64,000 nucleotides of DNA from an uncultured Armatimonadetes bacterium (GCA_963716175.1 OY970296.1:2624001-2688000); one strand, 5' to 3'; positions 1 to 64,000 are shown, counted from the first letter of the stretch. The notes: a model not told the origin generated them from the letters alone. Numbers and translations: made by a program.

Positions 1-324
1 CTGATCTCGGTCTTTGCGCTCGGCGAAGTGCGGGCCCCCGGCAGGCAGCAACTGCCGCCTGACGCTACCGCGCTTGATCTCCTGAACGCGGTCGGCGGGG
101 TGACCGCGGCCGCCAACCTCGGCGGCGCCACCCTCCTGCGCCAGGACTCGGGAAAACCTACTCCCATCGCCCTTGACCTGGGCCGGCTGTTGCGCCAGGC
201 CAATCCCAAGCAGAATGTGCCCTTGCAGGAGGGCGATGTGCTCTTCGTTCCCGCCAGAGGGGAAAGAGGCCAGACGGTGTGGAGCTTCCTGCCTCTGCTG
301 CCCTATCTGGTGCGATGGCCGTAG
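1..324 (+). CDS. Polysaccharide export protein, SLBB domain (Wza-like), 5' truncated by window edge
   Basis: Frame is open from base 1 (LISVFALGEVRAPG...LDLLNAVGG...NVPLQEGDVLFVP), a typical SLBB repeat. It lies upstream of a Wzc-like gene. Confidence 0.8.
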   Translation: MISVFALGEVRAPGRQQLPPDATALDLLNAVGGVTAAANLGGATLLRQDSGKPTPIALDLGRLLRQANPKQNVPLQEGDVLFVPARGERGQTVWSFLPLLPYLVRWP

Positions 325-441
325 GGCGGGCGCGCCCGTGCCCGCATGTGGGGTTTGGGCCTGCTCGCGTCGGCGAGCAGAGACTACTGCGCGGGCCCGT
401 CCGCGGCGGGCGGGCCTCCCCGCAGCAACGAGGTGAGTGAG

Positions 442-1452
442 ATGGTCAGGTCTTCCCGTCTGATGGCAGTGTTGTGCGCGCTCAGCCTGCTCCTGGGGGC
501 CCTCCCGCTGACGGCGAGCGCGGGGTCCGCCCCCCAAGGGATGACCCTGGCGGACCAGGGATGGCGGGTAATCCAGCAGCAGGGCAAGAAGCAGATCGAG
601 GTGCGCGTCCTGGTCACCAATCAGACCAAGGCGCCCCTCCGCTACCAGGTCCGGTTCTTCATGGAGGTCCGGGAGCCGTCGAAGGCGGCGGCAGAGGCTG
701 CCAAGGATGCGATCTGGTCTACTTTGAAGACAGTGACGGTCGAGGGTGGCCCGCTGGCGCCCGGCGCTTCCCAGGCGGTCACCGGCCTGTTCCCCTATGA
801 GCTGCTCCAGAAGGGCCGGGCCTTCCGCTTCCGAGCGGAGCTGGTGGAGTCCGACTCCGGCGCAGTGCTCGGCGCCGCCGCCATCACCGCCAAGGCTGGT
901 GCTCTGCTCAGCGGCGCGGGCGCGGTGGCCGCGGCGGCAGTAGCCGGCGTGGGCCTCTCCCGCCTGGCGGCAACCGGCCACGAGACGCCCAGCACTCCGG
1001 CCCCGAGCGGGTCGGGCACGATGAGCGGCCAGCATGAGTCGCAGCGGGTGAACGGCCAGTGGGTCGAGCACGGGTCCGGCACCATAGATGTCACCGGGCC
1101 CAGCGGCCGTCTGGTGTTGGAGTACAGCTACGACGCGCAGGGGGCCAGCGCCTCCGATGTCACTGCCTCCGCCACTGCCAGCGGGCAGTTGATCCCGGCC
1201 GCGGGCGAGCCCCAGGCTGTCAATATCACCTCGGCCTCGGCGCAGATCTCCCGGCCGGGGCTGCGGCAGCAGAGCGGCCAGACCGTGACCAGAGTCGGCG
1301 GCTACGCTACCGGCACCTTCTCGGGCACGGTGGGGGGAACCTCCTGGACGGGGGTGTTGACCCTGTCGGACGGCGACATGACCCTGGACCTGAGCACTGG
1401 TCAGGGCACGCACGAATTCCAGGTCCAGTTCACCGCCAGCCAGTCGGGGTAG
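442..1452 (+). CDS. Secreted or membrane hypothetical protein
   Basis: ATG at 442 after GAGGTGA. It has a signal-peptide-like N-terminus, a beta-rich domain, an Ala-rich hydrophobic linker and a Ser/Thr/Gly-rich beta C-terminal domain. Confidence 0.65.
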   Translation: MVRSSRLMAVLCALSLLLGALPLTASAGSAPQGMTLADQGWRVIQQQGKKQIEVRVLVTNQTKAPLRYQVRFFMEVREPSKAAAEAAKDAIWSTLKTVTVEGGPLAPGASQAVTGLFPYELLQKGRAFRFRAELVESDSGAVLGAAAITAKAGALLSGAGAVAAAAVAGVGLSRLAATGHETPSTPAPSGSGTMSGQHESQRVNGQWVEHGSGTIDVTGPSGRLVLEYSYDAQGASASDVTASATASGQLIPAAGEPQAVNITSASAQISRPGLRQQSGQTVTRVGGYATGTFSGTVGGTSWTGVLTLSDGDMTLDLSTGQGTHEFQVQFTASQSG

Positions 1453-1512
1453 GTCAGGGTCGCCGGGGGTGGCAGGACCTCCTGATCCTGCCCAACATGG
1501 GGGTTAGCCAGC

Positions 1513-3754
1513 ATGTCCGAGATGAACGATGGCAGTCGGTTGCCGGCGCGGCTGGACTCATCCGAGTCGGCGTTGGTGGGGCCGGGCGGCCACGCCCTCG
1601 CCACCTTCGAGCCCGCGCCCTCGCCCATGCGCGAGTACGCCTACGTGTTCCTCCGCCGCAAGTGGATCGTGCTCTCCTGCCTGGCCGCCGTGTTCGGGCT
1701 CACGTGCCTGATCACCGCCACCAGCCCTCGCATCTACGAGGCCACCGCCTCCCTCCTGGTCAGCCAATCAACCGATAGCAAAGCGGTGTCGGCAGGCGAG
1801 ATGCCACCCATGATGGCCGCTATCGCCGCCCCGAACATCGAGACTCACGTCTCCCTCTTGCAGGGCGATCAGACCGCCCGCGAGACTGCGCAGTGGCTGA
1901 AGGAGCATGGCGGTCCGGCCTTCAGCCCAGAGAATGGTGAAGGCGGCGGTGCGCGCCAAAGCTGTGCCTCTGACTCAGTTAGTGCGAGTGAGCGGGCGCG
2001 CTCGTTCGCCGCGAGAGGCGCAGCAGATCGCCAACGCCGCCGCTCAGGCCTATGTCAGCATGAATCGCCGCCGCGCCCAGAGCTCATCCGAGAGCGCCAG
2101 CCAGTACCTGGCCGAGCAGCTGGTGGTGGCGAGGACCAACCTGACCGAGGCCGAGCGCGCCCTGCGGGCCTTCAAGGAGAAGACGGGCAGCGTCGCCCCG
2201 GATGGGGCCGCCTCGGACTTGCTGGCCCGGGTGGCCCTGCTCCGCGGGGACGCTGACAAGACCAAGGCCGACCTCGCCCAGACCCGGCAGAGGGGGAAGA
2301 AGGTGCAGTCCCAGCTCGCTCTGCAGAACCGCAGCATCGCGGTGGGCCGCATCAGGGACAACGGGGTGGTGCAGCAGCTCAGCGCCAAGCTGGTAGCGCT
2401 GCAGGGCGAGCGGCTGGCGGTCCAGGCGCGCTACACCTCCGCATTCCCCGGGCCCGTGAATCAGATTGACCAGCAGATCCGCATCACCGAGAACCAGCTC
2501 GCGTCACAGATCCGCAGCATTGTGGGCCAGGCCGGTGGTGACCTTGGGGTGCAGCAGATGCTGGCGGGCCAGCTCATCCAGGGCGAATCGGAGGTGGCCG
2601 CCCTCTCCGCCCGGTATCAGCAGCTCACCGCCGAGATGAGCCAGGCGCAGCGGCAGCTGCAGCAGGTCCCAGCCCGGCAGATTACCCTGGCCGGGCTGCA
2701 GCGACAGGTGGAGGTTGCCCAGAGTATCTACTCCGACCTGCTCAAGCGAAGCCAGGAGATCGAGGTGGGGCGGGTGATGGCTCTGGGCAACACCGATATC
2801 GCCGAGGCCGCCACCGAGCCCCACGCGCCGGTCAAGCCCAATGCTCCTCTGGATCTCGCCTTCGGGCTCTTGCTGGGCCTCGCCGCCGGGGTCGGGCTGG
2901 CCCTGTTGCGAGAGCAGCTCGACGACACGGTGCGGGATCTGGACGAGGTGGCTCGGCTGGTCGAGGCTCCGGTGCTGGGCATGGTGCCAGTGTTCGAGAG
3001 GAGAGACGGCGCGCCCACCCTGCGGGTGACCGGCTCCCCGGGCCGTGCGCTCGAGGCCTACCGCGCGCTGCGCTACAGCCTGGGCTTCGTGGTGCCAGGC
3101 ACTGGGTCGCGGGTGGTGTTGGTGACCAGCGCCGGCCCGCTGGAGGGGAAGAGCACCACCTCCATCAACCTGGCCATCGCCGCCTCCCTCAGCGGGCGGC
3201 GCGTGGTCCTGGTTGACGGGGACTTGCGCCGCCCCTCTCTCCAGCGCACGCTCCGGCTGGAGGGTCTGAGGGGTCTGACTGATGTGCTGGCGGGAGAGGC
3301 CAAGCTGGAGGACAGCATCCAGAGGCTTCCCAACGCCGATCTCCAGGTGATCACCGCGGGGACTCGCGCTCCCAACCCGACGGAGCTGCTGGATTCGGCG
3401 GCAATGCAGCGCACCATGCAGCAGCTGCGCCAGCAAGCAGATCTGATCGTCCTGGACAGCCCGCCGCTGCTGTCTGTGGCCGACAGCCTGGTGCTGGCCG
3501 GCTTCACCGACGCGGTACTCATGGTATGTGTGCCTGGGTCCTCCCATCGCCGCGCTCTGCGTCGGGCGCGGCTGCTGCTGGCGCAGACCGGGCGGTCCAT
3601 CTCCGGGGTGGTGCTCAACAAGGTAGAGTCCAAGCCCGGCTATGGCGACTACTACGGCGGCTACTACTCCTACTACCACTACTACGACGACCGCGAGCCC
3701 GAGCCCGAGGCCGCGGCGAGTGGCGGGCGCAGGCACGCCCGCCATAAAGAATAG
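1513..3754 (+). pseudogene. Polysaccharide co-polymerase / BY-tyrosine kinase (Wzc/GumC-like), frameshifted near 1932 as assembled
   Basis: The Wzz-type N-terminus (LRRKWIV, PRIYEATASLLV) is in ORF 1513. Coiled coil, PVKP, Walker A GPLEGKST, DxDLRRP, DSPP and the Tyr cluster YGDYYGGYYSYYHYY are in ORF 1907. Removing one A in CCAGAGAATGGTG joins the frames. Confidence 0.85.
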
Positions 3755-3882
3755 AAGCTGTTTCATAACCTTCCCAGAGGAGGTTATGAAACAGCACTGC
3801 ACAACGTCAGGCCGTGGCCGGCGCATTTCATGCGAGGGCGTGGTGCGGCCAGCCAGCAGGTAGGTTATGAAATGCGCTCTAG
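3752..3882. mobile_element. 131 bp MITE-like element, copy 1
   Basis: Near-identical inverted copy at 62597-62727. Imperfect terminal inverted repeats TAGAAGCTGTTTCATAACCT / TAGAGCGCATTTCATAACCT, with TA(G) at both ends. Confidence 0.8.
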
Positions 3883-3986
3883 GCATCAGGGGGCGGGTTA
3901 GCAGGCTGGGAGCCTGTGCTGCCGGCAGACTGATCGGCAGGCAGGCGCATGCCCGACTTACAGGCGGGGATAGTTTGGGGTGAGGG

Positions 3987-5483
3987 ATGGTCGGACGGCG
4001 GTCTGTGCTGCTGCTGGTGATGGCTGACGCCTGCTGGATAGGGTCCACGCTGCTCGCGGCCTGGGCGCTGGACGGCTGGCGCCGCTCGCTACCCATGTGG
4101 CAGATGAACCCGGCTCATCTCACTCACCTGACCGGGGCGGTGGCGATCTGGCTGCTTGCGCTCTACATCTGCGGCGCCTATGAGCGCAAGTACCTGACGC
4201 TGAAGGGCCGAAACCTGAGCCTCACCCTATGCGGCAGCGCGGTGGGGACCGCCGCCACCGCGGGCAGCCTGTATCTGCTCCCTCAGTGGCACATGAGCCG
4301 GTTCGCTTTTCTCCTGCTGGGGATGGGAGCGGTGTCGGGTCTGGTTGCCATCCGCGCTATCTGGCTCGTTCACCAGCGGCGCATTCCCCTCCCCGCCTTT
4401 CTCGGGGTGGGCGACCCGGAGGTGCTGGGGGATATCTGGCTCGAGCTAACGCGTGTCACCGCGGTTCAGGGGCAGCTTCCAGTGGTCTCGCCAAACGGCC
4501 ACAGCCCCTCGGCTGCGCTCGGGGCAGGCCCGGCCCGCACGCATCCAGGTGTCTCCCTCTGTTCCGAAGAGGCCGCCCTCGCCGCGCTCGCGGCGCACCG
4601 CGGCGGGATGGTCGTGCTCAGCGATGGCACCATCCCCTCCTCGCAGGCCGCCTCCATCCTCAACCGAGCCAGCCTCTCCGGCAGCACCGTGGCAGACATT
4701 TCCACCTTCTATGAGATCTACACCGGCCGCGCGCCCATCTTCCGCACCGCCGGCGGCTGGCTCTTCCGCGCTCAGCACCATGCGCCGGACACCCTGGCCT
4801 ACTACAGCAAGCGGCTCTTCGACGTGACCGTGACTCTGCTCTTGCTGCCAGTCGCGGTCCCGGTGCTGGCGCTGGCCGCGCTGGCAATCAAGCTCACATC
4901 TCCAGGACCTGTGTTCTACCGACAGCGCCGGATCGGGAGCCGAGGGCGTGAGTTCTCCCTGGTCAAGCTGCGCTCCATGTCCGTGGACGCGGAGAGGAAC
5001 ACCGGGCCGGTGTGGGCGGGGGAGGAGGATAGCCGCATCACCCCGGTGGGCCGGGTGCTGCGCGCCACCGGCATTGATGAGCTGGCTCAGCTTTGGAATG
5101 TGCTGCGAGGTGAGATCAGCCTGGTGGGCCCCCGCCCGGAGCGACCGGAGGTGGTGCGCGGCATAGTGCAAGAGGTGGCCCCCTACCTTCAGCGCCACGT
5201 GGTGCCGGCCGGGATCACGGGGTGGGCGCAGGTTCATCGGGGGGGAGACAGCAGCCTGGAGGATGTGGTGGACAAGGTCCGGCTCGATCTCTACTACGCC
5301 CGCAACTTCTCGCTCTGGTTCGACATCGTGATCCTGCTGCGCACATTCCAGATGCTGCTGGCGCATGCCAAGCCAGCCCCTACCGCCACGGTTGGGCAGG
5401 AGCGGGCGCTCCTGCCACGGTCGGGCGCTTCCCCGCTCCCGGCCTCAGTCGGCCTTGGTTCGGGAGGCAGGTCCGATGGCTGA
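3987..5483 (+). CDS. Priming undecaprenyl-phosphate glycosylphosphotransferase (WcaJ/WbaP-like)
   Basis: N-terminal TM helices, then KRLFD, GPVFYRQRRIG, KLRSM, DELAQLWNVLRGEISLVGPRPERP, GITGWAQV and DLYY. Confidence 0.92.
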   Translation: MVGRRSVLLLVMADACWIGSTLLAAWALDGWRRSLPMWQMNPAHLTHLTGAVAIWLLALYICGAYERKYLTLKGRNLSLTLCGSAVGTAATAGSLYLLPQWHMSRFAFLLLGMGAVSGLVAIRAIWLVHQRRIPLPAFLGVGDPEVLGDIWLELTRVTAVQGQLPVVSPNGHSPSAALGAGPARTHPGVSLCSEEAALAALAAHRGGMVVLSDGTIPSSQAASILNRASLSGSTVADISTFYEIYTGRAPIFRTAGGWLFRAQHHAPDTLAYYSKRLFDVTVTLLLLPVAVPVLALAALAIKLTSPGPVFYRQRRIGSRGREFSLVKLRSMSVDAERNTGPVWAGEEDSRITPVGRVLRATGIDELAQLWNVLRGEISLVGPRPERPEVVRGIVQEVAPYLQRHVVPAGITGWAQVHRGGDSSLEDVVDKVRLDLYYARNFSLWFDIVILLRTFQMLLAHAKPAPTATVGQERALLPRSGASPLPASVGLGSGGRSDG

Positions 5484-6936
5484 AGCCCTGAAGGCGGGCC
5501 GAGGCCACGCCGCGGCCACGGCCATGCCCAGCCGGGAGGCGCGCCCCTATCCGAGTGCCAGCCTGTTCGCTGCCTGCGGGGTGCTGGCGCTCGCAGCCGG
5601 GGCGGGGCTGCTCGCCGAGACCGCCGACCCCCTTCCCTTCGGCCTCCAGCACCTCAGCGGGCCGACGCTTGCCATCTCTCTTTCCGCCCCGCTCATCTGC
5701 CTGATCTGGCCCGAGCTGGCGCTGCCAGTGATCATCATCGGCGCCGAGCTACTCGACCGTGAGTTCGGTGGGGGCCGAGTGCGACATCTGGTTTTCATGA
5801 AGCTGGCCCTGCTCATCTTCGCGGCGGTGGGAGTGCTGCTCAAGACCTGGGGGCAAGGGGGAAGGATGCCGCGCGTCAAGACTCCAGCTGACTTCCCCGC
5901 GGTGCTGCTGGCCGGGTACACTGCGCTTTCCGCTGCCTACGCCTACCTGGTGGTGGGCCGGGACCTGGATCTGGTGGCCGTTGCCGGCTACCATCTCTCC
6001 CAGTTGGCGCTTTACCACTTCCTCGTGACCACCACCCTGGGGCGGGAGCAGGCGTTCCGGCGGGCCGGGCTGATCGTGGCCGGCCGCGCCTTGCTCATGG
6101 TGGTGCCGAGCATTCTCGGCGGGGGCCGGCATGGTGGCACGGGCACCACCTGGCTGATCGTGCTGCTCTGCTACGCCTTGCTGCAGAGGACCAACTGGGG
6201 GGTTCTCGCCTGGGTCGCGTTGCCCCTGGCTATGCTCGACACTGTGACCTGCGGGTTCCGCACCCTGTGGGTCACCGTTGGTGGGCAGCTGGCCTGGCTG
6301 GCCCTGGCTGGGATCTGGCTGCGGCTGCACAGGCTGGCCGCAGTCGCGGTCTTCGTCCTGGTGGCAGGGGTGGGCGGCGTCTTCCTCGCCCTGGGTCACC
6401 CCGGCCTCCTGGCCGGCGTTCCCTCCGCGGTGACCCTGGACCGCTATCAAGGCGGAATGCTGCTCGGCGGCTACCGGGTGCCGGAGGCGGTGATCGGGAT
6501 CGAGTCTGCTCTCGAGCACCCGCTTCTTGGCCAGGGCATGGGCTACCAGACGCAGCTTCGCTGGGTGCAGACCATGGGCAATATGGCGGTCGGCCCCATC
6601 CATCATATCTACTACGTGAGCTACCTCTCCAACGAAGGCCTGGTGGGGCTGGCGCTTGTCCTGTGGTACTTCGGCGCCGTGCTCTTCTCCCGCCCCGCGA
6701 GGCAGTTGCGAAGACTGGCGGCTGTGGAACCGTGGGCGGCAGTCGCCCTCGGGCTGCAGGCTGCGTTCTTCGGGGCGATCCTGGGAGCCTTTCTGTCCGG
6801 CCCCCCGGATGGGCATTGGACCTGGGGGATGTTCGGCGCCGCCTCTCTCCTGCCCGCCACCTGGATTGCCTCGCGGCCGGCTGGTGGCGGCACCCGGCGG
6901 GAGTGGGCACGCCCGCCCTACCGCAGGGCGGTGTGA
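5476..6936 (+). CDS. Putative Wzy polymerase / O-antigen ligase-like membrane protein
   Basis: About 12 hydrophobic segments, a HPLLGQGMG loop and an H-x-x-Y...GLVGL Wzy_C-like motif. It sits between the priming transferase and the flippase. Confidence 0.7.
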   Translation: MAEALKAGRGHAAATAMPSREARPYPSASLFAACGVLALAAGAGLLAETADPLPFGLQHLSGPTLAISLSAPLICLIWPELALPVIIIGAELLDREFGGGRVRHLVFMKLALLIFAAVGVLLKTWGQGGRMPRVKTPADFPAVLLAGYTALSAAYAYLVVGRDLDLVAVAGYHLSQLALYHFLVTTTLGREQAFRRAGLIVAGRALLMVVPSILGGGRHGGTGTTWLIVLLCYALLQRTNWGVLAWVALPLAMLDTVTCGFRTLWVTVGGQLAWLALAGIWLRLHRLAAVAVFVLVAGVGGVFLALGHPGLLAGVPSAVTLDRYQGGMLLGGYRVPEAVIGIESALEHPLLGQGMGYQTQLRWVQTMGNMAVGPIHHIYYVSYLSNEGLVGLALVLWYFGAVLFSRPARQLRRLAAVEPWAAVALGLQAAFFGAILGAFLSGPPDGHWTWGMFGAASLLPATWIASRPAGGGTRREWARPPYRRAV

Positions 6937-6941
6937 AGGCT

Positions 6942-8306
6942 ATGGGCAGAGACGCCGCAGCAGACAGCCTGGCTGGAGACACGGCGAGTGTGGTCGCCTC
7001 TCAGGCGGTGGTGATGGTTGCCGGCCTAGCCGGCTCGATCATCACCGCCCGCGTGCTGGGGCCTTCGGGGAGAGGAGTGCTCTCGCTGGTGACCTTGTGG
7101 GTGCTGCTGCTCGCCATCGCGGCCCCCTTGAGCTGTGGCTACGGGCTCATCTATCACCTGCGGAACTCCAGCACTGACTTCCCGCAAGCCCTCTCCACCG
7201 CGCTCGGGCTCTCCCTTGGGTTCGGGGCGATGGCGGTCGGCGTGTCGCTGCTGGGCGGGCATCTGCTCCGCCACAGCCTGCTGCGAGGCGTGCCCTTCAG
7301 CTATCTACTCCTGGTCTCCCTCGCCCTGCCGGCTGCCATCTTCGTGGGAGTATCGGGGTTGGCGTTGATCGGCGCCGGGCGCGTGAAGCAGGTCTCGACC
7401 CTCACCGCGGTCAACTCGGGGTTGGGGTTGGGGCTGCTCTGCCTGTTCCTGTTCGCGCTGCGCCTGGGCCTGCTGGGCGCCGTCATTGCCTCCGCCATCA
7501 CCTCCGTGCTGGGCGCGGCGATTGCCATCGCCTGGCTCTGGCCGCACTTGCGCTGGCGCCGCCTGATGAGGGCCGGGCACTGGTCCTCGGTGGTCTGCTT
7601 TGGCCTCAAGACCCACGGCGGCGCAGTGGCGCAATTGGCGAACTACTCCCTCGACCGCTTCCTGATCAACCTCTATCTGGGGCCGACCGCGGTCGGCATC
7701 TACAGCATCGCCGGCCTGCTGGCCGAGCGCTTATGGGTGCTGCCGGGAGCGGTGCAGACGGCGCTCTATCCCCGCACCGGGGGCGAGGCCCGAGATGACG
7801 GCGAGCTCACGGCGGCTGCCTGCCGCAAGGCCCTCTGGCTGATGGCCGGCGCTTGTCTCGCCGTCGCAGCCGCGGGACCCTGGCTCATCAGCGCTCTCTT
7901 CGGCCCCGATTTCTCCGGCGCCGCCAGACCCCTGCTGATCCTCCTGCCGGGGGTGCTGTTCCTCAGCGCGGGCAAAGTCATGGTGCCCTATATCCAGAAT
8001 CGCGGCCGGCCGCTGATGGTCACCTATGTTCCCCTGGGATCGCTGGTCCTCACCCTCAGTTTCAACCTTCTGCTCATTCCCAGATGGGGCATCTCGGGCT
8101 CAGCGGCCGCCTCCACCCTCGCCTATGCCGCCTATGGGATTGCTCTCACCGCTGTGTTCGTCCGGCTCTCCAAGCGGAGAGTGGTTGACCTTATCAGATT
8201 CCCCTTCTCCGACCTGATGGCAGCCAGGCGGCTGCGCCTTCGCCTACAGGCCCGTCGTCGGGCGCCCACCTCCCAGGCCGAACCCGCACCAATCAGGGGG
8301 AAGTAG
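6942..8306 (+). CDS. Wzx-type oligosaccharide flippase
   Basis: ARVLGPSGRG, DRFLINLYLGPTAVGIYSIA, LFGPDF and LLIPRWGISGSAAAS are MATE/PST family motifs. Confidence 0.88.
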   Translation: MGRDAAADSLAGDTASVVASQAVVMVAGLAGSIITARVLGPSGRGVLSLVTLWVLLLAIAAPLSCGYGLIYHLRNSSTDFPQALSTALGLSLGFGAMAVGVSLLGGHLLRHSLLRGVPFSYLLLVSLALPAAIFVGVSGLALIGAGRVKQVSTLTAVNSGLGLGLLCLFLFALRLGLLGAVIASAITSVLGAAIAIAWLWPHLRWRRLMRAGHWSSVVCFGLKTHGGAVAQLANYSLDRFLINLYLGPTAVGIYSIAGLLAERLWVLPGAVQTALYPRTGGEARDDGELTAAACRKALWLMAGACLAVAAAGPWLISALFGPDFSGAARPLLILLPGVLFLSAGKVMVPYIQNRGRPLMVTYVPLGSLVLTLSFNLLLIPRWGISGSAAASTLAYAAYGIALTAVFVRLSKRRVVDLIRFPFSDLMAARRLRLRLQARRRAPTSQAEPAPIRGK

Positions 8307-8307
8307 C

Positions 8308-9276
8308 ATGCCTCGCGTATCTGTGGTCATCCCCACCTACGACCGAGCGGACCGGGTCCAGGAGGCCGTTGACAGCGTGTTGGCACAGACCTATCGCGAC
8401 TTCGAGATCGTCGTGGTGGACGACGGGTCCACCGATGAGACCGGGCGCGCGCTGGCGCGGTACGGCGATCGCATCCGCTACCTCTGGCAGCACAACCGGG
8501 GTGCGGGCGCGGCGAGGAACGCGGGCATCGCGGCGAGCGGCGGGGAGCTGATCGCGTTCCTGGATTCCGATGATCTCTATCTGCCGCAGCGTCTGGAGGT
8601 AGCGGTGGCCGTGCTGGACGCCCACCCGAGCTTCGGGGCCAATTACGTAGATGCTCGCATCCTGGATGCCTCTGGCCGGCTGTGGGTGCGCAGTCACCTG
8701 GAGCGATGCGGCAGCGCCCCTTCCGGCTGGATCTTCGATGCCCTCCTGCGCCGGCAGCTTCTCACCTGCAACACCGTGACCGTCAGGCGGGAAGCGATGG
8801 CTCGCTCGGGCTGCTTCGGTGAGGAGTGCTTCAGCGGCGAAGACACTCGCTTCTTCTGGCGCCTTGCCCGCGTCTGCCAGATCATCGCGCTGCCGCAGGT
8901 GTTGGTGGTGGGGCGGGAGACGCGGGGCAGCCGCTCTGACTTCCGCCAGGGGCGGGAGCGTCACACCGAGCTGCTGGCAGAGTGGGCGCGGGGAGAGGAG
9001 GGGTTTCTCAGGACCTGGGATGACCTTTCCGGCCGGCAGAAGACGCGGCTGGCGCGGCGCATCTGGGGCCTCCATCACCAGCGCGCGGGGCTGCTGTCGA
9101 AGCTGGGCCGGGAGGGGGAGGCGCACGCCGCCGCTCGCCAGGCAAACGCCATGGCCCGAGAGTTTGGCCTATTCCTCCCCGGCGCGAGGGCGATGCTGAG
9201 CAAGCTCGTCCCTCTGGTGCACAGGCTCCCTCTGTTCTCCTGGCGTCCGCCAGGCGCAAAGGCGGCCACGCCATGA
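8308..9276 (+). CDS. Glycosyltransferase family 2
   Basis: VSVVIPTYD, VVDDGSTD, ARNAGI, FLDSDD. Confidence 0.92.
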   Translation: MPRVSVVIPTYDRADRVQEAVDSVLAQTYRDFEIVVVDDGSTDETGRALARYGDRIRYLWQHNRGAGAARNAGIAASGGELIAFLDSDDLYLPQRLEVAVAVLDAHPSFGANYVDARILDASGRLWVRSHLERCGSAPSGWIFDALLRRQLLTCNTVTVRREAMARSGCFGEECFSGEDTRFFWRLARVCQIIALPQVLVVGRETRGSRSDFRQGRERHTELLAEWARGEEGFLRTWDDLSGRQKTRLARRIWGLHHQRAGLLSKLGREGEAHAAARQANAMAREFGLFLPGARAMLSKLVPLVHRLPLFSWRPPGAKAATP

Positions 9277-10301
9277 GGACAGGTCTGGTCCAGGACACCG
9301 TCTCGGTGGTTATCCCTGCCTACAACTGCGCCGATCTCGTCGGCGGCGCGATCCGGAGCGCGCTGGAGCAAACTCACCCTCCTCTGGAGGTGATTGTGGT
9401 TGACGATGGCTCGACGGATGGGACCTGGGAAGTCGTCAGGCAGTACGGCGCTCCGGTGCGCGCGCTGAGACGAGGGCACGCCGGGGTGGCCGCTGCTCGC
9501 AACGCTGGTGTCGCGGCTACTCAGGGCCGCTGGATCGCGTTCCTGGATGCCGATGATCTCTGGCACCCCAACAAGACGGAGCGCCAGCTCGCAGTCCTGC
9601 AGCGCGCAACGAGTGCCGCCTTCTGCCTTGCCGGCTACCAGTACTTCCTCCCGATAGTAGGAGGCGAGCCCCATGTGGTGAGCCGCGGATTGCCCGTGAT
9701 CGAGGACGATGATAGCGGCGCGCTAAGACATCTGCTCACCACCGGGTTCTTCAACATATCCAGCCTGTTGGTGCGTTGGGACGCGCTCGCAGCGCCTCAG
9801 TGGTTCACCTATCCGCGCCCGTGCGAGGACTTCGAGTTCTCGCTCCGCCTCTCTTGCGCACATGCTGGAGTGGCCGTGCCGGAGGTGCTGGTGTCCAACC
9901 TCTATCACCGCGGCCACCTCGAGTACGACATGGTCCGGGGTCATCAGCTCCGCGCGCAGTCCCTCGCCACCTGCCTCGGCTCGCGAGCGTGGCCCGATCG
10001 GGAGCGCAAGCTCTTCCGATGGGCGTTGGCGCGCGAGCGCTATGCTCTTGGCTGCGAGTTGATCAAGCGCGGATACCGCTGGCAGGCGCTGGCACCCCTA
10101 CTGCGTGCCCTGGCTTGCCCGCGACTGAGCCTGAAGGCCAGCTTGCGGCTAGCGAGCTGCGCCTTGCCGACCAAGCTGGCCGCCAGACTGTGGCCCTACC
10201 AGTATCGCCTGGAGAGGGACTATCAACGGGCGGCCGCGGCTGCGAAACGGGTCGCGCGGCGCGGCCGCGCCTCCATGGCCATGCCGGGGCGGAGTGCCTG
10301 A
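9273..10301 (+). CDS. Glycosyltransferase family 2
   Basis: VSVVIPAYN, VDDGSTD, FLDADD, ED motif. ATGA overlap with the upstream gene. Confidence 0.92.
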   Translation: MRTGLVQDTVSVVIPAYNCADLVGGAIRSALEQTHPPLEVIVVDDGSTDGTWEVVRQYGAPVRALRRGHAGVAAARNAGVAATQGRWIAFLDADDLWHPNKTERQLAVLQRATSAAFCLAGYQYFLPIVGGEPHVVSRGLPVIEDDDSGALRHLLTTGFFNISSLLVRWDALAAPQWFTYPRPCEDFEFSLRLSCAHAGVAVPEVLVSNLYHRGHLEYDMVRGHQLRAQSLATCLGSRAWPDRERKLFRWALARERYALGCELIKRGYRWQALAPLLRALACPRLSLKASLRLASCALPTKLAARLWPYQYRLERDYQRAAAAAKRVARRGRASMAMPGRSA

Positions 10302-11223
10302 CATGGCCAGAACGGCGGTGATCGTCCCCTGCTATAACTCCGAGCGCTACCTGCGCCCGGCGGTCGAGAGCGCCCTGGCTCAGGAGCAGCAGGACTGTGA
10401 GATCCTGTGCGTTGACAACGGCTCCTCCGACAGCACCCTGGCGATCCTCGAAAGCTATGGAGGCCGGGTTCGTGTGATCCACGAAACGCGGCGGGGCGCG
10501 CCCTGCGCCCGCAACGCTGGGATTCGCCAGGCCGACTCCGAGTTCGTCGCCTTTCTTGACTCCGACGATTACTGGGAGCCGGAGAAGCTGGCGCGCCAAT
10601 TGGAGGTGATGCGATCCCGGCCCGAGGTGGGCCTGGTGGCGACGGATTTCTGGGTGCGAACTGCGGGGTCGCGCGGAGAGCGGACCCTCGTCCGCTGTCC
10701 TCGCTCTGATCACCTGCGTGCGCTGTTCTGGGGATGTTGTCTCCACACCAGCACCTTGCTCATGCGGCGAGAGGTGCTAGACGAGGTGGGGTTGCTGGAT
10801 GAATCGCTGCCCATGAGCGATGACTACGACCTCTTGCTTCGCATTGCTGCGCGTTACCCGATCGCCACCGTGCCCGCGCCGCTCTCCACCTATCGGCTGC
10901 ACGAGGGCAGCCTCTCGCTGCGCAGCTTCGAGCAGACCATCGCCTGCACCGACCGCGTGATCACCTCCTTCTGTCAGCGCCATCCCGGGTTCCGGCGCCT
11001 CGCACCCAGGCGCAGGGCGCAGGAGCGGGTCCGCGTCGCTCGTCTACTGCTCACCCGCAACCGGGTGCTGGCGGCGCGGCTGAACTGGGAGGCGTTGCGA
11101 CTCGACCCCGGCCAATGGCAGGCCGGCCTGGGCCTCGGGCTGTGCGCGCTGCCGGCTCCCTATGGGCCGCTGCGCAAGTGCTCGCGGCTGCTTTCCGGGC
11201 TGCGCGCGGAGGCATGCAGATGA
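10294..11223 (+). CDS. Glycosyltransferase family 2
   Basis: VIVPCYN, VDNGSSD, FLDSDD, DDYDL. Start could be GTG 10294 or ATG 10303. Confidence 0.9.
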   Translation: MPDMARTAVIVPCYNSERYLRPAVESALAQEQQDCEILCVDNGSSDSTLAILESYGGRVRVIHETRRGAPCARNAGIRQADSEFVAFLDSDDYWEPEKLARQLEVMRSRPEVGLVATDFWVRTAGSRGERTLVRCPRSDHLRALFWGCCLHTSTLLMRREVLDEVGLLDESLPMSDDYDLLLRIAARYPIATVPAPLSTYRLHEGSLSLRSFEQTIACTDRVITSFCQRHPGFRRLAPRRRAQERVRVARLLLTRNRVLAARLNWEALRLDPGQWQAGLGLGLCALPAPYGPLRKCSRLLSGLRAEACR

Positions 11224-12584
11224 CCGCGCCGACGGGTGTGGAGCATGGCACGCAACGGCAGGAGGCAAGCTCCCTTCGACTGCGCTCAGGGCAGGCCTGC
11301 CCAGCCGGAGAGCTGCCGGCGCAGGTGGTGATGGTCTCCGCCCTCCCCTGGGCCGGGGTGCCTCATCGCCAGCACGAGCTGGCGGCCGGCCTGGCTAGGC
11401 GCCTCGATTGCATCTATCTGGAGCCACCGCGGGGGCCGAGTTGGCGCGCGCGTGGGATGGTGACAGAAAGCCCGGGAGCAAGTGGCAGGAGGCAAGCTCC
11501 CTTCGGCTTCGCTCAGGGCAGGCCTGCCCAACTGGGCGAGGGCCCGGAGTTCGGCGGGGAGGGACCCGCCGCGCGGCCGCGGGTGGCGCGCACTGCAACG
11601 CCTGTGCCCAAGCGGCTCTGGTATCTCTCCGCCGCCGCGGACAGGCTGCGATTCCGCCTCGCCTGGCAAGCTGTGGCGAGAGACCTGGCGCAGACTCCCG
11701 GTCGGCCGCGGCTGCTGTGGGTGGATGGGGGCAGTAGCGCCCCGGCCATCACGGCCGTGCCCCACGACCTGCTCGTCTACGACTGCGTTGATCTGGACTG
11801 GGCCTATTCTCACTTCGCCCCGCGCCGCGCCGCGCTGCGCGCCTGGCATGAGCTGCTGCTGGCACGGGCCGATCTGGTGTTCTTCTCCATGGGCGCCCTC
11901 TGCCAGGAACAGCAGGCCCGGCGAGGTGGCTGCCACTTCGTGCCCAATGCTTGCAGCCAATCTCACTTCGCCGCCGACCTGGCATGCCCGGCGCCCCTGC
12001 GCCCACTCCCATGGCCCCGGCTTGGATTCGTAGGAGCGATGCTCGCCAGGCGCTTCGATTGCGACCTGATCGCCAACCTCGCTCGCCACCACCCGGAGTG
12101 GCACTTCCCATTGGTGGGAGAGGCCGACCAGGCGGTGCGGGCCGCACTCGCCGGCCTGGAGAACGTGCATCTCCTGGGCCGGCAGCCTCACCCCGAGATG
12201 CCGGCTTATCTCGCCCACTTCGATGTCTGCCTGCTCCCCAACCGCGTGGACACCGAGCTTAGCTACTGTTTTCCCAAGAAGCTCTGGGAGTATCTGGCGG
12301 CCGGCAAGCCGGTGGTCTCCACCGCCATTCCCGAGGCGCTTCCGCTGCAAGGCCTGGTCCGCGTCGGGCACACCCGCCAGGAGTTCGCGCGCCAGGTGCA
12401 GGCGGCGCTGATGGAGGAAGCTGACCCCGCGTCTGCCGCACAGTCGCGGGCCAGGCGCCGCGAGCTGGCGCAGGAGAATACCTGGGACCAACGCGTGGAG
12501 CAGATCGTCCAGATTCTGCGTGTCGAGCTGGGCCGGCGCGGCATCGTGCCCCGCCCTGTGGACGGGGAGAGCCATCATGCCTGA
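11220..12584 (+). CDS. GT-B glycosyltransferase (GT4 / TuaH-like) containing in-frame repeat insertions
   Basis: HRQHELA, VYDCVD, VPNA, ENVHLLG, FDVCLLP, PKKLWEYLAAGKPVVST, ENTWDQRV. Confidence 0.88.
   Translation: MTAPTGVEHGTQRQEASSLRLRSGQACPAGELPAQVVMVSALPWAGVPHRQHELAAGLARRLDCIYLEPPRGPSWRARGMVTESPGASGRRQAPFGFAQGRPAQLGEGPEFGGEGPAARPRVARTATPVPKRLWYLSAAADRLRFRLAWQAVARDLAQTPGRPRLLWVDGGSSAPAITAVPHDLLVYDCVDLDWAYSHFAPRRAALRAWHELLLARADLVFFSMGALCQEQQARRGGCHFVPNACSQSHFAADLACPAPLRPLPWPRLGFVGAMLARRFDCDLIANLARHHPEWHFPLVGEADQAVRAALAGLENVHLLGRQPHPEMPAYLAHFDVCLLPNRVDTELSYCFPKKLWEYLAAGKPVVSTAIPEALPLQGLVRVGHTRQEFARQVQAALMEEADPASAAQSRARRRELAQENTWDQRVEQIVQILRVELGRRGIVPRPVDGESHHA
11257..11530. repeat. Two 47 bp REP-like direct repeats (11257-11303, 11484-11530)
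   Basis: GGCAGGAGGCAAGCTCCCTTCG(A/G)CT(G/T)CGCTCAGGGCAGGCCTGCCCA, with two mismatches between copies. Confidence 0.85.
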
Positions 12585-13515
12585 TCTCGTCATCATCACC
12601 GTCAGCTACAACACGCGCGGCCTGCTCCAGCGCTGTCTGTCGGCGCTGCGGCCTCACTGGCTGCGGCTGGCCGCCCAGGTGGTGGTGGTGGACAACGCTT
12701 CCGGCGATGGCAGCGCGGCCATGGTGTCGGCTGAGTTCCCCGAGGTCACGCTGATTGCCAACCCCGGGAACGTGGGCTTCGCCAAGGCGAACAATCAGGC
12801 GATTGCAGCCACGGATTCGCGCTATCTCTTGCTGCTGAATAGCGACGCCTTCCTGGTGGGCGATGCCGCGGAGAGGCTGCGCGTCGGCTTGGAGGCGAAC
12901 CCGCATGCCGCCGCCGCGGGCCCGCGCATGTGCGATGGGCAGGGAAGGGTGCTCGCCTCCGCGCACGCCTTCGAGAGCTTGCCCCGACTCGCCGGCTCCG
13001 CCCTCCACGTCTCGCGGCTACTCCCGGAGCGCCTGCTGGACGCCGCCGCCCCCCTGCTGGGGCGAGCCGGGGGGCAGCACTTGCTCAACTACCAGGCGAC
13101 CTGTCCAGTGAACGTGGACTGGGTCTCTGGGGCCTGCATGCTGGTGAGAAGATCGGCGGTGGAGCGGGTGGGCCTGCTGGATGAGGGCTTCTTCATGTAC
13201 ATGGAGGACGAGGATTGGTGCCGGCGTTTCCGCCAGGCCGGATACGAGGTGCTCTATCTGCCACAGGCCGAGGCCATCCACTACGTAGCCCGGTCCTCCG
13301 GCGGCAACCTGCAGAGCGCGCTCCGCTACCGCAAGAGCCGCCTGCGCTACCATCGCCGCTATCATCCCCGTCTCTATCCGGCCTTCTGGCTGCTGGCAAA
13401 CTGCTACACCCTGCGGCAGGGCGGGGTGGCGGGGCTGGTGGATTGGGTTAGCCGGAGGCGTCCGGTGGGCATGCCGACTGCAGGCATACCAGCCCTACGG
13501 GAAGCTGAGCGATGA
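12577..13515 (+). CDS. Glycosyltransferase family 2 (WbbL/rhamnosyltransferase-like)
   Basis: VSYN, VDNASGDGS, NVGFAKANN, LLLNSD, VDWVSGACML, LDEGFFMYMEDEDWC. Confidence 0.9.
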   Translation: MPDLVIITVSYNTRGLLQRCLSALRPHWLRLAAQVVVVDNASGDGSAAMVSAEFPEVTLIANPGNVGFAKANNQAIAATDSRYLLLLNSDAFLVGDAAERLRVGLEANPHAAAAGPRMCDGQGRVLASAHAFESLPRLAGSALHVSRLLPERLLDAAAPLLGRAGGQHLLNYQATCPVNVDWVSGACMLVRRSAVERVGLLDEGFFMYMEDEDWCRRFRQAGYEVLYLPQAEAIHYVARSSGGNLQSALRYRKSRLRYHRRYHPRLYPAFWLLANCYTLRQGGVAGLVDWVSRRRPVGMPTAGIPALREAER

Positions 13516-14787
13516 GACTCACCATCGTGAACAGCGGCGCACCAGGCACCGCTTCCGTGCTGGCCCCGTTCTTCGAAGCGGTGGCGGAGGAGCCCGGCGT
13601 CGAGCTGGTGGTGTTGGAGCAGACGCCGGCCCGCGAGTGCAGTCGCGTGGCGGCAGGGCCGGTTCCCTGCGGTCGCTATCGCCTATTCAGGTTGCCGACC
13701 TACTGCTATCAGCGGCGCCATGCCTGCGCCCAAGTGCTGGCGCCGGGGTACCGTCGGCTGCTCGCCGCTAGCCAACCTCACGTCATCTGATGTTCTGGGG
13801 GAGCCGGGGTATCTGAGTACCTTTCAGGTGATGAGATCCGCGTGGCACTGGCTCCCCCAGACCAAGCTCTGCCTGCTCGCCGCTCAGAATGTGTATCAAC
13901 GCTTCCCTCCGCCATTCCCGTTGATGGAGCGCCATGTGCTGGCGCACCTTGACCACGCCTTCGTCCTGGGGCGCGATCATGAGCAGGTGCTCCGGCGCAA
14001 GGGCTATCGCGGCCCAGCCACTCCTCTGCCACTCGGGGTAGACACCCAGACCTTTGCGCCCGATGGGCCCCGCCTGCTTCCGGGAAGGCTGCATCTGCAG
14101 CGGCCGGTCGTGGGATACGTGGGGGATTTCCTGCCCGCGCGCAATCTGCCATTGCTGATCGAGGCGGTGAGCCAGCGCCGCAGCCCGGCGGGCCTCCTCC
14201 TGGTCGGTGACGGTGCCAGCAGGCCTCGGTTGGAGAGCCTGGCGAGCCGGAGAGGGCTGGATGGCAAGGCGAAGTTCGTGGGGCGCGTGCCTCACGCTCA
14301 GGTGCCAGCCTACCTCAATGCTATGGACATTTTCGTGCTTCCGAGCAAGCCGGTGCGCAACCGCTGCTTCGGCCTCTTCCACATCGCCAACGCCGAGCAG
14401 TTCGGCCGCGTCCTGGTGGAGGCGATGGCCTGCGGCAAACCCGTGGTGGGATCCTCCTGCGGTGAGATCCCCCATGTCATCGGCAACGCCGGGAGAGTGT
14501 TCCCGGAAGGAGACGTAGCCGCGCTGACCCGGGTCCTGGATGAGCTGTGTTCCGATCTGTCGTTGCGGGAACAGCTGGGCCAGCGAGGCCTGACTCGCGC
14601 CCGTGCCCACTACGACTGGCGCGTGATCGCCGCGCGCTTCCTGGCCGAGGTGCAGAAGATGCTGGCGCCAGTGCCCGCCGGCCCGCCCCGTGTAGGGCGG
14701 GCGTGCCTCCGCCCGCCACCCGCCCCCCGGGGCACGGAGGCCTGGGCTAGGGAGAAGGTCGGCGCAGGCGGTAGAGCTGCTCGATGA
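13512..14787 (+). pseudogene. Glycosyltransferase family 4, frameshifted near 13788 as assembled
   Basis: N-terminal ORF 13512-13790 ends at QPHVI. The next frame continues DVLGEP...PLGVD...EQFGRVLVEAMACGKPVVGS. Removing one T in GTCATCTGATGTT restores the frame. Confidence 0.85.
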
Positions 14788-16294
14788 CCTGCTCCTCCCC
14801 GAGGCGGTACTCCACCCGAGCCGATGGCATCAGGTCAGCGGTTTCCCGGGGCCGGCGCGCCAGCGCGGCCAACTCCGGGTGGTCGCGCGTATTCACCACC
14901 ATGAACGCCGCCTGGTGATAGTGAGCATACCGCAGCACGCGCTCCAGCGGCGCCCAGGGGACTGCAAGATAGTCTCTCTCCGCGCGGAAAGCGAGCGCGT
15001 GATCCCCCAAGATCGGCCCGGGCGCGTCCGGTGTCTGCTGCACCGCCGCGGTGAGGGCGTTGATGCTGACACTTTGGCCGCTGGCCATAAGAGAGCCATT
15101 CGCCCCCAGCATCCAGAGGAAGGTGCCAGCCAACGCTGCGTAGGTGATGGCGAGGCGTGACCATCCCAGCGAAGGCGCATCCTCCGGTAGTTTCTCGCTG
15201 CCCGCGGGCGCGGCCAGCAGGATGGGCAGCACCGAGGACAGCAGCAGCATCCGTTTCTCGACGAAGAACAGCGGCAGCAGCAGGAGCGGGGCCGCCAGCG
15301 CCAGCGTCACCGGCCAGGCGAGAGCACTGCGCCGCCTCCATGCCCCCGAACTCAGGCCCAGGCCTACGCACGCCACCAGAAACGGGCTCACCATATTGGT
15401 CAGCAGCTCCAGCTCGTGCTGGGCGTTCCGGGCCACGCGATTGGCGGCGGCCCTCAGGCTGGTGGTGGGCGCTGGCAGCGAGATGGTGGTGTCGTCGGCA
15501 GACAGGGTGCTCAGGCGCTCCCACGGCGTGTCGGCGGTCCGCCCCTCGGCCACCGCCAGGTTGACGTCTACTTTGCCGCTCAACTGCCAGCGGCCGGTGT
15601 GGACGTGCAGGTAGTTCAGGTACGGAAACGAGACTGCCACGAAGCCGGCCATGATCAGGGCGAATCGCCTCCAGGATGGCGCTTGCTTGAGGCCGGCGAG
15701 CAGCGCACCCAGCGCCGCCACCCCGAATATCGCCAGGCCCTCGGTGCGCGTCAGATAGCCGGCCCCCAGCAACGCTCCGCAGACCAGCCCCAGCCGCGGC
15801 CGCCGACTGGAGGCCACCCACACCAGCAGGCCGGCCAGCACCAGGGCAACATAGACGCTCTCGCTCCACACCATGGCCGAGGTCATCACCCGTACCGGCA
15901 GCAGCGCGAACAGCCATGCGGCGATGATCGCCGGTCTGCCGGGGGAGAAGACAGTGGCCAGCAAGTAGACGAGCAGGATGGCGAGCAGGGAGGCCGCGAG
16001 GGAGATCGTCCTCCCGGCCGTAACCGGGTCCCGCACTACCCGGTCGAGGCCTCCGATGAGCAGGGGGTAGAGGGGAGGGAAGACAAGCTGGTCATCACCC
16101 GCGAGACTCTTGAAGCCCTGTCCGCGCCACAGGGTCTGCCCGCCTCGCATGTAATCGAAGCTGTCCGGAGTGGTGGGCGCAGCAGCGCGGGAATAGGCGA
16201 GGCTGAGCAGCAGCCCCATTGCCAGCGCACCACCGACCCAGGCGCGTGTTCTCCACGCGGCTGACGGCCCTCGGGCCTCGTGTAATGAGTTCAC
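14747..16294 (-). CDS. GT-C (ArnT/PMT-like, family 39) membrane glycosyltransferase
   Basis: PDSFDY, FPPLYPLLI, WSESVY, YLTRTEG and multiple TMs. GTG start at 16294 follows GGAGGG. Confidence 0.75.
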   Translation of the reverse strand: MNSLHEARGPSAAWRTRAWVGGALAMGLLLSLAYSRAAAPTTPDSFDYMRGGQTLWRGQGFKSLAGDDQLVFPPLYPLLIGGLDRVVRDPVTAGRTISLAASLLAILLVYLLATVFSPGRPAIIAAWLFALLPVRVMTSAMVWSESVYVALVLAGLLVWVASSRRPRLGLVCGALLGAGYLTRTEGLAIFGVAALGALLAGLKQAPSWRRFALIMAGFVAVSFPYLNYLHVHTGRWQLSGKVDVNLAVAEGRTADTPWERLSTLSADDTTISLPAPTTSLRAAANRVARNAQHELELLTNMVSPFLVACVGLGLSSGAWRRRSALAWPVTLALAAPLLLLPLFFVEKRMLLLSSVLPILLAAPAGSEKLPEDAPSLGWSRLAITYAALAGTFLWMLGANGSLMASGQSVSINALTAAVQQTPDAPGPILGDHALAFRAERDYLAVPWAPLERVLRYAHYHQAAFMVVNTRDHPELAALARRPRETADLMPSARVEYRLGEEQVIEQLYRLRRPSP

Positions 16295-16440
16295 CTGTCC
16301 CTCCGAGAGGCGAGCAAGCTGCTGGTCGTCTTCGGCGCACTCTCCCAGCCTCCTGGCGCCGCTTGACCGACTTGGCGTCCCTTGTGTTACACTCTGGCCT
16401 GCAGCTTGCACCCATGATCGCGCGATGTGAATATGAGACG

Positions 16441-18378
16441 ATGGCCGATCCCGCAGTTGCTGCCGGCAGTGACCAGCGCCGCACGCCCATCAGAGCCCGC
16501 GCCTTGGTGGCGATACTGCTGTTGGTGCCGAGCCTGATCCTCCTGATGGTCTGGGGGAACTGGCTGGTGGGCGGCAACGGGCCCATGGATTCCCTCAACG
16601 GCCCTGCGGTGGCCTTGCTCTTCCTCCTGACGGCGCTGAATCTCATTCTGAAACGCCGCAAGCCGGCCTGGGCCTTCTCCGCCGGGGAGCTGATCGTCGT
16701 CTACGTGGTGGTCGCCGCAGCCGCCGGCATAACCGGAAACGTCTGGAGTTGGGGCGGCAACCTCGCCCCCAACCTCGCCTATCCCATCTGGCAAGCCGGC
16801 CCGGCCAACCGCTGGGCCGAGATCATGTGGCCGAACCTCCCTGTTGGGCTGACGCCGGTGGACCGGGACGCACTCCAGGGGTTCTTTCTGGGGAGCACCA
16901 GCCCTTATCAGCGCGACATCCTGCTGACCTGGGCCGTACCCGCCCTATGGTGGACCGGCTGGGTCACCGCCACCCTCTGGGTGACCCTCTGTTTCAGCGT
17001 CATCATCCGCCGCCGCTGGTCTGAGGAGGAAAAGCTCCCCTTCCCCATGACCCTGCTGCCCATTCACCTGACCGACCCGCAGCAGGGGCTCTTCCGCAGC
17101 CCCCTGTGGTGGATCGGGCTGGGCGGCTCGGCCGCGCTTGGTGTCCTCGACCTGGTGAGTTCCTTCGTCCCCACCATCCCCACCGTTCCCACCTACCTGG
17201 ACATCAGCACCTTCCTCACCAACAACAAACCCTGGGACGCCATCCGCACCACCTCCCTGAGCTGGGGACCGTGGCAGCTGGGCCTCACCTATCTCATGCC
17301 CGCCGACCTCGCTTTCTCCCTCATCGTGTTCAACCTGTTCTGGCGCGCCGAGTACGTGTCGTCCCGGATGGGCGGGTGGCTGACCGATGCCTGGGGCGGA
17401 TTCCCCTATGGCGACCAGCAGGTGATCGGCGCTTATCTATCACTGATGGTCTCCGTGCTCTGGCTTGACCGCCGCTACCTGGTTCAGGTGCTGCGCCGCG
17501 CCTTCGGGCTGTACTCTCATGCCAGGGAGAGCGGGGAGGCCTTCAGCTATCGCACCGCCGTCTTCGGAGGCATGGCGGGGCTGGGCTATCTCTGCTGGTT
17601 CTACGTCCGGAGCGGCATGAGCCCGGTCATCGCAGTTTCCTTCATCGCGCTGTTCTTCATCATGGTGATGGCCATGATCCGGATGCGAGCCCACATCGGG
17701 CCGCCCAGCCACTGGATGTACGGCACCATGCCGGAGTTCGTGCTCACCCAGTTTCCGGGGACTCGCGCCCTGGGGCCGCGCGCGCTGGGCATGATCGCCC
17801 TGATGCGGCCTTTCATGTACGAGCAGGATACCGAGGCGGCACCCATCCAGCTCGAGGCGCTGCGCATGGCCGAGCGCACCGCCACGAACCCCACTCCTCT
17901 CGCCTGGATCATGATCGCCGCCATTCCCCTCACCATCCTCTCCTACTTCTGGGCCAGCCTCCAGATCGGCTACCATCTGGGCCTCGGGGCCAAAGGTTAC
18001 CAGGACATGACCTTCGTCTGCCGCCAGGGCTCGGACAAGCTCGACTTCTGGTTGCACGACCCCGGCGGCGCCAACTGGAGTGGAGTGCGGGCGATCGGGC
18101 TCGGGTTTGCCATCACCGTGCTGCTGATGGTGATCAAGCTCAGGTTTCCCCTGTGGCCTCTTCACCCCCTGGCCTTCCCGCTCGCCTTCAGTTGGACCAT
18201 AGACTCGCTCCTGCCGGCGGTGTTCGTCACCTGGCTGGCCAAAGCCCTGCTGCTCCGCTATGGCGGGCTGCGCGCCCACCGCCGGGCCTTCCCCTTCTTC
18301 CTGGGTCTCATCGTCGGCAGCGGCACCATCTCCTTTCTCCAACTGCTCCTGTTCCGGGCTTTGGGCATCGCCAGGTAG
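16441..18378 (+). CDS. Polytopic membrane protein, DUF6785/DUF6784-like (putative transporter)
   Basis: GELIVVY, RRRWSEEEKLPFP, WPLHPLAF, KALLLRYGG and PFFLGLIVG motifs, with more than 12 TMs. Confidence 0.7.
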   Translation: MADPAVAAGSDQRRTPIRARALVAILLLVPSLILLMVWGNWLVGGNGPMDSLNGPAVALLFLLTALNLILKRRKPAWAFSAGELIVVYVVVAAAAGITGNVWSWGGNLAPNLAYPIWQAGPANRWAEIMWPNLPVGLTPVDRDALQGFFLGSTSPYQRDILLTWAVPALWWTGWVTATLWVTLCFSVIIRRRWSEEEKLPFPMTLLPIHLTDPQQGLFRSPLWWIGLGGSAALGVLDLVSSFVPTIPTVPTYLDISTFLTNNKPWDAIRTTSLSWGPWQLGLTYLMPADLAFSLIVFNLFWRAEYVSSRMGGWLTDAWGGFPYGDQQVIGAYLSLMVSVLWLDRRYLVQVLRRAFGLYSHARESGEAFSYRTAVFGGMAGLGYLCWFYVRSGMSPVIAVSFIALFFIMVMAMIRMRAHIGPPSHWMYGTMPEFVLTQFPGTRALGPRALGMIALMRPFMYEQDTEAAPIQLEALRMAERTATNPTPLAWIMIAAIPLTILSYFWASLQIGYHLGLGAKGYQDMTFVCRQGSDKLDFWLHDPGGANWSGVRAIGLGFAITVLLMVIKLRFPLWPLHPLAFPLAFSWTIDSLLPAVFVTWLAKALLLRYGGLRAHRRAFPFFLGLIVGSGTISFLQLLLFRALGIAR

Positions 18379-18456
18379 CCCAGTCGGCGGCAGGACGCGG
18401 CCGCGGCCGGCAGAAGTAGCGTTCCAGGTAGCAGAACCCCATCTACTGGAGGCGCC

Positions 18457-19494
18457 ATGAAGCAGGAGCGATTCGATCGCAGCAGCCTGAGGCTGCGGCC
18501 GCTGTCCGAGCGGACGCACGATATGACTGTGAGCGATGTGCTCCCGCTCGACGCCCCGCTGCCGCGGTTCGAGCATCCAGACCTGCCGAAGCTGGCAGAC
18601 CGGATGGTGCAGGCGCGGCGGGCCGAGCGCGAGGTGATCGTGCTCATGGGCGCGCATGTGATCAAGCAGGGCCTCTCTCGCTTTGTGATTGACCTGATGC
18701 AGCGAGGGGTTATCACTTGCCTGGGCATGAACGGCGCCTGCGTGATCCACGATTACGAGCTGGCGCGGGTCGGGGGCACCACGGAGAGCGTCGCCCGCTA
18801 TATCCGCACTGGCGAGTTCGGCCTGTGGCAGGAGACCGGGGAGATCAACGACATCGTCAACGCGGCCGGACCAGAGAAAGGTTTCGGCGCTGCGATAGGG
18901 GAGGCCATCGCACGGCAGGCGTTGCCGGCCTTCACCGGTTGTCATCGCGAGCGCAGCGAAGGGGCCCGCCTCTCTGACTGCGTGCCCTTCCCTCATGCCG
19001 ACGTCAGCCTCCTCGCTGCAGCCCATCGCCTGGGCCTTCCCGCCACCGTCCACGTGGGCATCGGCTACGATATCATCCACGAGCACCCAAACTTCGATGG
19101 CGCCAAGACCGGCGCGGCCTCCTACCACGACTTCCTCACCTTCGCGGAGCACATCCGCCGCCTGGAGGGCGGCGTTTTCGTCTGTCTGGGCAGCGCGGTG
19201 ATGGGGCCCGAGGTCTATCTGAAGGCCCTGGCCATGGCGCGCAATGTCGAGCGCCAGGAGGGCCGCGAGATCCGCCGCATCACCACCGCGGTCTTCGATC
19301 TTGCCGACCTGGGCGATGACATCCACCAGGAACCCCGCAAGACCGACGCCCGCTACTACTTCCGTCCTCTGAAGACAGTGCTGATCCGCACCGTGGCCGA
19401 TGGCGGGGAGAGCTTCTACATCAGGGGAGACATGCAGGCGACGCTGCCGGCCCTGCATCGCGCAGTGATCGCTCGCATCGGGCAATCGGCGTGA
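18457..19494 (+). CDS. Conserved protein with deoxyhypusine-synthase-like fold, function unknown
   Basis: MGAHVIKQGL, MNGACVIHDYE, PATVHVGIGYDIIHEHP, GSAVMGPEVYLKAL. Confidence 0.6.
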   Translation: MKQERFDRSSLRLRPLSERTHDMTVSDVLPLDAPLPRFEHPDLPKLADRMVQARRAEREVIVLMGAHVIKQGLSRFVIDLMQRGVITCLGMNGACVIHDYELARVGGTTESVARYIRTGEFGLWQETGEINDIVNAAGPEKGFGAAIGEAIARQALPAFTGCHRERSEGARLSDCVPFPHADVSLLAAAHRLGLPATVHVGIGYDIIHEHPNFDGAKTGAASYHDFLTFAEHIRRLEGGVFVCLGSAVMGPEVYLKALAMARNVERQEGREIRRITTAVFDLADLGDDIHQEPRKTDARYYFRPLKTVLIRTVADGGESFYIRGDMQATLPALHRAVIARIGQSA

Positions 19495-20543
19495 CTAGGC
19501 AGCGCCTGGAGGCCATCGTCTCCGGCTTCTCCCGCGCCGCCATCGCCGTGGTCGGCGACTTCTTCCTCGACAAGTACCTGGAGACCGACCCTGCCCTCAG
19601 CGAGACCTCCCTCGAAACCGGCCTGGAGGCGCGGCAGGTGGTGGAGGTACGCTGTCAGCCGGGAGCGGCCGGCACCGTGGTCTCGAATCTGTACACGCTG
19701 GGGGCGGGCCGGGTGATCTGCATCGGCTTCGTCGGGGACGATGGCGAGGGGTTCGAGCTGACCAGGGGCCTGCGGCGGATGGGAGCGGAGACGGACCACC
19801 TCCTGATCCGAGGCGACCGGTTCACGCCCACCTACTGCAAGCCAATGGTGCGCCAGGCTGATGGGCGCCTCCGGGAACTGGAACGCCTCGACACCAAGAA
19901 CCGGGAGCCGCTGCCCAAAGACCTGGAGGAGGCCCTGATCACTGCACTGCGCGGGGTGGCGCCGGAGGTCAACGCGGTGATCGCGCAGGACCAGGTCCAG
20001 GAGCCGGATTGCGGGGTGATTACCGCGCGCATGAGAGGGGCGCTGGCCGAACTGGGGGAGGCCTACCCAAGCGTGGTCTGGTTCGGCGACTCGCGGGCGC
20101 GCATCGGGCAATACCGCAATCTCTCGGTGAAGCCGAACCGGGAGGAGGCGTGCGGCGCAGTGCACCCCGGCACGCCGGCCCATGACATCGAAGGAGCAAT
20201 GAAGTGCGCGGCGGCGCTCAGCGCCCGCGTGGGGCGCCCGGTGTACCTGACTCTAGGAGCCGAGGGGATGGCGCTGGTCACACCCGAGAAGGCGCAACTG
20301 CTCCCTACCGCGCGCCTGGAGGGCGAACTCGACATCGTGGGCGCGGGCAACAGCGCGACTGCCGGCATCGTCTCCGCGCTGTGCGCGGGGGCAACGCGGG
20401 AAGAGGCTGGCCTCATGGGCAACATCGTCGCCTCGATCACCGTCCAGCAGATCGGGACGACGGGGACCGCGACGCAAGCGCAGGTGCGGGAGCAGTTCGC
20501 GCGGCACCAGTCCGTGTGGCGCGACCTGCCCCCCGCGAGATAA
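19491..20543 (+). CDS. PfkB-family carbohydrate kinase (RfaE/HldE kinase-domain-like)
   Basis: VVGDFFLDKY, PGAAGTV, KPNREE, TLGAEG, DIVGAGNS. GTGA overlap with the upstream gene. Confidence 0.8.
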   Translation: MTRQRLEAIVSGFSRAAIAVVGDFFLDKYLETDPALSETSLETGLEARQVVEVRCQPGAAGTVVSNLYTLGAGRVICIGFVGDDGEGFELTRGLRRMGAETDHLLIRGDRFTPTYCKPMVRQADGRLRELERLDTKNREPLPKDLEEALITALRGVAPEVNAVIAQDQVQEPDCGVITARMRGALAELGEAYPSVVWFGDSRARIGQYRNLSVKPNREEACGAVHPGTPAHDIEGAMKCAAALSARVGRPVYLTLGAEGMALVTPEKAQLLPTARLEGELDIVGAGNSATAGIVSALCAGATREEAGLMGNIVASITVQQIGTTGTATQAQVREQFARHQSVWRDLPPAR

Positions 20544-20548
20544 AGAAT

Positions 20549-20600
20549 GCAGAGGCGCAGAGAGCTGTCTTGTGCTCCGCGTTCTCCGCGCCTTTGCGGT
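20549..20600. repeat. Imperfect inverted repeat between convergent genes (possible bidirectional terminator)
   Basis: GCAGAGGCGCAGAGA pairs with TCTCCGCGCCTTTGC. Confidence 0.55.
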
Positions 20601-20609
20601 GGAATGCGG

Positions 20610-21677
20610 TTACGCAGTTTCCGGGAAGGCCGTTCCCTTCCGCGCCTGGCGGATAATCCACATCACCTCGCGCACTTTCTCCGGCTGGACGAAAAGCGGC
20701 TTGCCTTTGCGGATGGAGTCGTAGAGGTAATCGTAGAATTCGCGCTTGCTGGGAAGCGCCGACGGCATGGTCTCTTCCTTGAAGGTGAGCTTCTCCCCGG
20801 CCGGGAGCACCCCGTATCTGCGGCCCGCCACCGCCCGGCTGTCAACGGCCTTGAGCCTGGGCAGCCTCTTCGGCTCGTGATAGCGCAGCCGCGAGGTCTT
20901 GCCATCCGAGACCAGGGTGCCGCGAGAGCCCATCAGCACCCAGGTGGGCAGAGGCAGCGCGCAGGCCGTGCTCACCTCCACTTCCGCCACCATCCCGCTC
21001 TCCGCGCGCATCACCACCTTCAGGTGATCTTCGGTGTCGCCCGGGATCAAGATCTGCTGCAGGTCCCCGAAGACATCCTTCACCGGCGAATCCAGGAGCT
21101 GCACCACCTGGTCTATCATGTGCACGCCGTTGTTGTTGAGGTTGCCGCCACCATACTTGCGCAGGGTCTGCCAGTCGTTGCGCCTCCCGTAACCATAGGA
21201 GCCGCGCCTGATGTTGAAGATGTTCCCCAGCACCCCACTGCGCATGATCTCCTTCACGTGCAGGAGGTCGGGCGCAAGCCTCGCGTTCTGGTGGATGGTG
21301 AAGATGAGCCCTCTCGCCTTCGCCGCCTTGGCCGCCGCCAGCAGGCGGTCCATATCTCGGAAGCGCGTGACCACCGGCTTCTCGGAGAGCACATGCTTCC
21401 CAGCTTTCAGCGCCTCCCAGGACATCCAGGCGTGATCCTTGGACTGACTGGCGATCACCGCCAGCTCCGCGTCCGAGTCCCCCAGGAACTCCCGGAAATC
21501 GCGGTAGGTGCGACAGCCGAACTCGGCGCGGGCCTCTTCCAACCGCCCCTTGTCGAGGTCAACGACGTCCGTCAGCACGAAATCCTTGCGGCCCCGAATG
21601 GCGCGGATGTGGATGTCCCATCCCGCCCTTCCCAGTCCCACCACGGCCATGCGCACTGGAGTGTCTTTGGCTCTCAT
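20610..21677 (-). CDS. Gfo/Idh/MocA family oxidoreductase
   Basis: VVGLGRAG, AGKHVLSEKP, GGGNLNNNGVHMID. Confidence 0.9.
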   Translation of the reverse strand: MRAKDTPVRMAVVGLGRAGWDIHIRAIRGRKDFVLTDVVDLDKGRLEEARAEFGCRTYRDFREFLGDSDAELAVIASQSKDHAWMSWEALKAGKHVLSEKPVVTRFRDMDRLLAAAKAAKARGLIFTIHQNARLAPDLLHVKEIMRSGVLGNIFNIRRGSYGYGRRNDWQTLRKYGGGNLNNNGVHMIDQVVQLLDSPVKDVFGDLQQILIPGDTEDHLKVVMRAESGMVAEVEVSTACALPLPTWVLMGSRGTLVSDGKTSRLRYHEPKRLPRLKAVDSRAVAGRRYGVLPAGEKLTFKEETMPSALPSKREFYDYLYDSIRKGKPLFVQPEKVREVMWIIRQARKGTAFPETA

Positions 21678-21752
21678 CAGGTCTCCTCTCTTCCCGCCAG
21701 CATCTTCGACGGGAAGTGGCCTCACCCTTTCGGGGCAGGTCACAGGCCCGCC

Positions 21753-21920
21753 CTACTCGCTCAGCGCTTTGGCAACCTCGCGGCAGCAGGCCGGCAGGCT
21801 GCCCCCTGAGACGTGAGCGCGGATGCACTCACAGCAGGTGCCGCGCCGCGGGCAGTCCTCGCTGGTGCAAGGGCAACCTTCCAGATTCATCTTGAGGTTG
21901 GGGCAGGGTTGCTCAGGCAT
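21753..21920 (-). CDS. Small Cys-rich protein (DUF6485-like), 55 aa
   Basis: MPEQPC...CPCTSEDCPRRGTCCECIRAH...LPACC. AGGAGG RBS, overlapping the end of the DUF763 gene. Confidence 0.75.
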   Translation of the reverse strand: MPEQPCPNLKMNLEGCPCTSEDCPRRGTCCECIRAHVSGGSLPACCREVAKALSE

Positions 21921-23025
21921 GAGATCCTCCTTTGTGATGTACCTCTTGAACCTGATAGCGCGCCAGGCGCCGCAGCGCCTGCAGCTTCTCCCGGTCGGCC
22001 AGCTTCGCTCGATCCACCGCCTCCCGCAGCAGCTCGATGGAGTGGTCGTAGGTCTGGCGATCCACCGGGTACGGGACGCCATCCTTGCCCCCGTGGGCGA
22101 AGCTGAAGGTGGCCGGGTCGCGCACGCTGGCCTTCGCGCCATAGACCAGGTCGGCGATGAGCGCCAGCGCGCGAATCGTCTTCGGCCCCACTCCGGGCCG
22201 CGCCAGCAGGGCCTCGAAGTCCGCGGGAGGGTGCTCGTAGCTTTTCGCCAGGATGCGTTCGAAGGACTCCGGCCGGATGTCCGCGGCGATGATGTCGTGC
22301 CGCCCGGGAAGCGACAGCTCTTGCGCCCGGCGCAGCTCTCGCGCCAGCCTGTCGGGGGGCTCGGCCGCGACCAGCGCGCTCGCCTTGCGCGCCTCTTCGC
22401 TCTCGTGGGCCACCAGGTTCAGCACCAGTTGCGCCTTGCGCTCCGCCACGATGGCGGCGTGGGGTTCATCCACGAAGTCCTTCACCCCGGTGGAGAGCCA
22501 GTGGTAGCGCCGCGCCCAGCCAGTGGTGTCGTTCATCCCCTGCTGCACCACCGCCCATTCTCCGGCCGGGGTGAACAGAAAGCAGTGGTGATAGAGCTGG
22601 TATCCATCCTGCACCGCGGTGTTGTCCACTTTGGCCGAGATCTTGCTGGCATAGACCAGCTCGTCGGCAGGCCGAGCAACCGCATGCTGCTCGGCGTGGG
22701 CCACGATCTCGGCCGGCGTCTTCCGGGAGGCCGCGCCCTTGCCTCCGGCGACGAAAAGGCCGAAGTCCGGCTCTCTCCCTCTCACCGCCTCCTTGAGCGC
22801 GCCCGTGGTCGTGGTGGTGAGGCCGGAGCTGTGCCAATCGAAACCCAGCACACAGCCCAGGGCCTGGAACCAGTGGGGATCGGCGACGCGCACCAGCACC
22901 TCCCCGGGCCCGAACTCCTCCACTAGCACCCGCAGAATCTCCCGCGACAGCAGCACCATGCGGGAGAACAGCCAGCGCGGCGCGCGGCCGCCGTGGAGCG
23001 GGAGGTTGGCGGTGCCGGTTCTCAT
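21913..23025 (-). CDS. DUF763 domain protein
   Basis: MRTGTANLPLHGGRAPRWL, GFDWHSSG, AKVDNTAVQDGYQLYHH, FAHGGKDGVPYPVDR. Confidence 0.88.
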   Translation of the reverse strand: MRTGTANLPLHGGRAPRWLFSRMVLLSREILRVLVEEFGPGEVLVRVADPHWFQALGCVLGFDWHSSGLTTTTTGALKEAVRGREPDFGLFVAGGKGAASRKTPAEIVAHAEQHAVARPADELVYASKISAKVDNTAVQDGYQLYHHCFLFTPAGEWAVVQQGMNDTTGWARRYHWLSTGVKDFVDEPHAAIVAERKAQLVLNLVAHESEEARKASALVAAEPPDRLARELRRAQELSLPGRHDIIAADIRPESFERILAKSYEHPPADFEALLARPGVGPKTIRALALIADLVYGAKASVRDPATFSFAHGGKDGVPYPVDRQTYDHSIELLREAVDRAKLADREKLQALRRLARYQVQEVHHKGGSHA

Positions 23026-23111
23026 TGGGGAGATGATACCTGGTGAAGGCAGCCGGAGCAAGCCGCGATGTGGTGGGGCAGGAGCTTCGCTCCTGCCCTG
23101 CCGGGCTCCCT

Positions 23112-23875
23112 TCAGCGCCCCCGACGGAGCCCCTTGGCTATCTCCTCGGAGCAGGAGAAGCCTTTCGCCGTCAGTTTGTAGCCCGCTGCTTGATCGCCGT
23201 GCACGAGCTTCCACGCGACAGCCTTCTTCAGGGTACCCGTAACCGTCGACGCACTTCTCCGCATGTCCTTGCCCAACTGGTTCCGTGACGCCCGTTCCGG
23301 GTAGTAGTGTCTGAGAAGAAGCAGGAGTTCGTCCATCGGCGTGACCTCGGCCAAGACAAGCCGGTCGCTGCCGAAGTCTTCGACCACCTGGCTGATCGGC
23401 ACCTGTACGAACTCGGCCATCTTGCCGGCCGTCGTCACATCCGACTGCATACAATGCCGGATAATCTCCGCCAAGATCCACTGTGCTCCGTGGTACAGGA
23501 GCCTCAAGTCATAGATGTTGGGGTCGACAGCGCCCTTGTGAAGTATGTTGCGCCTGCTCCGGAGAGCATACATACCACGGGCGACGCGGGCACCCGTGAC
23601 CCTCAGGTCGTCAGCGAGCGCCTGGGTCCCCCCGGTGCCCCTCTCACACTCGTTCAGGAAACCCTCGACCTTGATGTGGCCGGCTGCATCGGGGGTACGT
23701 CGCGGAGATGCTGCAACGCCTGAACGAAACTCTCAACGAACTTGCCGGGCGAAGATCGGCCCAGTGTCGCCGTGATGACATCCTGTCGAATCTGAAGGAA
23801 CTCCGACACGACATCGGTGGCCAGGTCGCGACCGATGCAAGGTTCCAGTGCGGCGATCAGCTCATCTGGCTGCAT
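23112..23875 (-). pseudogene. Putative HEPN-like nuclease with C-terminal winged helix, frameshifted in G5 run at 23691-23695 as assembled
   Basis: Adding one base joins ORF 23654-23875 to ORF 23112-23573, giving 254 aa. It contains YALRSRRNILH (R-x4-6-H) and ends YKLTAKG. Confidence 0.6.
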
Positions 23876-23917
23876 GGGTCACCCCATTGTTCGCAGTAAG
23901 GCAGCGCTGTCGTCCTT

Positions 23918-24457
23918 TCAAGCGTGGTGTTCGATGAGCTCCTTGGCTCGCTTCTTCCAGTCTCCGCTCAACTGCAGGCATTTCTTCCCCTTCACCGTGG
24001 TCACCCTCAGCAACGACTCTTGGCTAACCTCGCGGTCGACGTTGCCCGTGACACCCAGCTGCGTGAGCGCCTTGCGGACGCCCGGGAGCGGGTAGTTGAT
24101 GATCTGTTCGAGTACGCGTGCGGACCAGACGAGCAACACTGCGGCGTTCCTGGTACGTTCGGCCTCGGTGTGGCCTAGTGCGCCGCTGATGAGGTGCACG
24201 CCGCTCTCATCAGACGCGAACAGCTGCATTACGTGTTCCTTACTGACCCCGGCGGCCTCAGCCAGACGCTTGGCCCACTCGCCAGCGGGTACACCCGCTC
24301 CCTCCTTACCCTCCGCGCCCCCGCCCACGCGTTTGCTGTGGTCCACTCGCGACTGAAGCAGATACTCGAACGCTCGGGCCTGAACCGCCTCCGGGAGTTC
24401 CTTGACGGCTTCCCCGAGTGCTTTCATCAGCTCAACTGCGTTCTCATCGATCTCCAT
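23918..24457 (-). CDS. Hypothetical protein, possible C-terminal winged helix
   Basis: 179 aa ORF with a purine-rich RBS. N-terminus EAVKELPEAVQARAFEYLL resembles the upstream gene. Confidence 0.7.
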   Translation of the reverse strand: MEIDENAVELMKALGEAVKELPEAVQARAFEYLLQSRVDHSKRVGGGAEGKEGAGVPAGEWAKRLAEAAGVSKEHVMQLFASDESGVHLISGALGHTEAERTRNAAVLLVWSARVLEQIINYPLPGVRKALTQLGVTGNVDREVSQESLLRVTTVKGKKCLQLSGDWKKRAKELIEHHA

Positions 24458-24531
24458 ACCTGCTCCCCCCCTTACGGATTGGCAATCTGCCAGCTTACAC
24501 CTCTCATGGCTCAGAGCCAAGGAGCCGAGGC

Positions 24532-25011
24532 TCACTCAGCCTTTGGCAACTGCTCCTCGACGTATTTCTTGCCTTTGTTCGACAGGGCGAACTTACCCCT
24601 AGCGACCGATCGCATGTAGCCATCTCGCTTCGCGTCCCTCAAGACCTGAGCCGGCTCGTTGATCCGTTTCATCTTTCCGCGGGCCACCTCAGAGAAGGCC
24701 GAGTCCAGGTCATCCTTCGTGGTGGCTGCCAATCCCGCGTGCTCCTCGCGATGATACGCGATCACCAGCGCGGTTTCCCAATCGTTGGCTGGTTTCCTCT
24801 CGCCCATAAACGCGTCTAGGTCTGCACTGGGATGCTGCTTGGGGCCGCGCTTACGCTCAGCCTCAGCATCTTGGCCGTCGCCTTTGCCTTCCCTGGGCTG
24901 AGTCAGCAGATACTGTAGTACGGCGCCACAACAGGCCGCGCGCAGCTCCTCGGGTACATCTTTGACCGCCTCGACAGCAGCGCGAACGGCAGCCTTGATC
25001 CGGTGTTCCAT
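24532..25011 (-). CDS. Hypothetical protein with C-terminal winged-helix-like domain
   Basis: 159 aa. N-terminus EAVKDVPEELRAACCGAVLQYLL and C-terminus LRDAKRDGYM...GKFALSNKGKKYVE. Confidence 0.7.
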   Translation of the reverse strand: MEHRIKAAVRAAVEAVKDVPEELRAACCGAVLQYLLTQPREGKGDGQDAEAERKRGPKQHPSADLDAFMGERKPANDWETALVIAYHREEHAGLAATTKDDLDSAFSEVARGKMKRINEPAQVLRDAKRDGYMRSVARGKFALSNKGKKYVEEQLPKAE

Positions 25012-25242
25012 GGAACCCCTCGCTTCCTGACCACCCCACACCCTTCGATATATACTAGCACGGATGGACCCCGGGAGAAAGCCCTCAGCGCTGAGTCCGA
25101 AGCCATGCTTAAGTGCCCAGCAATGGCTTCTCCGGTAGCGTACTGTCGAATCTCGTCCTCGACCGCGGCCTGCACGCCTCCGCCCTGCGAGTGCTGATGC
25201 GAATCTGGAGCGCTATCCCCCGACCGAGGCCGGCCCGCATTC

Positions 25243-25879
25243 GTAGGGCAGGAGCACCTCTTCTGCCCGGATCATCGCCGCGCTACCCCTGGCTCTGGGC
25301 ACGAGACGAAGCCCCCGCCCTACAAACAACAACGGCCGGTGCGCATCCGCCCGGGGCGGATGCGCACCCTACAGACAACAACGGCCGGCGGGGTCTCGTG
25401 CTTCGGAGCGAAGGACTTTCGCTACTTCGCAGAGTAGCATCGGTGACCCCGCCCTACAGCAACGGCCGTGGCAGGAGCAAGTCGCCAGACCCCGGTCGCC
25501 TTGCGACCTAGGGGCTCCTGCCCAACGCAAAAACGGCAAGGGCCGGCGGGCATGCGCCGCCTGCGGCGGCGACATACCCGCCCCACAAAGAACAATGGCC
25601 GGCGCGGATCCGCCCGGGGCGGATGCGCGCCCTACAGACAGCAATGGCCGGCGGGGTCTCGTGCTTCGTAGCGAACGAGCTTCGCTACTTCGCAGAGTAG
25701 CATCGGTGACCCCGCCCTACAAACAACAACGGCCGGCGCGGATGCGCACCGTACAAAGCAGGCCCGCGGGTACCTCAGTGGCGTGGGTTTGTGGTCAGCG
25801 CCGCCAGGCGCAGACCACAACCCGCGTGTCCGGCCGCAGGTTGTCGCTCGCGTGCACTCGCGACAAACCCGCGCCACTG
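25243..25879. repeat. Tandem mosaic array of REP-like hairpins (BIME-like)
   Basis: About eight linkers of consensus CCCTACAAACAACAACGGCCGG separate GC-rich hairpins, with an internal direct duplication of about 135 bp. The array ends in the inverted pair CAGTGGCGTGGGTTTGT / ACAAACCCGCGCCACTG. Confidence 0.85.
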
Positions 25880-25918
25880 GAATAGTGCGGCCGTCCACGG
25901 AGTCGGTGCGCCAATCTC

Positions 25919-27004
25919 TCAATACGTCGGATAGGGCTTCTTCAGCGGCAGGGTCACCGGCAGATTGGTGCGGAAGGACTGGATCGCGGCCCAGGCGCAC
26001 TCCAGCGAGTAGCGTCCAGCCTCTCCCGGGGTCTCAGGCTCCTTGTCATTGAGCACGCAGTCTATGAAGTGCGCGATCTCGCCGGCGTGGCCGGATGGGC
26101 TGTAGGCCGAGGTGATGAGGTCGGTGTCGTCCCCGACGTGGCCGCCGAAGTGGTGCACCTCTTCCACTGTTCCATTGTAATCCTTCACGCCGCGGTAGAT
26201 GCGGAAGCCGCCGCCGCGCTCCATGCGCACCCCGCCCTCGGTGAAGAAGATGCTGGTGTGGCCGCCGTAGTTGCTGGGCATGTTGGCGCCGCCGTCAATG
26301 ATGCCGATGGCCCCATTCTTGAAGCGCCAGAGCACCACCAACTGGTCATCCGGCAAGGTCGGCTGCCGGTCGGTGTAGATGAAGCTGCCGGCCTCGCAGT
26401 AGATGCGCTCGGCGGGGCCGAAGAGCCAGGGCAGGAAGTGGAAGTCGTGGATCACGCCCTCGATGGCGGTGCCGCCGCTCTTCTTGGGGTCCCAGAACCA
26501 GCCGGTGCGCTTGCGAATCCATTCCGCCCGCATGTGGTGAGAGGTGTAGATGCGGATCGGCTTGCCCAGCTCCCCGGTCTGGATCATCTCCTTCAGCCGC
26601 CTGGAGCTGGCAGCGTGGGGTCTGGGAAACGCGATCATGAGCTTGACCCCAGCGGCCTTGCAGGCGGCGATGGTGCGGTCGGCGTCGTCGAGGTTGACCG
26701 TGAACGGCTTCTCGCAGAGCACGTGCTTGCCGGCCTTGGCGGCCTTGATCACGTGTTCCGCGTGGACGAAGGGCGGGGAGCAGATGTCCACTGCGTCCAC
26801 ATCGTCTCGCGCCAGCAGCTCATCGTAGTTCGTCGTCCACGGCACATCGCCGGCCATATGGGCCGAGTTCTTCGCTAGCTCCGCATCCACATCGAAGACA
26901 GCCGTGATCTTGGCCTGCTTCTCCAGGCTCATCCAACACGAAATGTGGTTGGCGCCGATGCCGGCGCCACTGACCATCGCGACTCGCAGCTTGTCCTTCG
27001 CCAT
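25919..27004 (-). CDS. Gfo/Idh/MocA family oxidoreductase
   Basis: SGAGIG, VDAVDICSP, AGKHVLCEKP, SGGTAIEGVIH. Confidence 0.9.
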   Translation of the reverse strand: MAKDKLRVAMVSGAGIGANHISCWMSLEKQAKITAVFDVDAELAKNSAHMAGDVPWTTNYDELLARDDVDAVDICSPPFVHAEHVIKAAKAGKHVLCEKPFTVNLDDADRTIAACKAAGVKLMIAFPRPHAASSRRLKEMIQTGELGKPIRIYTSHHMRAEWIRKRTGWFWDPKKSGGTAIEGVIHDFHFLPWLFGPAERIYCEAGSFIYTDRQPTLPDDQLVVLWRFKNGAIGIIDGGANMPSNYGGHTSIFFTEGGVRMERGGGFRIYRGVKDYNGTVEEVHHFGGHVGDDTDLITSAYSPSGHAGEIAHFIDCVLNDKEPETPGEAGRYSLECAWAAIQSFRTNLPVTLPLKKPYPTY

Positions 27005-27028
27005 CGTCCTCTCCTTCCTACGTCTTGG

Positions 27029-27856
27029 CTAGAGCCCGAACTTCTGCAATGCCTCCCGGCTTCGGATGGCCACTTCGTCGGCCGTCTCCCGCGTGCCAGG
27101 CACCTCCAACGTCAGGTAACCGTCATAGCCGATGTCCCGCGCGGCAGCCGCCACCGCGGGGAAGTCCACCATCCCCTGGCCGATGATCGCCAGCTCCCTC
27201 CGGCCCTCGCGGCGCCGCAGGTCCTTGACGTGGATCATCGCCACACGCTGGCCGAGCAGGCGCATCTCCGCTGCCGGGTCCGCGCCTTGCCCGGTCGCGT
27301 TCCCCACATCGTAATAGACCTGGCAGGCCGGGGAACCGACGCGGGAGGCGATCCCAATCAGGTCCTGGGCGGTGCGGGCGAGCGCCTGCCCCACATTCTC
27401 GACCCCGTAGACGACGCCCGCTTTCTCGGCCTCCGGCACGCAAGCCTGCAGCACCGCCACCAGGTTAGCTCGCGCTTCCTCTGGGGAAAGCGAATCCGGC
27501 TGCCCCACCGGCAGCAGGATCACTTTGGCTCCCACCTCGGCGGCGAAAGGTGCAGCTTGGCGGATGATCTCGGCCGCCTGCGCTCGCACCGCGGGATCGG
27601 GGCTGGAGGGATAGAAGCGCCAGAGCACACCCAGGCAGAGCGAGCTGATCTCGATGCCGGCGCGCCGGGCGGCCTCGCCCGCGGCCTTCACGCGCGGGGC
27701 CGTGAACTCCTCCGGCCAGTGCAGGCCCAGCCCGGTGTTGCCGAAGTCACCAACATCCACCTCGTAGCCCTGGTAGCCGAACTCGGCGGCTCGCGCGATC
27801 GCCTCCAGCAGTGGGTACTTCCTCTCGATGCAGATCGAGTGCATGGAAAGCTTCAT
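27029..27856 (-). CDS. Sugar phosphate isomerase/epimerase (xylose isomerase-like TIM barrel)
   Basis: GYQGYE, GVEN, YYDVGN, IHVKD, GYDGYLTLE. Confidence 0.88.
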   Translation of the reverse strand: MKLSMHSICIERKYPLLEAIARAAEFGYQGYEVDVGDFGNTGLGLHWPEEFTAPRVKAAGEAARRAGIEISSLCLGVLWRFYPSSPDPAVRAQAAEIIRQAAPFAAEVGAKVILLPVGQPDSLSPEEARANLVAVLQACVPEAEKAGVVYGVENVGQALARTAQDLIGIASRVGSPACQVYYDVGNATGQGADPAAEMRLLGQRVAMIHVKDLRRREGRRELAIIGQGMVDFPAVAAAARDIGYDGYLTLEVPGTRETADEVAIRSREALQKFGL

Positions 27857-28065
27857 GGTCTCACCCCGTCGCCATGCGGCTGGGGTCGGGGATTCGGCAG
27901 CGGGCCAGGAATGTCCTCTGCCCGCAGGCGGCAGACGGGGGAGGAGCCAGGAGAGAGGTGGGGGAGAAGACGGCGCGGGGAAGGAAGCGACTGGAGGCAG
28001 TCTCAGCGCTCGCGAACTCGGCCGGGGAGCACGCTGTCCGTCGCGGGTTCTGAAATGGCTTCTGG

Positions 28066-28290
28066 CTATCTGAACCGGTAGGTGATGCGGCCTCTGGTGG
28101 GATCGTACGGGCTCAACTCGAGCTTCACGTTGTCTCCGGGCAGGATGCGAATCCGGAATTTCCGCATCTTCCCTGAGGCCTGCGCCAACACCACGGTGCC
28201 ATTGTCCAGCTCAACCCGGAACATGGTATTCGGCAGCACCTCGCGAACGATCCCTTGCGCCTCGATGAACTTCTGGGCTTGTTGTGACAC
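28066..28290 (-). CDS. infA: Translation initiation factor IF-1
   Basis: [15 protein letters not shown]...[15 protein letters not shown]...[18 protein letters not shown] start after GGAGG. Confidence 0.97.
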
Positions 28291-28322
28291 GCCCTCCCCC
28301 ACAGTCTGAGCTGATACTGGAC

Positions 28323-28399
28323 TGGTACGCCCGAGAGGACTTGAACCTCCGGCCTTGGGGTCCGCAACCCCACGCTCTATCCAACTGAGCTACGGGCGC
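28323..28399 (-). tRNA. tRNA-Arg, anticodon GCG
   Basis: GCGCCCGTAGCTCAGTTGGATAGAGCG-TGGGG-TTGCGGA-CCCCA-AGGCCGGAGGTTCAAGTCCTCTCGGGCGTACCA folds as a 77 nt cloverleaf with encoded CCA. Confidence 0.95.
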
Positions 28400-28408
28400 A
28401 CTGGGCCT

Positions 28409-28437
28409 ATGCTAGCACAGCCCAGGGCAAAAGGCAA
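28409..28437 (-). promoter_or_regulatory. Sigma70-type promoter for tRNA-Arg and infA
   Basis: TTGCCT-N17-TAGCAT with extended -10 TG, 9 nt upstream of the tRNA. Confidence 0.65.
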
Positions 28438-28484
28438 GGCGTGGTTCGCCCCAGGGCGTGCCTGGAAGGGCCTGCCGGGATGGC

Positions 28485-28512
28485 TTGACATGGCTGTGTC
28501 ACTTCCTAGAAT
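28485..28512 (+). promoter_or_regulatory. Sigma70-type promoter for response regulator and ROK kinase
   Basis: TTGACA-N16-TAGAAT. Confidence 0.65.
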
Positions 28513-28610
28513 AGGGGGCATCTGGGGCGGCGGCCGCGTCCAATACCCGGCCAGCAGGCGCCGGGAGCAGGAGCGGCGAATGCTCAGCCACCAGAGCAGG
28601 GAGAGGGGCG

Positions 28611-29030
28611 ATGCGGAGGCAAGAGCCTGGCGGGGCCGGTCGCAAGATCCTGGTAGTGGATGATGACGCCGCGGTGTGCAGCCTGGCCGGTGCCTGTATC
28701 CGCCACGCCCTTGGCGAGGATTACCAGGTCTCTTACGCCCGCAACGGGAAGAAGGCACTGGAGGCGGTGGAGCGGGATCACCCGGACCTGGTGCTGCTGG
28801 ATATCCTGATGCCGGTGATGAACGGGTTCGAGGTGTGCCGGCAGCTCAGGGCCTCCCCGGCCACAAAGAACATCCCCATCGTGTTCCTCACCGCCCTGGG
28901 CGAAGAGAAGGATGTGGAGCAGGGCTTGGCCCTGGGTGGGGACGGATACGTGGTCAAGCCGTTCAATGCCGTGACTCTGGCTGCGCAGATCTCGGAGCTG
29001 CTCGCCCCTCGCGGTGAGCCGCCGGGATAA
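28611..29030 (+). CDS. Single-domain response regulator (CheY-like)
   Basis: KILVVDDD, PDLVLLDILMP, FLTA, KPF. Confidence 0.9.
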   Translation: MRRQEPGGAGRKILVVDDDAAVCSLAGACIRHALGEDYQVSYARNGKKALEAVERDHPDLVLLDILMPVMNGFEVCRQLRASPATKNIPIVFLTALGEEKDVEQGLALGGDGYVVKPFNAVTLAAQISELLAPRGEPPG

Positions 29031-29050
29031 GCGCCCCACTGGAGGCAAGT

Positions 29051-30106
29051 TTGGCGGAGGCCGGCGGCGAGGGCACCCAGCGCTATGTTGGCGTTGATAT
29101 CGGCGGCACCAACATCCGCGCCGGGATAGTGGATGAGGCCGGGCACATCCTGGGCGAGGCCCGTCGGCCCGCGCTCGCCGAAAATGGCCTGCGCGCGGCG
29201 GTGGAGCGCGCGATTGCAGCCATCGAGGAAGCCCTCGAGAACGCCGGCTTCACCGCCAAGGAAGTGCGGAGCATCGGGCTGGGGGTGGCCGGCGCGCTTC
29301 GTTCGCAGGAGGGTATCTGCGTCTACTCCCCGAACTTCGCCGACTCCCGGGGGGTCCCGATCTTGCCTCCCATCCGCGCTGCCCTGGGGCTGCCGGTCTT
29401 CATGTTGAACGATGTGGCGGTGCAGACTCTGGGCGAGCACGTCTTTGGCGCCGGGCGGGGCTGTGATCATATGGTGATGGTGGCGCTGGGGACCGGCATC
29501 GGAGGCGGCGCCATCATTGACGGGGCCCTGCGCATCGGCCCCACCGAGGGCTTCGCGGAAGTGGGCCATATGACTATCGAGCCCGAGGGGCCTTTCTGCG
29601 GCTGCGGCAACCGGGGCTGCTGGGAGGCCCTGGCCGGGCGAGATGCCATCGTGCGGCGCGCCATCGCCAAGATCCAGCAGGGGCGGCAGAGCAGCGTCGC
29701 CGAGCTGGTGGATTACCGCCTGGGCTCGATCACCCCGGCGCTCATCGCCCGCTGCGCCGAGCAGGGCGACGCCGCCGCGCTCGAGGTGCTGGGAGAGACC
29801 GGCCATTACCTCGGCATCGGCATCGCCAATCTGATCCAGCTCTACAACCCCGAGGTGCTGGTGGTCGGCGGCGGCATCGCCCAGGCCGGGCGCGTGCTGT
29901 TCGAGCCCATTCTCCGCACGGTCCGCGCCCGCGCGCACATGGTCCCGGCCTCCACCTGCCGCATCGTTCCCTCCCAGCTCGCCGATGATGCCGGCATCAT
30001 CGGCGCCGCCGTGCTGGCAGCGCGAGAGCTGGCGCGCGCCCAATCCGAGCCCTCTCCCGCCTCTGCTTCAGACCCAAACCCGGGCCCGGAGGGAGTGCTG
30101 TCCTGA
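29051..30106 (+). CDS. ROK family sugar kinase (glucokinase-like)
   Basis: GVDIGGT, ND, GTGIGGG, EVGH, CGCGNRGCWEA. TTG start after GGAGG. Confidence 0.9.
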   Translation: MAEAGGEGTQRYVGVDIGGTNIRAGIVDEAGHILGEARRPALAENGLRAAVERAIAAIEEALENAGFTAKEVRSIGLGVAGALRSQEGICVYSPNFADSRGVPILPPIRAALGLPVFMLNDVAVQTLGEHVFGAGRGCDHMVMVALGTGIGGGAIIDGALRIGPTEGFAEVGHMTIEPEGPFCGCGNRGCWEALAGRDAIVRRAIAKIQQGRQSSVAELVDYRLGSITPALIARCAEQGDAAALEVLGETGHYLGIGIANLIQLYNPEVLVVGGGIAQAGRVLFEPILRTVRARAHMVPASTCRIVPSQLADDAGIIGAAVLAARELARAQSEPSPASASDPNPGPEGVLS

Positions 30107-30472
30107 ACTCTCCGCGGGTCCGCGTATGCGCCCTGGTGAGGCCGCTTCACGTTTCGCGCAGCCATGGCAGCAGTGTTCGTGGAACAGACAAGGCAAATGC
30201 GGCAGCGTGCACGCCCGGCCGGTTTGCCGTAATCCACGCCAGGGTGCTGCCTCTCAGCGCAAGCCGATTGGTGTGAGGTGTGGGGCTCGGAACACACATC
30301 AGTGAGCTTTCTGCACCAATTTCACCCCCATGGCATTGTTGTGATGCAGGAAGCTCCTTGGTGTGTTACAATGAACAAGGCGGTTTCCAGCGCTCCCTCG
30401 TCAGGGAAGCATGGGGGCGGGAGCGCGCCTGCCACCGTTCGCATGTGAGGCAGGCGTCGAGGAGAATCTGCA

Positions 30473-32389
30473 TTGGCGCGGTTTTTCAGAATCATGAGCT
30501 GGATTGCCCTGGTGGCCGTGGCGGTCATCTTTCTCCAGCAATCCGTTCAGAAGCGGGAGGCCAAGTCCACTCTCGATTTCACCACCTTCATGCGTGATGT
30601 CGAGCAGAACAAGGTCACCAAGCTGGTGATATATCCCAAGAACCGGGCGGAGGGTGAGTACCTCGCCGCCGGCAACAGGCTGGCGAAGTACGTGGTCACC
30701 CTTCCGGACGATGAGAGGCTGTACATCCCCACGGCCCTCGATCACGGCGTCGCCATCACCAAGGAGCAACCCTCCATTTCCGATTTCTGGGTGAGCAGCA
30801 TCTTCTATCTGCTGATCACCGGTCTCTTGATCCTGGGGTTCTGGATCTTCGTGGTCCGCCAGACCCAGAGCACGGGCAGCCAGGCCCTATCCTTCGGCCG
30901 CAGCCGGGCGCGCCGCAACCCCGAGACCGGCCCCAAGGTCACCTTCGACGATGTCGCGGGCGTGGATGAGGCGAAGGCCGAGCTGATGGAGGTGGTGGAA
31001 TTCCTGAAGAACCCGCGCAAGTTCCAGGCCCTCGGGGCGCGGATTCCCAAGGGTGTGCTGCTGGTGGGGCCTCCCGGATCCGGCAAGACGCTGATCGCCC
31101 GGGCGATCGCGGGTGAAGCGGGAGTTCCGTTCTTCCACATGAGCGGCTCGGAGTTCGTGGAGATGTTCGTGGGTGTGGGGGCGTCCCGGGTGCGCGATCT
31201 GTTCGAGCAAGCCAAGGCCAATCGCCCCTGCATCGTCTTCATTGATGAGATCGACGCGGTCGGCCGGCAGCGGTTCGCCGGCCTGGGTGGAGGGCACGAC
31301 GAGCGAGAGCAGACCCTCAACCAACTGCTGGTGGAGATGGACGGCTTCGATCCCAACTCCGGCGTGATCTTGATCTCGGCCACCAACCGGCCCGATGTGC
31401 TGGATCCTGCGCTGCTGCGGCCGGGCCGCTTCGACCGCCATATCCAGATGGACAACCCCGACCTGCGGGGGCGGGCGGCGATTCTGGGTGTCCACGTGAG
31501 AGGGAAGCCGCTGGAAGATGACGTGAATCTGGAGGTGCTGGCGCGGCGCACCCCGGGCTTTTCCGGGGCCGACATCGCCAACATGGTGAACGAGGCCGCG
31601 CTGCTCGCGGCGCGGCGCAATCGCACCAAGATTGCGATGATTGATTTCGAGGACTCTATCGAGCGCGTGGTGGCCGGACCGGAGCGCAAGAGCCGGATCA
31701 TGTCCGAGCACGAGAAGAAAGTGCTCGCCAACCACGAGGTGGGGCACGCGGTGCTGGCCGAGCTGCTGCCGCACGCCGATCCGGTGCACAAGGTCTCCAT
31801 CCTCCAGCGGGGCCTCGCCCTCGGCTACACCCTCCAGTTGCCGTCCGAGGACCGCTATATCATGAGCCGCACCGAGCTGAAGGACCGGATCACCGTCTTC
31901 CTGGGCGGGCGCGTCTCCGAGCAGCTTGCCTTCCAGGAGATGACCACCGGCGCCGCCGACGATCTGAAGAAGGCGACCGAGCTGGCCAGGCGCATGGTGA
32001 CCGACTTCGGCATGAGCGAGAACCTGGGGCCGATAGCGCTGGGCCGCCGCTACGAGCAGCCCTTCTTGGGCCGGGACATCATGGAGGACCGCAACTACTC
32101 CGAGCAAGTGGCCTCGGCCATTGATAAGGAAGTCTCCACCATCATCGAGGACTGCTACCAGCGGGCGAAGCAGCTCTTGGCCGAGCACGCCGACCAGGTG
32201 CGGTCGGTGGTGGCCGTGCTGCTCGAGAAGGAGACCCTCGGCGGGGAGGAGATTCGCGCCCTCATGCGCGGCGAGGAACTCCCCACCGCGCGCACCGAGG
32301 GCCCGGCGCCGCAGCCTGCTGCGCCCGCGCCGGTCAGCCCTCCCGCCGGCGGCGCGCCGCGCCCCGGCGAACAGCCCCATCCGGCATGA
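30473..32389 (+). CDS. ftsH: ATP-dependent zinc metalloprotease FtsH
   Basis: Two TMs, [30 protein letters not shown]. Confidence 0.97.
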
Positions 32390-32790
32390 GCCGAGCAGCC
32401 CTAGCGCTAGGCTTCCTGCTGGTCTTGGTAGCCTCCGGGATGGCCTATTCCGTAGCGGTGGGCCTGGTGGCTAACGGGCAGCCGGTCGCGGCTGACGTTC
32501 CCCCGCAGATTGCCGGCGGCACCGTCTATCTGCCTCTGCGGGTCACAGCCGAGGCCTTGGGGTTGACGGTGGAATGGATCCCGGAGAGCCGCACCGTGGC
32601 TCTTTGCATCGGTGGTCGCTGCCGCCCCGTTCGCCTGGACGACCCGCAGACCGGCGCGAGAATCATCAACGGTCGCATCATGCTGCCCCTGCGTAAGGCC
32701 GCCGAGCTGCTGAGATGCGAAGTGGCGTGGGATGAAAAGCTCTTCGCCATCCGCGTCACTTCCCCAAAGAAGGCCCCTGGTCAGCGCTGA
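32386..32790 (+). CDS. Secreted copper amine oxidase N-terminal (stalk) domain protein
   Basis: Signal peptide, [26 protein letters not shown]...VAWD. Confidence 0.75.
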
Positions 32791-33875
32791 GGACCCAGCT
32801 CCTTCGCCACCTCCGCGAGCTGCTCCATGATGGGCAGCTTGTTCGGGCACTTGGGCTCGCAGGTCTCGCATCGGGTGCAGGCCTCGGCGCGCTTCTGCTC
32901 TTCCATATCGGCGTACTCCTTGCGCGCCCAGTCCGTCAGCCCGTAGACGCGGGCCATGTTGTAGAGGCGGAAGTTCGCCGGGATGTCCACCCCATTCGGG
33001 CAGTCCATGCAGTAGCCGCAGGCCGTGCAGAAGCGATTCCCGATGGCCGAGAACTCATCCAGGATCCGGTTCATGCGGGCGTGGTCCTCGGCGCTGGCGC
33101 CCTCGAAGGCTTCCACCGTAGAGACGTTCTCCTCCAGCATCTCCAGCGTATTCATCCCGGAGCAGGCGCAGCTCACGTCCGGGTTGGCCAGCACGAAGCG
33201 GAGAGCGGCCGCCGCGGTGGTGGCCGCGCCCCCTGGGATCAAGTGCTGCAGCTGCGGGGCGGGGCTGGCCAGCATCCCTCCGCCCACCGGGCACATCACC
33301 ACCACGCCCACCCCCAGCTCGCCGGCGCGCTTGATGGTTGGCGCATGCTCGCGCTCGAGCATGTTGTACGGGATGGTAAGGCTGCCGAAGAGGCCGGTCT
33401 CGATCAGCTTGGTGAAGTTCTCCGGCGCATCGTGCCCGGTGAACCCGATGTGGCCGATCAGACCTTCACCCCGGGCCTTGTGCAGGGCCTCGAGCGCGCC
33501 GCCCTTCTTGGTGAGCAGCTCCAGCTTGTCCAGGCTGAACCATCCCACCTGGAAGAACTCCAGGTAGTCCACCCCCAGGATCTGCATCTGCAGCTCCATC
33601 TCTTTGCGGTAGCTGTCCGCGGTGGTGTCAGCTCTGACTGCGGCCTTGCCCGAGACGATCAGCCCCCGGCTGCGGCCCTTCAACCCACCGGCCACCAGAT
33701 GCTGGCAGCGGCCGTTGATGTAGCCGCGCGTGGTTTCGAAGTAGTTGACGCCCGCGGCGATGGCGGCGTCCACGACCTGGGCTGACAGCTCCGGATCGTG
33801 CTCCGGTAGCCGCATGCATCCCATCGCCAGCGCGGATACCTGCAGCCCGGTCTTGCCGAGAGGACGGTACTTCAT
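32781..33875 (-). CDS. Aldo/keto reductase with C-terminal 4Fe-4S dicluster
   Basis: MKYRPLGKTGLQVSALAMGCMRLP, CTACGYCMDCP, CTRCETCEPKCP. Confidence 0.9.
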   Translation of the reverse strand: MKYRPLGKTGLQVSALAMGCMRLPEHDPELSAQVVDAAIAAGVNYFETTRGYINGRCQHLVAGGLKGRSRGLIVSGKAAVRADTTADSYRKEMELQMQILGVDYLEFFQVGWFSLDKLELLTKKGGALEALHKARGEGLIGHIGFTGHDAPENFTKLIETGLFGSLTIPYNMLEREHAPTIKRAGELGVGVVVMCPVGGGMLASPAPQLQHLIPGGAATTAAAALRFVLANPDVSCACSGMNTLEMLEENVSTVEAFEGASAEDHARMNRILDEFSAIGNRFCTACGYCMDCPNGVDIPANFRLYNMARVYGLTDWARKEYADMEEQKRAEACTRCETCEPKCPNKLPIMEQLAEVAKELGPQR

Positions 33876-34043
33876 CACACACCTCTTTTCCCACTCAGTG
33901 AAATCGCTCAGCTCCTCACGATTTCGACGTACCCACCGGGCTCTCCTGGCGTGCCGTGTCGGCTGCCTCATGATTCCCTGCAGGGTTCGCGGGCCGTGGG
34001 AGCACAAGAGGGGGCTGATGTCACGTGCTCGATAGGAGGTCAC

Positions 34044-34484
34044 ATGGACTACACAGCCGGCAGCCTCGGGCGGGTATTCGTGGCCCGCCTGCAAGATGGC
34101 GAATCGGTCTACGCCGCCGTGCACGAGATCGCACGCCGGGAGGCAGTTTCGTCGGCCCTGGTGTTAGCGCTGGGAGGCATGCGCAGCGGGAAGGTGGTCA
34201 CGGGCCCGGAGCGCCCGACCGGGAAAGTGGTGCCCCACATAGAGGCCTTCGATGACGCCCGCGAGCTGGCGGGGGTTGGCACGCTCTTCCCCCAGGAAGG
34301 CGCCCCCTCGCTGCACTTCCACGCCGCCATCGGCCGCGGCGATTCCGCCCTGGTCGGATGCCCGCGGGTGGAGATGTCTGTCTATCTCGTGCTCGAGGTC
34401 ATCATCATCGAGTTGCTGGGCATCAACGCGCAGCGGACACTGGACCTCGTTTCTGGTCTGCACCTGCTCAGCATCGTCGGGTAG
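34044..34484 (+). CDS. PPC domain (DUF296) protein
   Basis: GRVFVARL..GE, LHFHAAIGR, LEVII. AGGAGG RBS. Confidence 0.85.
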   Translation: MDYTAGSLGRVFVARLQDGESVYAAVHEIARREAVSSALVLALGGMRSGKVVTGPERPTGKVVPHIEAFDDARELAGVGTLFPQEGAPSLHFHAAIGRGDSALVGCPRVEMSVYLVLEVIIIELLGINAQRTLDLVSGLHLLSIVG

Positions 34485-34626
34485 TCCAGACGAGGAGAAC
34501 GGCCGACAGCCTGCGTCTGACCGGGAGGGACCGCCGGCCGCGGAGCGAACATATCGGAGCGCCTCCGCCATGGGCCGGCCGCGAGCGGCCTTGGGCGGAG
34601 GCGGTCGCTGTGGCGGAGGGAACCGC

Positions 34627-35787
34627 GTGAATCGCAATGTGAAGGTCGTGCTCGCCGTCTCGGTGCTCTTCGGCACTACCACCGGCATCTACGAGTTCGT
34701 CCTGCCCTACTACCTGAGGCAGCGGGGCATCTCATTCGAGAGCATGGGCGTCATCTTCGCCACCGCCGCCGCCGGTATGCTGGTGGTGCGAATCGCGATG
34801 GGCCGGCTGGCCAATCGCTGGGGCCGGAAGCTGTTCTACAGTCTCTCCCTGGGTGGAAGCGCGGTGGCCATGGGCCTCACCCCGCTCAGCGCGTCGGTCT
34901 GGGGGCTGTCGGTGCTGAAGACGCTGCGGGAGGCGATGGCTCTCACCCGCGACGTGCTTCACCCGGTGATCCTCTATGAGGAAAGCCGCGGCCAGTTCAT
35001 GAACTTCATCGGCAAGACCCGGGGCTTCGAGTTCCTCTTCCAGGCCGCGGGCACCGTGATCTCCGGGGTGACTTTCACCACGCTGGGGACCGGGGGAAAC
35101 CTGCTTCTGGCCGCAGGCCTGACGGCCTGCGCCTTCTTCGTGTTCTGGATCATCTTCCGGGAACGATGGATCCCCCATCAGCGCCTCGGTCCGGGCGGGC
35201 TGAGAGAGCTGCTTTCCTTCCACATGCACCGCAACCTCAAGATCATCACCCTCTCGATCTTCATCTTCAACATCGGCATGACTACCAGCCACTGCTTCAT
35301 CATGCCCCTTTTCTTCTCTGTGAAGTTCGGCGTGAGACCGGAGACGGTGGCCTGGGTGATGGTGGGACACCGGCTCACCATCGCGCTGCCCCTGCTGCTC
35401 GCCGGCACCATGGCGATGCGCAACCTCAAGGGTGTATACATCTTCGCGCTCAGCCTGGAGGGCGCGATCCAGGCGGCCTCGGCACTGATCCCGAACTTCT
35501 ATGGGGCGGCCTGGGTGTGGCTGCTGCACGATCTGCTGGGGGCTGGGGTCTGGATCCCGGTGCAGAACCTGATCATCCAGGAGCACACTCGGCCGGAGAA
35601 CCGCGCCCTGGAGGTGGGCAAGATTCTCGCCTTCAGCGGCACCGGCACCATCCTGGGCCCGTTCCTGGCAGGTTATCTCACACAGCAGGTCAGCATCAGC
35701 GCGCCCTACTTCGTCAGCGGAGTGGGGATGATGCTGGCCGTGATCCCTCTGGCGTGGCTGCGACTGGAGAGCCAGCAGCGGGCTTGA
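34627..35787 (+). CDS. MFS transporter
   Basis: GRLANRWGRK motif A and about 12 TMs. GTG start after GGAGG. Confidence 0.85.
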   Translation: MNRNVKVVLAVSVLFGTTTGIYEFVLPYYLRQRGISFESMGVIFATAAAGMLVVRIAMGRLANRWGRKLFYSLSLGGSAVAMGLTPLSASVWGLSVLKTLREAMALTRDVLHPVILYEESRGQFMNFIGKTRGFEFLFQAAGTVISGVTFTTLGTGGNLLLAAGLTACAFFVFWIIFRERWIPHQRLGPGGLRELLSFHMHRNLKIITLSIFIFNIGMTTSHCFIMPLFFSVKFGVRPETVAWVMVGHRLTIALPLLLAGTMAMRNLKGVYIFALSLEGAIQAASALIPNFYGAAWVWLLHDLLGAGVWIPVQNLIIQEHTRPENRALEVGKILAFSGTGTILGPFLAGYLTQQVSISAPYFVSGVGMMLAVIPLAWLRLESQQRA

Positions 35788-35790
35788 CGC

Positions 35791-35819
35791 TTGTACCCTC
35801 CCGCTGGATATGCTAGAAT
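35791..35819 (+). promoter_or_regulatory. Sigma70-type promoter of the valS leader
   Basis: TTGTAC-N17-TAGAAT with extended -10 TG. Confidence 0.65.
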
Positions 35820-35850
35820 CCGCTTGACGCTTGCACCAGCATCGGCAACG

Positions 35851-36105
35851 GCTGAGACGGGGAGGAGTACCTGCCCACCACCTGTCAGAGAGGCGGGCTC
35901 TTAGGCTGAAAGGCCCGTTCAGGCAGGAGCAGGGAAGGTCGCCTCGGAGCTGAACTGCGAAGTCCCGCCCAGGCGGACGAAGCAGTTCCGGGTACGCCCG
36001 TTAGCGCGCATGAGCCCTGCTCCGCTCCGGACAACGGAGCTTCGCAGGGGAATCAAGGTGGTACCACGAGATCCCTCTCGTCCTTGGACGGGAGGGTATT
36101 CGTTT
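35851..36105 (+). promoter_or_regulatory. T-box riboswitch (Val)
   Basis: AGTA, AGAGA and GCTGAA stem I motifs. Specifier GTC (Val) at 35938-35940, T-box AAGGTGGTACCACG at 36055-36068, terminator CCCTCTCGTCC/GGACGGGAGGG. Directly upstream of valS. Confidence 0.92.
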
Positions 36106-36164
36106 ATGTGGGGGCGGGGCAGGTCGCGGACCTGCCCTACGCGGAGGCCGGGAGGGAGGAGCAG

Positions 36165-38867
36165 ATGGGGAGAGCGGAGCTAGCCAAAGCCTATGAGCCG
36201 CACGAGGTGGAGCGGCGGTGGTATGAACACTGGCAGTCGCGCGGCTATTTCCGCCTGACCCCGGCGGCCGCGCGCCCGGGCGCGCCCGCCTTCTGCATCA
36301 CCATCCCTCCCCCCAATGTCACCGGGTCGCTGCATATGGGGCACGCCCTCCAGCACAGCATCCACGATGCTATCGCCCGCTGGCGCCGGCTGTGCGGAGA
36401 TCGGGTGCTGGTGGTCCCAGGCACCGACCACGCCGCCATCTCTACCAACATGAAGGTCGAGCAGGCGCTGGCCGAGGAGGGGGTCTCCCGCCGCGAGATC
36501 GGTCGGGAGGCCTTCCTGGAGCGCTGCTGGGATTGGACGCGCCGCTATGGAGGCGAGATCATCACCCAGCTCAAGGCCTTGGGCTGCTCTTACGACTGGG
36601 ATCGGGAGCGTTTCACCCTGGATGACGGCTACTACCGGGCCGTGCTCCTGGCTTTCGTGCACTTCTACCAGCGCGGCTGGATCTACCGGGGACACCGCGT
36701 GGTGAATTGGTGCCCGGCCTGCCTTTCCACGGTGTCCGACCTGGAGGTGGAGCACAGGGACCAGTCCGGCCATCTCTGGTACGTCCGCTATCCGCTCATT
36801 GGCGAGGAGGGCGCGGTGGTGGTTGCCACCACGCGACCAGAGACCATGCTCGGCGATACCGCGGTGGCGGTGCACCCCCAGGACGCGCGCTATCGCCACC
36901 TCCACGGCAAGCAGGTGATGCTGCCCCTGATGAACCGCCCCCTGCCCATCATCTGCGACGACGTGCTCGTGGACCCCAAGTTCGGCACGGGCGCGGTGAA
37001 GGTGACGCCGGCCCACGACCTCAACGACTTCGAGGCCGGTCAGCGCAACCAGCTCGCCTCAGTCGTCGTAATCGGCACCGATGCCAGGATGACGGCTGAG
37101 GCCGGGCCTTACGCCGGCCTCGACCGCTACCAGGCGCGGGAGCGAGTCCTCGCCGACCTCGAAGCTCAGGGGTTGCTGGAGAAGACCGAGGACTACACCT
37201 ATCCCGTGGGCCGTCACAACACCTGCCGCACGGTGCTGGAGCCGCTGCTCTCGGAGCAGTGGTTCCTGCGCATGGAGGAGCTGGCCCGTCTTGCCCTGGG
37301 GGTGCTGCGGGATGAGGGGCTACAGATCGAGTACCGGCCCGACCGCTTCCGCCGGTACACCCTGGACTGGCTGGAGAACCTGCGAGACTGGAACATCTCG
37401 CGCCAGATCTGGTGGGGGCACCGCATCCCGGTCTACTACTGCCGCCGCTGCCAGCGCACCCTGGTGCAGGTGGAGCCGCCCAGCCGGTGCGACCAGTGCC
37501 AGGGCGAGGTGGAGCAGGACCCCGACACCCTGGATACCTGGTTTTCCTCGGCACTGTGGCCCTTTGCCGTGCTCGGCTGGCCGGATCAGGATCAGCTCAG
37601 CGCGGCCAAGCAGGAGGGCATCTACCCCACGTCCCTGATGATCACCGCCCGCGACATCCTCTACCTCTGGATCGTGCGCATGGTCATGACCAGTCTGGAG
37701 TTCACGGGCGAGATTCCCTTCCACCAGGTGCTGGTCCATCCCACTGTGCTCAACTTGGAGGGCCGGCGGATGAGCAAGTCCCTGGGCACGGGCGTGGACC
37801 CGCTGGAGCTGATTGGCCAGTACGGCTCCGACGCCACCCGCTTCAGCCTGCTCTACCAGTGCGCCTCCGACCAGGACCTGCGGTTCAGCGAAGAGCGCAC
37901 CGAGATGGCGCGCAACTTCTGCAACAAGATCTGGAATGCCAGCCGGTTCGTGCTCATGAACCTGGGGGAGGATTTCAGCCCTGACCGCGATGCTCCAGAC
38001 CACATCAGAGCCGAGGGGTCGCTGGTCGAGCGCTGGGTTCTCAGCCGCTACCGCGCCATGCTCGCGGCGGTGCAGGCGGCCCTCGCCCAGTACGAGATGG
38101 CCGATGCCGCCCGCGCCATCTACACCTTCTTCTGGTCTGAGTTCTGCGACTGGTTTGTGGAGATGAGCAAACCGGCCCTAAGGGCAGGAGGGGCAGAGGC
38201 GGAGCGCGCCCGCCAGGCGCTCTGCTTCGTGCTGGAGGGCACGCTGCGCGCGCTGCATCCCTTCATGCCCTTCATCACGGAGGAGATCTGGCAGCAGCTT
38301 CCGGCGACAGGTGACTCCGTCATGGTCGCCTCCTGGCCGCAGGGCGATCTCTCCTGGCTGGACGAGCAGGCAGAGCGCGAGATGGAGGCGCTGATGCAAG
38401 TGGTAGTGGCGGCGCGGAAGCTGCGCGCCAGCCAGAACATACCGGCCGCGCGGAAGGTCAGCCTCACTATCGCCACCGGATCAGAGCCAGTGGGCCAGGT
38501 GCTGAAAGCCAACCAGGCGGCGGTGCTGCTGCTGACCGGGGGGCGGGAGCTGAGCCTGCCGCCGGATGGCGGCGCCCAGCCCACCCTGGCCGAGGTGGTC
38601 TACTGCCTCGGGGAGAGAGTCGTGGTCTCCGTCGCCGTGGAGGCGTCCGCGGAGGAGCTGTCCGCCCAGCGTGTCCGACTGGAGCGCGATCTGGCCCGCC
38701 TGCAGCAGGAGGAGGCACGCCTGGCTCAGAAGCTCCAGAGCGCTGAGTTCCTCGCCCGTGCCCCCCAGCCTGTGATTGAGCGCGCCCGTGGTCAGTACTC
38801 CGAGGTGCAAGCGCGCCGCAAGACGGCCGAGGCGCAGCTAGCAGGGATCCGGGAGGCTTTGGCCTGA
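36165..38867 (+). CDS. valS: Valine--tRNA ligase
   Basis: PPPNVTGSLHMGH, TTRPETMLGDTAV, DWNISRQIWWGH, RMSKS and a C-terminal coiled coil. Confidence 0.97.
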   Translation: MGRAELAKAYEPHEVERRWYEHWQSRGYFRLTPAAARPGAPAFCITIPPPNVTGSLHMGHALQHSIHDAIARWRRLCGDRVLVVPGTDHAAISTNMKVEQALAEEGVSRREIGREAFLERCWDWTRRYGGEIITQLKALGCSYDWDRERFTLDDGYYRAVLLAFVHFYQRGWIYRGHRVVNWCPACLSTVSDLEVEHRDQSGHLWYVRYPLIGEEGAVVVATTRPETMLGDTAVAVHPQDARYRHLHGKQVMLPLMNRPLPIICDDVLVDPKFGTGAVKVTPAHDLNDFEAGQRNQLASVVVIGTDARMTAEAGPYAGLDRYQARERVLADLEAQGLLEKTEDYTYPVGRHNTCRTVLEPLLSEQWFLRMEELARLALGVLRDEGLQIEYRPDRFRRYTLDWLENLRDWNISRQIWWGHRIPVYYCRRCQRTLVQVEPPSRCDQCQGEVEQDPDTLDTWFSSALWPFAVLGWPDQDQLSAAKQEGIYPTSLMITARDILYLWIVRMVMTSLEFTGEIPFHQVLVHPTVLNLEGRRMSKSLGTGVDPLELIGQYGSDATRFSLLYQCASDQDLRFSEERTEMARNFCNKIWNASRFVLMNLGEDFSPDRDAPDHIRAEGSLVERWVLSRYRAMLAAVQAALAQYEMADAARAIYTFFWSEFCDWFVEMSKPALRAGGAEAERARQALCFVLEGTLRALHPFMPFITEEIWQQLPATGDSVMVASWPQGDLSWLDEQAEREMEALMQVVVAARKLRASQNIPAARKVSLTIATGSEPVGQVLKANQAAVLLLTGGRELSLPPDGGAQPTLAEVVYCLGERVVVSVAVEASAEELSAQRVRLERDLARLQQEEARLAQKLQSAEFLARAPQPVIERARGQYSEVQARRKTAEAQLAGIREALA

Positions 38868-38961
38868 TTTCCGGCATCGGAATCAGGCAGAGAGTTTGGG
38901 CCAGCTCGGTAAATGGGAATCAATACAGCGGACGAGTGGCCGACGAGGGGCGTTTGAACCG

Positions 38962-40098
38962 GTGGATTATTCGACCTTCGACAGCTACATGACTTCCGTC
39001 ACCGCCGCCATATACTGGACGCTGGTGGCATGCTGGCTGTTCATCGTGGTCTTCTACGGGCGCCAGTACCTGCGTTTGAAGCGCGTCCATCCCATGCTCA
39101 CCACCTTGCTGATCGTCCTCTTCATTGATGGCAGCCGCACCCTGATCGAAAGCGTATACTTCGGTGTCCGCTACAGCGCCCAGGTGGGCATGCTGCGGTC
39201 CAGCCTCTACACCCTACTCAGCCACCCCTACTACGTGGCCATTCCCAAGGCGATCAACCTGGTCGCGGCTCTGGTGATCATCCTGGTGATTGTGCGCCGC
39301 TGGTTCTTCAGCCTGGAGCGGGAGGACCACCAGCGACGGGCGGCAGAGCAGTTTCGGTCAGAGCTGATCTCGCTCGCCTCCCACGAGCTGCGCGCGCCCC
39401 TCACCTCCATCCGGGGCTATGCCCATACTCTGGTGAGGGAGTTCGGCCGCCTGGGAGAGGAGACCCAGCGGGAGTTCCTGGAGGGCATCGCCTCCGAGTC
39501 GGAGCGGCTCAGCCACCTGGTCTCCGACCTGCTGGACATGAGCCAGATCGAGGAGGGGAAGCTGCGCATCGAGCGCCGCGCGGTCACCCCTCAGCAGCTC
39601 TGCGCAGAGGCCGTGCGCAGCGCCAGCCACCCCGATCTCAGGCATGTCTTCCGCACCGAAGTCGAACCCGGTCTGCCCGACGTGCTGGCCGACCCTGGGC
39701 GCATCCGCCAGGTGCTGGCCAACCTGGTCAGCAATGCCACCAAGTTCTCCCCGGAGGGGAGCGAGATCACGGTCGGGTCTCGCCGGAACCACGACTCGGT
39801 GGAGTTCTACGTCTCGGACCGCGGGGTCGGCATCCCGCGGGAGGAGCAGAGCAAGCTCTTCTCCCGGTTCCATCGCGCCGCCAACGCCCACAACCCGGAC
39901 GCCCCGGGCGCCGGGCTCGGCCTCTACATCAGCAAGGCGATCGTTGAGTCCCACGGCGGGAAGATGGGTTTCGAGAGCGAGCTGGGCCGGGGCAGCAGCT
40001 TCTCCTTTTTCCTGCCCACGGTGGAGGGGAAGGTGCGCGCCGAGGTGGCCGCACCCGTGGTCCGCGCCGGAAAAGCCGAGCGGGCCCGCGAGACCTGA
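38962..40098 (+). CDS. Membrane sensor histidine kinase
   Basis: Three N-terminal TMs, SHELRAPL, NLVSNATKF, DRGVG, GAGLGL. Start is uncertain (GTG 38962 or ATG 38989). Confidence 0.88.
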   Translation: MDYSTFDSYMTSVTAAIYWTLVACWLFIVVFYGRQYLRLKRVHPMLTTLLIVLFIDGSRTLIESVYFGVRYSAQVGMLRSSLYTLLSHPYYVAIPKAINLVAALVIILVIVRRWFFSLEREDHQRRAAEQFRSELISLASHELRAPLTSIRGYAHTLVREFGRLGEETQREFLEGIASESERLSHLVSDLLDMSQIEEGKLRIERRAVTPQQLCAEAVRSASHPDLRHVFRTEVEPGLPDVLADPGRIRQVLANLVSNATKFSPEGSEITVGSRRNHDSVEFYVSDRGVGIPREEQSKLFSRFHRAANAHNPDAPGAGLGLYISKAIVESHGGKMGFESELGRGSSFSFFLPTVEGKVRAEVAAPVVRAGKAERARET

Positions 40099-40146
40099 TC
40101 TCCATCCTTCGACACCGGCGCCGTGAAGAGCGCTGGGCCCTCGCCG

Positions 40147-40749
40147 CTACCTCTTCGCCGCCGTGCTATCCCAGCGGGCGCGCGATGTTATCAGCCAGGA
40201 CATCACGAAGAGCCGGAAATCCAGCCAGAGACTGCGATGGCGGAGGTAGTAGAAGTCATACTTCAGCTTCTCGGCGGCCTCCGTGTGATAGCGCCCGTAG
40301 ACCTGGGCCACTCCGGTGAGACCAGGACGCACCTGATGGCGCAAGTGGTACCCCGGGATTTCCCTCAGGAAGCGCTGCACGAACTCCGGCCTTTCCGGGC
40401 GAGGACCCACCCAGCTCATGTCTCCCTTGAAGATGCTGAGGAGCTGTGGTACCTCGTCCAGGGCTGTCCTGCGCAGGAGGCGGCCCACCCGCGTGATCCT
40501 GGGGTCATCCACCGCCGCCAGCCGCGGCCCAGATCCCTTCTCGGCCTCTCGGATCATGGAGCGGAACTTGTAGGCGCCGAAGATCCGCCCGCCCCGGCCC
40601 ACCCGCGTCTGGCGATAGAGAATAGGCCGCCCATCCTCCAGCAGGATGGCCGCGCCGACCGCCAGCCAGCAGGGGATGGAGGCGGCCAGCGCGAAGCCTG
40701 CGACCAGCATATCGAGGGCTCTCTTCAGTGCGTCGTTCAGCTTCGCCAT
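40147..40749 (-). CDS. Bacterial sugar transferase (monotopic phosphoglycosyl transferase)
   Basis: KRALD, KFRSM, DPRITRVG, LDEVPQL, GPRPERP, PGLTGVAQV. Confidence 0.92.
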   Translation of the reverse strand: MAKLNDALKRALDMLVAGFALAASIPCWLAVGAAILLEDGRPILYRQTRVGRGGRIFGAYKFRSMIREAEKGSGPRLAAVDDPRITRVGRLLRRTALDEVPQLLSIFKGDMSWVGPRPERPEFVQRFLREIPGYHLRHQVRPGLTGVAQVYGRYHTEAAEKLKYDFYYLRHRSLWLDFRLFVMSWLITSRARWDSTAAKR

Positions 40750-41118
40750 GGTCTTGGCTAGGCCCCTCGCGCCGCCGGGGCGGCCGCTATGGGCGACCTA
40801 GGGGTTGGCTGAACTGCAGCCAGCCGGACCTGGAACGGCCCCATCTAACATCAGTTCGGCTGATGTCGCTGGCGGTCCTGCCTTCAGCGGAGATCAGGCC
40901 AGGGCGATCGCGGTATCGGCCCGAGCCGTCGCTGAGCCCGGCCCGGTCGCCTGGGCAGGAAGTGCCAGCCGGAGCGCCGTATCACAGCTATGAAGGCTGC
41001 ATCAAGACTCGGCGAGCCCTCGCTCGCCGCAGGCGCGTTGGCCTCGATGCAGCCCGGTTGCGGCCTCTGTTAGGGAACCGCGGGACTCGGTCGGCGGGGA
41101 AGCGAGTGGAGGTTAGCA

Positions 41119-43560
41119 GTGCCCAAGAAGCGCAAGCGTGAGGCCGGCACGAAGCAGGCCCCACTCCGCCAGGGCGGGCCAGCCCGCCCCGCTGCCGGCG
41201 GGAAGGCCCGGCGTCAGATCGCCTGGCCCAGCGCCCTGGGCGAAATCGTGGTGATCGCGATGATCCTCGCGGTTCCCATCGTGATCAACGTTAGATCCCG
41301 GAACATCTGCGATGTCAAGGACGTGGTGCTCGGGCTGGGGGTGGCCTTCGGTATTGCCGTCTGGCTTATCGCCAGTCTGGCCCGCGGGCGGATAGCCTGG
41401 AGTGCCTCCCGGCTGAACCTGATCCTGTTCGCCTTCGTGCTCTGGTGTGGGGCCAGCATCCTGTACTCGCGCTATCGCTATGTCACGGCCTCTGAGTTCG
41501 GCCGGCTGGCCGCGAACGCGGGCCTGTTCTGGCTGGCTATCGGCTCTCTGCACAGCCTTCGCCAGGTGCGCCGGGTGATTGGGTCCGCGGCCCTGGTAGC
41601 CATTCCGGTCTGCATCTACGGCTTCTACCAGGCCGCCGGCGTTGACTTCGTGTCCTGGACGGTGCCCACCGTCCGCGTCTTCTCCTTCCTGGGAAATCCC
41701 ACTTACCTGGGCGGCTTCCTGGTGCTGATCATCCCCGTGGTGGTGGCCGCGGCGGTGCCCCTGTCGGAGGCCGACCAACAGCGGGTCGGTCGGCGGCGGC
41801 CCTGGATGAGTTGGCTCATCGCCGGGCTGTTCGGCCTGTCGGCCCTAGCCATGGCCGCCTGTCTCTACTACTCCGTCACGCTGGCGGCGGCCATCGGCCT
41901 GCCTTTCGGCGGGCTGCTGGTTGCGCTGCTGATTCTGCTGCGAGTCGAGCGGCGAGCCCTCCGGGTCACGCTCCGGGCGATGCTGCTAGTACTGGTGGTG
42001 CTTGCATCGGTAGGGTACGGCGCTTACCGGCACTTGGACCCGGTGCAGCAGGCCAGGGTCCAGCAAGTGCTGCACTTCCAAGATCCTTTCGCCGACGAGC
42101 GGCGGCTGCACTGGCAAGTCGCCCTTGACATCTTCAAGGAGAAGCCGGTGCTGGGCGAGGGATACGGCGCCTTCCGCGTCTACTCCCTAGAGAAGATGGC
42201 GCCGGAGTGGTACGCTCAGCTCCCGGCCCGTTCCGGGCAGATGCTGGTGCCCGGCTACGCGCACAACGAGTACCTGCAGGTGCTGGCCGACGTGGGCATC
42301 ATCGGGGGGCTGTTGTTCCTCACGCTCCTGGTGGCCGGCGGCTGGCTGGCGCTGCGGGTCGCGGTCAAGCACCCCAGCCGCGGCTGGGCCGTGCTGGGTA
42401 TGGGCCTGATCGCCAGCATGGTGGCGTTCCTGTTTCAGAACTTCTTCGGTGTGACCTTCCGCCAGACCGGCGTGGTGACGTTCTTCTGGCTCTGGCTGGC
42501 GCTGGTCGTCATTGCGGCCGCGTCGCTGCCGCGACCTGGCCAGGAGGCGGCTGGGCCGCGCCTGCGTGAGTTCCGCTTCTCGCCGGTCCCTATCTCGGGC
42601 TTGCTGTCCGTGGGCTTTGGTCTGGCCATCATGCTGGCCCTCCTTGGCTGGGCCGTGATCCGTCCCGTGATCGCCTCCATGGTGCTGCGGCGGGCCCAGG
42701 GGATGTCTGCTGCCGGTCACTACCGGGAGGGGGCGGAGCTGGCCGACCGCGCCATCAGCCTGTGCCCCTATTCTTCTATTGGCTACTACGTCTCCGCCTA
42801 CGCCTGGGGGCAGGTTGGGGATCTGGACAAGGCTGTCGCGGCCAATAAGAAGGCCCTTGCGCTGCTGCCAGGAAATGCCAGCGTCTACTATAACCTGGGT
42901 GTGAGCTACAAGCAGAAGGGGCAACTGGAAGAGGCGCTGCGGAACTTCCAGCAGGCGGTCAAGCTCATGCCCACCAGCTACAACAACCAGGCCGCGGTAG
43001 CGGAGACACTGGTGCAGCAAGGCAAGGTGAAGGAGGCCGAGCCCTACGCGCGGGAGACCGCGAGGCTTGCGCCTGACGACCCCAGGTGTCACCTTCTGCT
43101 GGCGGACATCCTGAGCAAGCAGGGCAAGGTGAAGGAGATGGTGCCGGAGCTCGACCGCGCCGTCCAACTGTCGCCAAATGATGCCGGCTTGAAGCAGCAG
43201 CTAGTGCAGGTCCTGTTCCGAGTCAAAGATTACGATCGGGCGGCCGCCGTCTGCAGGGAGTGGATGCAGCTGGACCCCAAGGCACCCACCCCCCACAATG
43301 TGCTTGGCACCTACTACTTCAACCACAAGCAGTATGCGGAGGCGAAGGCCGAGTTCCAGCGCGCGGTGGCGCTCGACCCCAGCTACGCCCGCGCCCGTCT
43401 GAACCTCGCCTTTACCTTGGGCCGGCTGAGAGAGTACGCGGGCGCGCGGGAGGAACTGCAGTACGTGGCCAGCCGGGCACCGGGTACGTCCGAGGGGCAG
43501 CAGGCGCAGGCGGTGCTGGACCGGATGTCGAGGGCCGGCCCGCCTAGGCCCACCGGGTAA
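41119..43560 (+). CDS. O-antigen ligase (Wzy_C) domain plus TPR repeats
   Basis: SFLGNP, R...W, PVLGEGYG, AHNEYLQ..A..GIIG, followed by multiple TPRs. Confidence 0.88.
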   Translation: MPKKRKREAGTKQAPLRQGGPARPAAGGKARRQIAWPSALGEIVVIAMILAVPIVINVRSRNICDVKDVVLGLGVAFGIAVWLIASLARGRIAWSASRLNLILFAFVLWCGASILYSRYRYVTASEFGRLAANAGLFWLAIGSLHSLRQVRRVIGSAALVAIPVCIYGFYQAAGVDFVSWTVPTVRVFSFLGNPTYLGGFLVLIIPVVVAAAVPLSEADQQRVGRRRPWMSWLIAGLFGLSALAMAACLYYSVTLAAAIGLPFGGLLVALLILLRVERRALRVTLRAMLLVLVVLASVGYGAYRHLDPVQQARVQQVLHFQDPFADERRLHWQVALDIFKEKPVLGEGYGAFRVYSLEKMAPEWYAQLPARSGQMLVPGYAHNEYLQVLADVGIIGGLLFLTLLVAGGWLALRVAVKHPSRGWAVLGMGLIASMVAFLFQNFFGVTFRQTGVVTFFWLWLALVVIAAASLPRPGQEAAGPRLREFRFSPVPISGLLSVGFGLAIMLALLGWAVIRPVIASMVLRRAQGMSAAGHYREGAELADRAISLCPYSSIGYYVSAYAWGQVGDLDKAVAANKKALALLPGNASVYYNLGVSYKQKGQLEEALRNFQQAVKLMPTSYNNQAAVAETLVQQGKVKEAEPYARETARLAPDDPRCHLLLADILSKQGKVKEMVPELDRAVQLSPNDAGLKQQLVQVLFRVKDYDRAAAVCREWMQLDPKAPTPHNVLGTYYFNHKQYAEAKAEFQRAVALDPSYARARLNLAFTLGRLREYAGAREELQYVASRAPGTSEGQQAQAVLDRMSRAGPPRPTG

Positions 43561-43566
43561 CTACTC

Positions 43567-43701
43567 GTTGGGCAGGAGCGCAAGCTCCTGCCACACTTGT
43601 AGGGCGGCCATGCCGACTGCTTCGCAGAAGCAGGAGGCATCGCCGCCGGAGGTCCGAACGCGGGCAGGCGGTCCCGCTCCGGGGCGCATGGCCGCCCTGC
43701 A
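43567..43701. repeat. REP-like hairpin cluster
   Basis: GTTGGGCAGGAGCGCAAGCTCCTGCC, plus the inverted pair TGTAGGGCGGCCATGC / GCATGGCCGCCCTGCA. Confidence 0.7.
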
Positions 43702-43794
43702 AGAGCGGCAACCACGCACTGGTAGGAGATGTGACCGCATGGTGACATATCACACCGGGCGTCGAGCTCCTGGCGCAACAGGCAGGGTACGAGG

Positions 43795-44565
43795 ATGAGT
43801 CCGGGCAAAGACAATGAGGCTCGTGACGGCCTCGCGGGGCAGGTCGCAGTAGTGGTGGGCGCGGCGGGCGGCATCGGGCGGGCGGTGGCCGCTCGCCTGG
43901 CGGGAGGGGGATGCCGTCTGGCCTTGGTTGACCTGGATCAGGCGGCGCTGGACCGCTTGCTGGGCGATCTGGGCCTCGGGGAGTCAGCCATTGCCCTGCC
44001 GACCGACATCCGCGATCGGGTGCAGGTGGAGCGGATGGCGGCGGAGGTGGAACGGCGGCTGGGCGGGATCCGGATTCTGATCAACGGTGCCGGGATCAAT
44101 ACTCAGCAGCGCACCCTCGACGACCTCTCGCCGGAGCAGTGGGACCGAGTGATCGCGGTGAACCTGAGCGGTGTCTTTCATTGCACCCAGGCGCTTCTGC
44201 GGTTGATGCGAACGACCGGCGGGACCGTCGTCAACATCGCTTCCACCGCTGGGCGGGTCGCTTCGCCTGGGGGCGGGACCCACTACTGCGCATCGAAACG
44301 AGCTGTGCTTTCACTCACTGAATCCATCAACCTGGAGCAGGGCCGGCATGGGATTCGCGCCTGCGCCATCAGCCCCGGGGAGGTGGACACGCCACTGATA
44401 GACCGCAGGCCGCAGCCGGTCAGCGCAGAGCGCCGGGCGGCCATGCTGCGGCCGGAGGACGTGGCGGACGCGGTCTACTACGTGGTCACCCGGCCACCCC
44501 GGGTGACCGTGACCGAGCTGGTCATCTACCCCTCGGCCCAGGTGTCCGGGCTCTACGTAGTCTAG
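43795..44565 (+). CDS. SDR family oxidoreductase
   Basis: GAAGGIG, NGAG, YCASK, PGEVDT. Confidence 0.92.
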   Translation: MSPGKDNEARDGLAGQVAVVVGAAGGIGRAVAARLAGGGCRLALVDLDQAALDRLLGDLGLGESAIALPTDIRDRVQVERMAAEVERRLGGIRILINGAGINTQQRTLDDLSPEQWDRVIAVNLSGVFHCTQALLRLMRTTGGTVVNIASTAGRVASPGGGTHYCASKRAVLSLTESINLEQGRHGIRACAISPGEVDTPLIDRRPQPVSAERRAAMLRPEDVADAVYYVVTRPPRVTVTELVIYPSAQVSGLYVV

Positions 44566-44592
44566 CGAAGCAGCGGGCGGGGAGGAGCCGGG

Positions 44593-45444
44593 TTGGCTGC
44601 GACATCTCCCGATCTGCAGGCACTGGAACGGCGCGCGGCGGAGGTGCGCCTGCAGTTGGTGCGGGCGATGGGCCCGGGGCAGTCCCATCACTTCGGGGGA
44701 TCCCTCTCCGCCGCGGACGTGCTGGTCGCGCTCTACTACTACAAGCTGCGCTACCGCGCAGACCAACCCGACTGGCCGGATCGCGACCGCTTCGTGCTGA
44801 GCAAGGGCCATGCCGTGCCCGCGCTCTACGTCTGCCTGGCGCTGCGCGGCTTCTTCCCCATGTCGGAGCTGACCACGCTGAAGCAGTTCGGCAGCACGCT
44901 GCAGGGCCATCCGGATATGCGCAGGACCTGCGGCCTGGAGGCCAACACCGGATCACTGGGCATGGGCCTGTCGGTGGCTAATGGGATGGCGCTGGCCGGG
45001 CGGGCGGCAGGCCGCAGCTTTCGGGTCTATGCCATGCTGGGAGACGGGGAATGCCAGGAGGGCCAGGTGTGGGAGGCGGCGATGACCGCGGCCCACTACC
45101 GGCTCGACGCGCTCACCGTGATCGTGGATCGGAACCAGCTCCAGGCCATGGGCGCCACCGAGGAGAGGATGAGAGTCGAGCCGCTGGTGGCGAAGTGGCA
45201 GGCCTTCGGCTGGCAGACCTTCGAGATTGATGGGCACAATATGGGTGAGATCTGCCGGGCCCTGGACCAGGCGACCGCGGTAAAGGGTAGGCCGGCCGCC
45301 ATCATCTCCCACACCATCAAGGGCAAGGGGGTCTCCTTCATGGAGGGCCGCCCCGGATTCCATAATGTCATCATCAGCGAGGAGCAGTTCCGCGCGGCCG
45401 AGGCGGAGCTGCAATCCCGACTGTCATCCCTGGGAGGGCGGTAG
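44593..45444 (+). CDS. Transketolase, N-terminal (TPP-binding) subunit
   Basis: DRDRFVLSKGH, LQGHP, TGSLGMGL, GDGECQEG. Confidence 0.92.
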   Translation: MAATSPDLQALERRAAEVRLQLVRAMGPGQSHHFGGSLSAADVLVALYYYKLRYRADQPDWPDRDRFVLSKGHAVPALYVCLALRGFFPMSELTTLKQFGSTLQGHPDMRRTCGLEANTGSLGMGLSVANGMALAGRAAGRSFRVYAMLGDGECQEGQVWEAAMTAAHYRLDALTVIVDRNQLQAMGATEERMRVEPLVAKWQAFGWQTFEIDGHNMGEICRALDQATAVKGRPAAIISHTIKGKGVSFMEGRPGFHNVIISEEQFRAAEAELQSRLSSLGGR

Positions 45445-46392
45445 GTGCAGGAGCTGAAGGCGACCCGGGACGGCTACGGTGAGGCCTTGCTGCAATTGGG
45501 GAAGGAGGAGCCGCGGGTAGCGGTGGTGGATGCCGATCTCTTCCACTCCACCCGCACCGATCGGTTTGCCGAGGCCTTTCCCGACCGCTTCTTCGAAGTC
45601 GGCATTGCCGAGCAGGACATGGTGAGCACCGCGGTGGGGCTGGCGCTGGCCGGAATGATCCCCTTCGCCAACTCCTTCGCCGTCTTCCTCACCGGCCGCG
45701 CCTTCGACCAGATCCGACAGCAGGTCGCGCTTCCCGCGGCGAGTGTCAAGCTCGCCGGGTCCAGCGCAGGCATCACCCAGGGGCCGGATGGGGCCACCCA
45801 CCAGTCGGTGCTGGATGTGGCCCTCATGCGCAGTCTCCCCAATATGTGCGTGGTGGTGCCCTCGGACGTGCAGGAGGCGCGGCTGGCCACCCGCGCCGCG
45901 GCCCAGCGGTCCGGGCCGGCCTACCTGCGCCTCAGCCGGTACGAAACGCCGGTGTGGCGAGAGGCGGGCGCGCCCTTCGCGATCGGCCAGGCGGAGGTGC
46001 GCCGCTCCGGCAAGGATGTCACCCTGATCGCCTGCGGGGTCATCCTCGGGCGGGTGCTGGAGGCGGCAGAGGCGCTAGCGCACGAGGGCATAGCCGCGGA
46101 GGTGATCAACGCCCATACCGTGAAGCCATTGGACGCGGATAGCCTGCTCTCATCTTGCGAGCGGACCGGGGCCGTGATGACAGTCGAGGAGCACAGCATC
46201 ATCGGGGGGCTGGGAAGCGCGGTGGCGGAGATGCTGGCCGAGCGGGCTACCCGGCGCATTCCGCTGCGCAGGCTGGGGGTGGCCGACACCTTCGGGGAAT
46301 CAGGATCGGCGGACGAGCTGCTGGCCAAGCACGGACTCACCGCCGCGGGTATAGCAGCCGCGGGGCGAGCATTGGTGACCCAGAAGCGGTAG
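45445..46392 (+). CDS. Transketolase, C-terminal subunit
   Basis: GIAEQDM, RAFDQIR, GPDGATHQ, EEHSIIGGLG, DTFGESG. Confidence 0.92.
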   Translation: MQELKATRDGYGEALLQLGKEEPRVAVVDADLFHSTRTDRFAEAFPDRFFEVGIAEQDMVSTAVGLALAGMIPFANSFAVFLTGRAFDQIRQQVALPAASVKLAGSSAGITQGPDGATHQSVLDVALMRSLPNMCVVVPSDVQEARLATRAAAQRSGPAYLRLSRYETPVWREAGAPFAIGQAEVRRSGKDVTLIACGVILGRVLEAAEALAHEGIAAEVINAHTVKPLDADSLLSSCERTGAVMTVEEHSIIGGLGSAVAEMLAERATRRIPLRRLGVADTFGESGSADELLAKHGLTAAGIAAAGRALVTQKR

Positions 46393-46405
46393 TGGTCGCC
46401 AGGCG

Positions 46406-47353
46406 CTACGGAAGCTTCGACGAGCCCCGCTTGTCCGCCGGCCGTGTGGCGGAGTGGAGCTGGTCGGTGTACTCGCTGGGCCGCATCCACACCACCTGGT
46501 CACCCAGGAACCTCCGAACCCGACCGATCACCTGGGTGAAGGCCTCCCACCCGACGCCGGTGGCGGGATTGAGCCCCTGCCAGTGGGCGTAGAAAATGCA
46601 GTAGGGAGCCTGGCCGCGGACCAGCTCCACGATCCGGCCGGATTCGCCGTCCGCGCTGATGTAGTAGTCGGGGTCCACGTGACTGGGGTCGTTCTCCCAG
46701 ATGCCGAAGCGGTCTCTGGCATTGGGGACCAGATCGTACACCCCGAATTCGCCATCGCTGGCAGTCAGCCGCGTCTGCTGCTCTTCGGTGAAACAGGGCA
46801 CGGTGCACCCGCGAAATCTGCCGTGTTTCGCCAGCTTCAGCAGCGCCTGCCAGACCTTGGGGTTGATGTCGAAGGCGGGACCCTGCCTGAGCTCCGCATA
46901 GCGCCGGGTGCAGGCCTCGCAGGAGCAGCCGGGCCAGGTCACACCAGTGAATCGCACCCCGATCTTCTCGCCCTCGGCGATGATGTGCTCGAAGTAGGAT
47001 TCATAGGTCTCGGCCGAAATGCCCGGCTCGTAGAGCCACAGCCCCTCGTGGATGGCGCCCTCCGGGAGGCGCTGATGCTCGAAGTCGAAGAGCCCGCCGT
47101 GCGTCATCAGCTCCATATGCGTATCGATGCCGCACTCGAAGGCGCGGTGGAGCTGCTTGATGTAGGCCTGCTGCAGGTCGGAGGTGGGCCGGCTCAGCAG
47201 GCCGTTGCTCTCGAAGTCGGCGCCCAGCAAGACCGTGGACTCGCCCTTGATTCCGTTCGCGGAGACGAAATCGAGAAAGCGCGCGAAGGCGTCGGCGGGC
47301 CGGCCGTAGGGGCTGGTATCGTCAACATAGAACGACAGCACAGTCTTGGTCAT
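46406..47353 (-). CDS. Hypothetical protein, possible polysaccharide deacetylase-like fold
   Basis: FYVDD, ELMTH, TWPG and YAHWQG motifs. AGGAGG RBS. Confidence 0.6.
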   Translation of the reverse strand: MTKTVLSFYVDDTSPYGRPADAFARFLDFVSANGIKGESTVLLGADFESNGLLSRPTSDLQQAYIKQLHRAFECGIDTHMELMTHGGLFDFEHQRLPEGAIHEGLWLYEPGISAETYESYFEHIIAEGEKIGVRFTGVTWPGCSCEACTRRYAELRQGPAFDINPKVWQALLKLAKHGRFRGCTVPCFTEEQQTRLTASDGEFGVYDLVPNARDRFGIWENDPSHVDPDYYISADGESGRIVELVRGQAPYCIFYAHWQGLNPATGVGWEAFTQVIGRVRRFLGDQVVWMRPSEYTDQLHSATRPADKRGSSKLP

Positions 47354-47382
47354 CACACCTCCTCGCTCGCTCCGCGCTCGCG

Positions 47383-50300
47383 CTACCGCCGATCGCCCTG
47401 GGGGATCACAAAGCCGAACCGGGACTCTGTAGTCCACTTGCGAAAACGCGGGTCGGACGCCCAGTTCGCGTAGCTGTCAACGATCGCCTCGCGGAGCTGA
47501 TAGCGGTCGGTCTTTCCGTTCTCTGACACCGCGGCCTCCCCGCCTACCGGGCCGGTGCGGTCGAAGCGAACCTCGATCGCGCGACCTCCCAGGCTGAGCC
47601 TGACCCCTGCCGCGCGGTCCTCTTGGATGAGCTGCATCGCGGGCAGCGGCGCGTCTCCGCCCCCGGCCCGCATTACCACCAGGTACTCTACCTGGTCGCT
47701 CTGCTCCGCGGGCGCGATCTGGAGCAGCTTCTGGTCCTTCCACACCCATCCCAGGTCCATCGGTGGAGGTGTCGCGATCACCGCGCGCGGGCAGCAGCAC
47801 CCGACCCGTCAGGTACTCCGAGCCGCCTTTCACCGCGAAGGTATCGCCGCTTGCGGTCAGAGTCGGCGCGGTCGTGGCCACCCAGGCCGTCTTGCGTCCG
47901 GCCGGTCCGAGCTTCACCCGATCGTAGATCACGATGAAATCCGGCTTCAGGAAGACCAACTGCCGGTCAATCTGCGAGACCTGGTCCGCCGGCCACGCAT
48001 TCGAGGCGTCACCTGCCACGTAGTCAAGCTGCGGCCAGGTCTGATAGGCGAGCAGTCGTCCCTCCCGCATGAACAGGGTCTCGGTGTGGCCGTGCAGATC
48101 GAGTCCGCCTCCCCAGCCCTGCTCCGCAGGCTTGTAGCCGAACATCTTCTGGTTACGGCCAAGATAAGTGAAGGCGGCCGGCGAGAAGCGGTTGATCACC
48201 AGGTGCTCGCCATCCCGAGGTTGGGTCAGGTTCAGCGCCCACTGTTCCTGCCAGGCATCGTTGACCACCACCGAGTTGGCCCAGGCAGCCACCATGTTGC
48301 CATCGTCCCACAGCAGCGCGGGCGTGCCGATCAGATAGCTGCCGGCCTTGACGACGGTGAAGTGGTTGGGCTTGTGGCGCGTGGTGTGGTCCCTCACTCC
48401 CGAGGCGAAGGTCACCTCCGTCGCCTTTGCCTCCCAGCCGGAGCGCATCATCGCCCAGCCTTCCATATCGAAGACCGCGGTGGTCGGGATTTCCTGCCAC
48501 GTCACCTGCGGCGCCTCTGGCTCGTACCAGCCCAGAGCCAGCGCGACCGGCACCGCCACGCCGGAAGTGAAGTAGTTGACGCCGCCCCTCAGCGGGCCGG
48601 TGAGCGCCATCTTGTCCAGCGCCATCAGCCTATCCACCTGGGCCTGCTCGTCGCCCGTCATGGGGCCGTCCAGCTTTGCGATCCACTCCTCCCACTGATA
48701 GTTTGACTTCTCCAGCGGATGGCGGGAGAGCGTCGAGAGAATCCAGCGCCAGGGCTCACCGCTGGGGCCGCGCCGGCCCGGCTGCAGTTCCTGGATATCC
48801 CGGTAGGGATCGGCATACCGCTGGAAGGTGAGATAGCCGCTGAACAACGGCTTCTCGAACATCCGCGGCTCGCCGAAGATGTTGTGCAGGTACATGAACG
48901 TCAGCATGTACCCCGCGATCGGGCAGTAGCAGCCGGTGTACGGATTGGACCACCACACGCCGCCGCGCGTGCCGCGGTGCGCCTCGAAGTACTGCTCCGC
49001 GTTGCTCTCCAGGGTCATGATCTTGTAGATCAGCGCCCTCTTCTCGGGCGTGAGCGGGTCCTCGAGCGTGACCAGTGTCCACGGCAGCGTGTTGACATCC
49101 CCCGCCGCCGCGGCCATCTGCTGGTACAGCTTCAGGCTCGCCCGCTGCTCATCCGGCGCCAGGTCAACCAGCGACGCCTCCGCGCCTGGGAAGAACGGCC
49201 CGTGGTGATGGTATTGAACGTAGCCGTCGGTCTTCTCCGCGTTCCGCAGCGCCTCCACCTTCGTCCGCAGCTTCTCGCTGTCCGGCTTCAGGAAGATCGT
49301 CGCGAACTCAGCCGCCAGCATCCGCCAGCCCAGCTCGTACATGCGCCAGGCACAGGCCTCGTGCTTATCCCAATCTGGCATCCCCTCGGGCGCGACCGCC
49401 TCCAGCTCCTTTGCCGTCATACCCGCAGGCAGGAATCGCTCCGGAAGTCGGCCTTCCTTCTGGCTCATGCGCTCCAGCCAGTCGGCGTAGCGCCGGAACA
49501 GGTTCGGGTGCTGCGCGATGCGCGCCTGGATTGCTGCCGCCTCCTCCTTCCGCCAGAACATCCGCGGGTGCTCCAGCTTGGGCAGCTTCAGGAAGCGCAC
49601 CTGCCTGGTCACCTGTCCATCCGGCGTGTCAATGGCCACTGTCAGTGTGAAGCGCCCGGTGCCTTTCGTGGCCGGCGCAATCGCCAGGCTCAGCGTCTCT
49701 CCCGAGAGCGGCTCCAGATCGGTGCTGCCGGTGTAGGCAGTCTCGCCCATGTAGTCGCGCAGGGCCCACGACAGCCGCGCAGACAGTGGGACCGGGCCGC
49801 GGTTCGTCACGTGGAGCGTGAACAGGGCCGGTTCTCGGTCGTAAAACACGCCCTGGTACGAGGCCAGTGGTACGTTTCCGTGCACCTGCTGCGGCTTGGG
49901 CAGAAGCGTCACATCGAGCTGCGGCTCCGGCGACCGGCGCACCGCCACTGCCTGGAGCCGGGCGAAGGGGCTGTTCGCCCTCACACGCAGCAAGTGCTGG
50001 CCGGGCTCCACGCGCAGGGCGGGAGCGTTATAGCGCCAGAACTCCTCGCTGTCGTTCACCAGGAACATCTCACTGTCCGGCGCCATCCAGGTCGCCGAGG
50101 CCCAGTTCATCTCCGGGCCGCCGTCAACCGATACGGTGATGGTCCCCGCTTCATCTCTCCCGGTCAGTGGGCGGTCCGGCAGCAGCTGTGGGTCGGCGAG
50201 CGCGCTGAGATCAACCCAGCGCTTCCCGTCCACGCCCACGACTAGCTCGTTGGTCGCCGAGAAGCTCTTGCTCGCGCCGGCGGCTGCCACACTGACGGCA

Positions 50301-51973
50301 CTCCGCGTCCGTGCCGCCTCCGCGGTCTCCACCGGCGCGGGCTTCGGCTGAAGTGTGGCCAGATCGAGCGCCACGGGACGGTACTCCACGGCCACGCGCG
50401 GCTGAAGCGCCAGCGGAATCCGCTCATCCGCCATCACCGGCCACCAACCGGTGTTCGGCATGGCCACGAACTTCACCGCGCGCGCCTCCGCGCCGAGCGG
50501 CACGCGCTTGACGATCTGCTTGGTGGCCAGATCGACCGCCGCGAGATCGTTGCTCTGCCGGCAGATGATGTAGAGCCGATTGACCAGCTTCGGGGGCCAG
50601 GGGTCGCTTCGCTGCGGGTTGACATCACCGACAACGGCGAGACTCCACGGCTGGCCCGGCACGCTGATCTGGGACTCGACCTTGCGCGTCTTCGGGTTGA
50701 ACACGATCGCGCGGCCACCCGCGGCATCCGTTATATATAGCTTCTCATTCGCGAGCGTCATCGCCGAGAGGTAGCCCCCGATCCTGAAGGAGGCGAGCGC
50801 GCCAGACTTGTGGTCATAGACGCCCAGCCTGCCCAGGCTCGGCGCCAGGAACCACGTGGAGTACACCTTGGGATCGCCAGTGCCGTATTGGACGAGCGCT
50901 GCCGGCCCAGGATTGTCGCCGAAGCGGCTGACGATGCCCAGCAGCGCGATCCCGCGGGTGACCTCACTCACGTCGAAGACCCGGCGCGCCTTATTGAAGC
51001 CCACCTCGGCAAACTGGTGTCGTCCCGCGGGCTCGACCCATGAGCAGTCGCAGTCAGGGCCGCCGCACCCGGGCGGCGGCTTGCCATTGGATTCAGTGCT
51101 GACGAACTGCTGCTCGCCAGCTGGCGCCGGCTCCAGGGTGAACACGTCGAAGGGCTGCTGCTGGAAGCGCACGATCAGCCGTGCGGGCGGATTGCCCACC
51201 AGCTCGACGTTGATGGGCTGGGCCGGGAGGTCAACCTCGCGAATCATCTTCCCGGTCGCCGTGTCGAACCCCACCAGCCGCCTGCCGTCGCGGCAAGCCA
51301 CGTAGAGCACGCCGCCATGCAGCGCCAGCGACCAGGGCGTACCTGGCACGCTCATTGCTCCGAGGGCGGTACGCGTGTTCGCGTCGATTGCAACCACTCG
51401 GTCGCCGAGCGCATCGGCGATATACACTCGCCCCTTCTCCCGGTCGGCGACGATGTCGGCGACATAGCCCCCCACCTCGATCGCAGCGATGGGCTTCTCC
51501 GTCGCCGCGTCTATCGCGATCACCCGGCCCGCTGCCGGAGCGCTGGCGAACACGGTTGTGCCCACGCAGTCGAGCGCGTCCGGCCCGGGCTGGCGCACCA
51601 ATGGGTAAGGGAATCGCTTCGCCAGCTTCTGCTCGCCGGTTGGCCACCAGACGGGCCGCACTCGCAGCGTGGCGGGCCGATCAGTCTCGAATGGGAAGAT
51701 GAGCGCCGCGCCCGCCGCCGCGGGGTTGCCCGCCGTGGATGCGGCGGGCTGCAGGTAGCGCTCACCGGCCCCATTGGGACCACCCACCTCCCAGGCGCCC
51801 TCACGATCGGCCTGTTCCGCCGGCCAGATCGTCCACCCAGCCGCCTTGGGCATGGGGAAGGTCTGGGCCGCCGTGGCCTGCCGCCCCGACACAGCACCAA
51901 GCGCGCCCAGCGCTAGGGCGAGGGCCAATGCGGCTGGGAGCAAACGGAACAAAGATCGGCGGTGATGGAGCAT
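47383..51973 (-). CDS. Large secreted protein: YVTN-like beta-propellers plus heparinase II/III-like lyase module, frameshift near 47785
   Basis: Signal peptide, repeated GRVIAIDAAT / DRVVAIDANT blades, EHPRMFW, MMRSGW..., YVAGDAS, RQLVFLKPDFIVIYDRV. The true C-terminus continues in ORF 47383-47781. Confidence 0.7.
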
Positions 51974-52088
51974 GGGATCCCTCTCGCGGTCTGGTTTGCC
52001 GGCTCGCAGCAGAGCCGCCAACCTTTCAGGCGGCCCGGGTGGGGCCACCCCCCAGTTGGCACTAGAGCAGGCAGCGATCCGCAACATG

Positions 52089-52097
52089 ATTATAGCA
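52089..52097 (-). promoter_or_regulatory. Extended -10 promoter element for the large secreted protein
   Basis: TGCTATAAT on the minus strand about 115 nt upstream of the ATG. Confidence 0.45.
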
Positions 52098-52396
52098 GCG
52101 CTGTCAAGAGGGGAGCTTACGGAACCGCCGATGGACCCGGCAACAGCGGCGGGCATGCAGAGATGGCTAGGTCGCCAAGGGCAACCGCTGGCTAAGCCCG
52201 CCCTCGGCGGGCCGCCATCCCGGCCTTCAGGCCTAGGGACATGGCGGCCGGAGGCCTAGCCACATGCCCGCCCCACAACCGCTTACAGGATTCTGGGCCG
52301 GCCTGCCGAACTCACAGGAGTAGAGGCGTCCTCCGTGACCGCAGCGAGGCGTTGGTGGCAGAAGGCGTCAGGACGGCAGGACAGGGGAGAACCGCG

Positions 52397-52744
52397 ATGA
52401 AGCAGAGCAGAGTTGAAGAGCCGCTTCTTCCGCCGTGGGTGGCGAAGGCGGCGGCGAGGCTGGCGCCCCTGGCGGTCCTGGTGCTGCTGTGGTGGCTGCT
52501 GAGCAGCGTTTTCAACCTGCCCGGCACGACTCTGACGCTGGTTCTGATCGTACCTGGCTTCGCTGCTCTAGTGTACTTTGGCGGCCGCTTCTACAAGCCG
52601 TTCTACGTGAACAAGGAAGGCCGGTGTGTGGCGGGGGGCGCGAAGGAGAGAGCAGGGTGTCGGCATTACGTCCCTGGGGCCAGGCTGGGGGGTGGGTGTG
52701 GCCGGCTGAGGGAAAACGGCAGGTGCCGCTACGTGACAGGGTGA
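52397..52744 (+). CDS. Small two-TM protein with four C-terminal Cys
   Basis: GGGGAG RBS, two hydrophobic segments, then C..C..C..C in the soluble tail. Confidence 0.6.
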   Translation: MKQSRVEEPLLPPWVAKAAARLAPLAVLVLLWWLLSSVFNLPGTTLTLVLIVPGFAALVYFGGRFYKPFYVNKEGRCVAGGAKERAGCRHYVPGARLGGGCGRLRENGRCRYVTG

Positions 52745-52754
52745 GGGGATTCGG

Positions 52755-53594
52755 TCAGAAGCCCATGCGCAGCCTGTGGGAGATACCGTGCCGGTGCGCC
52801 AGGCGGGATATGGTGCTGCGGAGCTGGTCGGCATAGGCGCGATCGGCATCTCGATCTGAGCCCAACCAGCGGTAGTCCTCCACCAATTCGGGGAAGTGCT
52901 TCCCGGCCATCTCCCTCAGCGAGGCCGCTACCCCGGAGCGGAAGTTGACCCGGTCAACGTAGATGTGGGTTACCGGCAGCTGGGCCACCGCGGAGAGCAG
53001 GGCGCTCAGGTTCTCCTTCTGATCGGTCAGCAGCGGCAAGAACGGACCCAGGAAGGCCCACACCTTGAGACCCCGCTCTGCCGCTTCCCTCAGCACCGCC
53101 AGCCGCTCGCGGCCGGGCGAGGCCTGGGGCTCGATCGCCCGGCACAGACCCTCATCCAGCGTAGTGATGCTGACGCCTATGTCCGCCGGCTTCCCCTCGA
53201 GCAAGGGCAATACCTGCCGCACCAGTGCACTCTTGGTGAGGATGGAAACCGGCCAGCCATTGTCGGCCAGGATGCGGACGCATTCTCCACTCAACCCATA
53301 CCTGGCTTCGAGCGGCTGCCAGCCATCGCACACCGAGCTGAGGATGACCGGGCCCGGCGGCTTGCGGCGCACCTCGCGTGCCAGCACCTCGGGCGCGTTT
53401 GTCCTCGCGTCCACGAACGTGCCCCAGGGCTCGCGGTGCCCGGTGAACCGCTTCATATACCGAGCATAGCAGTACTGGCAGCCGTGCTCGCATCCGACAT
53501 AGCAGTTGATGGCGTAGTCGGCGGGCAAGCCGGTCGCGGTGAGCACAGACTTGCAGATGATCTCGCGCCGTGTCATGTGAGCAGCGATCGTCAC
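52755..53594 (-). CDS. Radical SAM protein, spore-photoproduct-lyase-like family
   Basis: INCYVGCEHGCQYCYAR, ILTKS, SITTLD, EP.A..RL. Alternative start at 53576. Confidence 0.88.
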   Translation of the reverse strand: MTIAAHMTRREIICKSVLTATGLPADYAINCYVGCEHGCQYCYARYMKRFTGHREPWGTFVDARTNAPEVLAREVRRKPPGPVILSSVCDGWQPLEARYGLSGECVRILADNGWPVSILTKSALVRQVLPLLEGKPADIGVSITTLDEGLCRAIEPQASPGRERLAVLREAAERGLKVWAFLGPFLPLLTDQKENLSALLSAVAQLPVTHIYVDRVNFRSGVAASLREMAGKHFPELVEDYRWLGSDRDADRAYADQLRSTISRLAHRHGISHRLRMGF

Positions 53595-53616
53595 CGAGGC
53601 CGCCGCGCCGAAAGCG

Positions 53617-53916
53617 TCATCGTTTGAAAGCGCTCAGCCCCGTGACCAATGCGGGCAGGCCGCCCGCCATGAAAGCCGCGCGCACGGTCTCGGCAATCTC
53701 CTGCTCGCTCGCCCCCTGCTGCCGCGCTCGCTCCGCAATCGCCGCCACCCCGTCGCGGTGGCCCAGGATGGCGTCGCCCAGCATTGACATCAGGGTCTTG
53801 GTCTTAGCATCGAGCGCCCCATCGGCGTCGGCCACTCCCATCAAATCCACCAATTTCGCTGCGAATTCCGGATCCTTCTGATCCAGCGGTTTGAGGAAAG
53901 GGGGAACCTGTACCAT
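53617..53916 (-). CDS. Carboxymuconolactone decarboxylase (CMD/AhpD-like) family protein
   Basis: DGALDAKTKTL, GASEQEIAE, GGLP. AGGAGG RBS. Confidence 0.85.
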   Translation of the reverse strand: MVQVPPFLKPLDQKDPEFAAKLVDLMGVADADGALDAKTKTLMSMLGDAILGHRDGVAAIAERARQQGASEQEIAETVRAAFMAGGLPALVTGLSAFKR

Positions 53917-54160
53917 TTCCAGCCTCCTGTCCACGGCTATCATACTGTGGCTGGATTCTGCGTCTCGACGCTCTTCTCCCCTTACAAAGACAGCCACTGG
54001 TCACATAGGCCTGGCGAGACAGGCCAGGGGCCGGCAGGCTCAAGGCGCGGCCCGGGCTGACCGACAATAGCTAAGGGTGCCTACGGGCTGTATCACGGCC
54101 CAGTCAGCGAGCGCTGAGAGCGTCTTGCTGGGCTTCGGTTCTGGCCAGCACCACAGGGCA

Positions 54161-57130
54161 ATGCACCATATATCGCATCAGGCTGTTCTGGCGAGTGGGC
54201 TGCTACTGGCTGGCTTGGTGGCAGTCTGCATCATCCTGCTTCTGGAGCGAGCCGAGGCCCGCCGTCGGTGTGCCGCTGAGGTACTCAGGGCCAAGCGAGG
54301 CCTGGAATGCGAGATCGCGGAGCGCGAGCGCGCGGAGCAGGAGGTGCGGGAATCGGAGCAGAGATACCGTACGCTGGTGGACTCCGCGCCCGATCCCATT
54401 TTCGTGCTCAGTGAAAGTGGTGAGTTCCTGGCCGCAAACCAGGAGGCCGGGCGCGTGATCGGCAGAACCGCCGAGCAGGTGGTCGGGTTCAGCGTGCCTG
54501 AGCTGTTTCCTCCGGCGGTGGCCGACCAGCAGATGAGCGCCATTCGGGAAGTGTTCAAGACCGGCATGCCGCTGGTACCGGATACCGTGCTGATCCCCGG
54601 TCCGGAGGGTGATCGATGGTACTCGCCCAGGATCGCCCCCCTTAGAGATGCCCAGGGCAAGATCACCTCCGTGCTGGGCATCGCCCGTGACATCACCAAG
54701 CGCAAGCAAGCAGAGGAGGTGGAGCGAATCAGCAACAGCAGGTACCGCACGCTGATAGAGGCCCTCCCGCAGAAGATATTCCAGAAGGACCAGAACAGCG
54801 TCTACGTGGCCTGCAACGAGAACTACGCGAGGGACTTGGGGATTACCCCTGCCGAGGTTGCGGGAAAGACGGACTACGATTTCTTCCCCAGGGAATTGGC
54901 CGATAAGTACAGGGCGGACGACACGGCAATGATGGCATCGGGGAAGACGGCGGAGTTTGACGAGGCCTATCTCGAAGATGGCGAAAAGAGATTCGTACAT
55001 ACGGTCAAGACCCCGGTCAAAGACGAAGACGGAAACGTCACCGGCATCCTGGGGATATTCTGGGATATCACCGCGCGCAAGCAGGCCGAGGAGAAGCTGG
55101 CGACCGCCTACCGTCAGTTGGAGGAGACCAACAACGAGCTGAGACGCGCCATCGCCCAGACGAACGACTTGGCGATCCAAGCCGAGAAGGCGAGCATCGC
55201 CAAGAGCCAGTTCCTGGCCAACATGAGCCATGAGATCCGCACCCCCATGAATGCCATCATGGGCATGGCGGAGCTGGCGCTCGACACCAAGCTCACCTCC
55301 GAGCAGCGCGAGTACCTGATTGCGGTGCGCGAGTCGGCCAACTCTCTCCTGGATCTGATCAATGACATCCTCGATCTGGCCAGGGTGGAGGCCGGCAAGC
55401 TCGACCTGGAATTCATAGACTTCCACCTGCGGGACAGCCTGGGTGACGCGCTGAAGGTGCTCGCCCTCAGGGCGCATGAGAAGGGGCTCGAGCTAGCCTA
55501 CGAAGTCTGCCCCGAGGTGCCAGATGTGCTCCGGGGCGATCCCAGACGCCTCCGCCAGATCGTCACCAATCTGGTGGGCAATGCCATCAAGTTCACCGAG
55601 CAGGGCCAGGTGGTGGTTCGCGTGGAAGCGGAGTCGGAGACGGAGGAGGAGGTCGGCCTGCACTTCTCGGTCGCTGACACGGGGATTGGCATTCCCGAGG
55701 ACAAGCAGCGGATCATCTTCGAGGCCTTCGCCCAGGTGGACAGCTCCGCCACACGGCGCTATGGCGGCACGGGCCTGGGCCTGACCATCTCCGGCCAGCT
55801 CATAGCGGAGATGGGCGGCCGGATATGGGTGGAAAGCAAGGTGGGGGAGGGCAGCACGTTCCACTTCGCCGTCCCCCTGGGCCGGGGAAAGCCGGTGCCG
55901 GCCCTGCCTGCACAGCCCTCGGACATGAAGAATCTGCCCGTGCTGGTGGTGGACGATAACACCACAAACCGCGGCATTCTGGCACACATGCTCACGAACT
56001 GGGGCCTGAAGCCAAGGACGACCGGGGAGGCGCAGGAGGCGCTGGCCGCGATGCGAGAGGCGACGCAGACCGGGCAGCCCTTCGCCTTGGTGCTGCTGGA
56101 TGTCCAGATGCCGGGGATGGATGGTTTCGCGGTGGCCCAGCAGATCAAGGATGATCCTGAGCTGGCCGGGACCAGGATCATCATGCTCACCTCTTCCGGG
56201 CGGCGAGGCGATGCGGCGCGCTGCCGGAAGCTGGGGGTTTCGGGTTACCTCACCAAGCCGGTCAAGCAATCCGAGCTGTGGGAGGCCATCATGACGACAC
56301 TCGGCCTGCCCGCCTCGGCTACCGAGCCGGCACCTCTCATCACTCGGCACTCGCTGCGGGAGAGCCGCCGCCGACTCCGCATCCTGCTCGCCGAGGACCA
56401 TCCGGTCAACCAGAGGGTCGCGGTCCGGATGCTCGAGAAGCGAGGGCACCTGGTGGTCGTCGCCAGGAGCGGCAAGGAGGCGGTTGCTATCGCCAGGGAG
56501 CAGCCGCTCGATCTGGTGCTGATGGATGTGCAGATGCCGGAGCTGGACGGATTCGAGGCCACTGCCGCCATCCGGGACCAAGAGAAGGCGACTGGAAAGC
56601 ATCTGCCGATCATCGCCATGACCGCTCATGCTATGGAAGGGGACCGAGAGCGTTGTCTCGCCGCCGGCATGGACGGATACGTGGCGAAGCCGGTGACCGC
56701 GAGAGGGCTCTTCGAGGCGATCGAGAGTGTGGCTCCGGCAGCGCGTGGGCCGGAGCTGGCGTCGACCGGAACCGGAGAGGCCGAGGAAGTGCTGGACAGG
56801 GATGCGCTGCTGGGCAGTGTGGAGGGCGACATGGACCTGCTGAAGGAGATCCTCGACCAGTTTGGGGAGGACCGCTCGAAGCTGCTATCAGAGATACGGA
56901 GTGCGATCTCCTACGGAGATGCGGAGGCGTTGGAGCACACCGCCCACACTCTCAAGGGCGCGCTGGGCGCGCTCGGGGCCAAGCGCGCCTTCGATGCCGC
57001 GCTCAGGCTGGAGATGATGGGACGCCGCGGCGATCTCTCGCGGGCGGGTGAGGCCAGTGCCGAGCTGCAAGAGGAAATCGAACGCCTGCAGCCGGCGCTC
57101 GCCGCGTTGGCAACAGGTGAGGTCAGGTGA
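54161..57130 (+). CDS. Hybrid histidine kinase (TM-PAS-PAS-HisKA-HATPase-REC-REC-Hpt)
   Basis: FLANMSHEIRTPMN, NLVGNAIKFT, GGTGLGL, two receiver domains, AHTLKG. Start is uncertain. Confidence 0.93.
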   Translation: MHHISHQAVLASGLLLAGLVAVCIILLLERAEARRRCAAEVLRAKRGLECEIAERERAEQEVRESEQRYRTLVDSAPDPIFVLSESGEFLAANQEAGRVIGRTAEQVVGFSVPELFPPAVADQQMSAIREVFKTGMPLVPDTVLIPGPEGDRWYSPRIAPLRDAQGKITSVLGIARDITKRKQAEEVERISNSRYRTLIEALPQKIFQKDQNSVYVACNENYARDLGITPAEVAGKTDYDFFPRELADKYRADDTAMMASGKTAEFDEAYLEDGEKRFVHTVKTPVKDEDGNVTGILGIFWDITARKQAEEKLATAYRQLEETNNELRRAIAQTNDLAIQAEKASIAKSQFLANMSHEIRTPMNAIMGMAELALDTKLTSEQREYLIAVRESANSLLDLINDILDLARVEAGKLDLEFIDFHLRDSLGDALKVLALRAHEKGLELAYEVCPEVPDVLRGDPRRLRQIVTNLVGNAIKFTEQGQVVVRVEAESETEEEVGLHFSVADTGIGIPEDKQRIIFEAFAQVDSSATRRYGGTGLGLTISGQLIAEMGGRIWVESKVGEGSTFHFAVPLGRGKPVPALPAQPSDMKNLPVLVVDDNTTNRGILAHMLTNWGLKPRTTGEAQEALAAMREATQTGQPFALVLLDVQMPGMDGFAVAQQIKDDPELAGTRIIMLTSSGRRGDAARCRKLGVSGYLTKPVKQSELWEAIMTTLGLPASATEPAPLITRHSLRESRRRLRILLAEDHPVNQRVAVRMLEKRGHLVVVARSGKEAVAIAREQPLDLVLMDVQMPELDGFEATAAIRDQEKATGKHLPIIAMTAHAMEGDRERCLAAGMDGYVAKPVTARGLFEAIESVAPAARGPELASTGTGEAEEVLDRDALLGSVEGDMDLLKEILDQFGEDRSKLLSEIRSAISYGDAEALEHTAHTLKGALGALGAKRAFDAALRLEMMGRRGDLSRAGEASAELQEEIERLQPALAALATGEVR

Positions 57131-58056
57131 AAATCCTGGTGGTGGACGACCAACCCGTGTATCGGCGCCTGATCGAGGCCGCGCTGCGGAAAGCGGGCCA
57201 TGGGTTGACGGTGGTGGCCGACGGCGAGCAGGCCTGGGAGACGCTGGAGCAGGAGGAATACGATCTGGCCGTGCTGGACTGGCTGATGCCGGGGATGGAC
57301 GGCGTCACCCTCTGCCGGCGACTGCGGCAGAGAGTGGGGACGCGCTACCTCTACATCGTCATCCTCACCGCCAAGGACGGGCTTGCTGATATGGTGAAGG
57401 GACTGGATGCAGGGGCCGACGAGTACCTGGTCAAGCCATTCAACCCCGAGGAGCTTCGCGCTCGCGTCCGCGCTGGCGGGCGGATTGTGGAACTGGAGCG
57501 GAGGCTGTCCCAGGCCAATGCGCAGCTCGCCGCCCTTGCTTCCACGGACGAACTCACCGGGCTGATGAGCCGCCGCGCCATTCTCCGACGACTACAGGAG
57601 GAGATCGGCCGCAGCCTGCTGGAGCGCCGCCGCCTGAGTGTAGTCCTGGTGGACCTGGACGGCTTGAAGCAGATCAACGACAGGTACGGACATGCCGTGG
57701 GAGATGCTGTCCTGAAGGAAGCCTCCCATCGGCTGACGGCCCTGCTTCGCCGCTACGACAGCCTGGGCCGACTGGGCGGAGATGAGCTGCTGCTCCTGCT
57801 CCCAGGCTCCAGCGAGACCGAGGCCTCAGGGATGGCCGAGCGGATGCGAGCAGCCCTGGCCGGGCGGCCCTTTCCGATGGAGCCGGACCTCTCTGTGCAA
57901 GTCACCGCAGGCTTCGGCGCGGCCGAGGTGGATGAGGCCGGCGATAGCAAGACCGTCTTGCTGCGAGCAGACGAGGCGCTTTACCAGGCAAAACGCCAGG
58001 GCGGGAACGCCGTCGGTGTCGCCTCTTCAGTGCTGGCAGGCGAGGCGACAGAGTAG
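57127..58056 (+). CDS. Response regulator diguanylate cyclase (REC-GGDEF)
   Basis: Receiver domain, DELTGL, KQINDRYGH..GD, RRYD I-site, GGDEL, ADEALYQAK. Confidence 0.9.
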   Translation: MKILVVDDQPVYRRLIEAALRKAGHGLTVVADGEQAWETLEQEEYDLAVLDWLMPGMDGVTLCRRLRQRVGTRYLYIVILTAKDGLADMVKGLDAGADEYLVKPFNPEELRARVRAGGRIVELERRLSQANAQLAALASTDELTGLMSRRAILRRLQEEIGRSLLERRRLSVVLVDLDGLKQINDRYGHAVGDAVLKEASHRLTALLRRYDSLGRLGGDELLLLLPGSSETEASGMAERMRAALAGRPFPMEPDLSVQVTAGFGAAEVDEAGDSKTVLLRADEALYQAKRQGGNAVGVASSVLAGEATE

Positions 58057-58070
58057 GCTGCAACTGCCGC

Positions 58071-59378
58071 TCACCCCAGCAGCCAGCCGAGCATGGCTGC
58101 GGCCAGGTGCGAGATCTCCGCGTGGTCGGAGACTGGCAGGAGCGTCCAGACGAAGGCGTCATCCCAGGTATGCATTCCCTGAAAGTGGGTCCTGGCGAAG
58201 ACCTCTTTTCCCTTCGTGCTGCCCTTGAGATCGAAGCCGTTACGGCCGATGGCCACCAGGTCGGGGCCATGCTGCGACCTTGCTCCCCGGTAGATCTCAT
58301 CCCGGGAGAAGACGCGCTCGATCACGGGCTCTCCCTCCCAGGTCAGATGGCGCAGGCCGTGGGCCAGCTCCTCGCGCAGCGGAGGCGCCTCCTCGGGGCC
58401 TACGCATCCCCTGGCGAAGCGGCCGCGCAGATGGAGGTAGATGCGTCCCGGGTCGAGGGCAAAGGCGCGGGAGGCGGCCGCGAGCTCAGCCACGGAGGCC
58501 GGCTCCTGCTGCTCGTAACTGAGATAGCCGTGGTCCCTCAGCCAGGCATTCACCCTCACCTCGTGCTCGACCGCGGTGAACCCGTGGTCCGACAGCAGCA
58601 GGACTCCCTCGCCCTCGCGGTCCCCCGAGCGGCCCTCGTGGAACCAGTCCCAGATGTCGCCGATCAGCGCGTCCACGGCCCGGTAATAGCGCATCGCCTG
58701 CTGGTGCCGGGGGTGGTCGTCCTGCTCGACCGCGCTCCAGAGGAAGTGGTGCAGGCGATCGGTGCCTGTGAGCACCACCTGGAAGTAGTCCCAGGCCTCT
58801 CGCTCCCAGAAGTACCGCGCCGCGCGTGCCCGCGCGGCCAGAGTGGCATCGAGCTCGGCGAGCAAGGCATCGGGGTCCTCGCGGGCGCGCTCGGTGCTGA
58901 CATCGACGCGGTACCCCATCCGCTGGAGGGCCGGGAGGTGCTCCTTGGGCCACACGCTCTTCGCCAGATCGGGGGCGACGAAGCCGGAGACGAGCGCGCC
59001 GGGCACCGGGCGCGCGGGGTAGGTGGCGGGCTGGTTGATGATGCAGCAGCGCCGCCCGGCCTCGCCCAGCCGATCCCAGAGTGTGGGCACTGCCAGATCG
59101 CCGAACCCCGGGAAGCGCAAGCGGTAGCTGTCCGCGGAGACGTCGGTGAAGCCGAAGATGCCATGCTCCCCCGGGTTGGAGCCGGTCATGAAGGAGGACC
59201 AACTGACGGAGGAAACCGGGGGAAGGGAGGCCCGCATCTGCCTGAGGCCTCCGGCCCGGATGATGTCGGCGGTGCGCGGCATCACGGACTGGTGCGCGAG
59301 CCGTTGCAGCAGCCCGATCGGCACCCCGTCCAGCCCCACCACGCAGACCCGCCTCTTGCTGCGGCGAGAGAAAGGCAT
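58071..59378 (-). CDS. Alkaline phosphatase superfamily protein (nucleotide pyrophosphatase/phosphodiesterase-like)
   Basis: GLDG, PPVSSVSWSSFMTGSNPGEHG, DRLHH, SDHGF, GMH. Confidence 0.85.
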   Translation of the reverse strand: MPFSRRSKRRVCVVGLDGVPIGLLQRLAHQSVMPRTADIIRAGGLRQMRASLPPVSSVSWSSFMTGSNPGEHGIFGFTDVSADSYRLRFPGFGDLAVPTLWDRLGEAGRRCCIINQPATYPARPVPGALVSGFVAPDLAKSVWPKEHLPALQRMGYRVDVSTERAREDPDALLAELDATLAARARAARYFWEREAWDYFQVVLTGTDRLHHFLWSAVEQDDHPRHQQAMRYYRAVDALIGDIWDWFHEGRSGDREGEGVLLLSDHGFTAVEHEVRVNAWLRDHGYLSYEQQEPASVAELAAASRAFALDPGRIYLHLRGRFARGCVGPEEAPPLREELAHGLRHLTWEGEPVIERVFSRDEIYRGARSQHGPDLVAIGRNGFDLKGSTKGKEVFARTHFQGMHTWDDAFVWTLLPVSDHAEISHLAAAMLGWLLG

Positions 59379-59410
59379 GACTCACCCCGGCTTGGTCGCC
59401 TCTGGCGACC

Positions 59411-60013
59411 TCAGATATAGCCCAGGTCGCGCAGCCGCTGCTTGATGCTCTCCTCTTCCTCTTCGCTGTAGCCACGGGTGTCACCGGCCGGGATATACCC
59501 CATCGTCTCCAGCGTGCCGATGATTTTGCCCACCGAGGTGTCAACGTCTTCCCGCCCGGTGTCGCAGACCACCTCGGGATGCTCCGGTGGCTCGTAGGGA
59601 TCGCTGACGCCAGTGAAGTGGGCGATCTCTCCTCGCAGCGCTTTCTCGTAGAGGCCCTTGGGATCGCGCGCGGTCAGGATCTCCAGGTCGCACTTGCAGT
59701 AGACCTCCACGAACCGGCCCACCAGCCTTCGGTTCTCCTCCCGGATCTCCCGGTAGGGGGAGATGGCGGCTGCTATCGCCACCACATCGTTGCGAGTAAG
59801 CAGGTGACAGATGAACCCGATGCGGCGGATATGGGTGTCGCGATCCTCCTTCGAGAACCCCAGCCCCTTGCTCAGGTTCAGGCGCACCACATCCCCGTCC
59901 AGCACCTCCACCTTCATCCCCCGCTCCAGCAGGATGTCGCGCACCTGCTCGGCCAGGGTGCTCTTGCCCGAGCCCGGAAGACCTGTGAACCAGAGAGTGA
60001 ATCCCTTCGCCAT
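59411..60013 (-). CDS. cysC: Adenylyl-sulfate kinase with extra acidic-LGY C-terminal tail
   Basis: [42 protein letters not shown]. Confidence 0.95.
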
Positions 60014-60023
60014 GTCCCGCCTT

Positions 60024-61403
60024 TCAGATGATGGACTCGCCGATCATGTCCGCTGGCACTGCCACCCCAAACCACTTGAGAATGGAGGGCGCCACATCGT
60101 AGATGCGATACCGCTCGGCCCGCCGCGGCGACCAGCCGGGCCCAGGATCCCAGGCCAGCACTCCGTCCGGGAGGTGGTTGGCATCGTCCGGCCCGGTATC
60201 GTTCTCCCGCTGGTGGACGGCTCCCATCCCCACCGATCCCGCGGAGCGCCAGTCGAGATCGCCGAAGTAGACGATCAGGTCGGGCGCGATGTTGTTCACT
60301 TCCCGGTAGACCTCTTCCGGGCGGAACACCCGGGTGCCGATGGGAGCCTGGCGCTCGTCCCCCAGCGCCTCCAGGCCGGCCTTCACCTCCTCCCGGACTC
60401 GCTCGTACGCGCCTGGAGGAATGCATCCCTGCGGCTCCCGGCCGGCCACATTGAGGAAGATCCGCCCGTAATAGCCTCCCTCTCCCCAGGCCCTGGTATG
60501 GGGCCAGTCAACCATCTGGGGAGCTAAGGGCACTCGCCGCGCGGGCTGCTCTTTCAGCTTCAGGTAGCCCTGCTGCTGGAGCCACTCGTTGACGCAGATC
60601 GCCCCCTGCATCGCCTTCGCGCCATGGTCGGAAACCACCAGGAAAGAGGCGCCGTCCCCGGCCGCCTCCATGGTTCTGCCGATCTCCTCATCCAGGCTGA
60701 GATAGTAATCGTGCAGCACGTGCTGATAGGGATTGCCCGGCTGGTAGAGCCGATGCTCCGGGTCGCAGAACCGCCAGAAGCCGTGCTGGAGCCGGTCCGG
60801 CCCCATTTCCACCATCATGGCGAAGTCGAAATCGTCGCTCTTCAGCAGCGCCCGAAAGGCGCGGAAGCGCGCCGCGGTCATCTTCTTCACAGACGCCAGC
60901 AGGGCTGCTTTGTCCTCGGTGCGGAAGTCCTTGACATCTATCACGTACTCGCCGCCGGCGGCCTGATCCAACACCTCTTGAATCGCGGCCGGATAGGTGA
61001 AGGACACCTCTTTGCTCGGCGTGGTGAAATCGGACACCATGATTCCATGCAGGGGCTGAGGCGGGTAGGTCTGGGGCACGCCCATCACCAGCGACTTCAG
61101 GCGGCCGCGGGAGAGGTAGTTCCATACCGTGCGGGCTTTGATGGCGGTGGCGTTGGTCACGCGCAGAGCGTCGTACTCGTAGCTGGCGCGATTGCGGAAC
61201 CCATACACCCCCAGCATGCCGGGGTCCTTGGAGGTCATCATGGCCGTCCAGGCCGGGACCGTGATGGGGGGGATGGTGGAGTGCAGACGTCCGGATGTTC
61301 CCCGGCTCGCCAGCGCCTTGAGATTGGGCATCTCGCCCAACCAGGCCTCGAGCGCCCACTGGGGAGTCAAGCAGTCCAGTCCGATCACCACCAGGCGCTT
61401 CAT
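60024..61403 (-). CDS. Alkaline phosphatase superfamily protein (nucleotide pyrophosphatase/phosphodiesterase-like)
   Basis: [36 protein letters not shown]. Confidence 0.85.
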
Positions 61404-62560
61404 GCCTCTTCTCTCCGGCGCATGCTCTCGGTCAGGATCTGAGCCACCTCGGCCCGGGTGAACTGGGCCGGGGGCAGCTCTCCCGCGGCCAGCATCTGGC
61501 GCACCCTGGTGCCGCTGAGCGTGACATGGTCATCGGGGCCGTGCGGGCAGGTCTTGGTGGTCGCCATATTCTCGCACCGCCGGCAATAGAAGGCGTGATC
61601 GAAGAATAGCGGCGTGATCGCGATCTCGTCGGGCTCGAACTCGCCGAAGATGGCGTGAGCGTCGAAGGGCCCGTAGTAGTTCCCCACGCCGGCGTGATCG
61701 CGACCCACGATGAAGTGGGTGCAGCCATAGTTCTTGCGGATGAGAGCGTGGAAGATGGCCTCCCGGGGCCCCGCGTAGCGCATCGCCGCGGGGAACACGG
61801 AGAGCACCACGCGGTCGCGCGGATAGTAGTGCTCGATGAGGGCTTCATAGCAGCGCATCCGCACCTCGGCCGGAGTGTCATCGGCCTTGGTCTCTCCCAC
61901 CAGGGGGTGAATCAGCAGGCCGTCGGCCAGCTCCAGCGCACACTTCTGGAGATATTCGTGGGCGCGATGGATCGGGTTCCGGGTCTGAAAGGCGGCAATC
62001 CGCTGCCATCCCTTGGCGACGAAGAGCACGCGCGTCTCCTTGGGCTGCAGGCGGTAGCGAAGGAAATCCCGGTGTTCCGGCGCGCGAATCAGGTGAATGC
62101 GGCCACCCAGGTAGACGGGCGATATGGAGTTCAGGTACTGCACCCCGGGGTGCGCCCCATCGGTGGTGCGCAACACCAGCTGGGCCTCATGGTCGTGGTC
62201 CACCCGGTAGCGGTCCGCCACCTCCATCACCGCCAGGGCGCGGCCTCCCTCATCCACCAGCGCGGCCTGGCTCCCGGGCTTCAGCTCCTCGTGCTCGGCC
62301 TGCTTCGCCGAAAGCACCACCGGGATGCTCCACACCAGGCCGCCGGCGAGGCGCATGGACTCCACCACACTGTGGTAGTCGGCGCTGGTCATGAATCCTT
62401 CGAGCGGGCTCATGGCCCCATAGGCGATCATCTCAACATCCGCCAGCTCCCGCTCGTTCAGAGCGATCTTCGGCAGATGCTCGGCCGCCTGCGCCAGCCG
62501 CTCCCGCTCTCCGCCCGAGGCGGTGCGGTCAACCAGCTTGCCACCATGTGGGCTGATCAT
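61400..62560 (-). CDS. sat: Sulfate adenylyltransferase (ATP sulfurylase)
   Basis: PHGGKL, SPLEGFM, AFQTRNPIHRAHEY, MRYAGPREA, HFIVGRDHAGVG, SGT. Confidence 0.96.
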   Translation of the reverse strand: MISPHGGKLVDRTASGGERERLAQAAEHLPKIALNERELADVEMIAYGAMSPLEGFMTSADYHSVVESMRLAGGLVWSIPVVLSAKQAEHEELKPGSQAALVDEGGRALAVMEVADRYRVDHDHEAQLVLRTTDGAHPGVQYLNSISPVYLGGRIHLIRAPEHRDFLRYRLQPKETRVLFVAKGWQRIAAFQTRNPIHRAHEYLQKCALELADGLLIHPLVGETKADDTPAEVRMRCYEALIEHYYPRDRVVLSVFPAAMRYAGPREAIFHALIRKNYGCTHFIVGRDHAGVGNYYGPFDAHAIFGEFEPDEIAITPLFFDHAFYCRRCENMATTKTCPHGPDDHVTLSGTRVRQMLAAGELPPAQFTRAEVAQILTESMRRREEA

Positions 62561-62596
62561 GCTATCGCGAGTCCATTCCGGCAACCATAGGGTTGA

Positions 62597-62727
62597 CTAG
62601 AGCGCATTTCATAGCCTACCTGCTGGCTGGCCGCACCACGCCCTCGCACGAAATGCGCCTGCCACTGCCTGACGTTGTGCAGTGCTGCTTCATAACCTCC
62701 CCTGGGAAGGTTATGAAACAGCTTCTA
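62597..62727. mobile_element. 131 bp MITE-like element, copy 2 (inverted relative to copy 1)
   Basis: Reverse complement of 3752-3882 with a few substitutions. Confidence 0.8.
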
Positions 62728-62775
62728 ACTGAGAGTCATAGTTTAGCCCACGGCGGGGCAACGTCCTGCCGGCCC

Positions 62776-63597
62776 CTACACCTGCACCCGCAGTGGGCCT
62801 TTGAGGGCATAGCCGAAGATTAGCGACAACACCAGCCAGGGCCAGATCCAGTGCATCCGCCAGCCGCGCAAGCGCAGCCAGGCGTCCGGGTATGAGACTT
62901 CAACCCAGGCTGCGGGCCCAGCCGCGGCCAGGGGAGGCTCCCCCGGGTTGAGAAGCTGCGGCCAGACCCCATCGTCCACGCGCCGCGGTGCCACCCGGGT
63001 CATGTGGTCGCCCACCACGATCTCTTTGGTGAACTCCACTCCCTGCACGGCGAAGCGCAGCTCGTGTCTGCCGGGAGCAACCGCTCGCACCCGCCAGTCC
63101 ACCTCGCCCAAGGCCGGCATGCGCAGCGCCGGCGTCTCTACCCTGATACCCGGTGGTGCGGAGATGGTCACGTCGTCCACCGGCCCCGCCTCCGGACGGA
63201 TCTCCGCCGCCACTATCGCTTGCTCGCCCACGCGCAGGGGCCGATGCCCATAGCGCAGATCGGCCTGGAGAAGGAAGATCCCGACCGGAAGGATCATGCA
63301 GGCCAGCGGCACCAGGGCATAGCCGAGATAGCGCAGATCATCCACGAATACGCCGGCCTGGGAGCGCAGCACCACGGACAGCTCATCGCGGTAGAGCCAG
63401 ACTGCCAGCAGATGGGCGATGATCCGGTCCTTCGCGGCACGGATGCCGCGCTGGTTGGAGGTGTAGCGAAAGATCAGCAGCAGGACCAGGCCGGAAAGCA
63501 GCGAGATCGCCACGATCCCGAGCCAGGGGTTGGCTCGGGCGAAAGGCGCGAAGAACAGGTCGAACCCGCGTGTGATCGCGGCGTTGATCATCGCCAT
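62776..63597 (-). CDS. Membrane protein, DUF106/EMC3-like topology with inserted beta domain
   Basis: Amphipathic N-helix, TM1, helical hairpin, TM2, Ig-like insert, then terminal TM WIWPWLVLSLIFGYALK. Confidence 0.55.
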   Translation of the reverse strand: MAMINAAITRGFDLFFAPFARANPWLGIVAISLLSGLVLLLIFRYTSNQRGIRAAKDRIIAHLLAVWLYRDELSVVLRSQAGVFVDDLRYLGYALVPLACMILPVGIFLLQADLRYGHRPLRVGEQAIVAAEIRPEAGPVDDVTISAPPGIRVETPALRMPALGEVDWRVRAVAPGRHELRFAVQGVEFTKEIVVGDHMTRVAPRRVDDGVWPQLLNPGEPPLAAAGPAAWVEVSYPDAWLRLRGWRMHWIWPWLVLSLIFGYALKGPLRVQV

Positions 63598-63602
63598 ATG
63601 AT

Positions 63603-63682
63603 GTAGGGCAGGAGCGGAAGCGGCTAGGCCTGCTTCGCAGGCCGCCGCCCCGGCTGCCTCAGGCAGCCTAGGGGCTCCTGCC
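63603..63682. repeat. Nested REP-like hairpin
   Basis: GTAGGGCAGGAGC...CCTAGGGGCTCCTGCC, with the same outer stem as the hairpin at 25470-25522. Confidence 0.7.
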
Positions 63683-63696
63683 TCCTCCGTCGAAGT

Positions 63697-63888
63697 TCAG
63701 TCCAGATAGCCCAGACCCTGCAGGCGCTTCCTGATCTCCTCCTCCGTCTCGGCCTGCTCCAGCACGGCCGCCGCCTTCTCCAGAGCGTGGCGGATGAACT
63801 CCTCGGTGGAGGAATACCCGGCGGCCTCGGCGCAGCGCGCCAGCCGCTGGTAGAGGTCCCGGTCGAGCTTGATCTTGGGGCCGAACAT
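63697..63888 (-). CDS. 63 aa protein, ribbon-helix-helix-like N-terminus plus LGY tail
   Basis: KIKLDRDLYQRL...GYSSTEEFIRHAL then ETEEEIRKRLQGLGYLD. GAGGA RBS. Confidence 0.75.
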   Translation of the reverse strand: MFGPKIKLDRDLYQRLARCAEAAGYSSTEEFIRHALEKAAAVLEQAETEEEIRKRLQGLGYLD

Positions 63889-63898
63889 GATCTCATCC

Positions 63899-64000
63899 TC
63901 ACCAGATAGGTTTCCCGGACATGCCCTCCGCGACCGGGAGGCCGAATTCCGCCAGCAGGCTGGCGGTCACATCCGGCAGACCCGGGCTGAGCGCGCGGAT
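63899..64000 (-). CDS. C-terminus of a probable alkaline phosphatase superfamily protein (continues beyond window)
   Basis: IRALSPGLPDVTASLLAEFGLPVAEGMSGKPIW parallels [25 protein letters not shown] of 60024-61403. Confidence 0.6.
   Translation of the reverse strand: MRALSPGLPDVTASLLAEFGLPVAEGMSGKPIW

Follow-up and report, generated by a model that had tools for sequence, protein, structure and literature searches.

We identified a gene cluster in an uncultured Armatimonadetes bacterium that encodes ATP sulfurylase (Sat), APS kinase (CysC) and four AlkP-superfamily (Pfam accession PF01663) proteins. Gene order, natural fusion and co-occurrence link the most conserved member of this module, AlkP459, to Sat and CysC. 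Reasoning by analogy, we put at about even the chance that the cluster is a bacterial, expanded form of the sulfate-activation cluster known from Thermococcales and other archaea, with AlkP459 pulling the Sat reaction. Its phosphatase-family enzymes probably clear by-products rather than transfer sulfate.

The cluster lies at the right-hand end of the window, which is the whole 64,000-nucleotide stretch of DNA that was analysed (Table 1). ORF and family calls confirm the minus-strand gene order given in the preliminary description. The sat stop and AlkP459 start overlap in the sequence ATGA, as that description had read, and the gaps that follow are indeed short (10 bp and then 32 bp, from the coordinates). 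Extension of the contig to the right, suggested there as a check, contributes two further upstream cluster genes past the window edge, completing AlkP679 and adding AlkP701. Curated models identify Sat and CysC as genuine, and the genome encodes each of them once. PF01663 scores, against a cut-off of 23 bits, are 146.1 for AlkP459, 130.2 for AlkP435, 130.4 for AlkP679 and 108.2 for AlkP701. In the two sulfatase-family neighbours, by sequence reading, Thr stands at the C/S-x-P-x-R motif position and the Arg is absent.

Table 1. Genes and C-terminal tails of the cluster and its neighbours, numbered from the first nucleotide of the window.
Feature	Position	Strand	Description
AlkP435	58071..59378	-	435 aa; PF01663, E 1.7e-37; final gene of the operon
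cysC, APS kinase	59411..60013	-	200 aa; PF01583, E 2e-58; NF002059, 255.8 bits (cut-off 244)
CysC C-terminal tail	59414..59470	-	residues 182-200
AlkP459	60024..61403	-	459 aa; PF01663, E 2.6e-42
sat, ATP sulfurylase	61400..62584	-	394 aa; PUA_2 and ATP-sulfurylase; NF003166, 559.5 bits (cut-off 387)
Mem273, membrane protein	62776..63597	-	273 aa
RHH63, CopG-type ribbon-helix-helix	63697..63888	-	63 aa; RHH_1, E 2.5e-5; C-terminus LGYLD
RHH63 C-terminal LGY tail	63700-63756	-	
AlkP679	63899..64000	-	3' end only in window; 679-aa PF01663 gene, extends to 65938 in genome
AlkP701	65931-68036		outside window, next after AlkP679; PF01663
Two sulfatase-family neighbours	68057-69697 and 69719-71239		outside window; PF00884

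AlkP459 has at least 8000 relatives, and the best 120 listed share 59-99% identity with it. We sampled 80 loci that hold an AlkP459 relative and, within 3 kb of it, identified Sat in 25 loci, CysC in 29, at least one of the two in 37 and the pair in 17; the complete set is present in 7. Conservation of the neighbourhood had been named earlier as a check, and the linkage extends to about ten phyla, including Latescibacterota, Krumholzibacteriota, Eisenbacteria, Acidobacteriota, Thermodesulfobacteriota, Zixibacteria, Chloroflexota, Schekmanbacteria, Brocadiaceae and Armatimonadota. The AlkP459 slot between sat and cysC is retained across phyla. We also identified 269 longer AlkP459 homologues (E <= 1e-30), the best 120 of which all combine PUA_2, ATP-sulfurylase and Phosphodiest domains in about 820-912 residues. 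Pfam confirmed this domain make-up in one fusion protein (P0121), and the Sat-AlkP459 fusion occurs in Chloroflexota. APS kinase (PF01583) is present in 50 of 50 AlkP459 genomes versus 11 of 14 controls, and ATP sulfurylase (PF01747) in 46 of 50 versus 5 of 14. AlkP459 evolves as slowly as Sat. Polysaccharide genes frequently flank the cluster in other genomes, and unlinked AlkP459 genes in Poribacteria adjoin DegT, GNAT/FemAB-like and sulfatase genes.

PF01663 also includes phosphoethanolamine transferases and phosphodiesterases. The substrates of the PF01663 proteins might thus be phosphodiester groups or phospho-substituents on the envelope polymer that is sulfated; their genes would share an operon with sat and cysC through co-regulation, and the proteins would take no part in APS or PAPS chemistry. 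AlkP679, which has an inserted domain, carries an N-terminus that looks exported; AlkP701 is in orthologues anchored to the membrane, facing the cytoplasm; and the polysaccharide locus noted earlier near the window start is present (1-16 kb). The natural Sat-AlkP459 fusions, the retained position between sat and cysC, and the APS kinase in every AlkP459 genome nevertheless make this explanation highly improbable.

To judge from its sequence, AlkP459 is an NPP-type enzyme of the cytoplasm whose nucleophile is Thr (PPITVPAW). Thr occupies this position in 81 of 81 AlkP459 sequences, and D10, T48, R70-N71-R72, D203, H207, D259, H260 and H410 are retained in all 81. AlkP459 has the two-metal ligand set (Asp, Asp/His, Asp/His, His) together with the Thr nucleophile and an Asn. 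We infer that these columns correspond to NPP residues, including the Asn that contacts the transferred group, using a structure model with a mean pLDDT of 73.7 and low confidence in the catalytic loops on which the mapping draws. The predicted fold is NPP/PhnA-like. Foldseek matches to the model (E 1e-10 to 1e-11, TM 0.38-0.52) comprise ENPP6 (5egh_B, E 1.9e-11, TM 0.46-0.52), ENPP7, PhnA (1ei6) and Xac NPP (2gsn). AlkP459 is 11-16% identical to solved NPP/PhnA members, and its sequence profile matched no PDB chain at E <= 0.01. The preliminary description drew on the Thr nucleophile in proposing non-canonical sulfotransferases, but on our mapping Thr, a two-metal site and Asn would be the standard NPP catalytic set.

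Members of the NPP/PhnA branch (ENPP1-7, Xanthomonas NPP and phosphonoacetate hydrolase) resemble AlkP459 in PF01663 membership, fold, two-metal set, Thr and Asn. AlkP459 differs from them in its predicted cytoplasmic location and in the invariant Arg residues that flank the Asn, and in the three module paralogues Ser replaces Thr and the Asn is missing. In contrast to formylglycine sulfatases, AlkP459 and AlkP435 match PF01663 only and lack the C/S-x-P-x-R motif; its absence, also noted earlier, is expected because their family is PF01663 and not the sulfatase family PF00884. LtaS/EptA-type transferases combine a polytopic membrane domain with an extracytoplasmic sulfatase fold and Thr, whereas AlkP459 and AlkP435 belong to PF01663 and have no hydrophobic segment. 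In both, the first strand with its metal-ligand Asp stands at the very N-terminus and no hydrophobic leader precedes it, which agrees with the earlier statement that they lack signal peptides. Canonical P-loop PAPS sulfotransferases (PF00685 and PF13469) need the same PAPS supply but have an unrelated fold and catalytic residues, and no cluster protein matched either profile.

CysC carries a C-terminal extension beyond residue 174 of 200, where the NF002059 profile stops. Its tail pattern is Y-S, an acidic run and then I-K-x-R-L-x-x-L-G-Y-I, with R193, L194, L197, G198 and Y199 invariant in 13 sequences. We identified the tail in 25 of 29 complete CysC genes that adjoin AlkP459, versus 1 of 20 CysC genes of unlinked genomes. 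RHH63, which is encoded immediately upstream of AlkP459 in four loci (L014, L018, L024 and L071), terminates in [LM]GY[IL] plus 0-1 residue in 12 of 12 complete orthologues. The LGY tail is common to CysC, RHH63 and nine Thr-type sulfatase-like proteins of the same genome, and tail-bearing proteins of the latter type adjoin AlkP459 in six loci (L014, L022, L024, L028, L048 and L052). This tail is apparently a new feature. In docking predictions the CysC tail and AlkP459 reached an ipSAE of 0.57 (runs 0.57, 0.58 and 0.40; best control 0.03), with a partner pLDDT of at least 57 and at least 60% of contacts common to the runs; of 80 solved complexes, 58 passed the docking mark, as did 2 of 110 mismatched pairs, and both of these mismatches but only seven of the 80 solved complexes passed with scores no higher than 0.60. 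These models hint that the CysC tail may dock on AlkP459.

AlkP435 appears, by the same kind of reading, to be another cytoplasmic enzyme of the NPP type (PF01663), in which Ser is the nucleophile (PPVSSVSW). This Ser, recognised earlier along with the AlkP459 Thr, is present in 16 of 16 orthologues, with all metal ligands retained. The AlkP679 and AlkP701 families likewise have Ser and all metal ligands (10 of 10 sequences each), and all four PF01663 families of the module retain a complete catalytic set. The three Ser-type paralogues at differing membrane locations are apparently a new feature. In 17 of the 80 loci AlkP435 is no more than 6 kb away from AlkP459, and one AlkP435 relative (P0260) carries a fused PAPS_reduct domain. 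Mem273 is predicted to consist of helices and an Ig-like beta-sandwich domain (model pLDDT 84.9). It has no match in Pfam or NCBIfam and its model has none among PDB structures at E <= 0.001; among the tblastn matches listed, relatives with 29-38% identity occur in at least nine loci.

AlkP459, AlkP435 or both could be PAP/PAPS 3'-phosphatases or APS/PAPS pyrophosphatases that remove an inhibitory by-product or control how much PAPS is present. Nucleotide phosphoanhydrides are substrates of NPP enzymes, the P0260 fusion would pair a PAP remover with a PAP producer, and the genome has no match to the CysQ/inositol-phosphatase family (PF00459). However, 48 of the 50 AlkP459 genomes have PF00459, which gives no indication that an AlkP protein replaces it. 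PHP-domain proteins, which we take to be pApases, sit beside AlkP435 in two loci (L024 and L062) and would make it redundant. APS or PAPS hydrolysis next to Sat and CysC would also be a futile cycle. The archaeal cluster does include a dedicated pApase (PMC8268124, PMC4463584), but in the available text this pApase is a DHH protein in its own right, and the pyrophosphatase role is reported for the PF01663 protein (PMC4463584). We consider this nucleotide-hydrolase role decidedly unlikely.

The preliminary description had found no PAPS/APS reductase, sulfite reductase or classical sulfotransferase in the window, and our scan of its 36 further ORFs likewise returned no reductase and no sulfotransferase. 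Genome-wide, there are zero matches to PAPS_reduct (PF01507), NIR_SIR (PF01077) and Sulfotransfer_1 (PF00685). Because the genome has neither a PAPS/APS reductase nor a sulfite reductase, its PAPS goes to sulfation and not to cysteine synthesis. PF01507 is present in 7 of 27 linked genomes versus 20 of 23 unlinked genomes. A single Sulfotransfer_3 (PF13469) gene lies 2.6 Mb from the cluster, and its 248-aa product looks like a canonical, functional sulfotransferase.

PAPS could instead be consumed by the module itself, as proposed in the preliminary description, with AlkP-superfamily enzymes acting as PAPS-dependent sulfotransferases or as a sulfuryl relay via sulfo-Thr or sulfo-Ser on an envelope glycan or lipid. 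Part of that proposal stands, namely the PF01663 linkage to sat and cysC, the lack of reductive use and the polysaccharide locus, but nothing points to sulfuryl transfer. Candidates would be AlkP459, the Ser-type paralogues or the LGY-tailed Thr-type sulfatase-like proteins. Nine cluster-bearing genomes (G001, G003, G004, G007, G010, G017, G020, G021 and G029) hold Sat/CysC and AlkP genes and gave no match to PF13469, PF00685, PF03567, PF17784, PF09037, PF19798 or PF01507, but these are metagenome bins of unstated completeness, and three of the sulfotransferase models matched no control genome. The four complete catalytic sets at differing membrane locations, the flanking polysaccharide genes, the tail that CysC shares with sulfatase-like proteins, some beside AlkP459, and the P0260 fusion are also consistent with such a role, as is the report on P. 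yayanosii discussed below. Several observations argue against it. PF13469 members are present in 34 of 50 AlkP459 genomes, this one also has a canonical sulfotransferase, and another adjoins AlkP435 in one locus (L027). An exported AlkP679 would have no access to PAPS. AlkP459 retains the NPP-type Asn and evolves at a Sat-like rate, so an invariant small substrate would fit it. A literature search gave no PAPS-dependent sulfotransferase of the AlkP superfamily, and the archaeal protein in the AlkP459 position is reported as a pyrophosphatase in the available text (PMC4463584, PMC9653972). We therefore find sulfuryl transfer by these enzymes rather doubtful.

A more specific version is that the Ser-type paralogues and LGY-tailed Thr-type proteins form a new AlkP-superfamily sulfotransferase class, fed by a Sat-AlkP459-CysC assembly via a shared docking helix and relaying from AlkP435 to AlkP701 to AlkP679 across the membrane. 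If true, such a class would let envelope polymers be sulfated where PAPS is absent and would name the missing PAPS consumer in archaea and the nine bacterial genomes; we rate it as unlikely.

We favour a PAPS-making kit with a pyrophosphatase pull. Sat would form APS and PPi in an unfavourable reaction, and AlkP459, by analogy with the archaeal protein, would hydrolyse PPi at its two-metal Thr site and so pull APS formation. CysC would dock on AlkP459 via its extra C-terminal helix and convert APS to PAPS; because of this docking, we propose that Sat, AlkP459 and CysC form one assembly. RHH63 may be the cluster regulator, or an adaptor with the same tail. AlkP435 is perhaps a PAP/PAPS phosphatase. 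PAPS would then sulfate an envelope polymer or lipid, consistent with polysaccharide genes in the window and beside the cluster elsewhere. The genome has no match to soluble family-I pyrophosphatase (PF00719), and a membrane H+-PPase is present. PPi hydrolysis leaves unexplained the four catalytically intact paralogues on both membrane sides, the setting of the unlinked Poribacteria genes and the nine genomes without a PAPS consumer.

Known PAPS synthases include bifunctional Sat-CysC fusions and trifunctional CysC-Sat-pyrophosphatase fusions in stramenopiles, the latter reportedly described by Patron and colleagues in 2008. Like the module, these join PAPS-making and by-product-removing enzymes in one protein or assembly. 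Unlike in the stramenopile fusions, the Sat partner here is NPP-type rather than a family-I pyrophosphatase, and CysC is separate, with a docking-like tail.

The closest parallel is archaeal. In P. yayanosii, copG heads a cluster (PYCH_17520-17560) that continues with ATP sulfurylase, a DHH pApase, a type I phosphodiesterase/nucleotide pyrophosphatase and APS kinase; in the available text the authors speculate that the fourth protein breaks down PPi and report finding no sulfotransferase or sulfite reductase (PMC8268124), so that PAPS use is left without an obvious enzyme, as in the Armatimonadetes cluster. T. onnurineus encodes an APS kinase (TON_1704), a pyrophosphatase (TON_1705), a PAP phosphatase (TON_1706) and an ATP sulfurylase (TON_1707) (PMC4463584). 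A table lists TON_1705 as an inorganic pyrophosphatase with a kcat of 2.1 s-1 and a Km of 18.8 uM (PMC9653972); with so low a kcat, PPi hydrolysis could be secondary to activity on another, true substrate. By family name and gene position, AlkP459 is a putative orthologue of TON_1705 and PYCH_17550. The archaeal clusters share copG/RHH, ATP sulfurylase, PF01663-type and APS kinase neighbours with the bacterial one. The DHH-family pApase, in contrast, has no Pfam counterpart among the bacterial cluster genes and the four genes upstream, which counts against an archaeal-type kit. Beyond the archaeal core, the bacterial version has three Ser-type PF01663 paralogues, a membrane protein, the LGY tail on CysC and RHH, and the Chloroflexota fusion.

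A gene cluster at the right end of the window encodes ATP sulfurylase (Sat), APS kinase (CysC) and several NPP-type AlkP proteins (Pfam accession PF01663), which we name by their length in amino acids. The cluster also encodes RHH63, a CopG-type ribbon-helix-helix protein of 63 aa, and Mem273, a membrane protein of 273 aa. The gene set and order given in the preliminary description are borne out by ORF calls, by Pfam and NCBIfam matches and by the ATGA in which the sat stop overlaps the AlkP459 start; the next two gaps are 10 and 32 bp. Sat and CysC score above the curated NCBIfam cut-offs, and the genome has one copy of each. The window sits inside one 4.56-Mb contig. The rightward extension proposed in the preliminary description reveals a larger unit and thus, together with the ORF calls, family matches and overlap, confirms the observation: AlkP679 is completed and follows a fourth paralogue, AlkP701, the 3′ end of AlkP701 and the start of AlkP679 sharing 8 bp. 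Farther right are two genes of the sulfatase family, a gene with ankyrin repeats, and glycosyltransferases.

Mem273 is predicted to consist of helices and an Ig-like domain. Comparison of its model with the PDB (Foldseek) gave no match at E ≤ 0.001 and generic Ig-like domains only, and in the atlas it matches only hypothetical clusters, EMC3_TMCO1 being a weak lead at 0.85. Promoter and terminator scans gave nothing useful exceeding shuffled expectation.

Coordinates of the cluster and of other features in the window, in its genome (G000, contig C1) and at numbered loci (L082, in that genome; other L-numbers, loci with an AlkP459 relative)
Feature	Location	Strand	Description
Exopolysaccharide locus	window 1907-16411 and 40147-43560		GNVR/Wzc-like kinase, Bac_transf priming transferase, four GT2, two GT1/GT4-type transferases, PMT_2, second Bac_transf, Wzy_C-TPR fusion protein
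DUF6785/DUF6784 protein	window 16219-18378	+	
1559-aa ORF	window 47477-52156	-	no Pfam match
1017-aa ORF and overlapping 309-aa ORF	window 54077-58056	+	converge on operon 3′ end; by eye resemble hybrid histidine kinase / response-regulator diguanylate cyclase
Cluster	window 58071-64000	-	transcription order: AlkP679 end, RHH63, Mem273, sat, AlkP459, cysC, AlkP435
Tailed PF00884 genes next to cluster	window+68057-69697, window+69719-71239		Thr at formylglycine Cys/Ser position
Tailed PF00884 genes outside window	G000:C1 361256-362791, 409356-412007, 1865250-1866743, 2746665-2748329, 2999689-3000642, 3959527-3961218, 4232152-4233639		
H+-PPase	window genome 529568-531583		
Canonical sulfotransferase	L082 6554-11795 (G000:C1 about 30.5-35.8 kb)		248 aa; P-loop-like GRGHSGTR and RDPRD motifs; operon with sulfatase-family gene, two GFO/IDH/MocA oxidoreductases, xylose-isomerase-like TIM barrel
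Accessory gene beside cluster	L010 6460-8733		PF01663-TPR fusion
Accessory genes beside cluster	L024 12961-13797; L062 6888-7727		PHP-domain proteins, about 280 aa, which we take to be possible pAp phosphatases
Accessory gene beside cluster	L027 13643-14470		canonical sulfotransferase
Accessory gene beside cluster	L031 6755-8137		Na/sulfate symporter
Accessory gene beside cluster	L058 3-2057		arylsulfate sulfotransferase (ASST)

We identified at least 8000 AlkP459 relatives at E < 1e-10 (identity 59–99% among the 120 matches listed); judged from these sequences, the family is very large and slowly evolving. A one-genome-per-species scan found 593 relatives, from which 80 loci were kept, several of them ending early at contig ends. 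Of the 80 loci, 25 have Sat within 3 kb of AlkP459 and 29 have CysC at that distance; 37 have at least one of the two and 17 have both. AlkP435 is found within 6 kb in 17 loci, and the whole set (CysC, AlkP435, AlkP701, AlkP679, RHH63 and Mem273) in seven. Loci with Sat or CysC near AlkP459 (‘linked’) are spread over about ten phyla. Poribacteria and Actinomycetota make up most of the unlinked clades, and well-supported branches of a quick maximum-likelihood tree force at least six changes of state. Neighbours of the unlinked actinobacterial genes were left out because the ORF calls in this high-GC DNA were too messy. In addition, 269 proteins longer than 805 aa match AlkP459 at E ≤ 1e-30. Among the matches listed, 120 of 120 combine PUA_2, ATP-sulfurylase and Phosphodiest domains and are thus natural Sat-AlkP459 fusions; for the four with a named organism, the sources are Anaerolineae and Roseiflexaceae. 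The linkage of AlkP to sat and cysC, whose conservation the preliminary description had left to be checked, is real, ancient and widespread.

Metal ligands are kept in all four PF01663 families. In AlkP459 the nucleophile position is Thr (81/81), and an Asn stands between two invariant Arg. AlkP435 (16/16), AlkP701 (10/10) and AlkP679 (10/10) have Ser at the nucleophile position, without that Asn. In an AlphaFold model (mean pLDDT 73.7, weak in active-site loops), AlkP459 resembles ENPP6, ENPP7, phosphonoacetate hydrolase and Xanthomonas NPP, with E values of about 1e-10 and 11–16% identity; its sequence profile had 0 matches in the PDB at E ≤ 0.01. The Thr nucleophile had been taken as a pointer to special chemistry, but PF01663/NPP enzymes ordinarily have Thr, and the kinship of AlkP459 to them thus makes this residue normal for the family and no sign of unusual chemistry. 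A substrate more highly charged than a diester would fit the invariant Arg pair that brackets the Asn.

We give about even weight to a sulfate-activation reading in which AlkP459 removes pyrophosphate (PPi) in a reaction coupled to Sat. Sat would form APS and PPi although the equilibrium is unfavourable, and AlkP459, whose translation is coupled to that of Sat here and which elsewhere is fused to Sat, would remove the PPi. CysC would then convert APS to PAPS for sulfation, probably of an envelope polymer. This mechanism fits the AlkP459 Arg pair and the lack of any match to soluble family-I pyrophosphatase (Pfam accession PF00719) in the window genome, which has an H+-PPase only. It also fits the nearby polysaccharide genes, which occupy 1–16 kb and 41–43.5 kb of the window; in other genomes the cluster is flanked by genes for Wza/Wzc, exosortase, Wzy, GT2, GT9, DegT and UDP-glucose dehydrogenase.

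A similar cluster is described in archaea, and Ferroglobus, Aciduliprofundum, Aeropyrum and Ignicoccus are among those with cluster proteins. As listed in the account of Pyrococcus yayanosii, it comprises copG, ATP sulfurylase, a DHH pApase, a type I phosphodiesterase/nucleotide pyrophosphatase and APS kinase; there the authors raise PPi degradation as a speculative role of the phosphodiesterase-family protein, and state that they identified no sulfotransferase or sulfite-reducing enzyme (PMC8268124). The corresponding Thermococcus onnurineus genes are annotated as an APS kinase (TON_1704), a pyrophosphatase (TON_1705), a PAP phosphatase (TON_1706) and an ATP sulfurylase (TON_1707) (PMC4463584), and a later table gives TON_1705 a pH optimum of 9.5, a kcat of 2.1 s-1 and a Km of 18.8 uM (PMC9653972). 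We take TON_1705 to be the PF01663 protein because the genes stand in matching order in the two archaeal clusters. The primary paper on TON_1705 is reportedly Lee et al. 2009.

The fate of PAPS was addressed by phyletic comparison of 50 of the 80 AlkP459 genomes (27 linked, 23 unlinked) with 14 control genomes. APS kinase (PF01583) is present in all 50 AlkP459 genomes (27/27 linked, 23/23 unlinked) and in 11 controls, and Sat-type sulfurylase (PF01747) in 46 (27/27 and 19/23) and five, respectively. PAPS_reduct (PF01507) is found in 27 AlkP459 genomes, comprising 7/27 linked and 20/23 unlinked, and in 13 or 14 controls; Sulfotransfer_3 (PF13469) is found in 34 (15/27 and 19/23) and in two controls. 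In several unlinked genomes CysC adjoins PAPS_reduct genes, the arrangement seen in assimilation. The window genome lacks PF01507, sulfite reductase (PF01077, NIR_SIR), PF00685 and the inositol-phosphatase/CysQ family PF00459. The scarcity of PF01507 in linked genomes and the absence of PF01507 and PF01077 from the window genome therefore indicate that linked clusters serve a purpose other than cysteine synthesis. Lack of both PF00459 and PF01507 is unusual, as PF00459 occurs in 14/14 controls and PF01507 in nearly all. We rejected an AlkP replacement for CysQ, since PF00459 is present in 48/50 AlkP459 genomes and shows no anticorrelation.

The single canonical sulfotransferase of the window genome has recognisable PAPS-binding motifs and lies 2.6 Mb from the cluster. 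Nine cluster-bearing genomes, of completeness not given, had no match to PF01507 or to six sulfotransferase models, three of which matched no control genome either. In Haloferax, deletion of Agl7 (HVO_2046) is reported to leave the DolP-glycan unsulfated (PMC3892788, PMC3871713). Agl7 was considered as a possible precedent; H. volcanii, a control genome, matches PF01583, PF01663 and PF00884 and has no match to PF13469 or PF00685.

The missing PAPS consumer in those nine genomes bears on the proposal of the preliminary description that the AlkP proteins are non-canonical sulfotransferases. This proposal is not supported for AlkP459, the central enzyme; pyrophosphatase activity is what is reported for its counterpart in archaea. 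Extended to AlkP-superfamily proteins generally, including the paralogues and sulfatase-like proteins, it is doubtful; it draws on what a pyrophosphatase leaves over, namely Mem273, a C-terminal tail on CysC and three more paralogues, all intact and differently located. AlkP701 orthologues (10/10; L003, L005-L011, L013 and L019) begin with a leader-like segment, the motif Y-[IV]-G-P-G-A-G-F-A, one transmembrane helix and a basic stretch, which suggests that they are membrane-anchored and face the cytoplasm; the window genome’s own AlkP701 lacks this N-terminus. Most AlkP679 orthologues have lipoprotein-, Sec- or Tat-like leaders, suggesting export. Both topologies were read from orthologue N-termini. 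An exhaustive search found AlkP435 proteins mostly of 420–460 aa. Among five longer ones scanned, the sole informative fusion, P0260 (707 aa; a single cluster representative, seen at the protein level), joins an AlkP435-like PF01663 domain to PAPS_reduct, a further point for the sulfotransferase proposal. A search restricted to longer proteins gave no AlkP435 fusion; this is weak evidence, and a CysC-AlkP435 fusion (~640 aa) would lie under the length range of that search.

The CysC tail consists of Y-S, an acidic run and I-K-x-R-L-x-x-L-G-Y-[IL], and repeats a motif at the end of the kinase’s own last helix. It is present on 25 of 29 complete CysC genes adjoining AlkP459, versus 1 of 20 from unlinked genomes. 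RHH63 ends in the same tail (12/12 complete orthologues), and at six loci so do sulfatase-like genes of the Thr type that neighbour AlkP459. Fourteen ORFs of the window genome end in the LGY pattern, versus 0–4 for permuted patterns, and nine of these are PF00884 genes, of roughly 16 such sulfatase-like genes in the genome, with the helix-plus-LGY tail of CysC and RHH63. Complex prediction of AlkP459 with CysC residues 171–200 gave an ipSAE of 0.57 versus 0.03 for the best control, lending weak support to docking of the tail on AlkP459; passes at or below 0.60 are wrong more often than right, and the mark is reached by 58/80 solved complexes and 2/110 mismatched pairs. The TPR domain of the Wzy_C-TPR protein (window 41119-43560) is a candidate receptor for acidic LGY tails.

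Paralogues, tail, PAPS_reduct fusion and missing consumer thus keep the sulfotransferase proposal alive for the paralogues and tailed proteins. Its full form, in which Ser-type paralogues and LGY-tailed sulfatase-like proteins constitute a new sulfotransferase class that relays sulfate across the membrane, is less likely again. Many of these genomes, like the Thermococcales, make PAPS without a reductase or recognisable sulfotransferase, and the extra paralogues and shared tail offer concrete candidates and a handle on the question.

AlkP459 relatives are presently named only as alkaline phosphatase family proteins, phosphodiesterases or predicted AlkP superfamily phosphohydrolases/phosphomutases. 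If AlkP459 is a Sat-coupled pyrophosphatase, thousands of annotations could be corrected and the Sat-NPP fusion would be a new form of PAPS synthase. Sulfated exopolymers are important in biofilms, granular sludge and sponge symbionts. The literature searched yielded nothing relevant on an AlkP-type sulfotransferase or on this bacterial cluster, the archaeal counterpart alone being found; the Sat-NPP fusion, the membrane-spanning set of Ser-type paralogues and the shared LGY tail appear undescribed there. With at least 8000 AlkP459 relatives, a span of about ten bacterial phyla and an archaeal counterpart, the module merits annotation as a single unit. AlkP459 may be likened to TON_1705 as its counterpart in the archaeal cluster, a likeness of gene clusters rather than of compared archaeal sequences, and the bacterial cluster is best regarded as a new version of an already known sulfate-activation cluster.

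What the first reader, a model, noticed from the sequence alone, without database searches (positions are those of the whole stretch)
59411..63888. Shared EEEI-x-x-RL-x-x-LGY C-terminal tail on two unrelated proteins, each directly after a tail-less AlkP gene
Seen: CysC ends ...[33 protein letters not shown], an extra tail after the normal kinase end. The 63 aa protein ends ETEEEIRKRLQGLGYLD. All three AlkP proteins here lack the tail (ends GKPIW, GESII, GWLLG), and the two tailed genes lie immediately downstream of AlkP genes. Recalled, not checked: many AlkP/sulfatase-fold proteins carry this LxxLGY tail in cis. Inference: the tail is a portable docking module supplied in trans that recruits APS kinase to the enzymes, or its Tyr is a covalent sulfuryl/phosphoryl carrier, analogous to the C-terminal Tyr of DltX in D-alanyl transfer.
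Basis: partly seen in the sequence, partly recalled or inferred. Interest (0 to 1): 0.8.

Follow-up and report, generated by a model that had tools for sequence, protein, structure and literature searches.

The report
Portable C-terminal tail for AlkP enzymes
A short, strongly conserved tail ending in Leu-Gly-Tyr, normally the last piece of alkaline-phosphatase-type enzymes, sits here on a sulfate-activating kinase and on a small DNA-binding protein next to tail-less enzymes of that type, and probably lets them latch onto those enzymes.

Summary
CysC (59411-60013, minus strand) carries 26 extra residues after its kinase domain, and the 63-aa RHH protein (63697-63888) ends in the same motif. 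All four PF01663 AlkP genes of the cluster lack it.

The tail is not chance. In this genome, 12 real ORFs end with it: 10 of 17 PF00884 enzymes, CysC and the RHH protein.

In the AlkP459 family, 17 of 150 representatives carry it in cis. One is a CysC-AlkP-tail fusion.

In 80 AlkP459 loci from many phyla, 55 hold a tail. It sits on AlkP459 itself (9), on CysC directly downstream (12), on a neighbouring AlkP paralog (25), on PF00884 (3), or only on a small ORF (6). A cis tail and a neighbouring tail never occur together (0 of 9 against 46 of 71).

A database census found the tail on five families only: PF01663, PF00884, CysC, DUF2061 and small RHH proteins.

A co-fold of AlkP459 with the CysC tail passed its controls (0.78 against 0.00). 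It puts the invariant Tyr beside the nucleophile Thr48.

Best reading: a portable helix that docks into the AlkP catalytic cleft. Docking is predicted, not shown. A covalent role for the Tyr remains open.

The parts
59411..60013 (-). cysC, APS kinase of 200 aa: kinase domain (residues 1-174) plus tail
   Evidence: PF01583 at 2e-58 and NF002059 at 255.8 bits, above its 244 cut-off, covering residues 2-174
59414..59491 (-). CysC tail, residues 175-200 ([26 protein letters not shown]): short linker, capped helix, invariant Tyr199
   Evidence: Lies beyond the kinase models. Y182, E187, R193, L194, L197, G198 and Y199 are invariant in 24 tailed CysC from several phyla. Helix 184-197 in the model. 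Residues 180-200 form the predicted interface with AlkP459.
60024..61403 (-). AlkP459: cytoplasmic NPP-like PF01663 enzyme without a tail; the predicted receptor of the tail
   Evidence: PF01663 at 2.6e-42. The fold of a cis-tail ortholog best matches NPP1, Xac NPP and phosphonoacetate hydrolase. T48 aligns with the Thr that is changed to Ala in one phosphonoacetate hydrolase entry, and with the LTFPNH Thr of Xac NPP. Co-fold.
58071..59378 (-). AlkP435: second cytoplasmic PF01663 enzyme without a tail, 32 bp downstream of cysC
   Evidence: PF01663 at 1.7e-37. The order Sat-AlkP459-CysC(tail)-AlkP435 recurs in L039, L041, L043, L044, L060, L061, L063, L079, L124 and L137.
61400..62584 (-). sat, ATP sulfurylase; its stop overlaps the AlkP459 start by 4 bp
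   Evidence: PF01747 at 1.5e-99 and PF14306 at 2.1e-53
62776..63597 (-). Mem273: membrane protein of no known family, conserved partner gene of RHH63
   Evidence: No Pfam or NCBIfam match. It lies next to RHH63 in L039-L047, L049, L060, L061 and L067. The Atlas gives only uncharacterised clusters.
63697..63888 (-). RHH63: ribbon-helix-helix protein of 63 aa with the tail
   Evidence: PF01402 at 24.5 bits. 71-100% identical in the 120 relatives listed. Found in 55 of 401 genomes of the phylum and 14 of 14 of the family.
63700..63750 (-). RHH63 tail, residues 47-63 (TEEEIRKRLQGLGYLD)
   Evidence: E49, L56, G58, L59, G60, Y61 and D63 are invariant in 18 aligned relatives. All 120 listed relatives end GLGY[LI][DE].
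63899..64000 (-). 3' end of AlkP679, a PF01663 enzyme without a tail that runs off the window; probably an exported lipoprotein
   Evidence: Ends GKPIW. PF01663 matches in the own-genome scan. Orthologs have Tat/lipobox or Sec-lipoprotein signals.

Best explanation
**What the tail is.** It has the pattern [Y/L]-[S/T]-acidic run-hydrophobic-x-x-R-L-x-x-L-G-Y-hydrophobic. It forms a self-contained three-turn helix with an N-cap box and a Gly C-cap. I read it as a portable docking element for the catalytic cleft of Thr-nucleophile alkaline-phosphatase-superfamily enzymes.

**Where it sits.** In many lineages it is the enzyme's own C-terminus, after a flexible linker. In this lineage the NPP-like AlkP459 lacks it, and the same tail sits on the APS kinase encoded 10 bp downstream.

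**How it most likely works.**
- CysC is tethered by its tail to AlkP459. The invariant Tyr199 and the LG before it lie in the cleft beside the nucleophile Thr48.
- The maker of PAPS is thereby held on an enzyme whose family is repeatedly fused to Sat or CysC, so that enzyme presumably uses APS or PAPS.
- The same tail on RHH63, and on a second widespread small RHH family, would let a DNA-binding protein bind the same kind of enzyme, as the C-terminal helix of an RHH antitoxin binds its toxin. Transcription of the cluster would then be coupled to free enzyme.

**Status of each step.**
- Shown: the motif, its restriction to five protein families, its complementary cis/trans placement, and the fusions.
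- Predicted: the docking pose.
- Inferred: tethering of CysC, the regulatory use by RHH63, and the chemistry of AlkP459.
For: **Family restriction**
- Own genome: 10 of 17 PF00884 genes plus CysC and RHH63 carry the tail. None of the 10 has the C-x-P-x-R formylglycine motif, which 3 of the 7 tail-less ones have.
- Database census with a tail profile: 88 hits at E<=10, of which 84 have the tail at the C-terminus. These are CysC 9, PF01663 17, PF00884 11, DUF2061 4 and small RHH 43. The other 4 are PG_binding_1 proteins with an internal look-alike helix.

**Cis form in the receptor's own family**
- 17 of 150 AlkP459 representatives end with the tail. Two more have L-Y-L without the Gly.

**Complementarity in the 80 AlkP459 loci**
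- 9 loci have a cis tail and no other tail ORF. Of the 71 tail-less ones, 46 have a tailed neighbour. Fisher p = 2e-4, overstated because relatives are not independent.
- On the tree, the states change in at least 4 separately supported places each for CysC-tail and cis-tail.

**Fusions**
- CysC-AlkP459-tail (P0212), Sat-AlkP459 (P0217), and AlkP-pyruvate-kinase-barrel-Sat (P0336).

**Co-fold of AlkP459 with CysC 166-200**
- ipSAE 0.78 (runs 0.79, 0.74, 0.78) against a best control of 0.00.
- That mark was reached by 58 of 80 solved complexes and 2 of 110 mismatched pairs in the tool's calibration. These counts hold only roughly here, because my own alignments were used.
- The runs share at least 61% of their contacts. 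Partner pLDDT is at least 62.
- Contacts include Y199 with I47/T48/V49/F69/Y311, G198 with H207/G310/Y311/R386, L194 with F69/R70/V82, and R193 with D156.
- No solved chain carries the tail motif, so a pass from memory of a solved complex is unlikely.

**Tyr invariance**
- The Tyr is never replaced in 120 RHH63 and 87 CysC relatives.

**Precedent**
- In AP-superfamily sulfatases and phosphonate monoester hydrolases, C-terminal extensions cross to another protomer, mediate oligomerisation and reach its active-site entrance (PMC5870055; passages read).
Against: - The docking is a model only. Partner pLDDT is modest (62-64).
- All strongly contacted AlkP459 residues are invariant also in the 14 orthologs with full flanks and no tail nearby. 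The model may simply have put a peptide into the most conserved cleft.
- 25 of 80 AlkP459 loci show no tail. About 9 of these are short or cut contigs, but 14 have good flanks.
- A plug in the active site would block catalysis, unless it is regulatory, is displaced by substrate, or is itself the substrate.
- Only one pair was co-folded. RHH63, AlkP435, AlkP701, the cis forms and PF00884 were not.
- The tail helix scores a high pLDDT both in a cis-tail AlkP (about 91) and in CysC alone (about 89). That figure therefore says nothing on docking.
- 5 of 20 RHH-tail loci had no PF01663 gene in the DNA fetched.
- The 8 dispersed tailed PF00884 genes of this genome have no AlkP459-type neighbour.
Confidence: 0.5

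Rival explanations
1. The Tyr is chemistry, not just docking. The NPP-like enzyme would load the tail's Tyr with a sulfuryl (or phosphoryl or adenylyl) group from APS/PAPS. The tail would then be a protein-borne aryl-ester donor, or a modified regulatory switch.
For: - The Tyr is invariant, never Phe, in 207 family members. It is kept even in the two variants that lack the Gly.
- The co-fold puts Y199 against the nucleophile T48.
- Sat and CysC are encoded in the same operon and are fused to this AlkP family elsewhere.
- AlkP-superfamily proteins act as sulfotransferases in Halobacterium: Agl30 and Agl31 (PMC11980604; abstract and passages read).
Against: - No modification was measured.
- The same tail sits on DNA-binding RHH proteins, on DUF2061, and on PF00884 enzymes with lipobox or signal-anchor N-termini. 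A PAPS-fed carrier makes little sense there.
- A cis tail would give one turnover per protein.
- An invariant Tyr also fits a buried hydrogen bond.
Confidence: 0.15
2. The tails bind each other. Short helices would bundle and assemble the tailed proteins into homo- or hetero-oligomers, for example RHH tetramers or CysC with tailed transferases. The AlkP core would not be the receptor.
For: - The tail is an amphipathic capped helix with hydrophobic residues at i, i+4, i+7, i+9 and i+10.
- Several clusters hold two or three tailed proteins: L060, L061, L067 and L140.
- Dispersed tailed PF00884 genes need no partner gene.
Against: - If tails paired, CysC and AlkP459 should both carry one. Instead the adjacent AlkP459 never has a tail where CysC has one (12 of 12), and cis-tail loci hold no second tail (9 of 9).
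- The co-fold with a tail-less AlkP459 passed its controls.
- Tail-tail co-folds were not run.
Confidence: 0.12
3. The tail is recognised by some other common machine, such as a chaperone, protease, sorting factor or TPR protein, and merely marks a set of client proteins.
For: - In one family of the phylum, the RHH-tail gene lies directly after a TPR protein gene (L050, L051). TPR domains are known to bind acidic C-terminal peptides (own knowledge).
- A penultimate Tyr recalls the HbYX motif (recalled).
Against: - Tailed proteins appear to lie on both sides of the membrane: cytoplasmic CysC and RHH, and lipobox or signal-anchor PF00884.
- The distance from the Tyr to the C-terminus varies from 1 to 8 residues. 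This does not fit a carboxylate-anchored motif.
- No such receptor gene is conserved in the clusters.
- PF00227 matches in the genome are not informative, because that family also rings in E. coli.
Confidence: 0.1
4. There is no shared partner. The tail would be a generic stabilising C-terminal helix, inherited with gene fragments by fusion and fission, and without a function of its own on CysC and RHH63.
For: - Fission or fusion is plausible. L085 has the tail on a separate 94-aa ORF right after AlkP459 and is sister to the cis-tail L104 (support 99).
Against: - The tail is among the best conserved parts of RHH63 and of tailed CysC across phyla.
- It is restricted to five families linked by neighbourhood.
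Confidence: 0.05

Closest known systems
C-terminal oligomerisation extensions of AP-superfamily sulfatases and phosphonate monoester hydrolases (SmCS, RlPMH, SpAS1; PMC5870055, passages read)
   Same: It is a C-terminal extension of an alkaline-phosphatase-fold enzyme. It leaves its own core, binds another protomer and reaches that protomer's active-site entrance. In SmCS, truncation harms activity.
   Different: The solved tails are longer, family-specific and always in cis. No solved chain matches the LGY profile. Here one 17-26-residue motif is shared by PF01663 and PF00884 enzymes and is also carried by non-enzyme partners (CysC, RHH, DUF2061).
RHH antitoxins of type II toxin-antitoxin systems (ParD, CcdA, FitA type; own knowledge)
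   Same: It has an N-terminal ribbon-helix-helix DNA-binding domain followed by a short C-terminal helix that binds a partner protein. This links partner level to transcription.
   Different: No toxin gene lies beside RHH63. Its neighbours are an AlkP enzyme and a membrane protein. The FitA-like and TacA1 Pfam hits are below their cut-offs.
Agl30/Agl31 of Halobacterium salinarum (PMC11980604; abstract and passages read)
   Same: They are alkaline-phosphatase-superfamily, sulfatase-like proteins, one membrane-bound and one cytosolic, that act as sulfotransferases. This is a precedent for AlkP-fold enzymes working with activated sulfate.
   Different: They are archaeal N-glycosylation enzymes of the sulfatase branch. 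The paper mentions no donor and no tail in the passages read. I could not check whether they carry the motif.
Fused PAPS synthases (Sat-CysC) and other fusions of sulfate activation (NF004040 type)
   Same: They physically couple steps of sulfate activation. Here Sat-AlkP459 and CysC-AlkP459-tail fusions exist.
   Different: In the window the coupling would be non-covalent, through a docking tail, and to a downstream NPP-like enzyme rather than between Sat and CysC.
DltX C-terminal Tyr in D-alanyl transfer
   Same: A conserved Tyr near a C-terminus is proposed as a covalent carrier.
   Different: DltX is a small membrane protein of another pathway. Nothing here shows a covalent adduct.

Membership tests
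APS kinase CysC (PF01583 / NF002059) | Match over the curated cut-off across the whole kinase domain, including the P-loop | tested here: met
   PF01583 at 197 bits (cut-off 21.1), residues 3-151. NF002059 at 255.8 bits (cut-off 244), residues 2-174. The GLPGSGKS P-loop is visible in the sequence.
Ribbon-helix-helix, CopG family (PF01402) | Match over the gathering score. N-terminal strand plus two helices. | tested here: met
   24.5 bits against 20.5, residues 6-39
Type II RHH antitoxin | Adjacent toxin gene | tested here: not met
   The neighbours are AlkP679 and Mem273. No toxin family turned up. FitA-like at 18.9 bits and TacA1 at 16.7 bits are below their cut-offs.
NPP / type I phosphodiesterase family (PF01663), for the receptor AlkP459 | Pfam match, an NPP-like fold, and a Thr nucleophile in the conserved T-x-P context | tested here: met
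   146 bits. Foldseek best hits are NPP1, Xac NPP and ENPP3/5/6 at E 1e-17 to 1e-14. T48 aligns with the Thr of SFTNP in phosphonoacetate hydrolase, which is Ala in entry 3t02, and with LTFPNH of Xac NPP.
Formylglycine sulfatases (class I), for the tailed PF00884 proteins | C/S-x-P-x-R signature at the nucleophile position | tested here: not met
   None of the 10 tailed PF00884 proteins has it. Seven show T-x-[P/A]-S there. Three tail-less paralogs have C-x-P-x-R.
AP-superfamily C-terminal oligomerisation extension (SmCS/PMH type) | The extension is contiguous with the AP-fold core and binds another protomer near its active site | tested here: inconclusive
   Cis forms exist. The trans pose at the active site is predicted only. 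There is no sequence likeness to solved tails.
HbYX-type C-terminal docking motif | Tyr in the penultimate position, at a fixed distance from the free carboxylate | tested here: not met
   It holds for CysC (GYI). But RHH63 ends GYLD, and other tails end GYLK, GYLGG, GYVGD and GYIGDSSP.
PG_binding_1 (PF01471) | Whole three-helix domain of about 57 residues | tested here: not met
   Only the first-helix motif LxxLxxLGY is alike. Four PG_binding_1 proteins came up as false hits of the tail profile. Neither window protein has a PF01471 hit.
Covalent Tyr carrier (DltX-like) | A covalent adduct on the conserved Tyr | not testable with these tools
   This needs mass spectrometry. Only Tyr invariance and the predicted pose at T48 bear on it.

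The most novel reading that the evidence does not exclude
The invariant Tyr of the tail is a substrate. The NPP-like AlkP enzymes would load it with a sulfuryl (or phosphoryl or adenylyl) group taken from the APS/PAPS made by the neighbouring Sat and CysC. The tail would then become a protein-borne aryl-ester 'swinging arm' that hands the activated group to a second AlkP-fold transferase. The cis tails of exported PF00884 enzymes might carry such a group to the outside, where no PAPS exists. The RHH proteins would read the loading state.
Probability: 0.12. Interest if true: 0.9.

Novelty: new variant of a known kind. Interest (0 to 1): 0.72.

Why it matters
- If the docking holds, one short, easily recognised motif links five protein families into one system: NPP-like PF01663 enzymes, Thr-type PF00884 'sulfatases', APS kinase, DUF2061 and two small RHH families. 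The system is spread over many bacterial phyla.
- It gives a handle on a large set of 'AlkP family protein' and 'sulfatase' annotations that are probably neither phosphatases nor sulfatases.
- It points to an NPP-like enzyme family that is repeatedly fused to ATP sulfurylase or APS kinase. That family is a candidate for an unrecognised class of sulfate-transferring or APS/PAPS-processing enzymes.
- It suggests a simple way in which a transcription factor can sense an enzyme, by sharing the enzyme's own tail.
- The motif makes all of this directly testable with peptides and point mutants.
- My searches of the held library for the motif and for the AlkP-Sat-CysC link found no description of it. 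Subscription journals are not covered.

Tried and rejected
**Searches that gave nothing**
- Profile of the tail against all PDB sequences: nothing but chance matches, best E 0.16.
- Literature searches for LGY motifs, for AlkP superfamily with Sat and APS kinase, and for sulfotransferase with AlkP superfamily and PAPS: no paper on this tail. One search gave the two analogies used in this report.

**Tests that could not discriminate**
- pLDDT of the tail helix as a sign of docking. It is about 91 in a cis-tail AlkP but also about 89 in CysC alone, so it was dropped.
- Group-specific conservation of the predicted interface. All key residues are invariant in tail-associated and tail-free orthologs alike.

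**The operator idea**
- A 39-bp palindrome lies between Mem273 and sat. It was not found in any relative's locus, and no comparable repeat lies upstream of sat in seven relatives.

**The HbYX / proteasome reading**
- Rejected because of the variable distance from the Tyr to the C-terminus and the exported carriers. The PF00227 scan was uninformative.

**Steps that could not be run as first planned**
A 12-sequence alignment worked.
- The tail profile of 24 columns was too short for the big protein search. A 40-column version was used.

**Not run, for lack of jobs**
- Co-folds of RHH63 with any AlkP, of AlkP435 or AlkP701 with a tail, of tail with tail, and of a tailed PF00884 enzyme.

Full report
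**1. What is in the window**

On the minus strand, read in the direction of transcription, the genes are:
- AlkP679, a PF01663 enzyme. Only its last codons are inside the window; it ends GKPIW at about 63899.
- RHH63 (63888-63697), which starts 10 bp after AlkP679.
- Mem273 (63597-62776), which matches no family.
- sat (62584-61400).
- AlkP459 (61403-60024, PF01663).
- cysC (60013-59411), which starts 10 bp after AlkP459.
- AlkP435 (59378-58071, PF01663).

Just beyond the window lie a fourth PF01663 gene (AlkP701) and two divergently placed PF00884 genes.

The kinase models cover CysC only to residue 174. Residues 175-200, [26 protein letters not shown], are an add-on. RHH63 ends TEEEIRKRLQGLGYLD. 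None of the four PF01663 proteins has such an end.

**2. The tail is a real, conserved module**

Own genome:
- A six-frame scan for LxxLGY within four residues of a stop gave 12 ORFs. One of them is a spurious 54-aa ORF.
- One search added one tail with seven trailing residues.
- The 12 real carriers are CysC, RHH63 and 10 of the genome's 17 PF00884 genes.
- None of these 10 has the C-x-P-x-R formylglycine signature. Seven show T-x-[P/A]-S at that place.
- Three of the seven tail-less paralogs are C-x-P-x-R sulfatases.
- The genome has only four genes whose best family is PF01663, and all four lie in this cluster.

Conservation:
- RHH63 is 71-100% identical in the 120 relatives listed. It occurs in 55 of 401 genomes of the phylum and in 14 of 14 of its family.
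- All 120 relatives end GLGY[LI][DE].
- All 87 proteins found with the CysC end are 200-aa-type APS kinases ending [RKQS]DLGY[IL].

Shape:
- The consensus over 60 tails has a hydrophobic residue, an S/T N-cap, an acidic run, then hydrophobic-x-x-R-L-x-x-L-G-Y-hydrophobic.
- This is a capped three-turn helix. Models give helix 184-197 in CysC and 479-491 in a cis-tail AlkP.

**3. Who else carries it**

A 40-column tail profile was searched against 5.8 billion proteins, of which only the 8000 candidates sharing most words were scored. It gave 88 hits at E<=10:
- 84 have the tail at the very C-terminus: CysC 9, PF01663 17, PF00884 11, DUF2061 4, and 43 small proteins of 72-118 aa.
- All 43 small proteins begin with a V-T-[IL]-K-[IL]-P strand. 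This is a second RHH-like family, some members of which their sources name CopG or Arc/MetJ.
- The other four hits are PG_binding_1 proteins, whose first helix has a look-alike internal motif.

In a close relative, the whole operon reads small-RHH(tail)-Sat-AlkP459-CysC(tail)-AlkP435-DUF2061(tail) (L140). The window's genome has no DUF2061 gene.

**4. Cis or trans**

*Cis forms and fusions.* HMMER with AlkP459 against 1.84 billion representatives gave 13,064 relatives. Of the best 150:
- 17 end with the tail (for example ...GFSEEEEELVKQRLMELGYM), and two more have L-Y-L without the Gly.
- Fused forms include CysC-AlkP459-tail, Sat-AlkP459 and AlkP-pyruvate-kinase-barrel-Sat.

*The 80 loci.* I fetched 80 AlkP459 loci from many phyla and scanned every ORF.
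- 68 of 10,424 ORFs end with the motif. Two of these look spurious.
- The motif occurs only 44 times anywhere else in those ORFs.
- 55 of the 80 loci hold a tail, in these places:

| Where the tail sits | Loci |
|---|---|
| On AlkP459 itself | 9 |
| On CysC directly downstream | 12 |
| On a neighbouring PF01663 paralog | 25 |
| On PF00884 | 3 |
| Only on a small ORF | 6 |

*CysC.* It is tailed in 12 of 13 loci where it follows AlkP459 (exception L090; L083 is cut). It is tailed in 0 of 4 loci where it lies elsewhere (L071, L073, L087, L123).

*Mutual exclusion.* The nine cis-tail loci have no second tail. Of the 71 tail-less ones, 46 have a tailed neighbour. Fisher p = 2e-4, overstated by relatedness.

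*The tree.* A quick tree shows the states clustered, but changing in at least four supported places each for CysC-tail and cis-tail. The careful search did not finish.

*Against strict coupling:*
- 25 loci show no tail, 14 of them with good flanks.
- 5 of 20 RHH-tail loci of the phylum had no PF01663 gene in the DNA fetched, though two of them had a PF00884 gene.
- The eight dispersed tailed PF00884 genes of this genome stand alone.

**5. Where the tail might bind**

- *A single cytoplasmic receptor is unlikely.* Several tailed PF00884 proteins have lipoboxes or N-in signal anchors. One has no membrane segment. CysC, RHH63 and the DUF2061 C-terminus should be cytoplasmic. A receptor that travels with the carriers, the AlkP-fold core itself, fits better.
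- *Calibration.* That mark was reached by 58 of 80 solved complexes and 2 of 110 mismatched pairs. These counts hold only roughly here, because my own alignments were used. The runs share at least 61% of their contacts, and partner pLDDT is at least 62.
- *The pose.* The interface uses tail residues 180-182 and 186-200. On the enzyme it uses I47, T48, V49, F69, R70, V82, P129, D156, F160, R161, R204, H207, G309, G310, Y311, R386 and D406. Tyr199 touches T48.
- *T48 is the likely nucleophile.* It aligns with the Thr of phosphonoacetate hydrolase that is Ala in entry 3t02, and with the Thr of LTFPNH in Xac NPP. That it is the catalytic nucleophile in those enzymes is my recollection.
- *Fold.* The fold of the family is NPP-like.
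- *Cautions.*
  - The contacted residues are invariant in all orthologs, with or without a tail nearby. The model may have chosen the most conserved cleft.
  - The high pLDDT of the helix is seen in CysC alone too, so it carries no information.

**6. Most likely mechanism**

The tail is a portable plug for the catalytic cleft of Thr-type AlkP-superfamily enzymes.
- In cis, it would act within or between subunits. Solved AP-superfamily sulfatases and phosphonate monoester hydrolases use C-terminal extensions in this way (PMC5870055; passages read).
- In this lineage it tethers CysC to AlkP459, an enzyme that fusions tie to sulfate activation.
- AlkP-superfamily proteins acting as sulfotransferases are known from Halobacterium (PMC11980604; abstract and passages read).
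- On RHH63 it would work like an antitoxin's C-terminal helix and report free enzyme to the promoter.

I put this reading at about 0.5. The rivals are a covalent role of the Tyr (0.15), tail-tail bundling (0.12), another receptor (0.10) and no shared function (0.05).

**7. Novelty**

I found no description of this motif or of the AlkP459-Sat-CysC link in four searches of the held library, and no solved structure with it. It extends a known principle, the C-terminal extensions of AP-fold enzymes, to a short motif that is shared in trans with a kinase, a membrane protein and transcription factors.

Noticed in passing
L059:9931-12113 (minus), just beyond the window end (window coordinate = L059 coordinate + 56000): In orthologs, AlkP701 starts with a signal peptide (...AHA), then YIGPGAGF, a membrane helix and an RRRR run, which suggests a cytoplasmic catalytic domain. 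In this genome that N-terminal piece lies in another frame, as a separate 103-aa ORF (11802-12113). This is a frameshift or an assembly error.
   Followed up: partly
window 62684-62722: A 39-bp near-perfect palindrome (19-nt arms, 89% complementary, 1 nt between them) lies in the 191-bp gap between Mem273 and sat. It could be an operator or a hairpin. It was not found in relatives' loci.
   Followed up: partly
P0212, P0217, P0336, P0243, P0333, P0355: The AlkP459 family is fused in other organisms to APS kinase, to ATP sulfurylase, to a pyruvate-kinase barrel plus ATP sulfurylase, to a GT2 glycosyltransferase, to a MobA-like nucleotidyltransferase and to a methyltransferase. These hints point to a nucleotide-sulfate or sugar-modifying role.
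   Followed up: no
L140:7960-8238 (minus), genome G220: A DUF2061 membrane protein (PF09834, 3.5e-19) carries the same tail and follows AlkP435 in a close relative. Four more such proteins turned up in the database census. The window's genome has none.
   Followed up: partly
L050, L051, L058 (another family of the phylum): The gene order there is TPR protein (about 440 aa, with an acidic linker), RHH-tail, a coiled-coil membrane protein of about 350-420 aa with no family, then an AlkP459-like gene.
   Followed up: no
L085:8427-8708: A 94-aa protein of no family carries the tail directly after a tail-less AlkP459. That AlkP459 is sister (support 99) to the cis-tail L104, so this is a possible gene fission.
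   Followed up: no
G000:C1:1865455-1866323: One tailed PF00884 gene is split over two frames, with PF00884 positions 2-121 and 135-301 in separate ORFs. It is probably a frameshift.
   Followed up: no
window 62776-63597: Mem273 is conserved beside RHH63 across several families and even other phyla (L060, L061, L067), but it has no family. The Atlas gives only uncharacterised clusters and a weak EMC3/TMCO1 lead at 0.85.
   Followed up: partly
P0373, P0425, P0430, P0435: The first helix of the PG_binding_1 domain (LQxxLxxLGY) looks like the tail and gives false hits to a tail profile. Any HMM census will need to filter these out.
   Followed up: no
window 54077-58056 (plus strand): A 1017-aa hybrid histidine kinase (PAS, HisKA, two receiver domains, Hpt-like end, judged by eye) is followed by a 309-aa receiver-GGDEF-like protein. 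They converge on the AlkP435 end of the cluster. No family scan was run on them.
   Followed up: no
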